Positions 1-64,000 of a stretch of 64,000 nucleotides of DNA are shown piece by piece. This stretch comes from a virus, in IMG/VR virus record IMGVR_UViG_3300046170_000301; one strand, written 5' to 3'. The translations under genes and the position numbers were made by a program. The number at the start of each line of letters is the position of its first letter. The stretch's first letter is position 1. The notes below the pieces were generated by a model. It made no database searches and was not told where the DNA came from. It worked only from the letters and a program-made list of their open reading frames with translations.

Positions 1-39
1 AATTAACCAGTGCCCATCAAACTTAATCAGTTTTATCAT
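1..39 (-). CDS. 5' end of a hypothetical protein running off the window (MIKLIKFDGHWLI...)
   Basis: ATG at 39-37 overlaps the stop of the upstream ORF (ATGA coupling); frame open to the window edge. Confidence 0.5.
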   Translation of the reverse strand, partial: MIKLIKFDGHWLI

Positions 40-416
40 ACTACTTCTGGGTTAACTACTTTGTCAATTTCTTCTTGTTGTTGTTTGACATTTTCTGTTT
101 CGTTTGCCTGCTTTACTTGCTCAACCTTTGCAACATATGCTTGATCAAGTCCAGCATCTGGAGTTCCAATAGCAACAAAAGAATCGTAGGGAATCCTAAA
201 TTGAGAATCAATTGCATAAGGACACCAGCGACTGAACTTTACTTGAAGGTCTTGTTGTGGGTTATCCTGATTGTTTAGTTGAACAAGTTCCAAAACATAG
301 GGGTGAATCATGACTAGACATACGCCTTTCTTGTCTTCACCTTCTCCATCATAAGCTTCTTTGAGTTCGCAAATAATCTGTTCTCCAGATTTTAGAATTA
401 CAATAGACGAGTTCAT
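36..416 (-). CDS. Conserved cyanomyophage hypothetical protein (LKSGEQIICEL N-terminus, probable Sm/SH3-like barrel)
   Basis: ORF 36..509 trimmed to ATG at 416, preceded by GGAGG; typical position downstream of hsp20. Confidence 0.75.
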   Translation of the reverse strand: MNSSIVILKSGEQIICELKEAYDGEGEDKKGVCLVMIHPYVLELVQLNNQDNPQQDLQVKFSRWCPYAIDSQFRIPYDSFVAIGTPDAGLDQAYVAKVEQVKQANETENVKQQQEEIDKVVNPEVV

Positions 417-438
417 AAATCCTCCAATGGGTTTTTCT

Positions 439-467
439 AGTATAGCACAAAAAAGAAAAGGGGGCAA
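439..467 (-). promoter_or_regulatory. sigma70-type promoter TTGCCC-17-TATACT embedded in a terminator hairpin
   Basis: gggcaa 462-467 and agtata 439-444 on + strand, 17-bp spacing. Confidence 0.6.
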
Positions 468-493
468 GTGCTGATTCTGACCAGCACTGCCCC
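445..493 (-). terminator. Intrinsic terminator downstream of hsp20
   Basis: GGGGCAGTGCTGG...TCAGCACTTGCCCC stem followed by a long U-rich tract on the minus strand. Confidence 0.75.
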
Positions 494-518
494 AGCGGCG
501 ACGATACAATTATATTTA

Positions 519-950
519 TTATTCAGTCAGAAGCATAGATGATGTAATTTCATATAGTTTTTTACGTTGATGTTCTGGAATTACCTTATCCAGTTTAATA
601 GTTAAAAGTCCATCCTCAAAGTTTATAGAGGATACTCTAAGCTCTTCTCCCAGTTGGAAGGTGCGGGAGAAAGACCGCTTGGATAATCCTTGATGGATGT
701 AGCTTCTTTCAGTATTTGGTTTCGTAATTTTGCTGGTAACTGAGAGAACGTTTTGTTCTGTAGATACTTCAATCTCATCCTTTTTAAATCCTGCCAAAGC
801 AATTTCAATTGTGTAGTTACCATCTTTATCTTTAAATGTATTGTAAGGTGGATAATTGACGTTGTGTCCAGTCATAGAATCCAACCTGTTGAATACATCA
901 TCAAGACCAAGAGCAAATGGTTCATATGATTTGAAAGTGGTTGTCCACAT
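519..950 (-). CDS. hsp20: Small heat shock protein (Hsp20/alpha-crystallin)
   Basis: NYPPYN...YTIEIALAGF...HQGLSKRSFSRTF...DGLLTI motifs; start moved to ATG 950 after AAGGA. Confidence 0.95.
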   Translation of the reverse strand: MWTTTFKSYEPFALGLDDVFNRLDSMTGHNVNYPPYNTFKDKDGNYTIEIALAGFKKDEIEVSTEQNVLSVTSKITKPNTERSYIHQGLSKRSFSRTFQLGEELRVSSINFEDGLLTIKLDKVIPEHQRKKLYEITSSMLLTE

Positions 951-1025
951 AATTTTTTTCCTTTTAAAGCGAGTGTATTGTATGAACCCCGAAGGCATTC
1001 ATACAATAATTATAACACTTTTAAG

Positions 1026-1050
1026 AAAAAACGGGAGTGTGGACTCCCGT
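1026..1050 (-). terminator. Intrinsic terminator
   Basis: ACGGGAGT-CCAC-ACTCCCGT hairpin followed by U-tract on minus strand. Confidence 0.75.
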
Positions 1051-1052
1051 AA

Positions 1053-1181
1053 TCATTGTTCGGTCATTAACACAGTGTATCCTTGATTACGATACCAGTC
1101 GAGATGTTTTTTGCCCCAGAGTATTTCTTTCCAGACAGTCTCTTTCTGTGGTGTTAAAAATTGAACTTTAATTTTTTTCAT
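1053..1181 (-). CDS. Small hypothetical protein, 42 aa (MKKIKVQFLTPQKETVWKEILWGKKHLDWYRNQGYTVLMTEQ)
   Basis: Hand-translated; ATGA overlap with regA stop; ends just before a terminator. Confidence 0.65.
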   Translation of the reverse strand: MKKIKVQFLTPQKETVWKEILWGKKHLDWYRNQGYTVLMTEQ

Positions 1182-1603
1182 GCCTCAGTTTTTTTTCTTC
1201 CAATGTTATATTTACTTTCAAGATTCCACTCATCTTTTTCTTTGAAAGAAAGAACCTTGATTTGATTTAAAGGAGCAACATCTTCAATCTTTTCTTCATC
1301 CACAACTGTGATGAGACCCCAGTCATAAAGAAGTCGAGTGATTCTATTTCTTCTTTGAACATCATTGAGGGAAAGATTGGTTCTCTTACCATCAAGAGCA
1401 AATAGTTCTTTGAAATGAACAATGTAATATCTACCTTGTTTATGAAGAATGTGACAAGATTGATAAAGCTTTCGTTCCTTTCGTGATGCCACACCAATTC
1501 TTGTTAGAGTCTCACGAACTTTTAAAAAATCATCAGGTTGAGTTAAAGAAACTTCAACCATATCAGAAGGTTGCCAATTAATTTCAGGGTTTTCCATTGT
1601 CAT
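1178..1603 (-). CDS. regA: RegA translational repressor
   Basis: PDDFLKVRETLTRIGVASRKERKLYQSCHILHKQGRYYIVHFKELFALDG signature. Confidence 0.97.
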   Translation of the reverse strand: MTMENPEINWQPSDMVEVSLTQPDDFLKVRETLTRIGVASRKERKLYQSCHILHKQGRYYIVHFKELFALDGKRTNLSLNDVQRRNRITRLLYDWGLITVVDEEKIEDVAPLNQIKVLSFKEKDEWNLESKYNIGRKKTEA

Positions 1604-1989
1604 TTGTTATGTCCACCTTTATTTAACATTTTTTTTATATTTTCCAAATCACCATTCGTAAGGATTCTCAAGGCGGCTACAGCTTTATTGTGGTTGAAAC
1701 CATAATATTCTTTTACCAACTCAAGATTCTCAAGGGATTGTTTTTTTATCCAAGGAGAAAATCTCTTTCTCGGAGTCAAATTATTTATATAAAAATCATA
1801 TTGCATTTTCTTGTCAAGGTGCCCATTTTTATTCATCTCATTGGCATACAGAATAGTGTCAATAAAAGATGAGAAACACTTATTAACAATAAAAGGTGGA
1901 TATGCTTTAGTTGCTTCAGCATCACCATCCAAAAGATTTTTCTTTGATTGGTTAATGCTGAAAAGATAATCTTTCAGTTCTGGTTTCAT
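1600..1989 (-). CDS. gp62: Clamp loader small subunit
   Basis: YPPFIVNKCFS...YANEMN...QYDFYIN...RKRFSPW...VKEYYGFN motifs; upstream of regA. Confidence 0.93.
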   Translation of the reverse strand: MKPELKDYLFSINQSKKNLLDGDAEATKAYPPFIVNKCFSSFIDTILYANEMNKNGHLDKKMQYDFYINNLTPRKRFSPWIKKQSLENLELVKEYYGFNHNKAVAALRILTNGDLENIKKMLNKGGHNK

Positions 1990-2189
1990 AATGTTTTGAT
2001 TGGTCCTACAATTCCTTTTCCTGATTGATTGAGACGATATATTTCAGTTCTACCATTTTTAGTGGTAACAATAATCTCATCTCCTTGAAGCATAGCAGTT
2101 TCTACATTGTTCCCAAAAGTTTGAATAACTCCTTGAGACGCTGTAAATAATTGTGCTTTGCCATTCTTGGCACGAACAAATGTTCCCAT
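1986..2189 (-). CDS. Hypothetical protein, 67 aa
   Basis: ORF with ATGA overlap to gp62. Confidence 0.65.
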   Translation of the reverse strand: MGTFVRAKNGKAQLFTASQGVIQTFGNNVETAMLQGDEIIVTTKNGRTEIYRLNQSGKGIVGPIKTL

Positions 2190-2213
2190 TTTGGTAGTCT
2201 AATAGTTTCTTAG

Positions 2214-2378
2214 TTATCTATAATCAGCTGGATGATATTTTAAATATTCAAGAAATGTCATTTTTATTTCTTTATTTGTCATACCACAATGCTCAGCTGC
2301 TTTTGGTAGATTCATTGTAGCACGAAACAAACCTTCGTTTGCTTCCTTGACATTTTCTGGTGTTGTTTTTTTCTTCAT
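2214..2378 (-). CDS. Small hypothetical protein, 54 aa (MKKKTTPENVKEANEGLFRATMNLPKAAEHCGMT...), possible HTH
   Basis: Hand-translated; ATGA overlap with upstream ORF. Confidence 0.7.
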   Translation of the reverse strand: MKKKTTPENVKEANEGLFRATMNLPKAAEHCGMTNKEIKMTFLEYLKYHPADYR

Positions 2379-2767
2379 AGATATCTAACTTCATCAATGT
2401 ATCCAGCAGTTATTCCCGAGTTAATCATTGCTTCCGAATAACTTCCTAGTTTTGGTGGGACAGAAAAGTAAATAACATAATAAGAATCTGGTTGAAGATA
2501 TTTAAGAAGTGCTCCATTGCACAAAGCTTTTTTTACATTATCAGTTCTTTCTGCTCCTGGTCGCTTTTTATTTCCCGGCTTACCACCTTTTGCTTCGATA
2601 TATTCTATTCTATATGGATAGTCTGCTATAAAATCAAGCTCAATACCAAGTTTTTTTATGCAATAATCTTTTCCAATTATAATACCATTTTTACTTTTAA
2701 CATCAAGTTCTACTAAGTTTTCAAACTCATCTCCAGATTTTTTACTTTCAGATTGAAAATTAATCAT
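2375..2767 (-). CDS. Putative PD-(D/E)XK-superfamily endonuclease
   Basis: GDEFE...ELDFIA...YIEAKGG catalytic-type pattern. Confidence 0.65.
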   Translation of the reverse strand: MINFQSESKKSGDEFENLVELDVKSKNGIIIGKDYCIKKLGIELDFIADYPYRIEYIEAKGGKPGNKKRPGAERTDNVKKALCNGALLKYLQPDSYYVIYFSVPPKLGSYSEAMINSGITAGYIDEVRYL

Positions 2768-3714
2768 TTGAATTCACATCCCATCATAATTTCAGTAAGA
2801 CAAGCAAGCAGATTAATCTCTTGGTCAGCAACAAAAGAAATCTGATATTGATAACGAGCAATAATCATAATAGCTTCTGGAATAGATGGGGACTTTAGAT
2901 TTTCATAAAGAACATCATAAATTTTTCTCATCACGATATTAGGGTCATTATCAATATTTTCCACAACCCATTTCTTGACCATAGTAAACTCTTTGTTTTT
3001 CAAAGACCTCACCAAATCATCAAGATTAACATCAGCGATATCAACAAGAATACCAGCATCAATCTTTCCAACTGCAGCATGGCGTTGAGTTTCATTAATC
3101 AACCTACGCCAATCTGGATAGTAACGTTTGATAAGTTTGATTAGAACTTTGTCGTTATACTCTACAGAGTTTTCATCCAGGATTTTTTTAAGGCGGAAAA
3201 AGAATTTTGCCTGTAGTTTATCGGACTCCTCATGTTTAACTCTAAAGTCAATGACTGTACAACGAGAATGTAAGGGGTCAATAATTTTGTTGGGAAAATT
3301 ACAGGTAAAAATAAACCTACAGTTGCTGTGAAACTCCTCTACAGCACTCCTGAGCGAGAGCTGGACATCATGGGTGGTGTTGTCTGCTTCGTCGATGATA
3401 ACGACCTTGTGGGCTGCATCAGCGGTCAATGAGACGGTCGTAGCGAACTGCCTGGCCCTGTTCCGAACTGTATCCAGAAAACGTCCCTCATCAGAACCGT
3501 TGATGACGATATAAGATGCTCCAATCTCATCACACAATGCTTTAGCAACAGTTGTTTTGCCAACACCAGCAGACCCACAAAGCAAAAGATTAGGGATTTC
3601 CTTTTGTGTAATGAATCCCTTGAAAGAGTTTTTAATTGTCGAAGGAAGAATACAATCCTCGATAGTGTGAGGACGGTATTCTTCTGTCCATAGATACTTT
3701 TTATTTTCCATCAA
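2764..3714 (-). CDS. gp44: Clamp loader AAA+ subunit
   Basis: LWTEEYRP, Walker A GSAGVGKTT, IIDEAD, FIFTCN, PLHSRC. Confidence 0.97.
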   Translation of the reverse strand: MMENKKYLWTEEYRPHTIEDCILPSTIKNSFKGFITQKEIPNLLLCGSAGVGKTTVAKALCDEIGASYIVINGSDEGRFLDTVRNRARQFATTVSLTADAAHKVVIIDEADNTTHDVQLSLRSAVEEFHSNCRFIFTCNFPNKIIDPLHSRCTVIDFRVKHEESDKLQAKFFFRLKKILDENSVEYNDKVLIKLIKRYYPDWRRLINETQRHAAVGKIDAGILVDIADVNLDDLVRSLKNKEFTMVKKWVVENIDNDPNIVMRKIYDVLYENLKSPSIPEAIMIIARYQYQISFVADQEINLLACLTEIMMGCEFK

Positions 3715-4382
3715 GGTTCACAAGCAATATAGTAAGTCAAATCGAGTTTGGTGTGTTTCCATTCAGTAATAAGTTTACTGGAAATCTTCACCATATAATC
3801 CCCAGGAAGAAGACGGATATTGTCCATCTTCATGTACACTTCATGGTTTCCTGTAGTAGTTGCTGAGCATAACTGTGAGTATACATTGCTGGTTTCGTTT
3901 TCTTTATCACACAAGTTCAAGGAAACTTTATCTTCTTCTGAGTTAATCCTCAAATCTGGGATTTCATATACGGAACGAGCTTTAAGAAGAGCAGTCAAAT
4001 CTTGCTGTGTAAAAGAAAACTCCATATCAGCACCAAGAAAATTAACTTGTTTTTCTGGTGCTGCTTTAAGAGTAATCTCTGGACTTGAAAAATAGTATCG
4101 TGCTGTTTTGTTTCTGCTTCGGATGTTTACATAAGTTTCGTTATCAAACTCAAGAACTGGGTCATCAAACAAAGAAAGACCAGCAAGAAACTGATTCAAA
4201 TCATAGATACCAAATTTTCTGGGGAAAGTTTCTTGACATTGATATTGAGCAATAGCACTTTCCCCTACGCTAATTGTGCTTAGTTGATTTCCCTCCCGAA
4301 TCAAAATTGAACTGTTAATGGTAGCGAAGTTCTTCAGAACCATCATTGTTTGCTGTGAAATAATAACCTTAGTCATAATCAA
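3711..4382 (-). CDS. gp45: Sliding clamp
   Basis: LKNFATINSSI...FGIYDLNQFL...LLPGDY...YYIACE. Confidence 0.95.
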   Translation of the reverse strand: MIMTKVIISQQTMMVLKNFATINSSILIREGNQLSTISVGESAIAQYQCQETFPRKFGIYDLNQFLAGLSLFDDPVLEFDNETYVNIRSRNKTARYYFSSPEITLKAAPEKQVNFLGADMEFSFTQQDLTALLKARSVYEIPDLRINSEEDKVSLNLCDKENETSNVYSQLCSATTTGNHEVYMKMDNIRLLPGDYMVKISSKLITEWKHTKLDLTYYIACEP

Positions 4383-4669
4383 GAATAGTGTTTGTCAGAA
4401 TGAAGAAGAAGCATGGTGTAATGCATTGCTTTAAATAAATCCATTTTGTTTTTTCCATTCTTTTGACCGTACCTATCTCCATACTTAACAAGATTTACTT
4501 GGCAAAAATCTGGTGCCCTTCCTTTGGAGATGGCAAGGTCAATTGTTTGGATGTCAGCAGAACCTTCTTCTGTTCCACAATAATGACTTTTGTATGTACT
4601 CTTCAGATATTCTATAAACTCATCAAGAATTTCACCCTCATTGTATTTCCATTTAAACTCTTCCATCAA
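4379..4669 (-). CDS. Conserved hypothetical protein (WKYNEGEIL...HY...NLVKYGDRYGQKNG...DLFKAMHY)
   Basis: ORF with coupled start/stop; typical neighbour of gp45 in cyanomyophages. Confidence 0.8.
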   Translation of the reverse strand: MMEEFKWKYNEGEILDEFIEYLKSTYKSHYCGTEEGSADIQTIDLAISKGRAPDFCQVNLVKYGDRYGQKNGKNKMDLFKAMHYTMLLLHSDKHYS

Positions 4670-4833
4670 CCCTCCATAACAAACTTCAAGTCATCATAAT
4701 AGCACTCATTCATGTTGCCGTCAAGGTCTCGGACAGTAAGTTTTTGACCCTTTCCATCAATAATTCTAACGGTGTTGCCGTTCCGAAGAACAGCAACATT
4801 TCCGTTGTAACTATGATACTCAGTTTTCTTCAT
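4666..4833 (-). CDS. Small hypothetical protein, 55 aa (MKKTEYHSYNGNVAVLRNGNTVRIIDGKGQKL...)
   Basis: Hand-translated; fills the gap between cobS-like gene and 4379..4669 with overlapping junctions. Confidence 0.65.
   Translation of the reverse strand: MKKTEYHSYNGNVAVLRNGNTVRIIDGKGQKLTVRDLDGNMNECYYDDLKFVMEG
4696..4724 (-). promoter_or_regulatory. sigma70-type promoter TTGACG-17-TATTAT for the gp45-44-62-regA unit
   Basis: cgtcaa 4719-4724, ataata 4696-4701. Confidence 0.6.
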
Positions 4834-5926
4834 CAGACTCTACAGAATTAGCATCGACTTTTCCATACAAGTCAAGGAAAGCACTCTTGGTTTCGTCATC
4901 AAAACGATTTACACAAACTTTAAGTGCTTTCATTTTGTTACCGAAGATAGAGTAAGCACGAATGATGTGGGTAAGACGACGAGTAGAGATGACTTCATCA
5001 ATACCACCTTCATCAAAAGTTCGTCGAATCTGATTTGCCCAGAAAGCAAGACGCTCACAGAACTCTTCATTATGGCAATCAAGTTTCTTAGAAAGCTTCT
5101 CAAGAATCTTCTGCTCAGTTTTAGGAGTAGGATAATCTTGCTCAAAAGTCAAAGCAAAACGCTCAAGGAATGCTTCGTTCAAAACATTGGTGCCGATAAA
5201 TCGACCATCATCAGAACCTTTACCTTTGGTGTTTGCTGTAGCAATCACAGTAAAACCATCTGCTGGTTGAATACATTTACCAGTTTTCTTCAGGAACACA
5301 CCCTTACCTTCAAGAATAGATTGAAGACAAAGGATTTTGTTTGAAGCAAGGTCAATCTCATCAAGGAGAAGAACAGCACCTCGCTCAAGTGCTTCAATCA
5401 CAGGACCGTTGTGCCAAACAGTATCGCCATTGATAAGACGGAAACCACCAATCAAATCATCTTCATCAGTTTCGATGGTGATATTAACACGAATGAGTTC
5501 ACGCTTTAGTTGAGCACAAGCTTGTTCAACACTGAAAGTTTTGCCATTGCCAGACATGCCAGTGATGAAGACAGGATAAAAAATACCAGAAGAAATAATT
5601 TTCTTAATATTAGTGAAGTTGCCAAAGCTGACGAAGTTAGCATCTTTTTCAGGAACAAGAGATTGGAAGGGAATCATAACATGCTCTACTTCTTGTTCAG
5701 CAGGTTCAGCAGAAGGAGAGTTGTAGGTGTTTTCGATTTGTTGGGCAGTAAGATTCCACTGACCACGACCAACTTTATAATCTTCAAGACGCTTGCTAAT
5801 AGTCACATAAGTGCTTTCAAATTGCTTAGAGGCGTCGATGATAGCATTGCTACCAATTTCGTTGCCATAGTATTCTTTGAGATAGTCAACGATTTCGGCG
5901 GTGGTCACGTTAAAAGAGCGAGGCAT
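4820..5926 (-). CDS. cobS: CobS-like / MoxR-family AAA+ ATPase
   Basis: Walker A GMSGNGKT, LLLDEID, ATANTKGKG, NEAFLERF, ISTRRL. Confidence 0.9.
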   Translation of the reverse strand: MPRSFNVTTAEIVDYLKEYYGNEIGSNAIIDASKQFESTYVTISKRLEDYKVGRGQWNLTAQQIENTYNSPSAEPAEQEVEHVMIPFQSLVPEKDANFVSFGNFTNIKKIISSGIFYPVFITGMSGNGKTFSVEQACAQLKRELIRVNITIETDEDDLIGGFRLINGDTVWHNGPVIEALERGAVLLLDEIDLASNKILCLQSILEGKGVFLKKTGKCIQPADGFTVIATANTKGKGSDDGRFIGTNVLNEAFLERFALTFEQDYPTPKTEQKILEKLSKKLDCHNEEFCERLAFWANQIRRTFDEGGIDEVISTRRLTHIIRAYSIFGNKMKALKVCVNRFDDETKSAFLDLYGKVDANSVESDEEN

Positions 5927-6006
5927 GATGTAAAAGTCCTTTGGAACTATTTAAGTATAGAGTGTTTGAGGGAGAAATCTCCCCCGAGTGGACAGTTTTG
6001 AAACTG

Positions 6007-8163
6007 TCAGGAGATGAGAGAAGCAAAAGAAGACAAAACCTTTTTATTGGTTTTCTTGTTTTTCAGCATAGAGCGAAATGCTTTGCCAATATCTGCTGGT
6101 GTGGCATCTTCTTTAACTTGAAATTCTGTAGAAACCTCAAGGTTATTACTGGCAAGGAAGTAAAGAGCATCGTAAGCAGTATCAGTAAATTCAAAAGATT
6201 TATCTTTAGAGAAAATTTTAAAACATTCTGGATTACATTCTCTATAATAACTTTTATAAAAAGACCTGAAATCATGATTACTTCCAATACGGAATCCAAT
6301 AATATTAACATCTGGATTACGGTCTTTGAGATTATCAAGAAGAATATAAGTTGGGAAATTATTGAGATAGTTATAACTAAAAGACCGATAAACTTTCCCA
6401 GTTTTCCTGTCACGAAGACGTTCTTTATTCGAAATTTTCTTAATACAATAGGAACCATAAGTTTCATTATATGTTGTGTTGTAAGCTGACATATTGGATT
6501 CTCCATCAGTCAAAATAACAACATTGGTTTTTTGAATCTTGTTCTTGTTTTTGAACTCAGGAATGACGGAGTTCAACACAACAATAGTATCATTAAGAGG
6601 AGTTCCACTCAAGTCAACTCCATGGGGAGAACAAAGATGACCATCACCAGCATTGGCACAACGCCAGAGGTTTAGCATGGATTCTTCAAACTTACTATTG
6701 TTAACTCTACTAGTAACAAAATTAAGCAAAGAGAAATGATTGGAAATTTTATAAATAAACTCCTTCTCTTCATGACATAAATGATCACCATTATAACTAT
6801 AATTCCACTCATTAGTGAAAGCATAAACTTCAAATGGGATTTGAGTTTTACGACAGAACCAGCAAAGATTCATCAACTGCTTCACTGTGGCAACAAGGTT
6901 TAGTGCCATAGAACCAGACCAGTCGAGAATAAAAATCATGCCATGATTCTTACCTTCAGGAACAACAGCAACTTTACGAAACAAATCTTCGTTATACTTG
7001 TAAGTATGAAGTTTTGAGGTATCAAGAACGCCTGTCTTATTCAACATAATACGTTGATAAGCATCAGCAGATTTTTTACTCTCAAACTCTTTTACAAGAT
7101 AGTTGACTTCTTTCTGTGATTCTTTTTTGAACTTTTTATATTCTTCATCAACCATAGTCAAACTTCCAGTATTAAAATAATTTGTATAGAATGTGGTGAT
7201 GTGTTTTGTGAGTCTATTGTTATCAACAATAACTTTAGAAGTGTCTACATCTGGAAGTTCAATATAAACATCATCAGATTGTAACTTATCAACCAAAGTT
7301 TTAGACATCTGATTAAAGTTACTTTGAGTTTTAGAAACTCCTTCACCTTTCAAATCGCCACCAATGGGCAATCCATCATTACCAGATTCATCTTGACCAG
7401 AAGGTTCTGCTTCTTCATCATATCCAGAAGTTCTTTCGCCTCCACCTTCTTCGCTTTTGTTTTCAGAAGTGCTTTCGCCTTCACCTTCTTCGCTTTTGTT
7501 TTCAGAATTGCTTTTCTGCTCACTGGTAGGTTGACTATCAGATTCAACACTATCTCCACTACCATATTGCTCCTGAGTTTGAACATCAGAAGGAATCTCA
7601 GCAGAATCTTTCTTGTGCTCTTTAATGTAATTACAAATCTGCTTACAGATTTCAATCACATCTTCAAAAGTTTCACACACATCAATCAGTTCAATGAAGT
7701 GCTTCTCATCTTCACTAAAAGGAATATCAGAATACAAACCAATTTTGTAGAACAGATTGATACGGTCAATCAAAGACATAGTAGAGATGTCAGTTTCTTT
7801 TATGCCAAAGAAATCATCACGATTAAGTTCTTGATAACCAGTAAAGAATGTCTTTGCCAAACCAGGAAACTTACGCTTCATAAGTTTCTCGATACGAGCA
7901 TCTTCAATAACGTTAATAAAATCTTTCGGGATATTACTACTAAAGATTTCTTCCCAACCATCAACGGGAGTATAAAGAGCATGACCAACTTCATGACCCA
8001 CAAGAAGGTCATAGACATTGACAGATGCTCGCTCCCAGTTTGGAAGCGTAAGCACACGACGCTTCACATCAAAGGATGCCGTGGAAACTTTCTTGTGCTC
8101 AATAATAAGGTTCTCAGTAGCAAGAAGACGGGCGAGTGTGCCTTTGATTTCTTTGTAAGACAT
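6007..8163 (-). CDS. CobT-like protein: N-terminal HExxH metallopeptidase-like domain, acidic linker, C-terminal VWA domain
   Basis: GHEVGH and NVIEDARIE; FILDWSGSM MIDAS; SGTPL; ILTDGES. Confidence 0.85.
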   Translation of the reverse strand: MSYKEIKGTLARLLATENLIIEHKKVSTASFDVKRRVLTLPNWERASVNVYDLLVGHEVGHALYTPVDGWEEIFSSNIPKDFINVIEDARIEKLMKRKFPGLAKTFFTGYQELNRDDFFGIKETDISTMSLIDRINLFYKIGLYSDIPFSEDEKHFIELIDVCETFEDVIEICKQICNYIKEHKKDSAEIPSDVQTQEQYGSGDSVESDSQPTSEQKSNSENKSEEGEGESTSENKSEEGGGERTSGYDEEAEPSGQDESGNDGLPIGGDLKGEGVSKTQSNFNQMSKTLVDKLQSDDVYIELPDVDTSKVIVDNNRLTKHITTFYTNYFNTGSLTMVDEEYKKFKKESQKEVNYLVKEFESKKSADAYQRIMLNKTGVLDTSKLHTYKYNEDLFRKVAVVPEGKNHGMIFILDWSGSMALNLVATVKQLMNLCWFCRKTQIPFEVYAFTNEWNYSYNGDHLCHEEKEFIYKISNHFSLLNFVTSRVNNSKFEESMLNLWRCANAGDGHLCSPHGVDLSGTPLNDTIVVLNSVIPEFKNKNKIQKTNVVILTDGESNMSAYNTTYNETYGSYCIKKISNKERLRDRKTGKVYRSFSYNYLNNFPTYILLDNLKDRNPDVNIIGFRIGSNHDFRSFYKSYYRECNPECFKIFSKDKSFEFTDTAYDALYFLASNNLEVSTEFQVKEDATPADIGKAFRSMLKNKKTNKKVLSSFASLIS

Positions 8164-8186
8164 CGATGTTTTGTTTAACTGAAGTC

Positions 8187-8245
8187 AGTATACACAAAAA
8201 AAGAGGGGCACCAAGACCCCTCAGTCCACTTCTGAAAGTGCCACA
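8187..8245 (-). promoter_or_regulatory. Composite terminator hairpin, TATACT -10 and upstream 24-bp palindromic motif
   Basis: GAGGGGTC-TTGG-TGCCCCTC plus U7, then TATACT; cagtccact-N6-agtgccaca at 8222-8245. Confidence 0.6.
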
Positions 8246-9951
8246 CGAGGCACACTGAAGTTCTTTATCTTTTCAAATCGTATAGTTTTATCAAACTTAT
8301 CAGACATACCCTCTTTATGTGAGATAACAAATACATTTGTATTAGTATCAAAGTTTTTTAGTATCCACCCAAGTTCGGTACTACCGTTAGCATCTAAAGA
8401 CCCATCAAATATTTCATCTAAAATGAGTAGGTTAGTATCCACGCTATTCTTAAGTTTAGCAACAGAACGCCAAGTAAGCAACAGAGCGATGTCAATACGA
8501 GCTTTCTCTCCCTCACTGAAAGATTCATAACTGAAGATATCTCTATGTCTTGATTTGATTGTTTCTTCAAAGTTTTCATTTAATGTAAAGTTTACATAAA
8601 AGTCCATGTTCTGTAGATAATCATTAATTAAAGTATTCATCACTGGCAAATACTTTTTAATGATTCTGGTTTTGATACCATTGTCTTTAAGAAGTTTAGA
8701 AGCAACAAATAAACAGTCACGTTCTTCTTTGACAACTGCCATATCTTTTTTCAATCTTTCTAACTCAGCATTCATCTCTTGAAGTTTTTCTTTCTCTTGA
8801 GATGAATTAGAGTTATTGTTCTGAAGTTCTTCTATCTCTTTCTGTAAAGCAGAAGATTCTTTTTGGTATCGTGAGATTTGAAACTGTTCGATTGATATCT
8901 CATTTAATATAGTTTTAATATCATTAGAGATTCTTACAAATTTTTTTTCTCTTGATTCTTCTTGATTTATTGTTTCATCAAGTTCCTCCATACCTTTACG
9001 AAGTTCTTTGATTGAACTCATGATTTCATCGACTTTAGCATCTCTTAGAGATTCTGTGATGTCCTGTGTGCAGGTTGGGCAAGTGGTATTCTTGACAAAA
9101 AACTGATGTTGATTTTTGTGGTTAGAAAACTTCTGTTGTATTTTTCCTTTGAGGTTTGTTAACTTTTTAATCTTCTCAGTAGCAGAAGAGTATTGTTCTA
9201 TTTCACTATTAAATTTTTGATGTTTTTCTAAAAGTCCGTAACGGATTTTATCTGATTCTGATTCTTGTTCCCACAACTCATTTAGTTTTACTTTCTTTTC
9301 TTTGATATCATTTTCAGTTCTGCTCTCGATATCTTTGATGAATGACTCCTGCATGTTTATCTTTTCAGCATACATATCCAATTGATAATCACGGTCTTTA
9401 ATATCATCATTAGCAAACTTTAACTTTTCCTTAAGATTTGAGTTCATCACAGAAAAGATTTGGATATCAAGAATGTCCTCAATAATTTCTCTACGTTGTG
9501 CTAACGGCAATCTCATGAATGGAACAAACGTAGATGAACCAAGAACCACAATCTGTGTAAATGATTTGTAATTCATCTTCAGAATATTCTGCTCAAGAAA
9601 CAGTTGGTATTCTGAAGTAGATGAGTTCTGGTCTAATAGTTCGTCATTCTGATAGATTTCAAATATTCCTGGTTTGATTCCACGTCTGATTAAAAAATTA
9701 TTCTTACCAATATCAAACTCAACTTCTGTTACACAATCTTTTTCGTTTATACTATTAACCAACATTGGTTTGTTGATTTTACGAAATGGTTTACCAAATA
9801 AACTAAACGTCAAAGCATCAAGCACTGTGCTTTTTCCTGCTCCATTAGCACCAATAATCAGATTTGTTTTATTTTCTGTTAGATTAATTTCTGTGAATAC
9901 GTTGCCAGTAGAAAGTAGATTACGCCATCGAATCTTGTTAAAGGTAATCAT
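8221..9951 (-). CDS. gp46: Recombination endonuclease ATPase subunit (SbcC/Rad50-like)
   Basis: GANGAGKST, CPTC zinc hook, FSEGEK signature, LILDEIFD, ISH. Confidence 0.97.
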   Translation of the reverse strand: MITFNKIRWRNLLSTGNVFTEINLTENKTNLIIGANGAGKSTVLDALTFSLFGKPFRKINKPMLVNSINEKDCVTEVEFDIGKNNFLIRRGIKPGIFEIYQNDELLDQNSSTSEYQLFLEQNILKMNYKSFTQIVVLGSSTFVPFMRLPLAQRREIIEDILDIQIFSVMNSNLKEKLKFANDDIKDRDYQLDMYAEKINMQESFIKDIESRTENDIKEKKVKLNELWEQESESDKIRYGLLEKHQKFNSEIEQYSSATEKIKKLTNLKGKIQQKFSNHKNQHQFFVKNTTCPTCTQDITESLRDAKVDEIMSSIKELRKGMEELDETINQEESREKKFVRISNDIKTILNEISIEQFQISRYQKESSALQKEIEELQNNNSNSSQEKEKLQEMNAELERLKKDMAVVKEERDCLFVASKLLKDNGIKTRIIKKYLPVMNTLINDYLQNMDFYVNFTLNENFEETIKSRHRDIFSYESFSEGEKARIDIALLLTWRSVAKLKNSVDTNLLILDEIFDGSLDANGSTELGWILKNFDTNTNVFVISHKEGMSDKFDKTIRFEKIKNFSVPRVALSEVD

Positions 9952-10208
9952 AAATCTTGGGGTGGAATAATTAGTTCATCTGTAGAGATTATAGCATACT
10001 TTTGCTCTTTCTCTTCACATATATTAATGATGTCTTCAGCATCTATTTCGACAAGTGCCAATTCTGGTATGTCTTTTATGTTAGTTGTCATCTCATGATA
10101 TCTCATAGCATCATCCTGTTCTTCAAAAATTGGAATTACTTGGTCTCCAAAATCGTCTCTTATACAAAAAACACCGCTAACTTCTTCTGCCAGAGTGAAA
10201 ATAAACAT
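9948..10208 (-). CDS. Conserved hypothetical protein between gp47 and gp46
   Basis: IFEEQDDAMRY...IISTDELIIPP; coupled junctions. Confidence 0.75.
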   Translation of the reverse strand: MFIFTLAEEVSGVFCIRDDFGDQVIPIFEEQDDAMRYHEMTTNIKDIPELALVEIDAEDIINICEEKEQKYAIISTDELIIPPQDL

Positions 10209-11254
10209 TACTTTGCTTCACAGCTTTCAATATATAGAGATTTCATAAGGTCTTTTAGAGATTTCTTATCTACGGTCATCTCTACTTCATCAATGTATTC
10301 ATTAAGCAAACTTAACGTATCCTTAATTTCGATATCATCATCGGTTTTTTTCCGATCTTCCTCCAAAAAATTTTCAATAATTTTTAAATCGTGAACTCCA
10401 GCATCATACAGTTGGTTAATTATTTTATCAAAAGCGTAGTAATCTGTTTTATTTTCTACGACAACCTTAACAAAAGTGTTTGAATACTCACTGGGATTGA
10501 TGCTGAAATTACTATCAGCATCATCATAATAAATTTTCTGGAAAATCGAGTACGGGTTTTTAACAAATTGTAACGTATTAGTAGACGGTTCATAGAGATG
10601 AAATCCTCGGGGATCTTTATAGTCGTTCCAAAACATCTCGTAAGGATTGCCGAGATAAGTGATATTACCACGACTTGATTTGTGGTGGAAGTGCCCCGAG
10701 AATACCTGTTTGAATTTAAAGAATACATCTGGATCCATACCTCCTTCGTGAAGCATACCAGGCGAAACCTCAAAACCATTTAGTTCAAGATGTCCCATTG
10801 CTATTTTAGCTCTGGTATTTTTAATGTGCTCCATTGTCTCATCATAGTTCTCATTGTTAATCCAAGGAAGCATCAAGATGAGTTCGTTATCAATCTTTAC
10901 AGTTTCTGGTTGAGCGTAAACATCGATGTTTGGATAATCTTTCAGCAATAAATCTGGAGCATTGATATCATTTGTGTTTTTATAGTATACACAATGGTTT
11001 CCAAGAATCATATGGACATGAACGCCCATATTAAAAAGGCGGTCGAAATAATAACGACGAACACGAGCCCAAACATTATAATCAATGTTCTTACGATTGT
11101 CAAAAGTATCTCCAAGGTCAATAACGGTTGATATCCCTCGTTCCTCAAGTGTCGGAAAAAATACATCATCGTAGAACTTCTTAAAATATTCCCAGAAAAT
11201 AATGCTACCTTTTCGTCCGTCCAAATGGCAATCTGTTATAAGTGCTACAGTCAT
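10208..11254 (-). CDS. gp47: Recombination endonuclease subunit (SbcD/Mre11-like)
   Basis: ITDCH, LGDTFD, GNH, GHFHH metallophosphoesterase motifs. Confidence 0.96.
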   Translation of the reverse strand: MTVALITDCHLDGRKGSIIFWEYFKKFYDDVFFPTLEERGISTVIDLGDTFDNRKNIDYNVWARVRRYYFDRLFNMGVHVHMILGNHCVYYKNTNDINAPDLLLKDYPNIDVYAQPETVKIDNELILMLPWINNENYDETMEHIKNTRAKIAMGHLELNGFEVSPGMLHEGGMDPDVFFKFKQVFSGHFHHKSSRGNITYLGNPYEMFWNDYKDPRGFHLYEPSTNTLQFVKNPYSIFQKIYYDDADSNFSINPSEYSNTFVKVVVENKTDYYAFDKIINQLYDAGVHDLKIIENFLEEDRKKTDDDIEIKDTLSLLNEYIDEVEMTVDKKSLKDLMKSLYIESCEAK

Positions 11255-11745
11255 CGATTCATTTTTGTTTCAAGGTTTTCTTTAATGCTTCCCATATCAG
11301 CATACGATTGATTCATACCAACCATATCAGAACCATAGTCATCTGTGTGCATGACCTCATCAAATCCAGAACGTTCAAGTATTTTCTGTTTAATATCTAG
11401 TTGCTTTTTCTCCTTTGAGATTCTACGAAGGAAAGCAAACCAAATAATCTGAGTGAAGTAAGCAAAAGGATTCTTTGATTTATCTGGATTGAAGTTATCA
11501 ATATACTGAACACAGTTTTCAATGCCATCACTAATCATATCCTCACGAAACATGTAGTTGACAAAGTTAGGCTTGAACGAAAGATGAGTAGCAATCTTCA
11601 GAAAACAGTCCCCAATGTAATTTGGGATACGGGGACGAGGAAGGTCTTTCTTCTTCGCTATCTCTACCTCATCCTTATAAGCAATAATCGCTGCTAAGAA
11701 ATCTTTGTTATTAACATAATACTCTTTGCTCTTCGTTCGTGCCAT
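11251..11745 (-). CDS. gp55: Late-transcription sigma factor
   Basis: YYVNNKDF...NFVNYMFREDMISDGIENC...NPFAYFTQI. Confidence 0.97.
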   Translation of the reverse strand: MARTKSKEYYVNNKDFLAAIIAYKDEVEIAKKKDLPRPRIPNYIGDCFLKIATHLSFKPNFVNYMFREDMISDGIENCVQYIDNFNPDKSKNPFAYFTQIIWFAFLRRISKEKKQLDIKQKILERSGFDEVMHTDDYGSDMVGMNQSYADMGSIKENLETKMNR

Positions 11746-11776
11746 AACACATTGTCTCTATATCGTAAGTGTCTGT

Positions 11777-11805
11777 ATTGTAACAAATATTTCAGGATTC
11801 GTCAA
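11777..11805 (-). promoter_or_regulatory. sigma70-type promoter for gp55, TTGACG-17-TACAAT
   Basis: cgtcaa 11800-11805, attgta 11777-11782. Confidence 0.7.
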
Positions 11806-11824
11806 GTGGAGGAGGGGGGGGGGG

Positions 11825-11853
11825 TTGACAAACCTCATAAAACCCAGTAGAAT
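11825..11853 (+). promoter_or_regulatory. Near-consensus sigma70 promoter TTGACA-17-TAGAAT firing antisense into the uvsW operon
   Basis: Direct reading; no plus-strand ORF follows. Confidence 0.7.
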
Positions 11854-11880
11854 AACTCTGTCAAGGGTTCAAGAGACATA

Positions 11881-12282
11881 TTAACTTTTATTAAATATAT
11901 CTTCAAGATATTTTTTAGTTTCCTTTACAGATCCTAAGTATCCCATTCTTCTACTGAATGACTTAGGATCTGTTTTACTTTGTTGAGGTATATTCAATTC
12001 ATTATTGATTGATTTAATATAATAACTCTCTACTCTTTTATCTAACTCTGTCATAGTAATTACTTGTTCCATTTTAATAATAAACATTTCATCATATGAA
12101 GAGTTAATCCAATCTTTTAAAATAAATCCATTTACTTTTTCTCCATGTCTTGATGTTTTAATTGTATTAACTACTTTTGGTTTATCCAGTAATAAACTAT
12201 TTTCTTCTGTTAAGTAACATACTTTAGCAATAATTTCTTCTCCAGAAATTAATTTTATTGTTGAATAAAACTCCTCTTCCAT
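11881..12282 (-). CDS. Conserved hypothetical protein (IKLISGEEIIAKV N-terminus)
   Basis: ORF; usual position between uvsW and gp55. Confidence 0.8.
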   Translation of the reverse strand: MEEEFYSTIKLISGEEIIAKVCYLTEENSLLLDKPKVVNTIKTSRHGEKVNGFILKDWINSSYDEMFIIKMEQVITMTELDKRVESYYIKSINNELNIPQQSKTDPKSFSRRMGYLGSVKETKKYLEDIFNKS

Positions 12283-12285
12283 AGT

Positions 12286-13752
12286 TTACTTCCTTAAATC
12301 TATTTTTATTGTTTCATGTTTAAAGTTCTCTTCTTGATAAATTTTTATTCTTTCGTATAGATGTCTTAATGTATAATTTAATCTATTATCAGTAGAGATA
12401 TCATCAGCAATATCATAAAGAGTTGCTATATTTTTACCTTCTCCTTTTCTTAAAACTCTACCTATAGATTGTAGATTCCTTACTCTTGATTTTGATGGAG
12501 AAGCAAAGATAATGTTATGTAATTTTTTAATATTAATTCCAGTACTAAATGTTCCATAAGAAGCAATAATTACAGCATTATTTTCATTCTCAATAATACT
12601 TCTTACTTCTTCTCTTTCGTCTACATCTACAGAACCATGAACAAAAAATACTTTTCTCTCTTCACCTATGTCATTATTTATTAACTCATACAAAGGTTTG
12701 CCATGCTTTTCAACATAGTTAAACAACACAAGAGTATTACCATCAATGTCTTTTACAAGATTTTTTATTAAATTATTTCTTTTTTTATTTTGAACAATAT
12801 AATCTATTTCTGAATGATAATTTTCAAAATATTCGTAGTTATGTTTACCCAGAAGAATCTTAATTCTAAAATTTGATAGATAACCTTTTTTAATAAGGTC
12901 ATCTGTTTTAGTTACTTTTTCACAAGACCCAAATAAACCTTCAAGAACCCACTTATGAGTTTTACATCCATCAAGAGTTCCAGTAAAACCAAAACGATAC
13001 TTAGCATTATGAAGTTTAGTCATAATACCTGTTAATGATTTGGATTTAAATAGGTGTGCTTCATCACCGATAACACAGTCAATATCATCAAAGTATCTTT
13101 TTGGGAACTTGTAGATTGATTGCCAGGTTGAGATAATAACTGGTTTGTCTGTATTTTTATCTTTGCCCGAATATATGGTATGACAGTGCTGGTCGGAATC
13201 CCATCCATAATCTTTAAAATCTTTTAGCATTTGTTCAACAAGAGAAGTTGTAGGAACAATAATCAATATTTTATTTTTTGTAGCAACGTAGTATCTGACC
13301 AATGAATAAATCATTAGTGATTTACCAGACCCAGTTGGTGAGACAAATAAACCTCTATTATTTTTTAATGCTGTATATACAGTATTGTATTGATAATCTC
13401 TTGGTTGGTATTTACAAATATTATCCATGTAAACTTTTACACCACCAAGAGAAACCATTTGGTTCATCTCTTCTGGCATACCATACCAGTCATTGTTTTC
13501 ATACTCTAAAGAGTATCGTCTTTCCTGACACCACAACTTAAGATGATTAATTAGTCCTCCATATATTTCTCCAGTTCCTGGAGAATATAATCTAATAGAA
13601 CCATCCCAATACTTATAACGAGGATTTCTTTTTAAAAACTTTGCTTCTGGAACTTCAAAAGTAAAATAATCTGATAACTCATAATGGACATGAGGTTCAG
13701 CGTAAATTTTACAATAAACCTCATTCTTCTTTGATACAACAACCCGAGACAT
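12286..13752 (-). CDS. uvsW: SF2 RNA-DNA/DNA helicase UvsW
   Basis: SPTGSGKS, DEAH, FTGT, QSIGRVLR. Confidence 0.96.
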   Translation of the reverse strand: MSRVVVSKKNEVYCKIYAEPHVHYELSDYFTFEVPEAKFLKRNPRYKYWDGSIRLYSPGTGEIYGGLINHLKLWCQERRYSLEYENNDWYGMPEEMNQMVSLGGVKVYMDNICKYQPRDYQYNTVYTALKNNRGLFVSPTGSGKSLMIYSLVRYYVATKNKILIIVPTTSLVEQMLKDFKDYGWDSDQHCHTIYSGKDKNTDKPVIISTWQSIYKFPKRYFDDIDCVIGDEAHLFKSKSLTGIMTKLHNAKYRFGFTGTLDGCKTHKWVLEGLFGSCEKVTKTDDLIKKGYLSNFRIKILLGKHNYEYFENYHSEIDYIVQNKKRNNLIKNLVKDIDGNTLVLFNYVEKHGKPLYELINNDIGEERKVFFVHGSVDVDEREEVRSIIENENNAVIIASYGTFSTGINIKKLHNIIFASPSKSRVRNLQSIGRVLRKGEGKNIATLYDIADDISTDNRLNYTLRHLYERIKIYQEENFKHETIKIDLRK

Positions 13753-14228
13753 TAGACACTCCCATTAATAAACCGTTCCCACTCTATAGCGTTTCTTAAA
13801 TGATAATTTCTTTGAGAAATCATCTTCAATACGTGCTCAAGAAAATTTAATATTTGATTAACGTATTGAACTTTTGCTTCTAAATTAATGATGTCATCAT
13901 CTGATTCCAGATGAACTTTCATCATGTCATTTGTTTTTATTTTTTTACCAAAAGGTTTTTTGGCATACACTTCTCCAGGAGCTTCTCCAGCATAGTATTC
14001 TCTTTTTTCCCTTACCAGTTTTCTTAATTCAAATTCAAAAGATGTCTTGATTTGACTAATGTCTGTGTAATGGTTTAAATATTTATTGTGTTGAAACGGG
14101 ATGTCTAAAGAGATTTGAGCAAGGTCTGCTGTGTATTGTTTGTTTCTAAACTCAAAATCTATTTTAGAATCTTCGTCCCATTGGTTTCTTATTTTTGTAA
14201 ATAATAAACGAAGGTCTTCAAATTTCAT
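13752..14228 (-). CDS. uvsY: Recombination mediator UvsY
   Basis: W.EDSKID...IP.QHNKY...KREYYAG...NAIEWERF. Confidence 0.9.
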   Translation of the reverse strand: MKFEDLRLLFTKIRNQWDEDSKIDFEFRNKQYTADLAQISLDIPFQHNKYLNHYTDISQIKTSFEFELRKLVREKREYYAGEAPGEVYAKKPFGKKIKTNDMMKVHLESDDDIINLEAKVQYVNQILNFLEHVLKMISQRNYHLRNAIEWERFINGSV

Positions 14229-14734
14229 TCTTTAAAATTTTTATCACGAAACGTATACTTAGTATACTTGAAAACAACCTGTGCTGTAAAGTATTCTGGG
14301 TCTTCCACACCAGCGTCAAACTCTAGTGGTGTCAAAGAAATTGGAAAAATTCTTTCGTAATCAATGATGTGATTTGTATTAAAGTTTGAAGTTAAAATAT
14401 GTAATTGAGCATTTGAATATTGTTCTTCTACATCAGAATGCTCGTTTGCTACACCATTTTTTGTTATCCAATCATGAATAGATTTGTAGTTAATTAACTC
14501 TTCATCTACAAGAAAGGTTAGTGAAAGGTCATCATAAGAAACCCCACCACCAGGAATAATTGGATAGTTACGAAATCTTGTTGGAACTTCTGTTGATGGC
14601 ATATCAATGCCAGGAAGATTTGCTCTTTGACAAAAGAAATCTACACCACGAAAAAGTTCCAGTTCCAATTTAAACCCAACAGGAGTCAACAAGTTTCTAT
14701 TACTAAGTTGCTCTTTATACCATTCAGCAGTCAT
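14225..14734 (-). CDS. gp3: Tail tube terminator / tail completion protein
   Basis: NRNLLTPVGFK...FFCQRANLPG...FLVDEELINYKSIHDW; position after gp23. Confidence 0.88.
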   Translation of the reverse strand: MTAEWYKEQLSNRNLLTPVGFKLELELFRGVDFFCQRANLPGIDMPSTEVPTRFRNYPIIPGGGVSYDDLSLTFLVDEELINYKSIHDWITKNGVANEHSDVEEQYSNAQLHILTSNFNTNHIIDYERIFPISLTPLEFDAGVEDPEYFTAQVVFKYTKYTFRDKNFKE

Positions 14735-14748
14735 GTCAACTTCCCAAG

Positions 14749-14886
14749 CTACTGGTATTTATCTTCCCCATACCAGAAGTCTTCCCAGTCCTCTTCACTA
14801 TCACTTTCATAAATTGGGCATGGCTCTTCAAACAACAATCTCATCTTGAGTTCCGTAACTCGCTCGTATAAGACGCTTAAATCCAT
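14749..14886 (-). CDS. Small acidic hypothetical protein, 45 aa (MDLSVLYERVTELKMRLLFEEPCPIYE...)
   Basis: Hand-translated open frame between the gp23 terminator and gp3. Confidence 0.6.
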   Translation of the reverse strand: MDLSVLYERVTELKMRLLFEEPCPIYESDSEEDWEDFWYGEDKYQ

Positions 14887-14916
14887 TTTAATCTCAATAT
14901 ACCTAAAACTATATAG

Positions 14917-14944
14917 ACAAAAAAAGACCCCCTTGTAGGGGGTC
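14917..14944 (-). terminator. Terminator after gp23
   Basis: GACCCCCT-AC-AAGGGGGTC hairpin followed by U-tract. Confidence 0.85.
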
Positions 14945-14967
14945 CTAGACGCCTTAGAGGAGGTTGC

Positions 14968-16389
14968 TCACATAAGGTTGAGAACCTGGACTCTTCTGTA
15001 GTACATATTTGTTCCAGGAGTGAGGGTCTCATTATCTGGAGTTCCGCTGTAAAGACCGTTCGTTGTTACGAATGGGTTTGAAACCATGCCGTAGCGAGTC
15101 TTGAAACCAATCTTAGGTTGGAAGGTCTCAGGGTCGATAGAACGGAGCATCTGGAGAGGAACATATGGGCAGTAGAATACACCTGCGTCATATGGGGAAG
15201 TTCCCTTATAACCAGCAACATAATAGTGCTTGTCAGAAACGTTAGCAGAATATGGGTCAACGAAAACACGAATGCGACCGTTGATAGTTCCAACTGCTAG
15301 ATTTCCAGTGTCATCAACCTGACCGATTGAAGGACCACCAGCACCAGTTAGACCCGAAGAGTAATCAAGAACACCAGCCATCGCTAGAGCTGAAGCAACG
15401 TCAGCTGAGCAGATTAGGAAGTTGCCCTTTCCTCTACGAGTGTCTTGAGCAATGGCGTTACAGTCACGCTCAACTTGGAAGAGAAGACCTTTGAACTTCT
15501 CAACAGACCAACGACCGTTAGAGTCGATATCAAGGTCGAAGATGCCAGGATTAGCGACATTGTTCCGAGCACCAGGCTTAGCAATGGTGTATACTCTACG
15601 AACAACCTCACGGTTAATCTCAGCAAGAATCTCGCTTGAGAGAATATTTGCTAGCTCTTGCTCAGCATCAAGACCATGAATCGCCTTGAGGTCTTGAGCG
15701 AGTTCCAACGTGTACTCAGCACGTAGGGCTCTTGACTTAGCGGTTACCGAGGTCTTCTCGATGCTGAATGACATCTCACGGAAGAGATTGCCAGCTTCAC
15801 CCATCTTCTCAAGAGTCTCTCTGCTGGAACCTCTAGCAACCTCATAGGTTCCTTGAGGACTATCGTTAAGAAGAGCAGGGTTGTTGCCTTCTGAATCTCC
15901 ACCTACGCCAGCTCCAGTACGTGGGGTGTAATCACCGAGAGTATTAGAGCTACCAGCAGAGAATCCAGTATCAGGCTCGTTGAAGAGTGCCTCTTCGCCT
16001 TGCTGATCATCGTAGCGTGAACGCATAGCAAAGATAAGTCCATTAGGACCACTCATTGGCTGAACGCCACAAATGTCGTAAGCCATGAGGTTAGGCATGG
16101 AACGACGAACAAGGCTGATTAGAATTGGATCGAAACCAGCGAGTCCTGAAGCGTTGTTAGCAGCAGACGAAAGTGGAGCGCCTGAAGAACCAGCAAGTCC
16201 ACCAGAACCAGAAAGGCTGTTGATGGGTGTGGTCTCGTTAAGAATTGCTCTTTCTTCACGAAGAGCTTTTTCTTGGTTTTCCAAGAGAACAGCGGTTACA
16301 GCCTGTCTATACTTATCCTGAATCTCAGGAGCTTCTGAATGAGATAGAACAGGGGACCACTTCTCTTGGAGATGCTTAGCATTAAACAT
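14968..16389 (-). CDS. gp23: Major capsid protein
   Basis: GFDPILISLVRRSMPNL...VQPMSGP...ELAQDLKAIHGLDAEQEL...FKTRYG. Confidence 0.99.
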   Translation of the reverse strand: MFNAKHLQEKWSPVLSHSEAPEIQDKYRQAVTAVLLENQEKALREERAILNETTPINSLSGSGGLAGSSGAPLSSAANNASGLAGFDPILISLVRRSMPNLMAYDICGVQPMSGPNGLIFAMRSRYDDQQGEEALFNEPDTGFSAGSSNTLGDYTPRTGAGVGGDSEGNNPALLNDSPQGTYEVARGSSRETLEKMGEAGNLFREMSFSIEKTSVTAKSRALRAEYTLELAQDLKAIHGLDAEQELANILSSEILAEINREVVRRVYTIAKPGARNNVANPGIFDLDIDSNGRWSVEKFKGLLFQVERDCNAIAQDTRRGKGNFLICSADVASALAMAGVLDYSSGLTGAGGPSIGQVDDTGNLAVGTINGRIRVFVDPYSANVSDKHYYVAGYKGTSPYDAGVFYCPYVPLQMLRSIDPETFQPKIGFKTRYGMVSNPFVTTNGLYSGTPDNETLTPGTNMYYRRVQVLNLM

Positions 16390-16426
16390 TTGTATCTCCT
16401 TTAAAGAAAAGTTAAGGTATTGTTAA

Positions 16427-16433
16427 TATTTAT
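16427..16433 (-). promoter_or_regulatory. T4-type late promoter core ATAAATA (gp23); also seen at 14756, 17620, 18478, 20174, 22853, 25851, 28819, 29054, 42973, 55618
   Basis: TATTTAT on + strand just upstream of late genes; matches gp55 -10 consensus TATAAATA. Confidence 0.75.
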
Positions 16434-16438
16434 GTGAT

Positions 16439-17581
16439 TCACTTCCAGCGTGAAATAGCATTAAGATAAGCTGCCATTGCTGGCGACATCTCTTGGTCTT
16501 CTACTGGAGTTTCATCACTTACTTCATTTTTGGTTACAGAACTTGGGAAGTATGACTCTCTTAGAGTCTTGACTTTTTCAGCAAATTTCTCTGCTGATTC
16601 AAATTCAACTCCCTCAGCTAACGAAGCAAGTTTGTCCTTTTGAGTGTCAGCAAGTCCTTCTGAAATTTGATTCAGAATAACTTCTTTGCTGCTCTCATTA
16701 AGACGAGAATTTAATTCAACGTTACGCTCAATTTGCTCATTGAGGCGTGCTTCCATCTCACAAAGTTGTTCAGACATTTCTTCGACAATATCTGTTTTCT
16801 CTTCTGGAATATTAATCCAGTGCTCTTTACAGAGACTCATGAAACCAGCAATGAAATCTTCAGTGATTTCATTTCTGATTGAACGGTCAACGCTTACTTG
16901 ATTGTCTTCTACCCACTTGTTAACAACATAGTTGATAGTGCCATTGACTTCTTCGGAAATCTCTTTTTTCATTTCTTCGATTTCCTTTTGAAGACGCTCT
17001 TCAAACTGCTCTTGGAGCTTAACAGCTTCTTCGTTAAGTTTTGACTTAACAGCGGCTTCAAAGATTGTCTTCGCTTTTTCTTTAAACTCTTCTGAAAGGT
17101 CTTCGCCTTCAGTAAGAGCAGCAACATCCGAAGAAAGGTCAAGTTCTTCGTATGAAGGCTTAATTGGATAAGTTACATCTGGACCTTCAGAAGTTCCATA
17201 AGCAACTTGAGAACCAATAGTTGGGGTAGCATTCATGCCAGTTGATTCTCCTGCTCTTTGTTGCGGATCACCAGAAACTGGTGTAACTGGAGCAGCAGCT
17301 TTAGCACCAGGATTATCCTCACCTTCATCGTTACCATCTGGTCTAGGACCACCGAGGTCAGTCCCTTGAGTTTGTTGGTAAGGAGCGACAGCTTGAGTAG
17401 TAACTTTAGGTTGGGGATCTTGGGAACCACCTCTGGTTTGGGCATCATTAACCTTGCCAGGAGCAGAACCTTGACCACCAGGAATTACAGCAGCAGTAAC
17501 TGTAGGCATTGGATCACCTTCTACGACTAATTTGCTTTCAGTTACAAACTCCTCAAACTTTTCGTTAAGCATATCTGACAT
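16439..17581 (-). CDS. gp22: Prohead core scaffold protein
   Basis: LSEEFKEKAKTIFEAAV...KVKTLRESYF; between gp21 and gp23. Confidence 0.93.
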   Translation of the reverse strand: MSDMLNEKFEEFVTESKLVVEGDPMPTVTAAVIPGGQGSAPGKVNDAQTRGGSQDPQPKVTTQAVAPYQQTQGTDLGGPRPDGNDEGEDNPGAKAAAPVTPVSGDPQQRAGESTGMNATPTIGSQVAYGTSEGPDVTYPIKPSYEELDLSSDVAALTEGEDLSEEFKEKAKTIFEAAVKSKLNEEAVKLQEQFEERLQKEIEEMKKEISEEVNGTINYVVNKWVEDNQVSVDRSIRNEITEDFIAGFMSLCKEHWINIPEEKTDIVEEMSEQLCEMEARLNEQIERNVELNSRLNESSKEVILNQISEGLADTQKDKLASLAEGVEFESAEKFAEKVKTLRESYFPSSVTKNEVSDETPVEDQEMSPAMAAYLNAISRWK

Positions 17582-17630
17582 TTGAGTTTCCCCGTGTTTC
17601 TGATAATTATTTCTATGATTATTTATTAAA

Positions 17631-18275
17631 TTAAAGATTTGAGAGAAATGACTTAAACACTTCTAACTTTCTTTCTTCCAATGCTATTTTTGTGGAGTTA
17701 TCAATATATCTTTTTGCGTATTCAATATGACACTCTTTCAAAATACCATTTTCCCAAACCCACTCTTTACCTTCCATAATGCCATTTACAAAGGCATCTG
17801 GAGCAGAAGGGTCAGCGACAATATCTGCCGCTGTGGAAAGCATGAAGTCATCTCTAACATACTTAGCACCTTCACGCTCTTCAAGTGAACCCATTCCTCT
17901 GGAAGAAACTCCAAGTTGAACACCTTCTTCTAAAAGTGACTTGGCAATTTTCCCCATCGGAGTATCAAGAACTCTTGCTTTACCCATGAAATTATTTCCA
18001 TCGGCGTAAAGTTCTGTGATTTTATGTGACACTCTATCGAGATTTACGGAAGGTCCATCTGGGTGGCCGAGTTCACCAAGAGCACGACCACTCTTTACAT
18101 ATTGCTCTACGTATCTTTCTACTTCACGGTTTAAAACACCGAATGGATAGATTCTTCCATTTCTGTTTTTTGTTTCCGATTGTAAAAAGATACCTTCGAT
18201 ATAGAGATTCTTCTTACCTCCTTTTTCTTCTACAAGAACTTTAACGTTCTCGATATTTTCTGTGATTAATTTCAT
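17631..18275 (-). CDS. gp21: Prohead protease
   Basis: GELGHP, LDRVSH, GVSSRGMGS, DIVADPSAPDAFV. Confidence 0.97.
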   Translation of the reverse strand: MKLITENIENVKVLVEEKGGKKNLYIEGIFLQSETKNRNGRIYPFGVLNREVERYVEQYVKSGRALGELGHPDGPSVNLDRVSHKITELYADGNNFMGKARVLDTPMGKIAKSLLEEGVQLGVSSRGMGSLEEREGAKYVRDDFMLSTAADIVADPSAPDAFVNGIMEGKEWVWENGILKECHIEYAKRYIDNSTKIALEERKLEVFKSFLSNL

Positions 18276-18457
18276 TCTTCTGATTGTTGACTTACTGGTT
18301 CGTCAAAAAAAGTAGAAGCAACTACTTTTTTATAATCATCTAATGTTTTTGCTGCTTGTGAATAAAGCATATCATCAATGATATCAATCGCTTCCGCTCT
18401 TTTTTTGTCGTAAAGCAAGTTAACAACATCTAGAGCTTCGGGTTCTTTTTTATCCAT
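18272..18457 (-). CDS. Small prohead core protein (gp67/68 position)
   Basis: Position between gp20 and gp21, late promoter upstream. Confidence 0.65.
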   Translation of the reverse strand: MDKKEPEALDVVNLLYDKKRAEAIDIIDDMLYSQAAKTLDDYKKVVASTFFDEPVSQQSEE

Positions 18458-18476
18458 ATTAAGACCTATTTTTTAA

Positions 18477-20144
18477 TTATTTATTATTATTTGATGGTTT
18501 TGGTTGTTGAGACTGTATTTTTAATTGTCTTTCCATATCATCTTCCGCTTTGGCAGTTTCAATTTCTGGTGTCATAGCATCATTTTGACGGTCCATAGTA
18601 TCAAATGTTGTAGTATCAACTGGGTCCATAGTGAGACCAGCATCAATCTCTTTCTTCATTTGTCTACTAAGTTCCTTATATTCTTTCTCGGTCTGCATCA
18701 GAACTTCTTTTCTTACATACTCAACAGAGAAATACTTACCAACAAATGGGTCCATCTGTAGCATGATGTTAGTTCTTTCTCTCATCATCTCAATTTTTTT
18801 AAGTTCGTTGAAATGATTATCAAACAAAAAGTCATATTGAATATGCTCTTCCATATCATCCCAATCCTCTGGGGCAATAATACCTTTGAGGATTAGTTGT
18901 GTTTTTAGAATATCATTGAATAGTTCTGAAAATCTTTTTCTAAGACGACCAATAAATTTAGAAAACTTGAGTTCATCTCTTAGAACTTCTGTTGTCTTAC
19001 CAAGATTAAATCCTTTGTTATCGTCAGTAAGACGTGAAGGTGGTAGATTAAGTGAGTTGTAAAGTTTCTTTTTAAAATACTCAACGTCTTTTAGTTCACC
19101 GAGATTCTGCCCACCAGGAAGTGTGGTGATTTCAGTTCCTCTACCACCTTCTCTACGTGGCAACCAAAAATCTTCAAGCATACTCATATGCTTTTTGTCA
19201 TCACGAATCTCTCCAGTTTGCCCATCATAAACCAGTTTATTTCTATACCTGTTCATGACTTCACGAAGGTATTGTTCTGCTTTTACCTTAGGAAGATTAC
19301 CAACGTCGATGTAAAAAATTCTTCTTTCTGGAGCACGAGATAGTCTGTAAATAACAAGACTATCCTCAATCATTCTGAGTTGATTTAGTGCTTTGATTCC
19401 TTTGTGAAGGAAACTAATAACCATTTTCTTATTCAAATCCATCAATCCAGAATGAGCAGAAGCAATAGAATCCGCTGATATCTTTACTCCTTGTGCTGTA
19501 GAGAAATCAAAAGTAGTAGTGTTAGAAAACTTACTTGCAAATCCTTTTGGATTATAAATGTAATACTCTACGTAATCTCCCCAGTCATATTCAAGAGCAG
19601 TTCCTTTAATCGCTTCTGGTGGATTATCGTTATTCTTTTTAATTTGCTGTCTGACCTTTCTTAGTTTCAGTGGGTCAATATAGCGTAATTCTAAAATTCC
19701 TTTTTTGGGATTATCTAAATCTACTACTTTATGATAATATGTTCTTCCGTCAATATACCAACTACGAATAATTTCGTGTGATCTTTTGTCAAAGTTTAAA
19801 AGTTTTTTAATGTGCTCAAACTCTTGTCTAATTTTGGTTTTAATATTATTTCCGATATCTAAATTAGAAAGTTCAATATCAACTGGAGAATCGTTGGCAT
19901 CTGAAACTACAAACTCATTAACAATCTCATCTACAGCACTATCACACTCTGGGTGTAATGCCATATCACGATATCGTTTAATAAGTTCGTATTCGTTACG
20001 ATTGTTTCCACCATCAACATCTACATAAGTACCAAAATAGCCACCAGCAACGGTGGCTACACTATCATGTTCATTAGGGGGGACAGGAGACTGCCCCTTA
20101 AGTTCCCCCCTCTTGTTTATCATAAAACCAAACAGTTGACTCAT
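18477..20144 (-). CDS. gp20: Portal protein
   Basis: IYRLSRAPERRIFYIDVGNLPKVKAEQYL, EDFWLPRREGGRGTEITTLPGG. Confidence 0.99.
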   Translation of the reverse strand: MSQLFGFMINKRGELKGQSPVPPNEHDSVATVAGGYFGTYVDVDGGNNRNEYELIKRYRDMALHPECDSAVDEIVNEFVVSDANDSPVDIELSNLDIGNNIKTKIRQEFEHIKKLLNFDKRSHEIIRSWYIDGRTYYHKVVDLDNPKKGILELRYIDPLKLRKVRQQIKKNNDNPPEAIKGTALEYDWGDYVEYYIYNPKGFASKFSNTTTFDFSTAQGVKISADSIASAHSGLMDLNKKMVISFLHKGIKALNQLRMIEDSLVIYRLSRAPERRIFYIDVGNLPKVKAEQYLREVMNRYRNKLVYDGQTGEIRDDKKHMSMLEDFWLPRREGGRGTEITTLPGGQNLGELKDVEYFKKKLYNSLNLPPSRLTDDNKGFNLGKTTEVLRDELKFSKFIGRLRKRFSELFNDILKTQLILKGIIAPEDWDDMEEHIQYDFLFDNHFNELKKIEMMRERTNIMLQMDPFVGKYFSVEYVRKEVLMQTEKEYKELSRQMKKEIDAGLTMDPVDTTTFDTMDRQNDAMTPEIETAKAEDDMERQLKIQSQQPKPSNNNK

Positions 20145-20186
20145 TGTTATAACTAAGAGTATTTACTATACTCTATTTATCAAGCG

Positions 20187-20819
20187 TCAAACGTCGGCGT
20201 TAATCTCTCTTGAAGTTAGTCCGTTTCTACGGTTTGCTACTGGTTCAGTTGTCCAATATGAATACTGAAACTCAACCGAGAACTCTTCAATCTGGTCATT
20301 GCTATCATAAGAAAGGTCAATCTGTGATACGTTTGTTGGGAAAGCGTACCAAAGCTTATATGTTCTTAGAATGTTAGAGTTGGTTGGTTCAGTATTCTTC
20401 TCAAGTTGATGAACAAGAATATCAGCAGTGTAACCAGCACTGTTATCTGGAGTGATAAGGTCTGCTGTATTACCAGCATGACCGTTGATAGCTTCAGACC
20501 ATTGCTCAAATAGAGCACGAATCTTAAAGTCCTTATCGTTGATAAAGGTTGGTGACCAATTATCAAACGTTCTATCTCCAGCAATTTTTACCGTTCTTCC
20601 ACGGAAAGGAACTTCGATTACTCCAGTGCTTGAAGCAGGAAGTGCCGCTGATTTACAAAGTAAGTTTGTAATATTCTTTTCATCTTGAGATACAGCAGAT
20701 AGTGATTCTGCTCCAACTCCGCTTTGTGGAAATACGATTTCCACTTCAAACATATTAGGCTTAACGCCTTGACCTACGTTTGATAAAAATTCGCTGATTT
20801 TACTTGAAAGTGGTGCCAT
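20187..20819 (-). CDS. gp19: Tail tube protein
   Basis: LCKSAALP...PFRGRTVKIAGDRTF...IEEFSVEFQYSYW. Confidence 0.96.
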   Translation of the reverse strand: MAPLSSKISEFLSNVGQGVKPNMFEVEIVFPQSGVGAESLSAVSQDEKNITNLLCKSAALPASSTGVIEVPFRGRTVKIAGDRTFDNWSPTFINDKDFKIRALFEQWSEAINGHAGNTADLITPDNSAGYTADILVHQLEKNTEPTNSNILRTYKLWYAFPTNVSQIDLSYDSNDQIEEFSVEFQYSYWTTEPVANRRNGLTSREINADV

Positions 20820-20851
20820 TTGTGTTTACCTCTAATAGTTTGTGATAAAAA

Positions 20852-22816
20852 TTATCTGCCTACAACTTCACTGAAAGAAACTCCAGTCTTAGTAGCAGTA
20901 AACGTAATGGTTACATAGTTGATAGAACGAGTTGGTTTGATATAAAGTTCAGCAACAAACTCGTTACGATCAATTACTTCTGGAGTGTTATTTGATTCAT
21001 CACAAACAACAAGATAATCTATAACTCCTCTTCTTGCTTGAATCTCATTGAGATAGGAGTTAACAGCAGATGAGAAACTTGACCTTGTAGTTACATCGTT
21101 AAGTTCAAATAGAACTTGCTTACCAAGTTCTCCAACTCTCTTCTCGACATTAAGGAACAGACGACGAACATTAATTCTATCGAAAGCACTTGGAGAAGCA
21201 AGAGCAGTTTTATCACCGAAGAGGGTTACACCTGAACCAGGGAAAGAAACAATAGGATTGATTCTTAACTGATAAAGCTCATCTCTATCTGCTTTATTTG
21301 GATTGAAAGCGAGTCTAATAGCGTTTCTTAGAGAACCTCTATTAAGACCAGCTGGGGAATACCAGTCATCTAGAGTAGCAGAAGTTGCTACACAGAGACC
21401 TGCAACATCACCGTTGCAAGCAAGATAGCGGTACTTATCGTTAAAACGATCATAGAAGTACTTATATCCACTATCGAATACAGCATATGAGGTAGAAGTT
21501 AGACCATTAAAGAAGTTAATGGTATTTTCTTTTTGTTGTGTTGCACTTAGAGCACCATTAGTTCCGATTTGATTACCTTTGTGAGGAGAAACAAAAGCAA
21601 CACAATCTTTTCTTGAAACAGCAATAGAGATAACCTTAGAAGCTTTTGCTTTGGTTTCTGTTTCTAGTGCCATTGAACCACCCATGAGCACAAAATCAAC
21701 TTCCGTTTCTTCTGTGTCTAGGAATAGGTCATAAGCATCACCGACTTCAGCATTAGTGTAATCATAATTGTCTGCTCCATTGCTCAAGTCGTTTTCAGAA
21801 CTTGCTGAAAGAGCAAACATTGAACCAGACATGAAGGTGGAATCATACCCCCAATCAATTCCAGAACCAGCAGTGCTTGGGTCTACTCCAGCAGTTGGAT
21901 GTTGACCAGTAAAGACATAATTCGATTGCTCGTTAACAATCGTTCTGTAATAGGTGTTAGCACCTTCTCCACTCTTACCATCAGTCAACTTAGAAAGGTA
22001 AGTTAATCTTTCTATAATTGTGTTTGGAGCACCAGATTCTGCTCCAGTTGTATCGATAACAGCAATATGAATCTCATCATATTTGATGTTATTTGATTCG
22101 GCAAACTGAGAAGTTCCAGGACGAGGACCAATAGCAGAAAGCTTTAGACCAGTTGAACCAATCTCGGTATTTGTATACCAATCTTTTACAGAAGAAATGG
22201 CAACATCAGTAGCACCATCCTCAAGAGTATCTGAACTCGTGATTAGAGTTGTTGGGTCATCAAGAACAACAACCAATTTTTTTGAAGTTCCGTCGTAAGA
22301 AACTACAACAGCATCTTTTGTTTCAGAACCAACATTAAATGTTACTGAACCACCATCAGTTGGAGTTGTTACTGGGTCAGAAGCAAGCGTAATGATTTGG
22401 TCAGCGCCTCTATCTACTACAACTACTTTTAGTCCATTTGCCCATGTTCCAGCGGTACGAGCAACAAAAGTTTCTGAAGTTCCTGCTCCAGATTCCCATG
22501 CTATATCATTAGGAACTAAAACTCCAGAACCAGTAGAAGCGTTTAAAGAACCAGCAGTAGAAGCACGAACTATAGCTAATCTTCCACCGTATGATAGAAA
22601 CTCCGATGCTACATACCAATCTTTGGCATTACTATCTGTTGGTCTTCCGAATACATCAACCAAATCTTTTTGGGAATTGATGTTTACGATTTCTCCAATA
22701 GGACCTTTTTTAAAGGTTGAGGCAAAAGCGCCAGTGATTTGCTGTGCGCCTACAATAACAGTATTAGATAGATCACGCTCCTTTAATACAATTCCAGGTG
22801 ATACCTGACTTGCCAT
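20852..22816 (-). CDS. gp18: Contractile tail sheath protein
   Basis: SPGIVLKERD...WYSPAGLNRG...SAFDRINVRRLF...IKPTRSINY. Confidence 0.97.
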   Translation of the reverse strand: MASQVSPGIVLKERDLSNTVIVGAQQITGAFASTFKKGPIGEIVNINSQKDLVDVFGRPTDSNAKDWYVASEFLSYGGRLAIVRASTAGSLNASTGSGVLVPNDIAWESGAGTSETFVARTAGTWANGLKVVVVDRGADQIITLASDPVTTPTDGGSVTFNVGSETKDAVVVSYDGTSKKLVVVLDDPTTLITSSDTLEDGATDVAISSVKDWYTNTEIGSTGLKLSAIGPRPGTSQFAESNNIKYDEIHIAVIDTTGAESGAPNTIIERLTYLSKLTDGKSGEGANTYYRTIVNEQSNYVFTGQHPTAGVDPSTAGSGIDWGYDSTFMSGSMFALSASSENDLSNGADNYDYTNAEVGDAYDLFLDTEETEVDFVLMGGSMALETETKAKASKVISIAVSRKDCVAFVSPHKGNQIGTNGALSATQQKENTINFFNGLTSTSYAVFDSGYKYFYDRFNDKYRYLACNGDVAGLCVATSATLDDWYSPAGLNRGSLRNAIRLAFNPNKADRDELYQLRINPIVSFPGSGVTLFGDKTALASPSAFDRINVRRLFLNVEKRVGELGKQVLFELNDVTTRSSFSSAVNSYLNEIQARRGVIDYLVVCDESNNTPEVIDRNEFVAELYIKPTRSINYVTITFTATKTGVSFSEVVGR

Positions 22817-22864
22817 TTTTTTCTCCTCTAGATATCCAAGTTAATCTAAAAATATTTATTAAAA

Positions 22865-24511
22865 TTAATAGTTCCACATGTATGAAACATCTTCTTGGGT
22901 ATCGCCATACCAGACAGTTCCATCAGTAACTATACCTTCATCTCCTTCTAGTCCAGTTACAATAAATCCAAACGGAGACATGTCCTGTTCTATTTGATTT
23001 TTTTGTTCTTCGTAAATTCTTTTACGAACGTCGTTATCTGTCATTTCTTTAAAGTAATCTTGGGTTGCCAACCACGCAAAAATTACCAGACACATAACTA
23101 AGTCGTCATGAAATCCCTCGTCAGCTTCAAACGATTGTTTCTTTTGAATAAAAGTTGTTAGTTCGTTGATAATATCGTAATCTCGGAAAAGTAGTTTGTC
23201 GTCTTCGACCATTTGCTTAAGATTAGCACATCCTTGTTTCTTAACAGTGACGCTCATCTTAACGCCTAACTGAGTTTTATTTCCAGAAAATCCTTGCCCC
23301 ACAAGTTGACCAGCACGACCTCTCATCGAGCACATTAAAACATTTGGATACTCTAAGTCATATTGTAAAATTGACGCTACTTGGTCGCCAACATCATTTA
23401 CTTCACAAAGGACATAAGCATGATTATATGCTCTTGCCACATCATTAATTATGTTAGGAAAGAGCATAGGTTTTATTTCATTGTTACGAAACTTAGCAAC
23501 TATCTGATAGGGGACAGTTGTAATATCGAATACAATAAAAGCAGAATAATCACCACCGATTCCTCTACTAACATCAGCAGTGATGATATACTCTTTATTA
23601 GATTTTGGTTCTTCGTAAACATTAAATCCTTTATTAGTTCTGATAGGAGTATCAAAAACTAATGAGCGAAGTTTTGAAGCAGCAATCAGCGTATCAACAG
23701 AACCCAAGAACTCACATTCAAATTCCTGAGTGAACTGACGCTCGGACGTGTTCTTAATTGTTTCTTCTTTCCACTTCTCATCACGCCCAGGAACTTCAGA
23801 CCAATGGACTTCAGTCCACACATAGTTGTTTCTTTTGTTTTGAGCATCAACCCACAACTTATAGAAGTGGTTCATACCATACGGGGTTGAAATGATAATA
23901 ACTTTTGTTTTTTGTCCAGAAGAAATTGTAGGATATACTGAACTGAAAAAGTCATCAGCGATATGATTTGGAACGAAAGCAAACTCGTCCAAGAAGATGA
24001 TGTTAAATGACATACCACGAACAGCAGATGCTGATGTGGACGCTGCCATAATCTTAGAACCATTTTCCAGTTCCATAGAACCTTTGTTCCAAGCAATCAC
24101 ACCTTGCTGTAACCACTTAGGAAGATTCTCGTATGCTGTCTGTAATCTTCCTAATAGGTCACGGGCAGTAGATGCTTTGTTAGCAAGAATACCAATGTTT
24201 GAATTGTCATTGAACAAAGCATAATGAAGAAGATAGGAAACAACAACAGTTGACTTTCCCGTCTGCCTCGGCAGTTTAGCAATATTAAATCTATTGTTGT
24301 GAAATTTTTCTACTAATTCTTTTTGGAACTTATACATCCTAAAAGGAATCAGACCTTCATCAACAGAAACAATTTTTACATAATTTAAAGCAAAATATAC
24401 AGGGTCTTCCTTACACTTTACATATTCTTCAATCTGCTTTTTTGTCCACTGATGTTGGACGTTTGCTTTCTTAAGTAACGGATTACCTAAGTATATCTGG
24501 TCACTTGCCAT
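22865..24511 (-). CDS. gp17: Terminase large subunit
   Basis: YLGNPLLK, PRQTGKST, LDEFAF, ISTPYG, DDLVM. Confidence 0.98.
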   Translation of the reverse strand: MASDQIYLGNPLLKKANVQHQWTKKQIEEYVKCKEDPVYFALNYVKIVSVDEGLIPFRMYKFQKELVEKFHNNRFNIAKLPRQTGKSTVVVSYLLHYALFNDNSNIGILANKASTARDLLGRLQTAYENLPKWLQQGVIAWNKGSMELENGSKIMAASTSASAVRGMSFNIIFLDEFAFVPNHIADDFFSSVYPTISSGQKTKVIIISTPYGMNHFYKLWVDAQNKRNNYVWTEVHWSEVPGRDEKWKEETIKNTSERQFTQEFECEFLGSVDTLIAASKLRSLVFDTPIRTNKGFNVYEEPKSNKEYIITADVSRGIGGDYSAFIVFDITTVPYQIVAKFRNNEIKPMLFPNIINDVARAYNHAYVLCEVNDVGDQVASILQYDLEYPNVLMCSMRGRAGQLVGQGFSGNKTQLGVKMSVTVKKQGCANLKQMVEDDKLLFRDYDIINELTTFIQKKQSFEADEGFHDDLVMCLVIFAWLATQDYFKEMTDNDVRKRIYEEQKNQIEQDMSPFGFIVTGLEGDEGIVTDGTVWYGDTQEDVSYMWNY

Positions 24512-24737
24512 CTGCCCTATCTAACTCCTTTTGTATTACACCCATACGGTTAAACCTTTCTTCCCAACCTTTTCCATCGGTGCTACCTTTTACTGGGTTG
24601 ATACAAGAGTCGTCTCCGAACTTATCACAAACAATTGATGCTAATTCTGTTTCATTTCCTTTTTTGTTTGTGCCAGTCCAGTAATGCTGACCATCAATCC
24701 AAGTAGCGCCGCACTTGGGACAGGTTTTAATTTCCAT
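24501..24737 (-). CDS. Conserved Cys-containing hypothetical protein (CPKC...C...C)
   Basis: ORF overlapping gp17 start; four cysteines. Confidence 0.75.
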   Translation of the reverse strand: MEIKTCPKCGATWIDGQHYWTGTNKKGNETELASIVCDKFGDDSCINPVKGSTDGKGWEERFNRMGVIQKELDRADGK

Positions 24738-24809
24738 TGTAATAATATGAAACAGTATACTATTTAGTATATACTGCTATATCCGTAACAATAATTACTA
24801 AAGTTTTGT

Positions 24810-25286
24810 TTAGCAGTTCCAAGCTCTTAGAGATTTATTAATTCTGCTATCGGGGTCGTTTGCTGTTTTTTTAGAAGTTTCTTTCTTTTTCATACCTTTC
24901 ATTCTGGCACAAAAAGATTTTCTACGAGGGTTATCTTTATCTTTTGATGGACGTTTTAAATCAGAACCAGGATTTTCTTTTTCGTATGATTTTCTTCCTT
25001 TCTCGTTAAGACCACCTTCTTTATTCTGACCAGATTTTTTTGTCCAAGCAGCACCCTCATTCACAGATTCATTCATATTACTATCCATATAATCTGCTAC
25101 CGAATCAAGATAATCAGCGGCACGAGTTAGTTTAGATTGAACCCAAGATTCAATTTGCCCTTGTCCTTGAACGTGCTTGCTTATTCTTTCAACAGCATTC
25201 ATAGAAACATCAAGTTCTCTACGAATCATATCGTATTCATCATAATACTCATTAAGTTGTTTTCTCAATTCTCTAAAAGTTTTCAT
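24810..25286 (-). CDS. Probable internal head protein (MKTF start; basic C-terminal RRKSFCARM domain)
   Basis: MKTF N-terminus and NE motifs typical of T4-like prohead-processed proteins. Confidence 0.7.
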   Translation of the reverse strand: MKTFRELRKQLNEYYDEYDMIRRELDVSMNAVERISKHVQGQGQIESWVQSKLTRAADYLDSVADYMDSNMNESVNEGAAWTKKSGQNKEGGLNEKGRKSYEKENPGSDLKRPSKDKDNPRRKSFCARMKGMKKKETSKKTANDPDSRINKSLRAWNC

Positions 25287-25291
25287 TAATA

Positions 25292-25831
25292 TCAACCTCC
25301 AACTACAGCAACTTCGTCTACATACATTTTCAAACCGTTATTCGTATCTCCTTGACCAGAAACTTTTGCTGATTTTGCCAAAGTAGCAAATCCAGTAAAA
25401 GCATCTAAACCTGAACAATCAGCACTTACTGTAATATCATTACCACTGATTGCTGTAATTTCTACGTGAGTTACTTGTGTGTTATATCCAGCAACAGAAG
25501 AACCTTGTAACTTTACATATTCACCAACTTGAAAAGGATTACTGTTTCCTTCAGCAGTTAAAACACAAGGATTTGCTGAAGTAGCAGATACAATTCGTGC
25601 TCTTTTTGGAGAACTTCCTTTTACAATAACTTCCGAACCAGATAGAACGTGACTAGCATCTGGGTCTGTGCTGGCGTCTGGATTGCCATTTATAGAAAAA
25701 TGTGCTGACCTATCAGCAGCATTTGAGATTCTATACAGACCAGTTTTGATAATGTAACCAGCACTTTGAACTGGGTCATCGGCATTATCTAACAAGTCCC
25801 CAATATGTTGAACTACTTTAAAAATTGCCAT
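25292..25831 (-). CDS. Putative virion structural protein
   Basis: ORF with late promoter upstream; beta-rich. Confidence 0.7.
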   Translation of the reverse strand: MAIFKVVQHIGDLLDNADDPVQSAGYIIKTGLYRISNAADRSAHFSINGNPDASTDPDASHVLSGSEVIVKGSSPKRARIVSATSANPCVLTAEGNSNPFQVGEYVKLQGSSVAGYNTQVTHVEITAISGNDITVSADCSGLDAFTGFATLAKSAKVSGQGDTNNGLKMYVDEVAVVGG

Positions 25832-25849
25832 TACATTTACGCTTTATTT

Positions 25850-26272
25850 TTATTTATCTGTAGGCATGTTTTTGTTGACCTGCTTCAACATTTTCTGAAG
25901 GTCTGCTGTTGAACCAAAGAACATTGTATTGTTAACTGTTTGTGGAGCAGAACCTTTTGTTGGAGCATCAAGGTCTTTCATCTTTTTCTGTAAATCAATT
26001 AATTTGTCAGAAAGGTCTCCAACCTGCTTCATAGCGTTCACAGCGACCTCATACGCTCTGGGGTGTCCTGACTCCTGAGCAACCTCTAAAGCGCCCTGAA
26101 TCGCCTCCTGACCCTTTTCAATGAGGCTATAGAGTTGACCTCTGGTATACTCATAATCAGCATCAGAATGTTCTTCTTTTTCTACTGTTTTTTTCTCTTC
26201 TACTTTTTCAATAGAAGATGCTGTAATATCGATATCAAGAATATCTTCCATATTTTTTTCAAACTCATTCAT
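25850..26272 (-). CDS. gp16: Terminase small subunit
   Basis: DYEYTRGQLYSLIEKG...HPRAYEVA...FFGSTADLQKML. Confidence 0.93.
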   Translation of the reverse strand: MNEFEKNMEDILDIDITASSIEKVEEKKTVEKEEHSDADYEYTRGQLYSLIEKGQEAIQGALEVAQESGHPRAYEVAVNAMKQVGDLSDKLIDLQKKMKDLDAPTKGSAPQTVNNTMFFGSTADLQKMLKQVNKNMPTDK

Positions 26273-26276
26273 AACT

Positions 26277-27089
26277 TCAATACAATTCTATGTCTCCATT
26301 AAATCCGAAATCGTCATCTGGCATCACTAAAGCATCATCTGCTTGGTCAATAACGGTATCGTTATTTTTATCCTCAAGTGCTTTTGGTGTGTAAGTAAGT
26401 TTTGTTGCTCTTCTGCTTTCTTGTAAATCACCAATGGTTTCATAGATGATTGCTTTTCTGATAACATCAGATTGATTGAATGGACCGTAGATATATGACT
26501 TAGCATTAAATGATAGTTTCCAGTCAATCATTCTTCTTGTCATAAAACTATCATCCCATTCATCAGAATAATCAATGTTGTTTAGGACAATAGCAACATC
26601 ACGTTTTTCATCCATATCTGGAATGAAGTTAATTGTGATGTTAAAGTTTGGTTGAAAATATGGTAGAATTTGTTCAAGAATTTGTAGACCATCATCTTGA
26701 TTCTTGGCGAGAATACCCAAGTCAAAAGTCATGTTGTATGGAATAGGAACATACTGAACCTTTACTTCATTACCATTATCATCAACAATATTTCTATACT
26801 TTCTTATTGGACTGGTCTTTCTTGCTCCGTCATATCCAATAGAAGTCATTTCAAAATACATTCTTGGTAACTTCATATACTCATAAGGTCTACCAGGAGT
26901 TGGGTCTGGATTCTGTTCAATACGAGTCAAGAACTTATCCTTTGGACCATAACCAAGAGGAACTTTTTGAACTTCAAGAATATCTTTGGTTTCTGGGTCT
27001 TTTCTTTGAACCTCGATATTATTAAAAAGCGTTCCGAAACCAACAACAGTTTTTCGTATTGCTTCGTTATAAAAGTGCGTACTTAACAT
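26277..27089 (-). CDS. gp15: Tail sheath stabiliser / terminator
   Basis: FYNEAIRKTVVGFGTLFNNI...QILEQILPYFQP. Confidence 0.95.
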   Translation of the reverse strand: MLSTHFYNEAIRKTVVGFGTLFNNIEVQRKDPETKDILEVQKVPLGYGPKDKFLTRIEQNPDPTPGRPYEYMKLPRMYFEMTSIGYDGARKTSPIRKYRNIVDDNGNEVKVQYVPIPYNMTFDLGILAKNQDDGLQILEQILPYFQPNFNITINFIPDMDEKRDVAIVLNNIDYSDEWDDSFMTRRMIDWKLSFNAKSYIYGPFNQSDVIRKAIIYETIGDLQESRRATKLTYTPKALEDKNNDTVIDQADDALVMPDDDFGFNGDIELY

Positions 27090-27955
27090 TAGAAACTATC
27101 CATAAAATTGCCGTATTCACCGAATGGATTCTTCTCGCTAAAGTCAAGAATACCATCTCCTTCATCTTCAATGTATTTATTTTGGTCGTATTTGGTATTT
27201 GTATCTTCTAAGGTATCGAAGAACTCCACTTGCCATGAAGCAGTAGCACCTGATACTACTTCACCTTCTTCAAAAGTTCCGTCACGTTGAACAACAACAA
27301 GTTCTCTTGTTGTAGAATCCCAAGTCACAACATCAGCTTTAGTTCCAGTGTTAGCACCAACAACTTCTTCTTTCTCTACAAAGTCACCAGTTCCGCCCGC
27401 TGCCATGGTAAGTGTAATAGAAGCACTGAGAATATTATCAATAAGGTCAATACCATCGATACCTGTATCAATCTTCTCGTTACCGATTTCATAGATTTCT
27501 GCTGTAATCTGATAGAAATAAAGTTTTCCTAACTGGTGAAACGTTGCCTCAATTTCTACATATTTAATCTCATATAAATCTTTAGTCAAAGGGAAGAATA
27601 ATAAATCCCCTTCCAATGGTCTTAGTCCAAGATTAAAACTTCCAGATTCTTGAACCCATCGTCTTTGAGATACGGCAAACTTAATCTCATCAGTTACCTT
27701 CAATCCAAACTTAGTAATAAACTCAGCATCAGAACCAAACCCTTCTACATTCTGTAGAATCATTTCTACTTGAAACTGCTCTTCATACTTAGAGTAGATA
27801 ACATCACTTAATGTATTATCTTTCAAGATAGTTCTTGGTAGATAATAGATATCTGTTCCAAATAATTTAATTTGTTCGTCAACTAAATCCTGAACGAGGT
27901 TTTGCTCGCCAGAATAACCCCCGTAATAACTTGGAAAATAAGGACTTGTAGGCAT
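27089..27955 (-). CDS. gp14: Neck protein
   Basis: EQNLVQDLVDEQIKLFG...RPLEGDLLFFP...DFSEKNPFG. Confidence 0.93.
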   Translation of the reverse strand: MPTSPYFPSYYGGYSGEQNLVQDLVDEQIKLFGTDIYYLPRTILKDNTLSDVIYSKYEEQFQVEMILQNVEGFGSDAEFITKFGLKVTDEIKFAVSQRRWVQESGSFNLGLRPLEGDLLFFPLTKDLYEIKYVEIEATFHQLGKLYFYQITAEIYEIGNEKIDTGIDGIDLIDNILSASITLTMAAGGTGDFVEKEEVVGANTGTKADVVTWDSTTRELVVVQRDGTFEEGEVVSGATASWQVEFFDTLEDTNTKYDQNKYIEDEGDGILDFSEKNPFGEYGNFMDSF

Positions 27956-27959
27956 AAGT

Positions 27960-28790
27960 TTAACCAATAGCATCCATTGGTGGTAAAGTATACTTAAGTG
28001 GCATATCTGCCTCTAATTGATTCACTTCATTTTCACCATCTTCCCAAATCTGTCTTCCATTTAACGTAATACCACCAGGAAGTTGAACGTTGTTATATTT
28101 AATTAGATTCTGTCCCCACTGTCTTTTCATAAGAGCAGTAGCATATCGTTTTACAAAACTATCATTATAAACTTGTGTCCATTCTTCTGGGTTTAAAGCA
28201 CGATGACAATCAATCAACAAATAGTTTCCTTCTTGAATCCTTGCTACATCAATATCAAGGTATAATCTATCCTGTCTTTTATTAAATCTATATTCCACCA
28301 AAGCACCAGTATTAACAATCATATCCATTGTCTCAAAATACTGGCGAATCATATAATAGTTGGTCATATCAAAGTTACCAAAAGCAAATCCTGATGAGAA
28401 TGAAAACACATCCATCAGGAAATACTGGTTACTTAAACCAAACAAATCATTACGAATCCAATTTGATGATACTCCAAATACTTTTGAAATTCCAATAACA
28501 TGGTCTGGAACTTCAATAAAATTCTTTCTATTTTCCCATGTAGCACCATCTGGGTCAGCAGTAGATGTTAACTCATCAGATTCTGTAAATCTTGTTACAT
28601 CTTCAGCAGTAATTAAATGCTTCAGATACATTCTCTCAACGCCATCATAATGCCACTCTTGATAAAACTGAATGGTAGTATCTATAATATCATCTACTTG
28701 TTCATCTGCTATATTAATTTGTAAAACAGGAGCACCAAGTTGACGCTTACAATAATCAACTAATTCCTGTCTTGTTGATGGCTTTGCCAT
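27960..28790 (-). CDS. gp13: Neck protein
   Basis: RQELVDYCKRQLGAPV...QWGQNLIKY...LPGGITLNG. Confidence 0.95.
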   Translation of the reverse strand: MAKPSTRQELVDYCKRQLGAPVLQINIADEQVDDIIDTTIQFYQEWHYDGVERMYLKHLITAEDVTRFTESDELTSTADPDGATWENRKNFIEVPDHVIGISKVFGVSSNWIRNDLFGLSNQYFLMDVFSFSSGFAFGNFDMTNYYMIRQYFETMDMIVNTGALVEYRFNKRQDRLYLDIDVARIQEGNYLLIDCHRALNPEEWTQVYNDSFVKRYATALMKRQWGQNLIKYNNVQLPGGITLNGRQIWEDGENEVNQLEADMPLKYTLPPMDAIG

Positions 28791-28803
28791 TTAATTAGAT
28801 ACT

Positions 28804-28838
28804 AAAAATCCCTACCTGTATTTATCAGATAGGGATTT
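28804..28838 (-). terminator. Terminator hairpin whose loop is the gp13 late promoter
   Basis: AAATCCCTATCTG-ATAAATA-CAGGTAGGGATTT-TT on minus strand. Confidence 0.7.
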
Positions 28839-28842
28839 GGGT

Positions 28843-29025
28843 TTACTCTTCTGTTGTCTCTTCTGGTTTATTTTGCTCTTCAAGAAGTCCGAGTGTCTCA
28901 AGACCACCTTGAAGTTTCAGTTTGTATTCTTTCGCTTTTTCCAGATTTGCTTCCAGATCTACAATCTGTTTTTCTGCTTGAGCAAGTTGATCTTCAAAAT
29001 TCTTTTTGAGTGCTTCAGTGTCCAT
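28843..29025 (-). CDS. Small coiled-coil hypothetical protein
   Basis: Heptad-rich ORF, late promoter upstream. Confidence 0.75.
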   Translation of the reverse strand: MDTEALKKNFEDQLAQAEKQIVDLEANLEKAKEYKLKLQGGLETLGLLEEQNKPEETTEE

Positions 29026-29280
29026 GTCTCTAATATAAAATGATGTGACGAATTATTTATATTAATAATTTTCAGTCATCTGCTCAAGTTTGATGTCTGA
29101 TATTCTTGCTAGAAAGTCAATCTTATCTAATTCTGTTGTTGAGAAGATTGCGAAGTTTCTTTTTTCTAACTATTTATAGTTATATTTTAAGTAAGACCAT
29201 ATCTAGATTTGAATAGGTAGTAATTATCAGAAATTTCAGTCCGCTTTTACACGGGGCGGGTTGCCGATTAGAGTCCAGCG

Positions 29281-29517
29281 TCAGTTAAGCGTTTTTCCCC
29301 GAATAATTGCGTTCTCAAAAGGCTGAAGGTCTTCTTCGTTCCAATAATCTTTTTCGACCATCAGCTCAAGGTGCCTGACATTGCGATCGACTGTTGCTAC
29401 TTGTTCCTCGTCTAGAGAATCAAGATCCATCAACTCGTTGATCAGATTTACGCTGTCCATGGTGGCAGAGTAGTGCTGCGCAATTTCTTCAGCAGTAGGG
29501 GTGTAAACAGTAGTCAT
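29281..29517 (-). CDS. Small protein downstream of tail fibre (possible fibre assembly accessory)
   Basis: GGAG RBS; shares the higher-GC composition of the fibre 3' end. Confidence 0.7.
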   Translation of the reverse strand: MTTVYTPTAEEIAQHYSATMDSVNLINELMDLDSLDEEQVATVDRNVRHLELMVEKDYWNEEDLQPFENAIIRGKTLN

Positions 29518-29546
29518 AGAAAAACTCCAAAGTAAGAGGTTGGTTT

Positions 29547-32354
29547 TTAAGCGCTATTAAGCGCTGCGATTTCAGCTTGCAGATCCTTGACCATAGTGGT
29601 CAATTCTTGTACGGCATTAACCAGTACAGGAACGAGGTGCTCGCCTTTGTACTTTAAGCGCTCGGGATCTTCAACGTCAATGATGACGGGATTGTCACCC
29701 TCAAGCGCAAGGATGTCCTGTGCTTTAAAGCCATAGCGCACATCACCGTTAGGCTTTTCGGTGTTGCGATCCACCTTGAATTGATAGGCGGTTGGCTGTA
29801 ATTGATTAACAAAGTCCAGACCATAAGGAACTGGAGCGAAGTTCATCTTGTCACGCTCGTCTGATACGACAGTCCAGGCAACCTGAACATATGCGTTGGT
29901 GATAGCAGTGTGACCCAGGACAAGACGGTTGTCTTCTGTTGTGGGGTCAAACACTGGCGCATATGTTCCAGCATTGTTCAGGAAGCCGATTCCGATATTT
30001 CCAGAGCCAGTGGTGTTGTTACGGAGAGCTTCGTATCCATTAGCTGTGTTATTAACGCCAGTGGTGTTGCTACGGAGAGCACCTCTTCCAGTAGCTGTGT
30101 TGTTATCGCCAGTGGTGTTGCTATAGAGAGCTTGGTATCCATTAGCTGTGTTATTAACGCCAGTGGTGCTGCTATAGAGAGCTTGGTATCCATTAGCTGT
30201 GTTATTAACGCCAGTGGTGTTGTTAAGGAGAGCTTGGTATCCAGTAGCTGTGTTGTTATCGCCAGTGGTGTTGCTAAAGAGAGCACTTAATCCATTAGCT
30301 GTGTTGAAATTGCCAGTAGTGTTGTTACGGAGAGCACTTAATCCAGTAGCTGTGTTGTTAGAACCAGTGGTGTTGCTACGGAGAGCTTCTCTTCCAGTAG
30401 CTGTGTTGCTATTGCCAGTGGTGTTGCTATAGAGAGCTTGGTATCCATTAGCTGTGTTATTAACGCCAGTGGTGCTGTTACGGAGAGCTTGGAATCCATT
30501 AGCTATGTTGTTATCGCCAGTGGTGTTGCTATAGAGAGCTTGGTATCCATTAGCTGTGTTGAAATCGCCAGTGGTGTTTTCACGGAGAGCTAGGTATCCA
30601 GTAGCTATGTTGCTATTGCCTTCGGTGTTGCTATAGAGAGCTAGGTATCCATTAGCTGTGTTGTTATTGCCAGTGGTGTTGCTATAGAGAGCACCTATTC
30701 CAGTAGCTGTGTTGTTATTGCCTTCGGTGTTGCTATAGAGAGCATCTTTTCCAGTAGCTGTGTTGTCATCACCAGTGGTGTTGCTATAGAGAGCATCTTG
30801 TCCAGTAGCTGTGTTGTCATCACCAGTGGTGTTGCTACGGAGAGCACCTTGTCCAGTAGCTGTGTTGTCATCACCAGTGGTGTTGTTACGGAGAGCTAGG
30901 TATCCATTAGCTGTGTTGTTAGTACCAGTGGTGTTGCTACGGAGAGCACTTAATCCATTAGCTGTGTTTAAATTGCCAGTGGTGTTGTCACGGAGAGCAT
31001 AAAATCCATTAGCTGTGTTGAAATAGCCAGTGGTGTTGCTATAGAGAGCATCTCTTCCAGTAGCTGTGTTGTAATAGCCAGTGGTGTTGCTATAGAGAGC
31101 TAGGTATCCATTAGCTGTGTTCTCACTGCCAGTGGTGTTGCTATAGAGAGCTTGGTATCCAGTAGCTATGTTGCTATTGCCAGTGGTGTTGCTAAAGAGA
31201 GCTTGGTATCCATTAGCTGTGTTATTAACGCCAGTGGTGTTGCTATAGAGAGCTTGGTATCCATTAGCTGTGTTATTAACGCCAGTGGTGTTGCTATAGA
31301 GAGCTTGGTATCCATTAGCTGTGTTGTAATCGCCAGTGGTGTTGTTACGGAGAGCACCTCTTCCAGTAGCTGTGTTGTTATCGCCAGTGGTGTTGCTAAA
31401 GAGAGCTTGGTGTCCATTAGCTGTGTTGTAATTGCCAGTGGTGTTGCTAAAGAGAGCTCTTGATCCATTAGCTGTGTTGCTATTGCCAGTGGTGTTGCTA
31501 TAGAGAGCATCTTGTCCAGTAGCTGTGTTTAAATTGCCAGTGGTGTTGTTACGGAGAGCACTTATTCCATTAGCTGTGTTGCTATTGCCAGTGGTGTTGC
31601 TATAGAGAGGACTTATTCCAGTAGCTGTGTTGTTATTGCCAGTGGTGTTGTTACGGAGAGCACTTATTCCATTAGCTGTGTTGTAATTGCCAGTGGTGTT
31701 GCTACGGAGAGCTTGGTATCCATTAGCTGTGTTGTAATCGCCAGTGGTGTTTTCACGGAGAGCTTGGTATCCAGTAGCTGTGTTTCTATTGCCTTCGGTG
31801 TTGCTATAGAGAGCTAGGTATCCATTAGCTGTGTTGCTATCGCCAGTGGTGTTGCTATAGAGAGCATCTCTTCCAGTAGCTGTGTTGTTATCGCCAGTGG
31901 TGTTAGCAGCTAAAGTGCCAGATCCTAAAGCCGTATTTGTAGAAACACCGCCCGAGCCCAGTCCAACAGTAACTGTATTAATCAATGCGTCGCCATTGAC
32001 ATCGAGCAAGGCTTGAGGATTACTCGTCCCGATTCCCACATCGCCACTGAACGTTCCGTTGAAAGCACCAATATCACTTACATTAATATTACCTGATCCA
32101 TCACGAAGAACCAGTTTGTTTGCAGTAGCAGAAGTATCAGCATCGTTAGTAACATAGATGCTGTAATAGTTACTTCCATCATTAGTTAGTTGCCAACGAG
32201 GAGTTCCAAAGAATGCATCATTGGACTCCCTCCATTTGAGGGCAACATCAGTGCCGCTTGTTCCTCTTGCAACTGTGATAAATGCGCCCGTTGCTACACC
32301 TGTCTCGTTTAGACTTAAACCATATTGAATGTCTAATGGTTTTTTAATTGCCAT
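29547..32354 (-). CDS. Tail fibre/adhesin with 17-aa beta-solenoid repeats and C-terminal intramolecular chaperone (peptidase S74-like)
   Basis: VGIGTSNP motif; repeats; SDERDK...GLDFVNQLQP...YGFKAQD...LVNAVQEL chaperone signature. Confidence 0.88.
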   Translation of the reverse strand: MAIKKPLDIQYGLSLNETGVATGAFITVARGTSGTDVALKWRESNDAFFGTPRWQLTNDGSNYYSIYVTNDADTSATANKLVLRDGSGNINVSDIGAFNGTFSGDVGIGTSNPQALLDVNGDALINTVTVGLGSGGVSTNTALGSGTLAANTTGDNNTATGRDALYSNTTGDSNTANGYLALYSNTEGNRNTATGYQALRENTTGDYNTANGYQALRSNTTGNYNTANGISALRNNTTGNNNTATGISPLYSNTTGNSNTANGISALRNNTTGNLNTATGQDALYSNTTGNSNTANGSRALFSNTTGNYNTANGHQALFSNTTGDNNTATGRGALRNNTTGDYNTANGYQALYSNTTGVNNTANGYQALYSNTTGVNNTANGYQALFSNTTGNSNIATGYQALYSNTTGSENTANGYLALYSNTTGYYNTATGRDALYSNTTGYFNTANGFYALRDNTTGNLNTANGLSALRSNTTGTNNTANGYLALRNNTTGDDNTATGQGALRSNTTGDDNTATGQDALYSNTTGDDNTATGKDALYSNTEGNNNTATGIGALYSNTTGNNNTANGYLALYSNTEGNSNIATGYLALRENTTGDFNTANGYQALYSNTTGDNNIANGFQALRNSTTGVNNTANGYQALYSNTTGNSNTATGREALRSNTTGSNNTATGLSALRNNTTGNFNTANGLSALFSNTTGDNNTATGYQALLNNTTGVNNTANGYQALYSSTTGVNNTANGYQALYSNTTGDNNTATGRGALRSNTTGVNNTANGYEALRNNTTGSGNIGIGFLNNAGTYAPVFDPTTEDNRLVLGHTAITNAYVQVAWTVVSDERDKMNFAPVPYGLDFVNQLQPTAYQFKVDRNTEKPNGDVRYGFKAQDILALEGDNPVIIDVEDPERLKYKGEHLVPVLVNAVQELTTMVKDLQAEIAALNSA
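29990..31910 (-). repeat. 51-bp (17-aa) tandem coding repeat, 37 full units plus one partial
   Basis: Consensus xNTTGxxNTA(T/N)GxxAL(Y/R/F), counted by hand; boundaries approximate. Confidence 0.95.
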
Positions 32355-32366
32355 TTTTTATTGCTC

Positions 32367-32822
32367 TTATGCTGTTAATGAAATTCTAGAAATTTTGGTG
32401 GTAGTGTTTGAAACTGAAGGGGATATCAATAAACGAACATTTCCAGAATCAATATCAGCGTCAATGGAAGTTACTGGTGAACTATCCGTATTTAGCGTTC
32501 CGTATTGAGTTATGTAGACTTCAGAACCATCATGCATAATAAAAACTTCAGTACTATAGAAATTGGAAGATCCCGTTTCTTGTACTTGTACTAAGTATTT
32601 AGTCGTTCTAAAGTCCGAAGCAGCAAAAGAATCTGCGACAAATTGAGCACCTGAAGTATCTACAACAAGACTTGTATCAATAGTAGATACATCATCAATA
32701 TTGACACTCTCAAGAGCAGTTGCACCAGTTAGTACCTGATAAACATCCAGACCAATAGAATTGATCTTCTGCCTTTGAATTTCAAAGGTATCTGATTTAA
32801 GTACGATTATTTGAGTCGGCAT
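32367..32822 (-). CDS. Virion structural protein (DTFEIQRQKIN fibre-attachment-like N-terminus)
   Basis: DTFExQRxKIN motif; late module context. Confidence 0.75.
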   Translation of the reverse strand: MPTQIIVLKSDTFEIQRQKINSIGLDVYQVLTGATALESVNIDDVSTIDTSLVVDTSGAQFVADSFAASDFRTTKYLVQVQETGSSNFYSTEVFIMHDGSEVYITQYGTLNTDSSPVTSIDADIDSGNVRLLISPSVSNTTTKISRISLTA

Positions 32823-33012
32823 GTCTGATCAGTTCTTTCAAGAGGCTTTTTATTTCAAAGACTTCATCCTTCAAGTTATTTATGTCATCTACAGCAGCGT
32901 TAAATTTGTTGGTAAATGATTGTTTATTGGGAGTTTCTGTGTTGATAATAGCACCAGTGGAAGGGTCACGATACAATCTCTCATGACCTTTTACTTTCAA
33001 ATAATTATTCAT
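32797..33012 (-). CDS. Conserved hypothetical protein (KVKGHERLYRDPSTGAIIN + coiled coil)
   Basis: Typical gene downstream of the large virion protein. Confidence 0.75.
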   Translation of the reverse strand: MNNYLKVKGHERLYRDPSTGAIINTETPNKQSFTNKFNAAVDDINNLKDEVFEIKSLLKELIRHADSNNRT

Positions 33013-36000
33013 TAGTATGAAGCAACAGCACGAATATCTTGAATCTTAGAAGCATAAACTGGGTCATCTCCTTTCATAACAATTTTAATAGCAAAGGAAC
33101 TAAACTCCGCTAAGTTTGAATCGCTATAACGAAGTTCTTGATATGATTGTTGCTTTTCAAATTGTCCTGATATTGTATTTACCTGAGATGCAATAACATC
33201 ATTATCAGAAGAACCATCACCATTAAAAGCAATCCATTCAATATCATCAAAGTTAGACTGTGATGATAGTTGTTTGGTTCTGTAATATATCTTAATATCA
33301 TCAATACTCTTCAAATTAGCAGTAATTCTCACATCAATACCAGTGCCAGGAGAATCTATAGAAATCTCTTTTGTTGTATACTTAGCAACAGCAGAAGTAT
33401 TCTTAGAATTAGTTTCTTTTGAATACTCAACGCCAGTAGTGTAGGTTAAAGATGAAATTTCATAAAAACGCAAACTATCAGTTGGTAATCCAGTAAATGA
33501 AATCAAATCGCCAACTCTAAAGATATCATTAGATTGGTCTGCTACAGTTGTTGCTCTAGTGTAACCAGTTTCTTCTGTTGTAGCAGTGTAGTTATCATTG
33601 ATTGGATTTTTATCGTTTTCAATAAACAACTCTTTTGTCTTTGGATTCCAATTTTTAATAAGTCCAGTAATTTTATTTACATAAATGATACTTGGATTTT
33701 GAATATTAGAAGCAGTAATAATTTCATCAACATTGAACGAAATTGGTTCTTCTACAACAGCAATAGAAGCACTGATGTTTGCTGTGTCGCCATCAGATAA
33801 GGTGACTTCTTCTCCAGTTAAGAATGGATTAGAACTCTTTGTTTTGACAAAGATTTGATTAGCACTAATTTTAACGATAGTTCCAAATGCACCAGAATCA
33901 CTTCCAACAACATTAGTATTCAAATAATCAAATGTTAATGAAGTGTCAATAGTAAATTTATAAATTGGGAAAAACTTAAGAACTTGATATCTCTTACCAA
34001 ATCTATTTTCAAATCCAGTAGCATTTTCAATTTTGTTTGATGTAAGTTTTACGCTAGAACATCTTAAATCAATAACTGGAGATAGATATGAACGGTCTGA
34101 ACTTAGATTTAATTTGTAAGTCAGTGACCTATCAACATTATTAATAACTTCATTGATTCTAGAAGAAATTATTTTTTGATTGGTGAAATAATGAATCTGA
34201 TTAATAAAAGTTCTTTCATAATCTTCTTCTGAATAAGAAGTGTGGTTTAAAGTTTGGGAATCAACTGGAACAATATTGGTAGTCTTGACAAAACTATCAA
34301 TGCTAGTATTAGCAACTTGTAAATATCCTACTTGAGCATAAAGTTTTTCATATTTTCTATTATAAGAAGCAAGAATATTTCTTCCACCACCAATTTGAGT
34401 AGAACTTGCTCGTGAAGGAGCTTTGATAGTGTAGTAATCTAGACCACAATCAATAACTTCAAACAAAGTATTATTCATGGATATATTAGCCAATCCACCA
34501 ACATCTTCCATAGAATTAAAGAATGTGTAGGAAGCACCATCTTCAAATCCATTGTTTCTATGGTTTATTTTAACAATAAAATTATTATTTTTGAATAGGT
34601 TTGAAGATGCATTTGAATCAGCAAAAGAGTAAGTTTCAACTGGGTCTACTGATAATTTCTCTAAACCTAAGTTTTTGTTAGTAAGAAGAAGTTCTGCTAT
34701 TCTTGCATTATCAAACTCTGCTCTATAAAGACTAAACTTGATATCTTCAAATAAGTCTTCTGTCCATGCTCCAATATTTTGGTTCTTGTAGACAGAACCT
34801 AATAGTGGTTGAGTAGTTACATTTACACTGGTAGCAATTTCTACCTCTCCAAGTCTAGATGCCCACACTTCATAACCAATAGAATCTGTCTCAATAGTCA
34901 ATGAGTATTCAGAATCATTTTGAAGATATACTGGGTACTCAAAATTAAATCTTGTAGGCGTCGTAGAAGCGGTTGTAATGCCGTCATCAACGGCGACACC
35001 CATTCTGATAGCGGGAGTATCTATTTCGATTTCTGCCCTAATAGAAGCGCCGCTAGCGCCCGATCCGATGCCTCTAACAACTACAGATGGTGAGTCTGTA
35101 TATCCAGAACCAGAAAGCACTAAAGTTGTGTCGTAAATCCTACTATCAGAGACACTAACAACACCAGTTGCATTACTTCCTCCTGGAAGTTGTGGACTTT
35201 CAATCGTGATTGAAGCAGAGTCGTACTTCTCTCCAGCAGAATCTAAAATCAACGAAGTTACTTTACCAGCATCTTTAGCAATAGTTAAAGTAAGTCCAGT
35301 TGCATTTTTGTTATTGAATAGAGTCAACGATGGAATCTCTAGAATTTCATTCTGCAAGAATGAGATGCCATTGTTATTTGATAATGCAAGAGTATAAATC
35401 TGTTCATTATTGAGTAGATATTCTCCAGAACTTGATGGAGATAACTCATTGTTAAATGAATCATATACTTTTGCTAAAGGTCCAGAAGCATTTGATTTCG
35501 ACCCTTTGATTAGTTCATTTTGTGTAATTGACAGAGACCCACTAGCATATACTCTAAGATAAGTATATGGCATTACAACTGATTCTGTTCCTGGAACAAT
35601 ATACTTGCCTGGTTTACCGCTATCTGTATTAGAAATATAAACTCTAATTGGCGCTACGTCGCTCTTTTTACTGAAGAATAAATCAACTCCAGTAACAAAT
35701 ACACCACCATCAAAGTTTTCTACTTTAAATGTTTGCGCTAGAGGATTTGGTCTTGCTTTTACATCAGTATTACTATCAATTAATTGTAGACCTTTATTTG
35801 CTTTAAAGTATGCTGGATACGTAGAAACAATAGTAGAGGGATTTTCTGGTAGAATCCCAGCCGAATAGAACTTTCTTTCTGCATAAGTTTCTACTTCTTC
35901 TATAGAAATATTAGTAGAACTAGAAGTAAATCTTACTGTTTTGATGCCAGTAGTAAAGTTTACTTCTTCTCCAGAACTGTCATAAGAAACTGTATTAACA

Positions 36001-39000
36001 TCTCCAGTCCATCTTGTATTTTCTACTGGTGGCAATCCAGATGGCATCAAAATAATTCCACTAGCACTTCCAGTTTCATCCGTAATAATTGGCGAATTGA
36101 ATGCGGTTAAAGAATTGCCAGCAATACCAGTAAATCTAGAATCTGGATTTGTCCATCTACCAACATTTCTGCCATCAATAAAAGCATATACTTGAGTTAA
36201 GGGCTTTAATCTTGAGATGGTAAACTTAATTGGAATACTTCTGCTGAATAACTGAACAGAAGATATAACGGAAGTGTTATTTACATTCTTAGATTGTGCT
36301 CCTTTTGCCAACTCATTGTTTTGAGGACTGATGTTAGAAGAACTCGCAATAGACGCTTGTTCAACAGAAGACTCAATAAGTTCAGTGTTAATGTTTGCAA
36401 AAGAGTTAATATTGTAGAAAGCTTTGTTAACACCAACCCAGTTTACTACAAAGAAGTCAAACAAACTTGAATATCCATCTTCTGGATTTGGTTTTGATAA
36501 AAAGATGGAAAACAGATTTGTATTGTTATCAGTTACAAGTGGAGATGTTGAAGTATCAAACCATTGGTCTACAGTTGGAGATAGATGTAAATCACCAACA
36601 TATTGTAATACAACAAATGGATTTGGATTAATTGTCTTGGTTGCAAAAGAGTTTCCAAGAAGTTTAGTATTTCTATAAGGTAGAGTTACAACACCATTTG
36701 TATTTGTATAACCAGCAATTTCTCTTTCATCACTTCTTGTGTAAACCTCTCTTAAATTGAAGCAATCTTCACTAACTTGTGGTCTAAGTAACGATTGTTG
36801 AGTATCAATAGAACACTTGTAATCTGGTGATTTGGAGTTTCCAACTTTATGGGACTCAAAATTATCAACAATAAATCCACTCTTAAATCTATCTAAACCA
36901 ATATCATCCTTGATTTGCATGTTTAATGCTTGTTGTTCAAGGATACTGAGAGTTGTGTAATATTCAAGACGCTCAATACGCTTTTCAAGTTTACCAATAT
37001 CTCTCATTGTATATCTACGATTGTCAACAGGAACAATCCTTACATCCTTACTAGACTTAGTATAAGCAGGAATATGTAAGTAATATAGAGCAATCGCATC
37101 ATCTAGTGGAGCTGGTTTTGATGGGTTTAGAGATGGGTTACCTTCTTTAACAATAAACTTACCATCTTTATCTAAGAAAACCCCATCAATTCTATCAAGA
37201 TATCTCTCTTCGTTAAACTTAACTGTGTAATCAATTGTTGCATCATGTGCTGGTGTGCTAGATGAAACACCACCTTCTTGAGCAAATGATAAGAAGTTAG
37301 TAGAAGAAAGAATAGATTTGTTCTGGAATCCAGCAACGATATTTGTGTTATCTGCTTTTGGTCTAAAATCAAATACATCTTTCAGTGATACAAGACCATG
37401 AACATTTGAGTTGAAATATGGAATCTCATCTGCAAATACCCCAGATTCATGTAAGTAAGAATCAACTGTACAGAAGTCACCTTGAGAATGTTCAAAATAA
37501 TCGAAACCAATAATCAACTGACCAGTTGGTTGCTCAAATCCTGGTTTCAATACAATTCTTGATACATCATAGAATGTATCTCTTTGTCCATCATCAAATG
37601 TAAATCTATTTGTAACGTCAGTTCCAGTAATCAAGTTTCCAGCACTATCTACTGCTGGTGGAGTTGACACTGTTCCTTCATACACATAACGAAGTATGTA
37701 AGCATCAGAATAAGAACTTACCTTGATTTCTCCGCTATCATAATCCTGTCCTCTTAGAGGAATCACTTTATCATTGTTTGATACGACAACAATCTTTTTG
37801 TTCTCTACAGAAGTTTTTAGTTTTGGTTTTGCTTTAGAAACTTCTAGTGTCGCAGTTAGTTTAAGTTTTGGGAAGTTAGTTGTAATATTCCCAAAGAAAT
37901 TTTGTGGGAAATTTATTTCTACGCTACCAGCAGATAAATTGCTAGTAGAGTTAACAATATTGACGTACTCTTCTTTTAAGTAAATAACATCGCCATCTTC
38001 AAACTCTGTTGAAGAATTTTTTTCTAGAACAGTAACAATAAAATTAGATTGACCGAATGAAACAAATCTTTGAGTTCCAAATGGTAATTGTGCCGCAAAA
38101 GTTACATTACCACCACTACTAGCACCAGTGATTACAAAATCTCTTCTGATATGATAAGAGATTTTAGAATCAGTGATGTCTTTCATGATTGCAGCAACTT
38201 CTTTTCCTCCTGTTGGGTATACCAATGAAGAAGATGAAGAGTTTTCTACAATAGGACGTAATCTAATAACTGTAGCATTTACTACATTATTTTGAAGAAC
38301 ACTATCTAGATAGATTCTAGATTTTTTAGGTTCCACTTGGAGTTGTAGCGTATTGAACAATAACTCTAACAAGAGTTCCATCAGCATCAGAAAACTGAAT
38401 CAAATCACCTTGTACAAGTTGCTTCGATGCATCAGAATCAAATCCATTACATTCAATAAATTTATCACCTTTTGAACCAGAGAATGTAAAGTTAGTTACC
38501 TGAACAGATTCTGTATACTCTCCTTTGTTTAATTCAATATCTGATGTAAATCTATTAGAGTTACCAGAACCATAAACAGAAAATACTGACTTAGTGTTCT
38601 GTAGGTTATATGTTAATACAACATTTTTGAATAGAACTGCATCAACTACAATATCGCCACCAGTACCAGTTATTTCTACTAGCGGTGGTTGTGAATACTC
38701 TTGCTGTAATCCATCTCTATTAGAAATTTCAATTCTAGAAACTAATGAACCTTTAAGGATTGGCTTTACTACTGAAGTATCATAAGTGATACCATCAATT
38801 TTTACATTATCTGATGCTGAATATCCACTTGCTCTTTTAGTGACAACAAAATGAGAAATGGTATTTTCAGACGCAATTCTTAGTGAATTGCCTTCTTCAT
38901 CAAAAATAGTTTCTCCAGATTCAAACTCACCAGAAAGCGTCCTAATAAAAATAATATTTCCAGTGCTGTATTTCCCACCAGACTTCCCTTCAATGACTCC

Positions 39001-41088
39001 ATAAGCACCGCTTCTAGAACCAGTGATATATTGACCAGAATCAAATCCGTCAGTAATTAAAGAATCGACTAGTATTCTTGTAAAAAATACTGGGTTAAAA
39101 TAGTTTAAAGCAAAAGTAGAGTTGTATGAATCTCTTCCATCATTTAATTTACCTTTTGATAGAACTTTATCTTTGTCAGTATTAAATCCATCACCAAGAG
39201 AAACAAATCTGAAATTTTTTGGTTTACAAATACCAATAACGGGAGTAATAGTGTTGTTATAATCAACAATAGAACCAAATGAACCTGCTAGAGTATTGCT
39301 TTTTGCAACATTTTGAGTTTCAAATACTAATCTTTCTCCATTTGTATCATCATCATTATAATTTACAAAATACAATTCAAGAATATCTTTTCTTGCAAAC
39401 AAAGTAATTTCAAAGAAGTCTGCGTTTGTATCGTCAATATTTGGTAATTTTACACTAGAAAAAGAAACTACTGTAGCGTATGTTACTGCTGGTGTTGAAC
39501 TTCCAGCAAGAGTAACAACCCAAAGTTCTGATGGATAATCAGATTCTGTTAAAGTTTTATTTGGGTCTTGTTTCTTTACGTAGATAGTTTTAAAACCTAC
39601 ATCAGTTTGGTCTACTGTTCCAAGATTATCTGGGTCTGAATACTCTAGAGTTTCTCCTCTTCTATTAATAGTCTTTTTATAAAACTTTGTATTTGCGTCT
39701 GGGGTTGATTCTGTATTGTTTAGACCGATACTACCATCATTAAAAGTAGAATACAGGAATATAGTTGGGTAATCAGTTAAGTCAGAACCCTCAGCATTGA
39801 CAGGAACACTACCATAAGTATTACTTAACTTATATTCAGATAGTCCTTTTGTTTTAATTGTTACATTATTTTTTGTAATAGTGTCTCTTGCTTTATTAAC
39901 ATCTATATAAAAAGTTTCTTTGTTTACAATTTCAAAACCTTTTACATATGCTTTACCAGGACTAATAGAAGCAATCATTTTTGATGATGCTTCAAACTCG
40001 GTAATACCATTAACTAAACCAGAATCTGATAACTTATAAAAACCTAAGTTACCATCTTTTTGATAATATTCTCTTAAATCTAAATCAAAATCGTTTACAA
40101 CATAATCACCAGATTCATCATAAGTTCTTCTTGCTAATGTTGTTTCTAATACACTGTAATCTGTCTGAACTACTTTCTTTTGAACAGAACCAGATTTAAT
40201 AGAAATAAGTTCAATAAAATTTTTATCAGTTATTTGGTCATAATCGTAGCGGATTAAATCTAGACCAATTTTTAATCTGTGTGCTCCAGGAGAAGCAAAG
40301 TTTGAAGACCCCCTAGCAATATCATAAAGAGAGTTATCTTCTTTTTCTGTAATTAATTCTTCGTTAATTAAAAATCCTACTTTAGCAGATGGTTTATGGT
40401 AATACTTATCAATAACCAAAATCTGCTCATCATTTCTCACAAAATACCCATTCACAAAATAAACACCTTCCTGCACTTTTACAGCAGATGCTAGTCCCAT
40501 AGCAGGACTTGGTTGAGAATTCACTTCATTTGTGTCATAATTTTGAATGCTTATTGAAGTCGGAAGAGTTGCGCCATCAGTTCCAACAACCAGGATTGGA
40601 GTGTTAACTCCATCAATTACCTCTAGAGTTTCTCCTTGTCTAAAAGTAAATTCTTCTGCAGAATCTCCACTAGTTTCGTAATTTACAAATAAAGTATCGG
40701 CTTCAAATTCATTAGAATAAGAAGCCTCTACAACAGATGCCACAACTCCAGAAGTTGAACCTAAGATTTTTAATCCGATTAACCTTCTGATGTCATACTT
40801 TTGATATACAATTTCATCATCAATATTGACTGCTACTTCTGATACTGAAGATAATTTAACATAATTTAATCGATTGTTTAGACCAACCTCTCCAGGTATT
40901 ACAAGCTCACCTTGTTTAAAGTTGTACTTGCCATAATTTTCTAGTTGATTCTGCAGAATAGACTGGAGAGTAGTTAATTCTCTTGTCTGAACAGAATATC
41001 CTGGTCTAAAAAGAACTTTATAAAAGTTCTTATTTGGATCAAAATCGTCATAATATGGGGATACATTGAGGTTGGTCTGCTGTGGCAT
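33012..41088 (-). CDS. Large virion structural protein (VrlC/DUF4815-like, ~2690 aa) interrupted by a 1-nt frameshift near 38328
   Basis: 38326..41088 has the MPQQTNLNVSPYYDDF N-terminus; 33012..38387 has RRYTMRDIGKLEKRI...LEYYT and DIRAVASY; the frames join on removal of one base. Confidence 0.85.
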
Positions 41089-41136
41089 CTTGAATTACTA
41101 CAATTATATGTTATTATGTACTATTTAATATAGTAA

Positions 41137-42942
41137 TCAGAACTCAATTACAAGTTTGATATCCTCAATCTGATCGGGTGCTCTGGTGATTAGTCTTCTG
41201 TTTTCTACATAAATGATATCTCCAGAATTTGGAGCAATTTCTGGTAGAGCAACGCCATTCGCAAAGGTAACACCAAGAACAGTGCTATTATCATTATTGT
41301 CAATTGTTCCAGAAGCTTGTGAAACAGAGCCTACAACAGGATTTCCAGTTGTTTCATCGAAAAGAACTACTTCTCCTTTGAATGTATGATATTCTGGTGA
41401 TTGAAAATACTTAAGAACACCATCTGTTGTGCTACTTTCATCTAGAGTCCAAGAAACAACAGTTCCATAAGATTCTACGCCACTATTAACTTGAGTGATA
41501 GTTTCATCAACTTGATAATCTGCTGTAGCTCCAGTAACTTTTAGAGCACGAACATTTGCTACAGTGTCTGCAGTTGCAAAAATTGTGGTTCCCCAATTAT
41601 ATGGGTCCTTGAGAATACCAATTCTTCTGAAATCGTTATCAACTGGGAAATCACCAGAACCTTCTGCATAAGAAAGACGAATATTCGTCATTACTCTCTT
41701 GGCATTAAGTTCCATTTCAAAATCAGAACCATGACCACCTTGAGGAGGAATAATTACTTCAACTGCACCAGTAGCATTGCTTGCAATAGTTACAGGAGTA
41801 GAAAGAGCTTGGCTGTCATACATTCCATATCCGCCACCAGCTTCCCCAGTTTCAATTGCAATAGAAGCGTATGTATATCCACTGCCTCTAGCAACAACAG
41901 CAACGTCGGAAATAGCACCACTTGCAATGGTAATAGAAGCAATACCACCAGTTCCGTCTCCATTAATTGGAGCATAGTAAGTTCCATTTGCAGGAAGATT
42001 AGCTCCAAAATCTTCAATAACTAGAGCATAAATAGCACCAGCAACTGCTTTTCCTTCTGTATCTTGTCTAGAAGCATTTGAAGGAAGAACAATGGGAATA
42101 AAATCAGCAGAAAGGAATCTCAATACATCATCTGTTGGGATGGTGTACATATACTTCCAAATGTAATTAGCATTGATTCCTTCAGTAAACAAACCAGTAG
42201 CGGCATCATAAGAACCTTGAGCGCCAGTAGCGGTGGTGAGTGGCTCGTATGTTGCGTTTTGACCAGTTAGATTAGAAGGATTCTGGCCATTGTAAAGACA
42301 CTTGAATACTTCATACTGACTATTAATGACATAGAACTTAGCGTCTGCAATAGTAGTAGCACCAGTAGCAGATTGCTTACCTACTTGGCCGCCAGAAGGA
42401 GTTGCCGAATAATCTGGCTTCCACATGTCAAACTTAGGATTGACTGTGGTGTCCCATCTATAATGACGAATTACAGCACGAGCAAAATCAGAAGTAATTC
42501 TCTTTGCAGCGATGATGTCATCGTAAACATCATACTTTTCTTTTTGGTTATCTAGAGGAACTGGTGGAACTTCTTCTGTTGCATATCTGTAAACACCAGT
42601 TTTTGCAGTAGCACCAGAAGTTGAACCAGTAATAGTTGAGTTTGCTGGTGGAACTGAATTAACCTGGGGGAATACATCATATACTAAAAGTGCGGTTTCT
42701 GTAGCAGCTCTTACTTTTGCTCTAAAAGTAGAACCACCATTAACGGTTACCTCTTCCCCAACTTGGAAATCCGCAGCACTTTTACTAAAAATCTCTACAT
42801 ATGCATCCCATCTTTGTGGTCTACCAACAAAAAAATACATTCTAGTTCTTTCTGAACCAGTGTCTGAATTTCCTTCTGTTAAAGATTCTAAAAATTGCTT
42901 GGAATTAAAAATTCTAAATTTATCAGAAATAATAGCGGCCAT
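41137..42942 (-). CDS. gp8: Baseplate wedge subunit
   Basis: MAAIISDKFRIFN...YIWKYMYTI...GGHG...EDIKLVIEF. Confidence 0.92.
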   Translation of the reverse strand: MAAIISDKFRIFNSKQFLESLTEGNSDTGSERTRMYFFVGRPQRWDAYVEIFSKSAADFQVGEEVTVNGGSTFRAKVRAATETALLVYDVFPQVNSVPPANSTITGSTSGATAKTGVYRYATEEVPPVPLDNQKEKYDVYDDIIAAKRITSDFARAVIRHYRWDTTVNPKFDMWKPDYSATPSGGQVGKQSATGATTIADAKFYVINSQYEVFKCLYNGQNPSNLTGQNATYEPLTTATGAQGSYDAATGLFTEGINANYIWKYMYTIPTDDVLRFLSADFIPIVLPSNASRQDTEGKAVAGAIYALVIEDFGANLPANGTYYAPINGDGTGGIASITIASGAISDVAVVARGSGYTYASIAIETGEAGGGYGMYDSQALSTPVTIASNATGAVEVIIPPQGGHGSDFEMELNAKRVMTNIRLSYAEGSGDFPVDNDFRRIGILKDPYNWGTTIFATADTVANVRALKVTGATADYQVDETITQVNSGVESYGTVVSWTLDESSTTDGVLKYFQSPEYHTFKGEVVLFDETTGNPVVGSVSQASGTIDNNDNSTVLGVTFANGVALPEIAPNSGDIIYVENRRLITRAPDQIEDIKLVIEF

Positions 42943-42986
42943 GTTAAAAAGTAGCAGTTATTGGTCTTGGTTTATTTATATTTATA

Positions 42987-45900
42987 TCAACTAAAACTCC
43001 TTATGTATTGATTAATGTTCCATTCCTGAGCAATTGTGTTTTCTTGCCCTCTAAGAAGACTATCAAAAGTAGTTTGTGTTTTTGATTGATAATACACAAT
43101 TTCATTACCAATTATTAATTTTCCAGAAGTTGGAAATCCAGAAGTACTATTAACATTTATAGTTAAAATTTCTACATTAGAAAAATTAGCTGATAATATA
43201 GTCGCATATTCATTTATAGATACTGTAGTCAAATTAAACCAATCTTTAGTAATAGTATAACTTGATTTTATTCTGTCTGTAAAATCCAAAATAGTTAATT
43301 CTGGATAATATAAATCAATCATTTCAAGTGTTAATTCAGAAACTTTTGCTACTCCCGCAGTGTTAAATTTTGATTTTTCAAAATTTGAGAAGGATGGAAT
43401 TAATGAACCTAATTCATAAGTTTCATTTCCAACATAATCAATTACTCCAGTTTTTGTGGTAGTATTTTGATAAAAATTTGATGATACTAAAGAAACATTG
43501 TTATTTACTTTATCAAAATAAGAGGTAATTTTGACTATTTCTGATGGAGCTATAGATTCCACAGAAACTTTTGATTCTGTTGTTATTGTAATACTAGGAG
43601 CAGAAACAACAGAGGTGAAGTCTGGTAGATTTCTTAGATAATCTCCTGCACTATGGGTAGTAGCAACAGTATTAAATGTTCCTCTTTGAACATCTAAGAA
43701 ACGATCTGTTAACTTAGATTGGTAGGTAACAATCTCTTTTCCTACTAAAAGTCTTCCAGAATCTGGGAAATTTCTAGTATCAGCAATGTAAATAATATCT
43801 TCAGTTTCATTAAGATCAATTTGCAAAAACGCACCAATATCATTAACTGTTGGTAAAGGATGCAGATGAATAGCATCTGTTATAATTTTTCTGATATTTA
43901 AATCAATTTGTCTATCAATTTTTTCAATTGTTGTTGAAGATATTACATTAAATCTAGTTGCAATAATTGACTGTACTTCTCTTTCTGTAGAAATAATAGA
44001 GTTTACAAAAAGTTTTGGAACCATTTGTAGAAAAGGAGAAATAATTTCCTGAACAACAGCTGGCGAAACTGATTTTTCATCTGGTTCAATTATAGAAGTA
44101 ATATTTGTATCATAATCTAAAGGTGTTGCTACATTTTTTGAAGTAATAGAACTAATATCATCAATAGAAGAAGAATCTATAATTACAAGTGAAGATATTG
44201 TAGATAAAGAAGCATTTAATTTTGGTGCAATTTTTAAAATTCTTACATTATCTGCAATTCTTTTATTTGTTTTGTATAGGTTAAATCCTCTTGATACAAC
44301 AACTTTTGGTGGTTCTGTATATCCACTACCACCATCAGTAAGAACAATATCTAAAATATGTCCACCATATGCAATAACTTCTGCTTTTGCTCCACCACCA
44401 GCGTTATTTTCTGGGATAAAGTGTAAAAATGGTGGGGTGTAATACTGATATGCACTTGGATTTAGAATAAAATCATTTTCAAAAAATAGTTGCCATTGTC
44501 TTTTATTCCAGATTAACTCTACAACTTCGCCATTTTCTACAACAGCATTAACACTAAGACCTTCACCTCTTGTTATACCATTGTAATTTGTTGATTTAAC
44601 AGTTCCGTAATAAGAATCATTGACAACCTGATCTAAGTTGAAGTTGGTAGCATTTACCTTTTCTGGGACAGATAAAATTTCTCTTCTATCTTTCTCCCCA
44701 TCAATTTTTATTTCATCACCTTCTAATAACTTGGCATAAACTGAAGAACGTTCTCTCCACGTAGAAGCCTTCAATTCAGAGTCAAAAATCCATCTTACAG
44801 AATCTCTAACAAGTGTCCCATCAAAATTATTTACAACTTCACCATCAGAATCGTCATAAACTATTTCTGTAAATTTAGAAGAAATAGTAGTTCCTTCTGG
44901 AACAATTAATTCACCTTCTACTGTTATTGTTCCATAAACAGAATTTTCTTCGTTAGTAAATACATCTCCAGCTTCTACCAAAAGGTCTACAACAATGTTT
45001 AAAACATTATTAGCATCTAATTTTTTAGTAAAAATAAACTTAGGACCAGTAAATCTAATGTCATTTTCTTTAAGTAGTTGGTAATTTATAGGAGAAGCAA
45101 ATTTAATTTCCCATGAAGCATCATCAACCTTTCTATATCCTCTCAACTTACCTAGAATTTTTAATTCTTGAGTATCTTCATTTAATTGGTAAATATAAAC
45201 TTCGGAATGCTCACTTTCTGCCCATCTCAATACTTCATCTTGATCACCTTCTGATTGCAATCCATCACGTAACCAATCGACAAAACCAGAATAAGAACCA
45301 GAACCAAAGAAAATTACTTTTATTAAATTTACATATGTATCTGGTTCAAAATCATAAAATGTTAGAGTTTTTTCAATATCTCTACCATAGAATAATCTAA
45401 TATCAATGTCTGGATAAATTGTCTCTCCGTTAGTATCTGTGTAGTAATTTAACTTTTCTGTAAATACAATGTTTGATCCAGTTACAGAATAAGAAGAACT
45501 ATCTTGCAGAACTCCACCAACAAAAACTGCCAAATAATTTTCGTTATCTACTTTTCTTACTGTTTGAGTGTCCTTATCTAAAAGAAGATAAGGTCCTTTT
45601 CCAACATAAGGAATTAACTCTTTATTAATAATTAAGTTCTCATAACTACCAATACTAAAAGCAAATGCTTTTTCTACTGCAGTTGCTTCTTGTAAGTTTA
45701 ATGCACCATCATTTTGGTCCCATTTTGGAATATCACTGAATTTAACTCTATCAGTAACTGAGTTATTTTCGGATCTAATAATAGAATATGCAGAAGAGTT
45801 TTGAATGACGCCATTCAAAGAAATTATTAAGTCTTCGTTTGGATCTGTTTTTACAATATCTCCATTTTCATAATAAAGTTCAAATGTATCTGTTTCACCA

Positions 45901-48900
45901 TTAAAATAATCTGGCAATGATACAGTAACAGAATTTTTGCCGTTATTTAAAGTAGTTTGGATAGCACCAGATAAAGAATCTAATGCTGACAAGACATCTT
46001 GGCATTCTGTATTGAAAATTGGGTCATCTAAAATGATATTGTTATTAACATATGGTTTCAAAGTAGACCAATTTCCTTCTAAAGGAACATTTGATGGAGA
46101 TACTCTAACAATATTTTCCCCTTTGTTTAAAATGGTTTCTGCATTATTCAAAAATCCATTCAAAGAATCTATTACATTTTCACATCTTGGGATATTAGAA
46201 TCTATCAAAATTTCTGAGTCTACAACTGGAGCAGTTGATGTGTATGTTCCTGTAGGCAATTCATTTTGCATTGCCAAAATCATCAACTCAGTGGTTTTTT
46301 CTAAACCATCAATTAAAATATCCTTTTCCGATTCGGTTATAATTAATTTGTTATCAATATAAAAATTTCTACCAAACTGTAAAATTTTGGCGTTTCCACT
46401 GTATCTTAAATGATAAACATTAGATTTAATATAATCCTCAATATTTCTTTCTATAAAATTATTTGAAGAAATGCTATAGTTATCTAAAATATAACCAAGA
46501 ACTTCTTCTTTAATATAAGTAATATTTGATTCAATGAGATTAGAAGCATCATAAAAAGTTCCATTGTTTATATTACTCAAATAGAATGTTATTTGAGCAA
46601 CTGAACCCCTAGTAATAGCAGAAACTAGTATTCCAGGAAGATTTACATTAATAGTTCCAGCAGTAGAAACGTCACCATAAATTTCTTCTGAGTTAACATC
46701 ATAAGTTGCCCCAGACGAAACAGAAAGTGGTGGATACCCAAAAGCACCAATATCTGGGAAAGATTTTTTAGAAAGTTTTACTTGAGTAGCAGAAATAATT
46801 TCTGTAACTTTTGTATCATCTGGGAACTGAGAACCACTACTGACAACCATTCCAGGAACAATACCAAAAGTTGATGGTAAAGTAACTACATCAAAATCTG
46901 GTTCTATAATAACTGTAAACTCATTTATTTTATTTGTAAATGTAACATCCCAGTTTCTTACCGCAGCAGCACATGAGTTTAAAACAAAATCAAACATATC
47001 AAGAGTTTCTGTTTTTTGTTCGTTGATAAAGTTTAAATTTTCAGAACCATCAAAATACATTTCTGTATAAGAAACTGTTTTGAAATTGCCACCAAATCTT
47101 AAATCAAACTCAACAGCATCTATAATATACTTAATATCTTTAATATACTTATCTTCTAAAGTATTCCAAGAAACATCTGGATATTTTTCTTTTGCATAAC
47201 CAATGGCTTCTGCTGTAATAAAATTTTTATTATATCTTACTTGATTAGCAGAATCAATCCATCTACCATTACGTTGATAGATATTTTTAAGTTTTTTGAA
47301 ATACTGCTCATTTAAAGTATCATTTTTAAATTTTATAGTTTTACCATAAAATGCTTGTGGAGCAACTTTTTGTCCTTCTGCTATTCTTTTTCCTAAAGGA
47401 GGAATTGCAAAGGTAATTTGATTGTTATAAACTGTAAATGCTTTTCCTGGTTCTTGAACAACACCATCAATACTTACAATTATATGATTTTCATTAAAAG
47501 CAGATATAGCACTATTAGTGCGCTTGTCAAGCATAGTGAATGTCTTAGTTCCAACAATCTGACCAGTTGACGAATCATAATCTCCATCAAACTCTTTATC
47601 TAATACAAATTCATATGCTAAAGTTTCTTCTGTATTAAAAGTATCTACAGAAACACTACCATAACCTCTTCTTTCGTTTGTGTTATGATATTTTACAACA
47701 GATTGGGTAATTTTTCTTTCAGAACCTAAAACAGTAATAGATTTTAATGCCAAATCAATTTTTGATATTAACGATGATTTTGGTTGCTCTTCTGGGAAAG
47801 ATGATAGACCATCCGATTCAATCAAAACCTCGCCAAACATTTTAAACCCAGCTGGGTGGGTGGTCTGCTTAATAAGGTCCCTCCAAATATCAATTGGAGT
47901 TTTTGACTTAATTACATATGAGTAATCTTGATAAAAATACGAGTCTGTTAATTTTTGACTATTGGAACTTAACTTACCTCTATCTGAACGATAGTATCCA
48001 ATGTTATCATAATATGATTTTACTATTGGATTAAACGTCGTATATAGAATGCTAGAAATTTTTGCTATTTCTTGACCACTTCTATTCAATAGAGGAAGTG
48101 ATTTATCAAACTCTCCTTCAACAGAACGAACCTTCAGGATGTTTGAACCAATTCTCCACCCATCATTTGCTACAACTCCAGAGGCAATTTGCTTTCCATT
48201 ATTTTTTTGAAATATTAATTGTCCAGGACTGATGTTATACTCATTGAAGTCATTTAATAATAAAGAATAATTAGAAGAATATTTTGGAAGAATTGTTCTA
48301 TCCTTATGGAAAGCTCCACCATTGAAAAGTAACTTAACTGTTTGAGGAACACCAATAGAATTTGACCTAGCATAAAGTTTTGGTGAAGATTCTACTACTT
48401 TTAATGTTGGTTTGTATGTATATCCAGAACCACCAGAGAGAACGTCTATTCTAGTGATAGAACCATTTACTTGAACAGCATTAAATTTTACACCAGCGCC
48501 ATCTCCGTTATCAACAATAATTTTTGGATTAGTATAATTTTGCCCACCATCTACAACAGAAACAGAAACTATAGATTTTGTTATCGAGTCATACTCAACA
48601 TCAACTAAACTTTCTATAGTATCCGAAACATAAACCCCAGATACGATAGGAACAGATTTATAATCAAATCCAGTATTATCAATATCTACCGTATTAATTT
48701 GACCAACAGAGAATCTGGAAGTAGTTGTGTATGCCATATCACCACTTCCATTGTATTGTGGTTCAGATTCTACTTCGTATGCAAATTTATTTGAAGTTAC
48801 ATAATCAACTATTTTTCTTCCATTTAGTGGGTCTTCTATAATATTCAAAGATGAGTTGTCAGTATCTACATCAGTTGCTAGTATAAAGTAAACATAATTT

Positions 48901-51900
48901 AAAAATCTTGTTTGAACTTTTGTTTGGAAATTATTAGACTCTATATTTGGACCAAATCCAATTTTTAAAGAAACAAAAGAACCAGAGTTTCCTGGAGCAA
49001 CATCCGAAATAAATCTCTCTTCTGTAATAATATTATAATTAAAACTTGGAGAAAAATCTAAAAATGTATTAGTCATTGAAAAATGACTAGTATCAAATTT
49101 ATAAGAATAGTATTTTTGAATATCAATAGATGGATTGATTGCAAAGTTTGTTTGGTCTTGTGAAAACTCTAGTTTGAATGCAGGAGAGTTTACAGAAGAG
49201 ATACGAACAGACTTAGATGGTGTGCTTTGGTCAAATATAATATTTGAACTTACTAAAGCATTAGCAGTATCTAAATTTGTAGTGTAAGCAAAAGAAACTA
49301 CAAACTCTTGTGTTTTTTCATCATATTTTAATACATAAGGGTCTGTAGAAGCAGTTCCTATTGGTCGATAATTAAAATTAAATCTATATCTTGGATTGTA
49401 AACAGAAACTGTATTTCCTTCGTAGTGATTATTTGGTGTAGTTTCAAATTCTCCTCTAGAAACTGTTGCTGTATTAATAGTTCTATTAATAGAAGTAATC
49501 TTAACTATTTCATCATTAATTTTTAAATAATCATCTTCCGATAGATTACTTGAAGATTTTAATAATAGAGTATCACTATTGAAAGCAAATCCAGAATGGT
49601 CTACTCTAATAACTGGTGGTTTTTCTATAATATTAGTAAGAGTTTCATCTTCAATATTAGTGATAGTAATAATATCATTTGTATTAAAATTACTTCCAGG
49701 CGTTGTTATTTCAATTGTGGCATCTTCTGTTAATGATGTTATTGTTAGTGTTCCTTCTGCTTCTACTACATCATCACGCTGAAGAACTTCGTTTGAAATA
49801 TTAAATTTTACAGAATATGTTCCTGTGGCTATATATTTTCCAATATTAAGTATAGTAAACAGTTCAACTCCAGAATTAGCAATAGTAGTTTCAAAATTTG
49901 GCGCTGCTAAAGTTACAGTTTGATAAACTCTTTTCCTTACATAATAAGTAGTTTCTGTAGTAGAATCATCTGGATTTACATCAACTTCTACTACATCATT
50001 TAATGCCATATTATGCGTGTCATCTGTAGTGACAAGAGCATAATTTGAATTGATGCTAAAAGGATTGATATTTTCACTCAAAGAAGTAATAGTAAATATT
50101 TCAGAACCAGTTGTATTAGAAAGGTCTGTGCTTCTTAAAAAGTAACCTTCTGTAGTAGCAAATGAACCAGTTAACTCTTTAACTTTTACTGAGTTTTGAT
50201 TTACTGTAGATTCTAAAATTAACCCAGTAGCAATTTCGGAATCTTTCCCATCTGTGAGGGTTAAAGTGGCACCAGCAGTATAAGTAGAGTTTCTATCGAG
50301 TAGTAAGTTCAATACTTTAATAACATTATCACTAGAATCTTTCATAGTGAATGTGTCATCACTAGAAAATTCTCCGTCCACTTCTTCAAGTAAAATTACA
50401 TTATCTGTAAAAATATTACCAACAATCTTACCTTTAACACCAGTGTTGTTTTGCTCTAAAGTTTCTCCATCAAAAAGGTAACAATTTTCTGAAGTTTTGA
50501 TTTTTACTACACTTCCTTTTGATTTAATCGATAATACATCTTCTCCTTTTACACTAGAAACAAAAGCAGATGCTCCACTTCCTTCTGTGTCAAAATTATC
50601 AAATACTAGTTTATTCCCAACTTTAAATGATTTGGGCGAAGATACTACATCAACTCCCTCAACAAAACCAGATTTTACCGAATCTATTTTTGCGTTAACA
50701 CCAAAACCATTATTATAATCATTGGTAGTTCTCAAGCGTTTTACATTTTTTGGTAAGTCTAATTGAGATATAGAACTATTATAGTTTGAATCTACTGGTA
50801 AAGAATAATAGTTCTCTCCTAAAATGTAAGGAAATTCTGGGTTATTTGATGTATCGTTAGTAATAAAGTATGCATATACTCCATTTGGATAATCAGGAGT
50901 TACACAGAATCTGCCGTTATTTCTATCTAATTTTGTTTTTCCAGATTGAACTGATGGTTGCCATTCGTAGTCATCAATAAAAGTTCCCAATGGATATGTT
51001 GATACAGATGGACCATTTGATCTACTTAACTTCAGTACATACCCACTACGCATTCTGGTTATACTTGAAGAAGAATCTCTTGGTTCTTCGTAAGCATAAG
51101 GACCATAAATTGGATTGCCATCGTAGGCGTATCCAAGTATTTGAGAATGCTGGTTATTTGTGTCTTCGATTAAACTAGAGCTTATGTTATCTCCTAAAGA
51201 TGCTCTAAGTCTTACTGGGTCTGCGATTCTGCCATAACCATACCCATTATCTGGCAAATAATTTTCAAAGATGTATCCATAACTATCATCTAGATTTGAT
51301 TCTAACTGTTTAAATCTATTTTTACACCATCTTTTAATTTCTGCTGTAGCAGTGGCACCAGAACCTCTTGGAATAATTTCAACAATTGTATTTTCTTTAG
51401 TGTAAAATTTTCCTTCGTCAACAACTTCAAAATCTATAATGCGGCCATCATTTGATACAATAGCATTATATTCTGCAAATCTTCCTTTTCCTAGTCTATC
51501 ACTAATTCTAACAATAGGAGCACTAGAATAAAACTCTCCTGGGTCGTTAATAATTAAACTAGTAATTCTACCAGAAGTAATAACTGGTTCTACGCTTGCG
51601 TTCCTACCAGAAACAATTTCTACGGTAGGATTTGAATCATAGTCATCATTTTCTAAAATTTCAATAGAACTAACTACATTTCCAGACAGTGTTGCTCTTG
51701 CTTTACCAGAAACTCCATTAATAAGTACAAAAGGAGCAGATCTATACCCAGTTCCCTTTGTAACTAAATTTAATGATTCAATAGGACCAAAACTTACAAA
51801 GTCCTCATCTTTATAACTAAAAGCAATTGTGCCATCGACAAAAACGCCAACATCCCTTGTCGTAACTGGATAAATCTCAGTTGTTGTAGTTGGATACTTT

Positions 51901-53399
51901 CTAATTAGTTTTAAATGTTTTTGGTCTTTTATATCTCCACTGATAGTAGAGTTTAAAATTCTATGAGATGGAAAACTAGATGAACAAATATAATAATACT
52001 GTTCATCTTCATATACAGCAGAAACATCAGCAATAACATTGCTTAATGCATTTTGCAATACTTGATTTTGTGGAATTAATGGAGCAGTGTTGTCTGAGTT
52101 TATTTCCCATCTAACTAGGTTGGTTGTTTTGTCGTAGATGATTGGGTCTATTGTTTCAAAACCAGGACCAGAAATTTCTACAGAATCACCTACAGATGAA
52201 TATGGAGCAGCATTTTCAACTTGTAGGTCATAAAGAACTCCAAGAACAACAAATTTTACATCCCCAGAATTAACTGTGTAATAATTATAGACAGAGGTGC
52301 CTTCTGGATAAGAAAGAGAAGAAGACCTAGACCTAATAACAAATTGATTTACACTTTTAGTATCATAAGTAAATGTTTCGGTATTAATCAAAAACTGACC
52401 ACGATTTCTCCAACCTTCGGTTGAAAATACATTTACAACATCCCCTTCTACATCAGTTGAAGATACAGTTTTAGTTAATGTAGTCTTTGAAGTTACTTCA
52501 AACTCATCAAAAATTGAGTTTTTGTCTAAGATAATTTCATATAAAGTTTCGCCATCAAAACTTCCAAGTAACTTGACATTATCTACGATAGCAGAAACAT
52601 ATCTTGGTTCATATTGCTCAATCTTTTTCCCGATGAGAGATTCTGCGTCTCCATCAAGAATTTTGACTTTTAATGAGTAAGATGTAGTCCAGTCAGACGT
52701 AGAAGACTTTAAGGTGAAATCTCTTGGGTTATAAACAGAAGGAACATCGTCAGCTCCTTTTGCTACAATAGAATTGAAGATAAACTGAATTGACTTCTCA
52801 GTTCCTTTGGATCTATAAAAATCACCAATATACTTAATTAAAGTCCTTTTATCTACATCAGACTTTAAATATCTCTGTGGAAAATCGCTTAGATACTGCG
52901 CTTCAAAACTTTTTACAAAAGCATATAAGAATAGGTTACTTACGTTATATACTTGAACGCCACTTAAGTGATTTTCTGTATCTGTTGTTACAAAATTACT
53001 TTCTTCGTATAAGTCTCCTAGTCTTGTGTTACCACTGACTCCTCTAGATACTTCAAGAAACTCGGTATCAGTTCTTTCTTTATAAAAACAAATCTCATCA
53101 TCAATTTTGATGTATCCATTATATTGTGGAAAAGAACTAGCATCATCAACAAAAATAGTGCTATCGGTATTGTTGATATTTTCTGATAATACTGTAAATT
53201 GATTTAAAAGATTCTTTTCGTAATAATCAATATCACGATAAGTCTCTAAATTGCCAATAATATCCAGAGGTTGTCCTTTAGACTCTAATTGCTCGTAATA
53301 CTTCTCTACAAATAAAGAAAAATTCTCGTATTCAGACGCAATAAATCCTGGTAACTGAGATTCTATCAGTGTAGAGATTCTGTTGGTCTTAGTTGACAT
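42987..53399 (-). CDS. gp7: Baseplate wedge initiator, 3470 aa
   Basis: ISTLIESQLP...FYRSKGT; GYAYDGNPIYGPY; DSYFYQDYSYVIKS...HPAGFKMFG; between gp6 and gp8. Confidence 0.88.
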   Translation of the reverse strand: MSTKTNRISTLIESQLPGFIASEYENFSLFVEKYYEQLESKGQPLDIIGNLETYRDIDYYEKNLLNQFTVLSENINNTDSTIFVDDASSFPQYNGYIKIDDEICFYKERTDTEFLEVSRGVSGNTRLGDLYEESNFVTTDTENHLSGVQVYNVSNLFLYAFVKSFEAQYLSDFPQRYLKSDVDKRTLIKYIGDFYRSKGTEKSIQFIFNSIVAKGADDVPSVYNPRDFTLKSSTSDWTTSYSLKVKILDGDAESLIGKKIEQYEPRYVSAIVDNVKLLGSFDGETLYEIILDKNSIFDEFEVTSKTTLTKTVSSTDVEGDVVNVFSTEGWRNRGQFLINTETFTYDTKSVNQFVIRSRSSSLSYPEGTSVYNYYTVNSGDVKFVVLGVLYDLQVENAAPYSSVGDSVEISGPGFETIDPIIYDKTTNLVRWEINSDNTAPLIPQNQVLQNALSNVIADVSAVYEDEQYYYICSSSFPSHRILNSTISGDIKDQKHLKLIRKYPTTTTEIYPVTTRDVGVFVDGTIAFSYKDEDFVSFGPIESLNLVTKGTGYRSAPFVLINGVSGKARATLSGNVVSSIEILENDDYDSNPTVEIVSGRNASVEPVITSGRITSLIINDPGEFYSSAPIVRISDRLGKGRFAEYNAIVSNDGRIIDFEVVDEGKFYTKENTIVEIIPRGSGATATAEIKRWCKNRFKQLESNLDDSYGYIFENYLPDNGYGYGRIADPVRLRASLGDNISSSLIEDTNNQHSQILGYAYDGNPIYGPYAYEEPRDSSSSITRMRSGYVLKLSRSNGPSVSTYPLGTFIDDYEWQPSVQSGKTKLDRNNGRFCVTPDYPNGVYAYFITNDTSNNPEFPYILGENYYSLPVDSNYNSSISQLDLPKNVKRLRTTNDYNNGFGVNAKIDSVKSGFVEGVDVVSSPKSFKVGNKLVFDNFDTEGSGASAFVSSVKGEDVLSIKSKGSVVKIKTSENCYLFDGETLEQNNTGVKGKIVGNIFTDNVILLEEVDGEFSSDDTFTMKDSSDNVIKVLNLLLDRNSTYTAGATLTLTDGKDSEIATGLILESTVNQNSVKVKELTGSFATTEGYFLRSTDLSNTTGSEIFTITSLSENINPFSINSNYALVTTDDTHNMALNDVVEVDVNPDDSTTETTYYVRKRVYQTVTLAAPNFETTIANSGVELFTILNIGKYIATGTYSVKFNISNEVLQRDDVVEAEGTLTITSLTEDATIEITTPGSNFNTNDIITITNIEDETLTNIIEKPPVIRVDHSGFAFNSDTLLLKSSSNLSEDDYLKINDEIVKITSINRTINTATVSRGEFETTPNNHYEGNTVSVYNPRYRFNFNYRPIGTASTDPYVLKYDEKTQEFVVSFAYTTNLDTANALVSSNIIFDQSTPSKSVRISSVNSPAFKLEFSQDQTNFAINPSIDIQKYYSYKFDTSHFSMTNTFLDFSPSFNYNIITEERFISDVAPGNSGSFVSLKIGFGPNIESNNFQTKVQTRFLNYVYFILATDVDTDNSSLNIIEDPLNGRKIVDYVTSNKFAYEVESEPQYNGSGDMAYTTTSRFSVGQINTVDIDNTGFDYKSVPIVSGVYVSDTIESLVDVEYDSITKSIVSVSVVDGGQNYTNPKIIVDNGDGAGVKFNAVQVNGSITRIDVLSGGSGYTYKPTLKVVESSPKLYARSNSIGVPQTVKLLFNGGAFHKDRTILPKYSSNYSLLLNDFNEYNISPGQLIFQKNNGKQIASGVVANDGWRIGSNILKVRSVEGEFDKSLPLLNRSGQEIAKISSILYTTFNPIVKSYYDNIGYYRSDRGKLSSNSQKLTDSYFYQDYSYVIKSKTPIDIWRDLIKQTTHPAGFKMFGEVLIESDGLSSFPEEQPKSSLISKIDLALKSITVLGSERKITQSVVKYHNTNERRGYGSVSVDTFNTEETLAYEFVLDKEFDGDYDSSTGQIVGTKTFTMLDKRTNSAISAFNENHIIVSIDGVVQEPGKAFTVYNNQITFAIPPLGKRIAEGQKVAPQAFYGKTIKFKNDTLNEQYFKKLKNIYQRNGRWIDSANQVRYNKNFITAEAIGYAKEKYPDVSWNTLEDKYIKDIKYIIDAVEFDLRFGGNFKTVSYTEMYFDGSENLNFINEQKTETLDMFDFVLNSCAAAVRNWDVTFTNKINEFTVIIEPDFDVVTLPSTFGIVPGMVVSSGSQFPDDTKVTEIISATQVKLSKKSFPDIGAFGYPPLSVSSGATYDVNSEEIYGDVSTAGTINVNLPGILVSAITRGSVAQITFYLSNINNGTFYDASNLIESNITYIKEEVLGYILDNYSISSNNFIERNIEDYIKSNVYHLRYSGNAKILQFGRNFYIDNKLIITESEKDILIDGLEKTTELMILAMQNELPTGTYTSTAPVVDSEILIDSNIPRCENVIDSLNGFLNNAETILNKGENIVRVSPSNVPLEGNWSTLKPYVNNNIILDDPIFNTECQDVLSALDSLSGAIQTTLNNGKNSVTVSLPDYFNGETDTFELYYENGDIVKTDPNEDLIISLNGVIQNSSAYSIIRSENNSVTDRVKFSDIPKWDQNDGALNLQEATAVEKAFAFSIGSYENLIINKELIPYVGKGPYLLLDKDTQTVRKVDNENYLAVFVGGVLQDSSSYSVTGSNIVFTEKLNYYTDTNGETIYPDIDIRLFYGRDIEKTLTFYDFEPDTYVNLIKVIFFGSGSYSGFVDWLRDGLQSEGDQDEVLRWAESEHSEVYIYQLNEDTQELKILGKLRGYRKVDDASWEIKFASPINYQLLKENDIRFTGPKFIFTKKLDANNVLNIVVDLLVEAGDVFTNEENSVYGTITVEGELIVPEGTTISSKFTEIVYDDSDGEVVNNFDGTLVRDSVRWIFDSELKASTWRERSSVYAKLLEGDEIKIDGEKDRREILSVPEKVNATNFNLDQVVNDSYYGTVKSTNYNGITRGEGLSVNAVVENGEVVELIWNKRQWQLFFENDFILNPSAYQYYTPPFLHFIPENNAGGGAKAEVIAYGGHILDIVLTDGGSGYTEPPKVVVSRGFNLYKTNKRIADNVRILKIAPKLNASLSTISSLVIIDSSSIDDISSITSKNVATPLDYDTNITSIIEPDEKSVSPAVVQEIISPFLQMVPKLFVNSIISTEREVQSIIATRFNVISSTTIEKIDRQIDLNIRKIITDAIHLHPLPTVNDIGAFLQIDLNETEDIIYIADTRNFPDSGRLLVGKEIVTYQSKLTDRFLDVQRGTFNTVATTHSAGDYLRNLPDFTSVVSAPSITITTESKVSVESIAPSEIVKITSYFDKVNNNVSLVSSNFYQNTTTKTGVIDYVGNETYELGSLIPSFSNFEKSKFNTAGVAKVSELTLEMIDLYYPELTILDFTDRIKSSYTITKDWFNLTTVSINEYATILSANFSNVEILTINVNSTSGFPTSGKLIIGNEIVYYQSKTQTTFDSLLRGQENTIAQEWNINQYIRSFS

Positions 53400-53404
53400 T
53401 TAAC

Positions 53405-55204
53405 TTACTCTGGATATGCGGTAATTTTACTGTTTTGTAGATCAGCATCTAGATAAACTTCTCTAGAGGCAATGATGTCATTGTTTCTTGGTTTTACTCT
53501 TAACTCAATTCTATTATCAAAATAACTACCTTTAATGATAGTTAAATTACTCATCATTACTTCACCTTTTTCGTAATCTATTTTACCAATAGTATCATTT
53601 AAAACCACCTTATTACCAGTTGATGGATCTATTCTATATAGGACGATTCTACCATCTCTATCTTCGACATAACTAGTAAATTTAGGAAACTCGCTAACAA
53701 TAAATCCACTACTTTGTAATACAGGTCCATCACATTCAATATAAAATGGATTTTGGTAACAAACCTCATAATAATAGGTAGAATTGATTACAGGATAAAA
53801 ATCCTTTCTCATCATTACTGTAGTGTTGTTTGATGTAATCGAACGGTCTGCATCATCAATTACACCAACAAATTTACTGTATCTAAACTTACCATTAAAC
53901 TTCTCAGTGTTTGAAGATGTAATATAAGACTCAAGACCAGAAATAACCTTAGACTTAATATCTTCTGCTGTCTGTGTTGTTTCTGCTCTACTAAAGTTTA
54001 TCTTACTGGTCAATTCTACAAACAACAAAGAAGGGTCGATAATATCAGGTATCACAGACCCAACCATATAATTTCTTAATGTTTCCTTAATATTTGCTTT
54101 TGTTACGTTAGAAAGGTATGAAGCATCCGATGGTTTGATGGCAATCTTTACTTTTCCATATTCTGGTGGGTCTGCTTCTTCTCCACCAAAAGTAATGATG
54201 TCAGCGACTGCTGGATAGATATTGCGAACAATTGCAGCATAATCCTTTGCTGTAACTGCACGGTCTTGTGTTCCGAAGTACTTTGGTGCGTTAAACTTAA
54301 TCTTCGATACAGATTCAATATCTTCACCACCAGCAGCAATAGATTTCGTCTCTACACTGGAAATCTCTACTGGATATGATGAAATACCATTAGCATCTTC
54401 TAAAACACCACTGAATGTAAAAGTTCTAGCACCATTTGTATCAGGACCATTAGTAATAAGATAACTAATCTCTACAAACTCACCATTCTCTAATTTTCTA
54501 CCAATTACGCCATCACCAAAAAATAATTCATACTTCTCATCTTCAATTTCCTCCAAGAAAAATACTTTATCTGTTGGAGTGACATTTAGTATATTATCTG
54601 CACGGTCATAAGTCTGATATGAAGATGAATTAGCAGATTGATAAACCTTTACTGAAATAGTAGTAGAATCAATTGATGGGTTATCTAATACAAAACGTTG
54701 AGACTTTAATGCTGTATTTACAGTATAAGAATTTGTTAAAAATGACCCTTCACGAATCTCAACATCATTAAATACTGCCTCACCATTTGTTACTGGAACC
54801 TTATAATCTTCAGTAACAACATAACTATACAAATCATTATCAAATGTAGTTACAAAACCACTTCCTTTTCTTAGACTAATACTATCAGGATATGACCCAG
54901 GGAAATTGACAGAAAAGTCTACAGTAGCACTTGGAGCAGTTCTTGACTTCGGTGTATAACCTAACTGCTTTGCTAAAGCAACTACATTGTCCCTTAACGT
55001 GGCAGAATCCAAAAACAGCTCATTTACCACCATATTGGTGTTAAAAGCTGTATAATACGTATTATATGCCAATACATCAAGCAAAGTGCTCCATGTAGAA
55101 CCCTCAAAGTCGAAATCTGTAAAATCAGTCTGTGACCTTAAGTATTCCTTTAGAGCAGTCTTAATCTGCTGATAATCAAGATTTGATACTTGAGTGTAAG
55201 GCAT
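53405..55204 (-). CDS. gp6: Baseplate wedge subunit
   Basis: FTDFDFEGS...LAYNTYY...LGYTPKS...QDRAVTAKDY. Confidence 0.96.
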   Translation of the reverse strand: MPYTQVSNLDYQQIKTALKEYLRSQTDFTDFDFEGSTWSTLLDVLAYNTYYTAFNTNMVVNELFLDSATLRDNVVALAKQLGYTPKSRTAPSATVDFSVNFPGSYPDSISLRKGSGFVTTFDNDLYSYVVTEDYKVPVTNGEAVFNDVEIREGSFLTNSYTVNTALKSQRFVLDNPSIDSTTISVKVYQSANSSSYQTYDRADNILNVTPTDKVFFLEEIEDEKYELFFGDGVIGRKLENGEFVEISYLITNGPDTNGARTFTFSGVLEDANGISSYPVEISSVETKSIAAGGEDIESVSKIKFNAPKYFGTQDRAVTAKDYAAIVRNIYPAVADIITFGGEEADPPEYGKVKIAIKPSDASYLSNVTKANIKETLRNYMVGSVIPDIIDPSLLFVELTSKINFSRAETTQTAEDIKSKVISGLESYITSSNTEKFNGKFRYSKFVGVIDDADRSITSNNTTVMMRKDFYPVINSTYYYEVCYQNPFYIECDGPVLQSSGFIVSEFPKFTSYVEDRDGRIVLYRIDPSTGNKVVLNDTIGKIDYEKGEVMMSNLTIIKGSYFDNRIELRVKPRNNDIIASREVYLDADLQNSKITAYPE

Positions 55205-55597
55205 TTATCGGGTTCTCTCTAAAAAGAAGTTAATGTTTGTTGGAATATCTTCACGACCAATAACTTCAAAAATTAATTCAACTTCAAATCCATTATTAAT
55301 TTCATCTGGTTCAGCTCTAATATCCAAAATATTGATTCTGGGTTCATATTGAGTCAGAGTATTCCTTATCTTCGTCTGAATCAAAGCAGCAACACCATAA
55401 TCTAAAGGCTCAAATAATAATTCAGAAATAGATGCCCCAATCTCAGGCTCAAAAAATCTCTCACCTTCATTTGTTAACAAAAGATTAACAATTGATTGCT
55501 TGATAGCACTCTCATCCTTTACTGAAATTAAATCTCCAGTAACAGGATGGGGTTTAAAGGTGACACTAAGATCTTTAAATGTCTGAAATTGAGGCAC
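55205..55597 (-). CDS. gp25: Baseplate wedge subunit (GTG start)
   Basis: FKDLS...HPVTGD...NLLLTNEGER...YEPRI. Confidence 0.95.
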   Translation of the reverse strand: MPQFQTFKDLSVTFKPHPVTGDLISVKDESAIKQSIVNLLLTNEGERFFEPEIGASISELLFEPLDYGVAALIQTKIRNTLTQYEPRINILDIRAEPDEINNGFEVELIFEVIGREDIPTNINFFLERTR

Positions 55598-55616
55598 AGT
55601 ATTCTCAAATTTATTC

Positions 55617-55784
55617 TTATTTATCTACGTTATTAAGAATACTATTGAGTTGGTTTGTGACAGAATCTTTCTTGTCCTTCCAATCTTTATAACGTGATAA
55701 CCAATAATCGGCATTCCTTTCAGTAATCAGTGTCATACCTGATTGTATGAAATCATTGCCTTTGTCTACGGGCGAATTTGCCAT
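55617..55784 (-). CDS. Small hypothetical protein (MANSPVDKGNDFIQSGMTLIT...)
   Basis: Start trimmed to ATG 55784 after GGAGG. Confidence 0.7.
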   Translation of the reverse strand: MANSPVDKGNDFIQSGMTLITERNADYWLSRYKDWKDKKDSVTNQLNSILNNVDK

Positions 55785-55785
55785 A

Positions 55786-56286
55786 TTACCTCCAATGGTT
55801 GTTCGGTTGTTCCCACCAAAAATGTAAATCTTGTTTATTATTATCATAATATAATGAAACCATATCACTCTTATATTTACTACCCTTATTTTCACATAAT
55901 GCTAAAGTGTAATAATTACAATTAAATTTTTCCATTATATTCGTAATCCAGGTATAATTACCACCACGTATCACACCTGCTTCACATAATACAAAATTAT
56001 CCCATTCTAATGACCGATCAGCACAATTAATCTCAAAATTAACCTGATATGGGAGACAATCTTCATCTGGAAATGGCACATTGACTGCCTCAATATGAAA
56101 AATCTCCCCATCCATTGATAATGAATGAGAGAGATGTTGAGTTACAATACCAGAATAATCAGGAGAGACACATAAAAAACATGTCTTACTTGGATGTATA
56201 TCCCAATTCGACATCTTAATCTTATATGTCATCTCCTGAATCAGTGCCATTTCTTTATCTTGAGAAATGAATAATAAATCTTTCAT
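55786..56286 (-). CDS. Phosphoribosyltransferase-fold hypothetical protein
   Basis: FVLCEAGVIRGGNY resembles a degenerate PRPP-binding loop; C-terminal FWWE. Confidence 0.6.
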   Translation of the reverse strand: MKDLLFISQDKEMALIQEMTYKIKMSNWDIHPSKTCFLCVSPDYSGIVTQHLSHSLSMDGEIFHIEAVNVPFPDEDCLPYQVNFEINCADRSLEWDNFVLCEAGVIRGGNYTWITNIMEKFNCNYYTLALCENKGSKYKSDMVSLYYDNNKQDLHFWWEQPNNHWR

Positions 56287-56426
56287 TACCTTCCTTGTCC
56301 TCTATACGGCTTTCTTGCATTATTCCTACTGGTAGCAGAATACTTCGTGTGCTTCCCAGAACCTTGTCTTGTACTCTTTGGATGTGACTCAATAGTCTTT
56401 CCACCACTCAATGAACGAATTGCCAT
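56286..56426 (-). CDS. Small basic protein, 46 aa (…KSTRQGLGKHTKYSATSRNNARKPYRGQGR)
   Basis: Hand-translated; AGGAGG RBS; TAATG coupling. Confidence 0.8.
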   Translation of the reverse strand: MAIRSLSGGKTIESHPKSTRQGSGKHTKYSATSRNNARKPYRGQGR

Positions 56427-56458
56427 ATTATCCTCCTTGGCTTTACCACCATATTATA

Positions 56459-56782
56459 TCATAAAAATACGTTCTGTGAACCCCCAGCAATCCTGATATT
56501 ATTCTGAGCATTCAATACATCACCTTGCTTTGCAATCATCTTCTTATTCGCAAATACCTTCCCCCCTGTAACTACAGCTCTCCTACTTGATACACATGGG
56601 TCACCCTTTGGTGTCGTCCCAGGAACGTCTATAAGGATGTCTCCAGCAACAATTACGGGTACTTTGTTCACATATACATTTCTACCTGCCTGAGACGGTC
56701 CTGTGAGGCTTGTAGGAGGTGTATTACATACCCCACTGCCCCCAGTGTCCAATCCTTTATATATCGCTACTCCTCCAGACAT
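56459..56782 (-). CDS. PAAR-like baseplate spike tip protein (gp5.4-like)
   Basis: NVYVNKVP...GD...KVFANKK...GD...GSQNVF. Confidence 0.8.
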   Translation of the reverse strand: MSGGVAIYKGLDTGGSGVCNTPPTSLTGPSQAGRNVYVNKVPVIVAGDILIDVPGTTPKGDPCVSSRRAVVTGGKVFANKKMIAKQGDVLNAQNNIRIAGGSQNVFL

Positions 56783-56940
56783 TTAATCCTTTCCTCTACT
56801 TCATCTAAGTATTCTGTAATATTCATATGCTCATCCCTTCCCAAAGGGCGATACATTAATGTCATACAATCTATCTTTTGCTCTAACTCATTTAACCTAT
56901 TCGTTAAGGAGTTCAGTGCCTCCACTATCCTCTCTTCCAT
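56767..56940 (-). CDS. Small hypothetical protein, 57 aa (MEERIVEALNSLTNRLNELEQK...LMYRP...)
   Basis: Hand-translated; overlaps neighbours. Confidence 0.65.
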   Translation of the reverse strand: MEERIVEALNSLTNRLNELEQKIDCMTLMYRPLGRDEHMNITEYLDEVEERIKCLEE

Positions 56941-57124
56941 TCTCAGTTACCTTCTCATCTCTTACCATATTACCATAAATCGTTTGGACATTCATACTAG
57001 GTTGCCCACCACCATAATAATCCATCGCAGCATCTTGGATTAAATCTGCAAACTCATTGAAGTCGTCAAATATTTGCTCCTTGATAACCCCATCCTTTGT
57101 CTTGTAAGTAACTTTCTGTTTCAT
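56897..57124 (-). CDS. Hypothetical protein, first gene of the late block
   Basis: ORF; CTAAATA late-like element near 57203. Confidence 0.7.
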   Translation of the reverse strand: MKQKVTYKTKDGVIKEQIFDDFNEFADLIQDAAMDYYGGGQPSMNVQTIYGNMVRDEKVTENGREDSGGTELLNE

Positions 57125-57293
57125 TGCTCGACCTTTTGTAGAAATTTTTTTGGCGGGAATTTTTTTGGTTTCTCGGGTTTTTACCTTTGATTTTCCCTGT
57201 ATTATTTAGAGGGCTCTGGGAAACGTTTATAGCTTAGAAAGACGGTACTTTTTTAGAAACGGGGGCGCTTAGCATAATAATACTTAGCGCCAC

Positions 57294-57561
57294 GATTACG
57301 ATTAACTGTTAATTATAATTAACAAAAAATTACGATTAACTGTTAATTATAATTAACAAAGAATTACGATTACTTTGTATTAGTAATAACGAAAGAATTA
57401 CGATTACTATGTAATTATAATTAACGAAAAGATTACGATTACTTTGTATTAGTAATAACGAACGATTATGATTACTTTGTATTAGTAATAACGAACGATT
57501 ACGATTAACTGTTAATTATAATTAACGAACGATTACGATTACTTTGTATTATTAATAACGA
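57294..57561. repeat. Eight ~33-34 bp AT-rich tandem units (ATTACGATTA core; palindromic GTTAATTATAATTAAC variant and TTTGTATTAGTAATAAC variant)
   Basis: Units read directly. Confidence 0.92.
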
Positions 57562-57574
57562 CACACATAAATTA

Positions 57575-57862
57575 CAAAAATAGATTAATAACAAAAATCT
57601 GTGATTGTTGAATAATAGTAATAATCAGAAAAATACAAAAATATACTAATAACGAGAAATCATAGATTTTTAATTATTTGTAATAATCAAAAAATACAAA
57701 AATATACTAATAACGAGAAATCATAGATTTTTAATTATTTGTAATAATCGAGAAAATACAAAAATAGAGTAATAACAAAAATCTGTGATTATTCAATAAT
57801 AGTAATAATCGAGAAAATGCAAAAATAGAGTATTATTGAATAATCACAGATTTTTGTTATTA
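57575..57862. repeat. ~61-bp AT-rich direct repeats ending in a perfect 32-bp inverted repeat (57770-57801 / 57831-57862)
   Basis: Direct reading; arms checked base by base. Confidence 0.88.
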
Positions 57863-57894
57863 TTAATAATTAGCAAAATGCTAATTAAAGAGAA

Positions 57895-57920
57895 ATAAAA
57901 AAGGGGGCGAATTACCCCCT
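57895..57920 (-). terminator. Terminator closing the early block
   Basis: AGGGGGT-AATTC-GCCCCCT plus U-tract. Confidence 0.8.
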
Positions 57921-57942
57921 GTTGAGTGTTAACGAGAAGGGG

Positions 57943-58224
57943 TCAATATCCCCCCTCTTCGATGTACTGTAAATCGTTACACTTTCTGGCCTTCGATATC
58001 ACCGAGCCGAGGGACAATCCCAGCAGGTCGGGGGATTTAATAACCTCAGAAAGGTGGGCGATAAACCTATCAGTAGCGAGGAAAATATAGGCCCTTTCGG
58101 TGTTACTTTGAAATGTAATTTCTACGAAATTCTTGTCAATCTCGATATTGTGAATTGCCTTGGATTGAGCAATCGTGAAAGTCCGATAAATGGGGCGATT
58201 GCTGATAACGAAGGAAACAGACAT
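57943..58224 (-). CDS. Hypothetical protein, KTSC-like
   Basis: SKAIHNIEI...VEITFQSN...Y...SLGSVI pattern. Confidence 0.6.
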   Translation of the reverse strand: MSVSFVISNRPIYRTFTIAQSKAIHNIEIDKNFVEITFQSNTERAYIFLATDRFIAHLSEVIKSPDLLGLSLGSVISKARKCNDLQYIEEGGY

Positions 58225-58289
58225 TTTGAGAAAAGTGAAGAGAATGGGAGGGGGGCTCGGTACCCCCCGTTGCTTGCTATCCTAGCAGA

Positions 58290-58598
58290 TCACAGGCGGG
58301 AGTTGCGATCCTGTGCCCACATCGCCAGGCGCTTGGTGCTGGCCTTGGAGAACACCCGATCGTTCTGGGTCACGTCGCCGTCATCGTGGCGGACGCAGTG
58401 GCGACCTGCAGCCTTGGCACATGCCTGGAGGGCACGACGGCCCTGTCGCTTATTGGGGCTGTCAGCCATGGCCAGGTTGAGAAGCAAGGAGGCCCGAAAG
58501 GCTCCGATCACCCGAGGACGGGCAATGAGCCGGGCAGCGCAGGTCTCAGCATCGCCCATCAGGGCGGAGAAGCGGGAGGAGGGGATCAGCTTGAGCAT
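58290..58598 (-). CDS. Basic early hypothetical protein with SKASTKRLAMW motif
   Basis: Own promoter TTGGCA-16-TAGGAT at 58647-58674; motif shared with 62844..63023. Confidence 0.7.
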   Translation of the reverse strand: MLKLIPSSRFSALMGDAETCAARLIARPRVIGAFRASLLLNLAMADSPNKRQGRRALQACAKAAGRHCVRHDDGDVTQNDRVFSKASTKRLAMWAQDRNSRL

Positions 58599-58696
58599 CT
58601 GTCTGGGGCGAGGGGTGGTGGAGGTGTGTCCCTCTCGCTTGAACATATCCTACACCATCGGGGGCACCTGCCAAGGGGTGAAACATAAAGAGAATC

Positions 58697-58793
58697 TAAA
58701 GAAACTGGCGGGGGCGTGAGAATAATTTTAGACAGGATCAGTGGCGACCTTTTACTTCATCAGGGCTACCCCGCCCCTCCCTCGATTGTCTCT
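58697..58793 (-). ncRNA. Candidate ~95-nt GC-rich early non-coding RNA
   Basis: Promoter TTGGCA-17-TAGACT (58799-58827); only ATG gives M-K-stop; GGCGGGG/CCCCGCC pairing; next gene has its own promoter. Confidence 0.5.
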
Positions 58794-58841
58794 CCCAAAG
58801 TCTACAGCATAGGGAGGCTGTTGCCAACCTCCCTGGCCAGA

Positions 58842-59009
58842 TCAATGGCGATCACTAATCTCAAAGCGACCCCAGACCTGGGGAGCTGGGATCCGACCCT
58901 CACGGATCGCTTGGCGGCGCTGGGCCTCTGCCAGCTCTTGACGACGAATGCTCTCCATGGCTGCCAGGATGGCGGGGTCCTTGAGAGCGGTTTCGTTGGT
59001 GATAAACAC
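58842..59009 (-). CDS. Small early hypothetical protein (GTG start, MFITNETALKDPAILAAM...)
   Basis: AGGAG RBS; promoter TTGCCA-17-TACACT at 59035-59063. Confidence 0.7.
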   Translation of the reverse strand: MFITNETALKDPAILAAMESIRRQELAEAQRRQAIREGRIPAPQVWGRFEISDRH

Positions 59010-59076
59010 GGTTTTCTCCTGTGTTGACTTTCTTAGTGTACAGCATAGGGGGGCTGTTGGCAACCCCCCAGGTGGC

Positions 59077-59265
59077 TCAATCTATCCCCATAGCCTTGCA
59101 CAGGTTTTCATAGGCTTGGCGGTAATAGTCTGCATCAGCATCCTTGCCAGCGATCCGACAATCACAAGCCAGGCACAGGACAGCGGTTCGGATAGTGCTC
59201 CACTGGGCCTCGGTGAGGGTGACGGTGCAGGTATCCAGGGGTAGGACGTTGGTTCGGACAGTCAT
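59077..59265 (-). CDS. Small early hypothetical protein
   Basis: Promoter TTCACA-16-TACACT at 59292-59319. Confidence 0.7.
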   Translation of the reverse strand: MTVRTNVLPLDTCTVTLTEAQWSTIRTAVLCLACDCRIAGKDADADYYRQAYENLCKAMGID

Positions 59266-59333
59266 CGTGTTCTGTAGTTGTGAACGTGCTCAGTGTAACA
59301 TGGATTGAGGGGCTGTGAAGCCCCTCGGGTAGA

Positions 59334-59474
59334 TTATTTGGCTTCGGGCTCTTCAGCCTCGCCAGCCCAGCTGGCCCAGGCTTCCATCATCTCATCAGTC
59401 AACTCGACCATGCCGAAGCACATCAGCTCCTCAACCTGCAGGTCGGTCAGGAACGGGGCGTGGAGGTTGTCCAT
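59334..59474 (-). CDS. Small acidic early protein, 46 aa (MDNLHAPFLTDLQVEELMCFG...)
   Basis: Hand-translated; promoter TTCACA-16-TACACT at 59501-59528. Confidence 0.65.
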   Translation of the reverse strand: MDNLHAPFLTDLQVEELMCFGMVELTDEMMEAWASWAGEAEEPEAK

Positions 59475-59542
59475 TGTGTTCTATAGTTGTGAACGTGTTC
59501 AGTGTAGCATGGATCAGGGGGCTGTGAAGCCCCCCTGACGGA

Positions 59543-59827
59543 TCACTCAGACCAGGATCGAACGGTGAAGGTGCCGTCATCCGTCACCTGGGCGTGAGCC
59601 CCGAAGGTGCCACCAAAGACAGCCGCCAGGATCTCGACACACTGCTCCAGCGTGAAGCCTTCGGGGTTGGTGAAGGTGCCCTCCACGACACAGCAGACGC
59701 CTTGGGCGGTGCAGGTGGTCTCACCGACACCCAGAGCACTATGGGCCGAAGCCAGGTCACGCATGGGCACGATGCCGAACCCAGGGATCTCGGTGGTGCT
59801 GGTGAAGCGGTCAGCAATGATACTCAT
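59543..59827 (-). CDS. Early hypothetical protein
   Basis: GGAG RBS; promoter TTGGCA-17-TACATT at 59854-59882. Confidence 0.7.
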   Translation of the reverse strand: MSIIADRFTSTTEIPGFGIVPMRDLASAHSALGVGETTCTAQGVCCVVEGTFTNPEGFTLEQCVEILAAVFGGTFGAHAQVTDDGTFTVRSWSE

Positions 59828-59901
59828 TGGGGGTCTCCCGTGTTGACTTCCTTAATGTACAGGCTGAGAGGGCTGTTGCCAACCCCCCCAGTGTGCAGTG
59901 C

Positions 59902-60654
59902 TCAGACCGTCACAGCCTGGCTAGTAGTTGCCTTGCGATAACCTCCAAACTTTCCAGCCTGGCGACGCTGGCGGATCGCTTTACCCCAGTCGCTACCCTT
60001 AGGCTGGGTGCCATGCACCAGCAAGGCAAAGGGGCGATCACCGAAACAGTGGCTGTCGTCGTGATCAACCTCCAGCCCCATGGCGTTTGCATCATCATCG
60101 GTCATCACAACCTTACTGTAACGGGGGAACAATCCTTCGTCGATCATGTAATCAAACTTGCCACCATAACTGGCAGTAAGGTAGAAGTTAGAGGGCAACT
60201 CTTGATTGACAAACAGCTCCAAAGATTTGCTGTAGCAGTAGAACTTAAGGTTGGGGTTCAATTGTGCAACTTTAATCCAAGCTTGCAGATAATCAAGGCT
60301 GAAAAAGTCACCCGATTCGTGGATACGAACCAGCTTAGTGTTGCGAGTCTTAAAATGGTTCAATGCAACGCTAATCTGTTCAGCAGCGTTATTAACACCC
60401 ACCTGCAGGTAATCTACAACGGTTTGCAAGTTATTGGCTCGGTTGTAGAAAGCTCCGTCGTATTGCACCTCGCTTGATGCAGCGAAACACCGAAAGATAG
60501 TGTGCTCACCATCTTGAATGCGACGCTTGCCGTTAGCATCAACAACGGCAAAGCTCTTGCAGAACAGAGCCCCAGGGCAGGTCTTACCTGCAGGCAAGTT
60601 AAAGATCAGGGTGCTTGTACCAAGCTTGGCGTTGCCTTTAGAAAATGTGAGCAT
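59902..60654 (-). CDS. Gp88-like protein (Cys cluster plus RIHESGDF motif)
   Basis: FNLPAGKTCPGALFC...CFA...RIHESGDFFS...AW...FYCYSKS; start trimmed to MLTFSKGNAKL. Confidence 0.7.
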   Translation of the reverse strand: MLTFSKGNAKLGTSTLIFNLPAGKTCPGALFCKSFAVVDANGKRRIQDGEHTIFRCFAASSEVQYDGAFYNRANNLQTVVDYLQVGVNNAAEQISVALNHFKTRNTKLVRIHESGDFFSLDYLQAWIKVAQLNPNLKFYCYSKSLELFVNQELPSNFYLTASYGGKFDYMIDEGLFPRYSKVVMTDDDANAMGLEVDHDDSHCFGDRPFALLVHGTQPKGSDWGKAIRQRRQAGKFGGYRKATTSQAVTV

Positions 60655-60744
60655 GGGTCGATTGATTGACGACAAAGGTATATTATTCGAGGGAGGGGCC
60701 ATCACAACCCCTCTTGTGTCACTAATGCCACTGGCACATATTCT

Positions 60745-60936
60745 TTATAACTCCACCTCCCAATCGCCATCCTGGTTAATGTTAACCCAGAAAAAGTTCT
60801 TATTATTAACCGACCTCAAAAATAGTCGGTTGTTAACATGTTGCTCGACAATACACTCGGGGTTTCTATTCATTAAGTTGGCAAACCTGTTCCGAGCTTT
60901 CTTGCTCTTGGGGGTGATGAAAACAGTGTTAAACAT
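60745..60936 (-). CDS. Conserved small cyanophage protein (PKSKKARNRFANLM...D.DW)
   Basis: ORF with recognisable motif. Confidence 0.75.
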   Translation of the reverse strand: MFNTVFITPKSKKARNRFANLMNRNPECIVEQHVNNRLFLRSVNNKNFFWVNINQDGDWEVEL

Positions 60937-61073
60937 GTCAAAAATTGAATCGACACTGATAAGTTACCACCATTAGGGACACAGTGGTAACTTAATGTGC
61001 CCCTAAAACTACTGGCACAAACTAATGAAAACTCATTCTCTTTTAGTATAGGCTGGGGTGTAGTGGTGATAGT

Positions 61074-61751
61074 ATCATCAACTGCTGTTGTAGTTTCTAT
61101 CATCAACTGCTGTTGTAGTTTCTATCATCAACTGCTGTTGTAGTTTCTATCATCAACTGCTGTTGTAGTTTCTATTACCGACTCGACAGGATTGTTGGTG
61201 ATAGCATCATCAACTGCTGTTGTAGTTTCTATTACCAACTGCTGTTGTAGTTTCTATTACCAACTGCTGTTGTAGTTTCTATCATCAACTGCTGTAGAAT
61301 TGTTGGTAATAGCATCACCAACTGCTGTTGTAGTTTCTATCATCAACTGCTGTAGAATTGTTGGTAATAGCATCACCAACTGCTGTTGTAGTTTCTATCA
61401 TCAACTCGATAGGATTGTTGGTAATAGCATCATCAACTGCTGTTGTAGTTTCCATCATCAACTGCTGTAGGATTGTTGGTAATAGCATCATCAACTGCTG
61501 TTGTAGTTTCTATTACCAACTGCTGTTGTAGTTTCTATTACCAACTGCTGTTACAGTTTCCATCATCAACTGCTGTTGTAGTTTCTATTACCAACTGCTG
61601 TTACAGTTTCTATTACCAACTGCTGTTGTAGTTTCTATTACCAACTGCTGTTGTAGTTTCTATTACCAACTGCTGTAGGATTGTTGGTGATAGCATCACC
61701 AACTGCTGTTACAGTTTCCATCACCGACTCGACAGGATTGTTGGTGATAGC
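61074..61751. repeat. Mosaic minisatellite: 18 x 25-bp, 4 x 33-bp and 3 x 32-bp units
   Basis: A=ATCATCAACTGCTGTTGTAGTTTCT, B=ATCATCAACTGCTGTAGAATTGTTGGTAATAGC, C=ATCACCGACTCGACAGGATTGTTGGTGATAGC; parsed by hand. Confidence 0.95.
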
Positions 61752-61823
61752 ATCAAGAATGGTGAGAATCTCGTTACCATTCTTACCTTTCTTCAGCATA
61801 CTAATCATCAATTTAGTGGGCAT
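61638..61823 (-). CDS. Small hypothetical protein whose C-terminus is made of array units
   Basis: AGGAG RBS; GKNGNEILTILDAI N-terminal motif. Confidence 0.7.
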   Translation of the reverse strand: MPTKLMISMLKKGKNGNEILTILDAITNNPVESVMETVTAVGDAITNNPTAVGNRNYNSSW

Positions 61824-61825
61824 AA

Positions 61826-61981
61826 TTACTCCTGAATAGTGTAGTCAATAATGTTGTCAATAATACTGTTATCATCGTAATCATAACAGTATTCTTCTTC
61901 TTTATGATAAAGAAGTTCTTGTTCATAATAAGAATCAAACTTTGACCATGATTCTCCTTTTGAAAATGATACTTTTACCAT
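61826..61981 (-). CDS. Small acidic Tyr-rich protein, 51 aa (MVKVSFSKGESWSKFDSYYEQEL...)
   Basis: Hand-translated; abuts next start. Confidence 0.6.
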   Translation of the reverse strand: MVKVSFSKGESWSKFDSYYEQELLYHKEEEYCYDYDDNSIIDNIIDYTIQE

Positions 61982-62021
61982 GATTATTCTGATTTTTGTT
62001 TACTATTTAATTGTTAATTCT

Positions 62022-62114
62022 TAATTTTTGAGATTTTCAAAAAACTTAATTTTCAAGTTTTCTTATTTTTCAAGTTTTCTTATTTTTTAAGTTTTTTGAA
62101 AATCTCAAAAATTA
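62022..62114. repeat. Perfect 28-bp inverted repeat with 37-nt loop containing a direct repeat
   Basis: 62022-62049 / 62087-62114 checked base by base. Confidence 0.9.
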
Positions 62115-62121
62115 GAAAATC

Positions 62122-62250
62122 TTACTTTCTCATAGGTGAACTATTGTAAGATTTGAAGATTGTAACCAGAATGAAGAGGGTGGCAACCACCCCCACAAAC
62201 CCCAACATGGTAATACTATTACCACTGAAGTCCAAAGTGTCAACAGTCAT
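62122..62250 (-). CDS. Small single-pass membrane protein, 42 aa (MTVDTLDFSGNSITMLGFVGVVATLFILVTIFKSYNSSPMRK)
   Basis: Hand-translated; one hydrophobic helix. Confidence 0.7.
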   Translation of the reverse strand: MTVDTLDFSGNSITMLGFVGVVATLFILVTIFKSYNSSPMRK

Positions 62251-62416
62251 AACACTTGTAGGCATCGAACTCATCTTGTAACATCTCCTGTGGATAAGTG
62301 TTCAAAAAAGAATTCATGTCAAGCATGAAGTTCATATGTTGCATCCAAGAGATACACTCCCAGAAACTGAAATCAAAATTGGTCTGATACAGATTGTAGC
62401 GGTCTTGGAGAAGCAT
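62240..62416 (-). CDS. Small hypothetical protein, 58 aa (MLLQDRYNLYQTNFDFSFWECISW...)
   Basis: Hand-translated; TGxTATGAT promoter and palindrome upstream. Confidence 0.6.
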   Translation of the reverse strand: MLLQDRYNLYQTNFDFSFWECISWMQHMNFMLDMNSFLNTYPQEMLQDEFDAYKCYDC

Positions 62417-62487
62417 GGTGTTCGTGAGTGGTGAACAATGTAATCATACATGATGGAGGCACCTCGTCGATGCCCCCTGTGCCACTT

Positions 62488-62769
62488 CTAAAATTGGTAG
62501 CCCTCGCTTTTAGCCCAGTCATAAAGTAACTGTTGCATCTCATGAAGAGAACCAGTGTACTCTTCATTACCAATGTTTAGATACCAAGTGCTAAACTTGT
62601 CATCATACAATGAGATTGTTAAAAATCCACTGTCATAAGCCTCTTCAAGTGATTCTGGCAATGGAAAACCTTTCTGTGTATTGTCTGGATAGACATAAAA
62701 CACATCATCACATTGATAATCTTCAACTCTTTGAGAACAAGTTGCAAATGAATAATAATCGTTTTTCAT
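62488..62769 (-). CDS. Early hypothetical protein
   Basis: Start trimmed to MKNDYY; stem-loop/promoter cassette upstream. Confidence 0.7.
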   Translation of the reverse strand: MKNDYYSFATCSQRVEDYQCDDVFYVYPDNTQKGFPLPESLEEAYDSGFLTISLYDDKFSTWYLNIGNEEYTGSLHEMQQLLYDWAKSEGYQF

Positions 62770-62843
62770 TTGGGGTGTCCGTTGATGACCTCTATACAAT
62801 ACATGGCTGGGGGGCCTCTGTGTGCCCCCCCTGTGACACTTAA

Positions 62844-63023
62844 TTAGATGGCACTGGTGCCCTTGCTAACCCACATGGCAAGCCTCATCGTAGAAGCCTT
62901 GCTAACGGCATCCTTAGACCGTCCAGCGGTCATAGCAGCGGTCTTAAGGCCACTCCGACCCACGTCAGTACGAGCAGCGGTCAGCACGTTACGAGCGCCC
63001 TGGAGCAGTTGCTGTTGAGTCAT
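62844..63023 (-). CDS. Small basic early protein with SKASTMRLAMW motif
   Basis: AGGAG RBS before MTQQQLL. Confidence 0.7.
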   Translation of the reverse strand: MTQQQLLQGARNVLTAARTDVGRSGLKTAAMTAGRSKDAVSKASTMRLAMWVSKGTSAI

Positions 63024-63147
63024 GGTCTCCTTTGAGTAGTGTGGTTGGTCGGGGTGTGCCCCCGATGTCTTAATAATAAGGCTTAGGGTCGTCCTTGGCA
63101 ACCCCTTTGGGACAGTCTCTCAACTGGCCACCAAGTGGTTGACAATT

Positions 63148-63187
63148 TCAAAAAAATAACCCCTTCCAGTGCTGACTGGGAGGGGTT
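63148..63187 (-). terminator. Intrinsic terminator
   Basis: AACCCCTCCCAGT-CAGC-ACTGGAAGGGGTT followed by U-tract. Confidence 0.75.
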
Positions 63188-63265
63188 GTGTGACACCATA
63201 TGAAATGCCACAAAAACAAACAGGAGAAAGAAAACTACGCTAATATAAACCTACGTTGGCATGTC

Positions 63266-63436
63266 TCATGCCCACTCATACTCATTATCGTAATCTTTGA
63301 AGCGATTTTGACGTTTGTTTCGTCTCTTTGACCTATTGGCATTTTGGATGTCATATCCAAAATTTTCATAGTCATCTTCAAAGATATCTACAGTTCTAAT
63401 GTTATCTGTAGAGTGTTTACGATTGTTTTTTGCCAT
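63266..63436 (-). CDS. Small charged hypothetical protein, 56 aa (MAKNNRKHSTDNIRTVDIFEDDYENFGY...)
   Basis: Hand-translated; AGGAG upstream. Confidence 0.65.
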   Translation of the reverse strand: MAKNNRKHSTDNIRTVDIFEDDYENFGYDIQNANRSKRRNKRQNRFKDYDNEYEWA

Positions 63437-63481
63437 TTTTTGACTGATTTTACTCCTTTTTAGTAAATTTTTCAGTATTTA

Positions 63482-63712
63482 TCACACATTTGCCAAAATT
63501 TGGAGGGTTTTGTCCTCTTTAATGGCTTTGTTGATAAATTGACCAACACTTTTGTTGTTTTCAATCACGTTTTGTAGTGAAACTACAAAGTTTGTGACAT
63601 CATTTGCCTGATAATCATATGAATTACCAGAACCTTTAAAGGTTACAGTAACAATGTTATCATTAACACTAATGTTACTAACAGCAGTGCTTACATAACT
63701 TGAAAATTCCAT
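63482..63712 (-). CDS. KTSC-like domain protein
   Basis: STAVSNI...VTVTFKGSGNSYDY...SVGQFINKAIK pattern. Confidence 0.7.
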   Translation of the reverse strand: MEFSSYVSTAVSNISVNDNIVTVTFKGSGNSYDYQANDVTNFVVSLQNVIENNKSVGQFINKAIKEDKTLQILANV

Positions 63713-63742
63713 AATTTGTAAAAAAGGTTTAAAGTTTAATTT

Positions 63743-63831
63743 TCAAGAAAATGAGTTTTTCAAAAAATCAAAAATCTCAAAAAAATGAAAAAATCGAAAA
63801 AATAAATTTTTTGAAAAACTCATTTTCTTGA
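63743..63831. repeat. Perfect 26-bp inverted repeat with 37-nt loop in the 5' leader of the KTSC-like gene
   Basis: 63743-63768 / 63806-63831 checked base by base. Confidence 0.9.
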
Positions 63832-63838
63832 CTCTCTT

Positions 63839-63897
63839 AATATACATCACCTGGCTGGCCCTGTCAAGCCCCCTGTGCCAGTCCCCAAACTGTCTCA
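63839..63897 (-). promoter_or_regulatory. Early promoter TTGACA-17-TATATT with upstream 24-bp palindromic motif
   Basis: tgtcaa 63862-63867; aatata 63839-63844; tgtgccagt-N6-actgtctca 63874-63897. Confidence 0.8.
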
Positions 63898-64000
63898 CAT
63901 TTTCTCCAAGGCTCTAGGAGGCCCCTAGAAGGGCCTACAAGGCCCTTTGTGACATTTTGAGACCTGGCATACATCTCCTTGACTTTTGGGAGCTTGTAGG

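Follow-up and report, generated by a model that had tools for sequence, protein, structure and literature searches.

Cyanomyoviruses are among the most abundant viruses of lakes and oceans, yet to our knowledge almost nothing is known of their non-coding RNAs. Small RNAs that are present as several "sibling" genes are familiar from other settings, in the cyanobacterial Yfr2-5, the Vibrio Qrr1-5 and the CsrB/RsmY-type decoys. The predicted RNA unit described here is similarly short, has its own promoter and terminator, occurs in one to four diverged copies per genome and sets invariant single-stranded motifs beside a small hairpin; it differs from all of these in being encoded by phages only and in having no sequence similarity to any Rfam family. 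Phages also encode small RNAs, lambda OOP and P22 sar, that are antisense to a neighbouring gene. The cyanophage unit resembles them as a predicted small phage transcript with its own promoter, often opposite in direction to its neighbours, but unlike them it lies clear of coding sequences, and a search of the elements' own loci gave no complementary site.

The architecture of the locus recalls a third system, the promoter-early stem-loop (PeSL) cassettes of T4-type phages, which are promoter-terminator joints flanking protein ORFs (Arbiol et al. 2010, PMC2839356; Comeau et al. 2014, PMC4122927). As in a PeSL, the cassette head at our locus joins a GC stem-loop to a sigma-70-like early promoter and recurs among the small ORFs of a variable region. 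Unlike in a PeSL, the conserved and covarying part sits downstream of the promoter, within the predicted transcript, and in most relatives the RNA element is driven by another type of promoter, consisting of a palindrome and a -10 box.

We refer to the whole 64-kb stretch of viral DNA that was analysed as the window. It is part of a T4-like marine Synechococcus phage whose closest DNA matches are the cyanomyoviruses S-RIM44, Syn1, S-PM2 and Sf-FR1; its genes lie on the minus strand and its GC content is about 33%.

A promoter cassette without a protein-coding cargo

Between 57.9 and 60.1 kb (57900-60100) the window contains an island of 55-65% GC, which carries five hairpin-plus-promoter cassettes on the minus strand together with small ORFs. 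Four of these cassettes (heads at 59888, 59535, 59325 and 59069) precede ORFs of 94, 46, 62 and 55 codons respectively, with a leader of 26-30 nt from the -10 box to the ORF. The fifth, found by direct reading at 58833-58799 (Table 1), has no such ORF: the ~150 nt that follow it hold none beyond ATG-AAG-TAA, and the ATG at 58760 is the only one between 58798 and 58697. A preliminary description of this DNA had claimed that the TTGGCA-17-TAGACT cassette leads an ORF-less cargo in which the sole ATG reads M-K-stop, in contrast to every other such cassette of the block, each of which precedes an ORF, and that the next gene has a promoter of its own; both statements are borne out, the second by a TTGGCA-16-TAGGAT promoter that is conserved as TCGACA-17-TAGGAT in relatives.

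The cassette reads GGGAGG-TTGGCA-ACAG-CCTCCC, followed by TAGACT, and a transcript is predicted to start near 58792. The sequence features of this head, and those of a twin at 59069-59035, are those of a PeSL cassette, and the 29-nt cassette core occurs twice in the window (second occurrence 59063-59035) against zero occurrences expected from 100 shuffles. At the window -10 box, TGTAGACT and then GGGGACAATC are homologous to the family members L017 and L018.

Table 1. Coordinates of the promoter cassette, the small-RNA element and the downstream gene in the window.
Feature	Position	Strand	Basis	Remarks
GC hairpin GGGAGG...CCTCCC	58812-58833	-	direct reading and promoter scan	holds the -35 hexamer; head of the PeSL-type cassette
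Hairpin arms	GGGAGG 58833-58828; CCTCCC 58817-58812	-	direct reading	
-35 hexamer TTGGCA	58827-58822	-		inside the hairpin
-10 hexamer TAGACT	58799-58804	-	promoter scan	17 bp spacing from TTGGCA
Conserved small-RNA core	58712-58795	-	model R1	84 nt; leader, P1, invariant blocks, variable decamer
Hairpin P1	58762-58777	-	sole RNAalifold helix	GGGGC 58777-58773; loop GGGGTA 58772-58767; GCCCT 58766-58762
ATG AAG TAA	58752-58760	-		start of the family's facultative micro-ORF; stop at codon 3
Near-invariant blocks GA-Y-GA-M-AA...UCGCCAC	58741-58756	-		GAAGUAAAAGGUCGCCAC in the window; deviates at 58756 and 58754
Variable decamer TGATCCTGTC	58731-58740	-		family form N5-C-(T/A)-GCC
Distal C-run CACGCCCCCGCC, then T-rich stretch	58696-58718	-		specific to the window copy
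Promoter of next gene, TTGGCA-16-TAGGAT	58647-58674	-	promoter scan	-10 and leader conserved in eight IMG/VR relatives
Downstream gene	58290-58598	-		102 codons; encodes a basic protein of unknown function; 10 viral contigs have homologues at 65-75% identity

A widespread and uncatalogued family in T4-like cyanophages

We regard the cargo of this cassette as an atypical copy of a widespread, uncatalogued RNA gene family of ~110 bases in T4-like cyanophages (Kyanoviridae), which we define by alignment A2 and covariance model R1. The model scores the window core at 76 bits (E 9e-15), as the sole copy in the 64-kb window, and nhmmer gives the same core 64 bits. A weak model match at 18256-18293 (-) covers only the leader-like AAGUCAACAAUCAGAAGA; because it extends no further than this, the family leader can be said to resemble the common early 5' UTR of the phage.

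The first homologues of the ORF-less stretch were those on L002 and L009, among eight aligned viral contigs. A degenerate 34-nt pattern matched at least 39 IMG/VR loci, a second pattern at least 120 loci in metagenomes (freshwater lakes, estuaries, TARA and GOS), and a third, anchored only on the leader and hairpin at the 5' side, at least 120 more IMG/VR loci. Over all fetched loci, nhmmer returned at least 321 matches at no fewer than 267 loci, representing at least 218 distinct versions. Because the patterns by which most sequences were gathered hold part of the core constant, ascertainment accounts for some of the invariance within the family; about 75 were gathered with a pattern that leaves the GA-Y-GA-M-AA...UCGCCAC region unconstrained.

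Of ~50,000 records of cultured phages, that of Synechococcus phage DSL-LC03 (Kyanoviridae) alone carries the element. Its one copy scores 86.6 bits and lies on the minus strand at 82218-82301 of OR003938.1, in a gap left free of annotation; a blastn comparison of the window element with cultured phages gave only a weak match to the same phage, and Sf-FR1 has no copy. A search of 185,579 prokaryote species genomes gave a single match, L255, which is NZRO01000035.1, a contig of 14.8 kb from a Flavobacteriales MAG, probably of cyanophage origin and binned in error. A host origin was rejected on this absence from all species genomes but one MAG contig, and the family is, by its distribution, phage-specific.

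The preliminary description had named a homologue collection and an Rfam scan as checks: the former produced numerous homologues with strong covariation at one hairpin, and in the latter no known family matched the window element. Rfam 15 gave no match to the whole window at the gathering threshold and none at the element of L026 at E<=5, and a full-text literature search by topic and by 12-mers of the element found no description. The family is thus new to Rfam, and it is unannotated in the one cultured carrier.

One hairpin is supported by covariation

RNAalifold on 144 distinct sequences returned hairpin P1 and no other helix. P1 is 99.9% paired across these sequences and shows compensatory changes at four of its five pairs (88 cells); 0 of 500 shuffles reached the observed values, and slid controls collapse. 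The pair at columns 27-34 occurs as CG, AU, GC and UA, and that at columns 25-36 as GC, UA, CG and AU. More than ten versions of the stem exist, also in copies without any start codon, among them GGGGC/GCCCU, GGUGC/GCACU, GGAGC/GCUCU, GGGGA/UCCCU and GGGGU/ACCCU, and further GGCGG/CCGCU, GCGGU/ACCGU, GGGCG/CGCCU, GAGGC/GCCUU and GGGCC/GGCCU. The closing pair is G.U in 140 of the 144 sequences, and this fixes the sense strand, because the closing bases pair as G.U only on that strand. Mutual-information scans of 144 and of 218 sequences also single out P1, which is a proven helix and the only one. The window has it at its fixed place with the NNGGUA loop, as GGGGC-GGGGUA-GCCCU.

The folds drawn in the preliminary description fared less well. 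Its alternative pairings can indeed be drawn and are present in the minimum-free-energy fold, but they show no covariation, and the window fold is no more stable than those of shuffled sequences (z -0.56 and -0.63); single-sequence folds across the family range from z -0.6 to -2.3 against shuffles. The GGCGG/UCGCC helix has zero compensatory changes and a central pair that is broken in 51/144 sequences, the pairing of GGCGGGG with a distal C-run has a family equivalent that does no better than slid controls, and the inner GGG-UAG-CCC hairpin was placed in the wrong register, the proven helix being GGGGC/GCCCU around GGGGUA. Two candidates of our own were also rejected, namely a second hairpin GAYGA/UCGCC (one-sided changes only, with outer pairs broken in the unbiased sequences) and a pseudoknot between the loop GGUA and UGCC (again one-sided changes only).

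The words UGAUGA and CUGA, to which the preliminary description had also pointed, stand at 58762-58757 and 58741-58738 of the window RNA. UGAUGA is not a conserved word: the two bases ahead of GA (columns 40-41) vary freely among A, U, C and G, and the hint of a C/D-box RNA therefore falls; the word depends on these free columns and on column 44, and the window CUGA lies in the hypervariable pentamer. A hammerhead ribozyme was rejected as well (CUGAUGA not conserved, no GAAA after stem II, one covarying helix and no Rfam match), and ARAGORN found neither a tRNA nor a tmRNA in the window. What remains of the "immediate-early structured ncRNA" originally proposed is an element conserved at the RNA level, with its own promoter and one covarying hairpin; the fold given for it is lost, and for the "immediate-early" timing the only basis is the sigma-70-like promoter sequence, from which early expression would follow.

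Anatomy of the unit

A TAnnnT -10 hexamer stands at a fixed upstream distance in 148/148 full-length copies. In most relatives the -35 box is absent and a GTGCCA-N10-TGGCAC palindrome, often common to the divergent gene, takes its place. The family -10 box is of the sigma-70 type and makes for a predicted early-type promoter, the transcript of which would be ~110-120 nt long. This predicted transcript begins near ACAA with a leader of 12-14 nt that ends in an SD-like GAGG and resembles the ordinary early-mRNA leaders of these phages. The leader is followed, in order, by the 5-bp P1 with its GGGGUA loop, GA-Y-GA-M-AA, 3-4 variable bases, UCGCCAC, a hypervariable pentamer, C(U/A)GCC and AUAAAAUAAU. 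Column counts over 144 and 218 sequences identify GAYGAMAA, UCGCCAC, CC(U/A)GCC and AUAAAAUAAU as near-invariant and apparently unpaired blocks.

The typical family unit closes with an A-rich spacer and, ~45 nt past the core, a terminator hairpin; 78 of 148 copies have a strict GC hairpin no more than 100 nt downstream, and the end hairpin usually also terminates the convergent neighbour gene. Most units lie on the strand opposite both neighbours, so that the promoter is divergent and the terminator convergent. We looked for a conserved gene neighbour and rejected the idea, as the neighbours vary (Kyano_Gp96, DUF6267 and many small ORFs).

At least 49 loci carry 2-4 sibling copies, which differ from one another in P1 sequence and in the pentamer. 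One locus, L268, has four copies of the unit within 2.2 kb, and convergent pairs of units ~60-70 nt apart were seen at L268 (6875-7095) and L321 (2235-2446). The family divides into two subfamilies, type I, which includes the window copy, and type II, which has one extra base before UCGCCAC, the -10 sequence TATCTT and the P1 stem GGGGA/UCCCU.

A trans-acting small RNA is the preferred reading

We infer the timing, ends and abundance of the transcript from sequence, and on that footing we favour, with somewhat better than even confidence, a trans-acting early small RNA that represents a new family of stand-alone phage RNA genes over a micropeptide mRNA. The RNA would act in trans early in infection, its invariant single-stranded blocks binding one conserved partner, perhaps a protein of the host or the phage, perhaps a conserved RNA. 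The part of P1 would be to display these blocks or to keep them stable, and having several diverged siblings in a genome would increase the dose or broaden the specificity. The window copy, which lies in a high-GC island that came from higher-GC phages, would be under the control of a PeSL-type promoter.

The family presents itself as a compact RNA gene with textbook covariation, found from freshwater to open-ocean samples, often in multiple copies and behind predicted early-type promoters. As such it offers a testable handle on early host takeover and a clean test case for distinguishing a small RNA from a micropeptide gene, and it accounts for many intergenic gaps that annotation of Kyanoviridae genomes leaves "empty".

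RNA or micropeptide

The unit could instead be a tiny early mRNA for a peptide of 10-12 residues with the consensus M-T-K-T-V-A-T-P-P-A-I-K, an alternative that we consider unlikely. T4 genes 38 and 25 have split ribosome-binding sites that are bridged by a hairpin, and type I copies are like them in sequence, with a compact hairpin exactly between the SD-like GAGG and the ATG, so that P1 would bring the two next to each other; unlike in the T4 genes, many copies of the family have no ATG. The window copy would be a pseudogene with a nonsense codon at position 3. An ATG directly follows P1 in 56 of 87 type I copies, 47 of which reach a stop at codon 10-12, and the encoded peptides are similar (M-T/M-K-T-V/I-A-T-P-P-A-I/L-K), with conservative changes (V/I, I/L/M/F and K/R) among them. 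Further points on the side of a peptide are that the two free bases before G42 read AU in most type I copies and never in the 57 type II copies; that where they read UA (giving TAG), position 44 is often U and an ATG is re-created one codon later; that unrelated codons (AUAAAA, UUCCGG) specify similar residues at the same C-terminal place (IK, LK, MK, LR, FR); that columns 59-79 show third-position-like variability; and that the leader, SD sequence included, is like the ordinary early 5' UTRs.

Against this, neither the start codon nor the frame is conserved across homologues. A start codon is missing from 28/87 type I and 51/57 type II copies (79/144 in all), these being the 32% and 89% of the two subfamilies that have no in-frame ATG, GTG or TTG. 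The 1-nt insertion of type II breaks the frame, yet the periodic pattern of columns 59-79 (window 58742-58722), which vary with a 3-nt period, is equally present in that subfamily, where there is no reading frame. Startless copies keep the same conserved bases, their own promoters and their own terminators, are scattered over many sub-lineages with no further decay, and include copies with compensatory P1 changes (e.g. L002 and L041). In the first half of the ORF the third positions (45, 48, 55 and 58) are invariant and the second positions (44, 47 and 57) vary, also in the sequences gathered without constraining this region, which leads to K/T/P/Q/S and A/V/D/E replacements. The preliminary description had named, as a finding that would refute its RNA reading, homologues with a conserved ORF of which this copy would be a pseudogene. 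This holds in part: a majority of type I copies are ATG-led and the window copy stops at codon 3, yet the many startless copies make the micro-ORF an unlikely explanation of the conservation.

The 3-nt period might stem from translation that lacks a canonical start, from an antisense frame, or from base pairing to a coding target. The periodic columns would be third positions of an antisense frame (MAGGVAT...); we dropped an antisense-strand micro-ORF, since every sequence with UUG on the sense strand lacks the ATG for it. A likeness to the mRNA-like domain of tmRNA lies in a startless stretch of eight codons, GCC ACN NNN CCN GCN AUA AAA UAA, which is 3-nt periodic, often ends in double stops and, as in tmRNA, is preceded by conserved non-coding sequence ending in GUC/AUC. 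Unlike tmRNA, the unit has no tRNA-like domain or acceptor stem, in agreement with the negative ARAGORN result, and the C-terminus of the stretch, unlike tmRNA degradation tags, is hydrophobic and then basic.

Pairing with a coding target is the core of another alternative, in which the siblings would be phage-specific riboregulators that pair, early in infection, with a conserved mRNA of the host (or phage) in its coding region or around its start. We rate it as distinctly improbable. The 3-nt periodicity of columns 59-79 would mirror the synonymous sites of the target, and the hypervariable pentamer would tune each copy to the allele of its host; if true, this would be a new cyanophage route to shut off a host function, readable from phage-host sequence co-variation. 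Within the elements' own loci no antisense target was found, complementarity to own and to foreign loci being alike (16.1 vs 17.0) and the top matches being sibling copies.

The window copy: largely intact core, missing terminator

P1 and most invariant bases are intact in the window copy, including UCGCCAC, and the copy reads GAAGU for GAYGA and CCUGUC for CCUGCC. Its bases at columns 44, 46 and 69 (58756, 58754 and 58732) are rare, being found in 3, 3 and 6 of 218 sequences. At 58754 a U makes the stop at codon 3, where 190/218 relatives have A, and at 58732 the window has T, where 212/218 sequences have C. A terminator scan from 58799 to 58598 found no site, there being neither a canonical terminator hairpin nor an A-rich spacer in that interval; the spacer is also absent from the closest relatives. 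The C-run CACGCCCCCGCC, ~25 nt further downstream than the CACGCCCCCUGCC of the family, could in a modelled fold pair with GGCGGGG as a long-range, terminator-like helix. As the copy has no terminator of its own, its transcript is probably read through into the next gene. The missing terminator, together with the three deviant near-invariant positions, raises the suspicion of decay, and the window copy would be either a functional read-through variant or a decaying copy that may be losing function.

We think it improbable that the window element, whatever the family does, has ceased to be an independent gene. It would then be a relic, stripped of spacer and terminator during assembly of the high-GC island and now merely part of a long 5' leader, with an extra upstream promoter, for the gene at 58598-58290. 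This reading is consistent with the missing terminator and the rare bases just described, and with the lack of a near-identical copy in IMG/VR, where an exact 30-mer of the window copy has no match. It also finds a parallel in the high-GC relatives with which the window copy groups (L002, L009, L041, L164 and L011), in which the element likewise lies upstream of, and co-directional with, a homologue of the 102-codon gene, without an obvious terminator. The same five contigs count on the other side, since an arrangement that is kept in all of them, with compensatory P1 changes in two, argues for continued selection in the upstream-of-gene context. Moreover, P1 and nearly all invariant bases are retained, the score of the window copy is within the range of the family, the downstream gene is served by a conserved promoter of its own, and the homologue of this gene in four relatives has no small-RNA element upstream.

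It is very improbable that the unit acts at the level of DNA, whether through a persistent R-loop for the priming of replication, on the model of T4 oriF/oriG or ColE1, or as a repeat that serves as a recombination motif for module shuffling, like the PeSLs: the succession of a promoter, a G-rich GGAGGGGCGGGG and a 30-nt A-rich spacer, the several copies per genome in hyperplastic regions with variable neighbours, and a repeat-rich gap of 18-20% GC ~1 kb from the window element would suit such a role, but covariation that preserves a hairpin with a sense-only G.U pair points to a folded RNA and not a DNA homology tract, paralogues within one genome are too diverged for homologous exchange, and the A-rich spacer is absent from the window copy and its closest relatives.

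The high-GC island and the downstream gene

Relatives of the island genes are found on viral contigs of 41-57% GC, which suggests that the island was acquired from higher-GC cyanophages of freshwater or estuarine origin. Its upstream edge is straddled by a 267-codon ORF (59902-60705, -) with a Pfam GP88 match (E 4e-41), and a palindromic box follows the stop of this ORF, ahead of the next cassette.

The protein of the 102-codon gene has no Pfam match. An ATG at 58646 abuts the -10 TAGGAT of the gene's promoter and reads ACG in relatives, so the gene's true start is ATG 58598, preceded by ~50 nt of conserved leader (GUUCAAGCGAGGGGGACAGACCUCCACCACCCC), which could adopt a fold of its own. Upstream of homologues of this gene we observed a second conserved non-coding block (GGGTCTACCTCCAATCTAGCACGGCGA.CGCCCCC ... 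GTGTGCCA), on L007, L008, L010, L004, L002 and L009. The block lies between the terminator and the gene's promoter and is kept even where there is no small-RNA element; it is missing from the window. Elsewhere in the window, the structural region holds very long minus-strand ORFs at 42987-53399 (3470 codons) and 33012-38387 (1791 codons).

Follow-up and report, generated by a model that had tools for sequence, protein, structure and literature searches.

We see the repeat array at 61077-61754 of a 64,000-nt stretch of viral DNA (IMG/VR record IMGVR_UViG_3300046170_000301; called the window in what follows) as a compound minisatellite that was born of slippage, is tolerated and cut short a small accessory early gene, a reading to which we give a probability of about 0.7. 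The array would have arisen in place by replication slippage or unequal recombination, and its persistence may reflect the dispensability of the gene, or at least of its tail, together with the self-renewal of tandem arrays via unequal exchange in a heavily recombining phage. Its untranslated 561 bp most likely lie in the 3' part of an early transcript and are, in our judgement, without dedicated function. On present evidence, the array is no new kind of functional element. The features to which the argument refers, all on the minus strand, are listed below, handles with L denoting related IMG/VR contigs.

61826-61981 (-), upstream 51-aa gene in the same transcription unit, with homologues in L001 and L002
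61638-61823 (-), truncated 61-aa version of a conserved 58-aa hypothetical early gene (ORF, AGGAG, orthologue comparison)
61688-61755 (-), seed region in which module X is complementary to the Z-W and Y-X junctions (module parse, inverted-repeat search)
61077-61754 (-), compound minisatellite of 25 units (module parse, TRF, shuffles)
61029-61076 (-), decayed remnant of the ancestral last 16 codons (alignment to intact orthologues)
61026-61028 (-), ancestral stop position, TAG in L001, L031 and L032 and TCA in the window (DNA alignment)
60996-61019 (-), conserved stem-loop just past the ancestral stop, also found after intact orthologues
60745-60936 (-), downstream conserved 63-aa gene (context)

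Parsed into modules on the minus strand (X, 21 nt; Z, 11; W, 13; Y, 12), the 678 bp from 61754 down to 61077 are tiled without gaps by 25 units, namely 18 of 25 bp (WY, or A), four of 33 bp (XY, or B) and three of 32 bp (XZ, or C), in the order C A B AAAAAAA B A C A B A B AAA C AAAA. A previous sequence-only reading, which had described a mosaic array of about 680 bp with a non-triplet unit, is borne out by this parse, and the plus-strand unit order it gave is the exact reverse of ours. TRF assigns periods of 25 and 58 to 61077-61754, and the 21-nt unit core is present in 18 copies as against 0 in 100 shuffles. The term 'compound' minisatellite refers to intermingled unit types; here, head-to-tail units of 25, 32 and 33 bp lie inside the minisatellite range (~10-100 bp), and three unit types, built from four modules, are mixed within one array. 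As for the claim that the variant sites recombine independently, the sites do exist, but their independence is incomplete: GGT-AAT and GAT-GAT are tightly linked at the unit junctions, and the GTA variant occurs in 3 units only. Inside every Y module sits CAGCAG (22 copies in a single orientation across 61077-61754), which we take to be the recognition site of the type III enzyme EcoP15I.

The ORF at 61638-61823, with AGGAG 5 nt before its ATG, reads XZ, WY and XY once each and terminates at TAA TAG within unit four, just as had been proposed from a translation of the first units and their run into a stop. Its 61-aa product combines ancestral residues 1-42 with 19 array-derived ones (43-61). 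Beyond these first three units, the other 561 bp (61077-61637) are untranslated; this agrees with the ~560 bp previously called non-coding, which do follow the new stop in the sense direction. The frame moves by one with each 25-bp unit, every unit having 2-3 stops in one of its three frames. Since TGA, TAG and TAA all recur in the array and any run of three 25-bp units terminates translation, the 561 bp are untranslatable under any genetic code. An alternative code for the array was rejected on the ground that all three stops recur. Serial +1 frameshifting through the array was rejected too, as it needs 18 successive shifts and the downstream remnant has decayed. A homopolymer sequencing error in GAAAC can likewise be dismissed: the same hexamer encodes a conserved M-E-T in intact orthologues, and the same out-of-frame reading is found on independent contigs.

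Intact orthologues without the array number 18, of which 15 (58 aa) come from metagenomes and three (L001, L031, L032) from IMG/VR. Six related IMG/VR loci were retrieved with the 267-aa neighbour gene, none of them having the array; the closest, L001, has an intact 59-aa ORF as its syntenic gene, and the same stem-loop comes after it. Cultured cyanomyoviruses have an annotated hypothetical homologue (e.g. SfFR1_62 of Synechococcus phage Sf-FR1). The small protein has no match in Pfam, PHROGs, PDB sequences or Foldseek. For the intact family, AlphaFold2 (mean pLDDT 77) predicts helices at 3-12, 16-27 and 31-47 plus an extended tail, and by this model the 61-aa product retains helices 1-2 and most of helix 3. 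The tail alignment took in 14 intact sequences, and the last residues, P-T-L-E-E-I-x-F, are invariant in all 14. Acidic and ending on Phe in the family (P0003-P0022; L001 gene at 5122-5298), this tail may resemble the C-terminal tips of SSB-type proteins, which dock partner proteins; by analogy, the likeness offers a candidate lead to the function of the gene. A 90% protein cluster (cluster 7) that groups the 50-aa fragment P0009 with the apparently unrelated 419-aa P0023 is probably a clustering glitch. In L002 and L003, an unrelated 150-aa ORF fills the slot of the 58-aa gene (L002 5252-5704), flanked by a 42-aa homologue of the upstream gene and by the conserved 63-aa gene, which suggests gene-module swapping in this block of small early genes. 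Because a different gene occupies its slot in L002, the 58-aa gene is dispensable.

DNA alignments with L001, L031 and L032 find the 5' flank of the array colinear with the intact genes through codon 42, and the 3' flank picks up at codon 43 and goes on through the stem-loop; hence, the array is an expansion within the gene. The stem-loop at 60996-61019, whose strict pattern has one match in the window, forms the 3' edge of a one-gene module, and given the conserved 63-aa gene downstream, the open frame past the remnant is non-coding. That the remnant has kept the frame of the ATG at 61823 follows from 678 being 226 x 3; this multiple of 3 speaks against a tolerated minisatellite, the odds of it by chance being one in three. 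Within the remnant, three residues invariant among intact orthologues are altered, and 36% of positions differ from the 15 intact forms compared, as opposed to 9.6% among these forms themselves. For the N-terminal 42 residues, the corresponding values are 9.4% (window against intact forms) and 9.0% (among intact forms), and relative to the closest intact form, changes amount to 3/42 in the N-terminal part and 5/16 in the remnant (Fisher p = 0.03). To judge by these comparisons, the old tail of the small protein is released from selection; its N-terminal head may still be under selection, the evidence for this being modest. The tail, invariant as it is elsewhere, appears dispensable in nature, as the array-bearing gene indicates. 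Among the otherwise intact orthologues, P0007 (104 aa, JGI contig of 1539 bp) has its stop codon read as W, and its ORF continues through the stem-loop to the start region of the next gene, like the remnant frame of the window.

The same numbers matter for a protein-level reading that sees the locus as adaptive and contingency-like. Here, the new C-terminal tail would be beneficial, for example by escaping a host factor that recognises PTLEEIxF, and, through gain or loss of units, the stop would be preceded by a variable number of in-frame C+A and B units. The N-terminal 42 residues being family-typical while the old tail decays suggests a truncated protein under selection; moreover, three alleles end alike (RN(Y/C)NSSW), and 61 aa is near the ancestral 58. 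We nonetheless regard this reading as decidedly unlikely. The first out-of-frame 25-bp unit always terminates, leaving room neither for reversible ON/OFF switching nor for a varied C-terminus, and 561 bp of the array are irrelevant to the protein. In addition, the protein collection contains no in-frame expanded forms at 33-107 aa or at 108-2000 aa, and the contrast with the closest intact form is only one of 3/42 and 5/16. A contingency locus that swaps the C-terminus, as the sequence-only reading had suggested, also finds no footing in that no copy number restores the open frame.

Next to these intact genes, other alleles with arrays do exist. The protein start of the window and its 5' array junction are encoded on 4 JGI contigs, and array-bearing alleles with different unit orders occur on at least 3 other public contigs (NCBI; non-identical arrays), so the array is not unique to one isolate, a condition named among those that would refute the sequence-only reading. 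P0001 and P0011 (NCBI contigs of 3107 and 3896 bp) are 61 aa long and share the new ending, their first 33-bp unit being different; in the array-internal peptide P0024 (3107-bp contig), B A C A A takes the place of the window's B A C A B A, and P0010 (281-bp contig) is a further array variant. As alleles were compared as predicted peptides rather than DNA, with polymorphism inferred from these, the unit order appears to differ between alleles in the manner of a VNTR. On this basis, we take the array to be a real polymorphic VNTR of one phage lineage. Diverged alleles in several assemblies imply some persistence, which is compatible with selection and in this respect counts against mere tolerance.

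For a contig that comes from a metagenome, the array might instead be an assembly artefact, missing or far shorter in the real genome. Short-read assemblies are prone to errors at tandem repeats, and the interior array peptides P0008 and P0025 are found on one contig only. To our minds, however, this scenario is hardly credible, with the same 5' junction on four JGI contigs, related yet non-identical arrays on three NCBI contigs and flanks colinear with relatives. Besides, the longest exact internal repeat of the array is 90 bp, so that 150-nt reads or k >= 91 can resolve it, if not its exact copy number, which takes long reads.

Relatives without the array are equally informative about its distribution. 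It is absent from 8 distinct related IMG/VR contigs (L001-L006, L030-L033), so that syntenic arrays in relatives, raised before as a check, did not turn up. Megablast of the region against GenBank phages gave no match, and the exact unit pattern had 0 matches in IMG/VR. Single matches to this pattern in JGI metagenomes (23) are put down to chance, as none encodes the gene, while GTDB genomes yielded 7 single matches (Veillonella, various MAGs), 0 of them cyanobacterial. A kinship of the unit with host genomes or CRISPR repeats, raised before as something to look for, did not emerge either, there being no cyanobacterial match and no spacers in the array.

How the array came into being may be read from its modules, every one of which is, according to the module parse, a copy of the gene's own codons. 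Birth from the 3' end of a gene, as previously claimed, therefore holds for the coding-sequence origin in the gene at 61823 but not for the place, which is mid-gene (codons 24-42 of 58). In the lineage of the window, an imperfect direct repeat of 12 nt would have been part of the intact gene, one copy (GATGCTATCACC) at codon 24 and the other (GATACTATCACC) at codon 43, with a distance of 57 nt and hairpin-forming inverted repeats between them. Slippage at GATGCTATCACC/GATACTATCACC would have produced an in-frame 57-bp duplication (XZ + WY, codons 24-42). Misalignment at GGTGATG, a 7-nt word found at both the Z-W and Y-X junctions in differing reading frames, may then have given rise to the 25-bp WY unit with subsequent amplification to 18 copies, and internal deletions to the 33-bp unit. 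Hairpins in the seed region, where GTTGGTGAT-GCT-ATCACCAAC is a perfect 9-bp hairpin with an equivalent in the intact L001 gene, would favour polymerase stalling and slippage. We infer all of these steps from sequence, and the direct and inverted repeats already present in the gene seem to explain the birth, including that of a non-triplet 25-bp unit. The hairpin in the coding sequence (window 61722-61750; L001 5196-5232) has arms of ATCACT/AGTGAT in L001, L031 and L032 and of ATCACC/GGTGAT in the window, the paired synonymous changes keeping it intact, with two sequence types only.

A hairpin kept in this way could also fit a reading in which the array is a selected nucleic-acid element. As RNA, a multi-hairpin 3' UTR might stabilise the early mRNA or titrate a putative RNA/DNA-binding protein, possibly the gene's own three-helix product; as DNA, ~18 near-palindromic 12-mers at 25-bp spacing might be bound by a putative dimeric protein in the manner of iterons. 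In its favour, and by the same token against a tolerated minisatellite, the predicted array RNA is strongly structured, folding far better than shuffles (z = -8.4). Another point against mere tolerance is that the unit variant that was amplified is the one forming the 12-nt near-palindrome CAACAGCAGTTG. Further points in favour of a selected element are X modules complementary to the Y-W junctions, the paired-synonymous arms of the intact-gene hairpin in L001 and the window, and persistence of the array in several assemblies. Still, we think such an element unlikely. The strong fold is due to tandem copies of a partly self-complementary unit, any array of which folds well, so that the z-score is no evidence of function. 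None of the related phages examined, whether they have the gene itself or its neighbourhood, possesses the array; unit order varies between alleles, and neither a replication gene nor an unwinding region adjoins. What is more, neither the 12-nt near-palindrome nor the unit occurs elsewhere in the 64-kb window, cyanobacterial genomes hold no unit match, and the only match of the array in Rfam 15 (mir-191, 23.6 bits against a gathering score of 54, E = 0.13) is on the wrong strand. With the array missing from eight relatives, no Rfam family to match it and no unit elsewhere in the window, the sponge and iteron roles put forward by the sequence-only reading are unsupported. A more specific version, in which the conserved hairpin is a putative protein site amplified ~20-fold into a selected, transcribed multi-hairpin decoy, strikes us as highly improbable, and we give as little credence to its companion idea that the binder (perhaps the gene's own three-helix product) is titrated in early infection, with tail loss being part of the same adaptation.

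The genomic setting of the tolerated minisatellite we favour is that of a large phage. The window's own protein is encoded on a JGI contig of 152.5 kb, and the minus strand carries every long ORF of the window, with products typical of T4-like phages among them (large terminase, tail sheath, portal, major head protein, scaffold, baseplate wedge, CobS-like). The major head protein shares 84% identity with its counterpart in Synechococcus phage Sf-FR1, the next best matches being other cyanomyoviruses. The phage is a large T4-like cyanomyovirus with a contig of at least 152.5 kb, which removes the premise of a compact phage, whose retention of such an array had been said to suggest function. The neighbourhood of the array is a block of small early genes that can be swapped. 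Promoter-like sites and a GC hairpin (near 62160-62240), an inverted repeat, the 51-aa gene and the 61-aa gene with its array follow one another on the minus strand, and after the array come the stem-loop, the conserved 63-aa gene and the 267-aa GP88-family gene. The inverted repeat upstream of the 51-aa gene is perfect over 28 bp with a 37-nt loop (62022-62114); at the matching place, L002 has AT-rich 25-bp repeats (4953-5021). Elsewhere in the window, the arrays at 57292-57879 (34 bp x 8 and 61 bp x 5) are AT-rich and non-coding, and pieces of them are conserved at the syntenic place in L001-L005. These are better regulatory or origin-like candidates than the array at 61077-61754.

In our opinion, the locus provides a clean natural example of minisatellite birth, with the seed repeat, the hairpin and the out-of-frame microhomology still visible, intact ancestors available for comparison and a decayed C-terminal remnant left behind the array. 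It implies that non-triplet VNTRs can arise in genes of lytic marine phages and persist there as polymorphic alleles, and the array could serve as a strain marker for an uncultured cyanomyovirus population.

Comparison with known systems helps to place the array. Iterons of plasmid and phage replication origins share with it many direct repeats about two to three helical turns apart and a near-palindromic core. In contrast to them, the array has no adjacent initiator gene or AT-rich unwinding element, its neighbours being small hypothetical genes and the GP88-family gene; its units copy the codons of a neighbouring ORF, and related phages (L001-L006, L030-L033) lack it, so we do not class it as an iteron array or origin. 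Simple-sequence contingency loci, known from bacteria and phages, resemble it in having a repeat tract within an ORF whose length is not a multiple of three; their units, however, are 1-7 bp rather than 25 bp long, and the shifted frames of the array stop at any repeat number, so that no number restores a full-length protein as phase variation would entail. CRISPR arrays differ from it too, since its units abut each other with no unique spacers. Translational bypassing in T4 gene 60 spans a 50-nt coding gap. This case is alike in concerning a T4-like phage and in having both sides of the gap in the same frame; yet the gap here is 678 nt, and beyond it both the stop and invariant residues are gone. 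We rejected bypassing of this kind, as a decayed remnant without its stop is not translated under selection.

Closer likenesses are found among tandem repeats that grow by slippage. The window itself has a 51-bp x 37 in-frame array (30006-31904) inside a 935-aa ORF (29547-32354, minus strand) that matches virion structural, tail spike and fibre PHROGs with 7-9 repeated stretches. Both arrays belong to the same genome and show slippage-driven expansion and mosaic unit variants, but the 51-bp array is triplet-periodic within an open structural protein, whereas the 678-bp one is non-triplet and non-coding over 561 bp. A search of the literature yielded nothing specific to phage minisatellites; yeast minisatellites or VNTRs are exemplified in PMC2566889. 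The best match, we think, is with compound minisatellites, which likewise consist of head-to-tail 25-33 bp units of several interspersed types, the near-identical units having a few shuffled variant sites and an order that differs between alleles, and which share a presumed origin by slippage or unequal exchange. What sets our array apart from these is that it resides in a lytic phage and has a main unit that is non-triplet though coding-derived and that it destroys the frame of its host gene instead of encoding a repeat protein.
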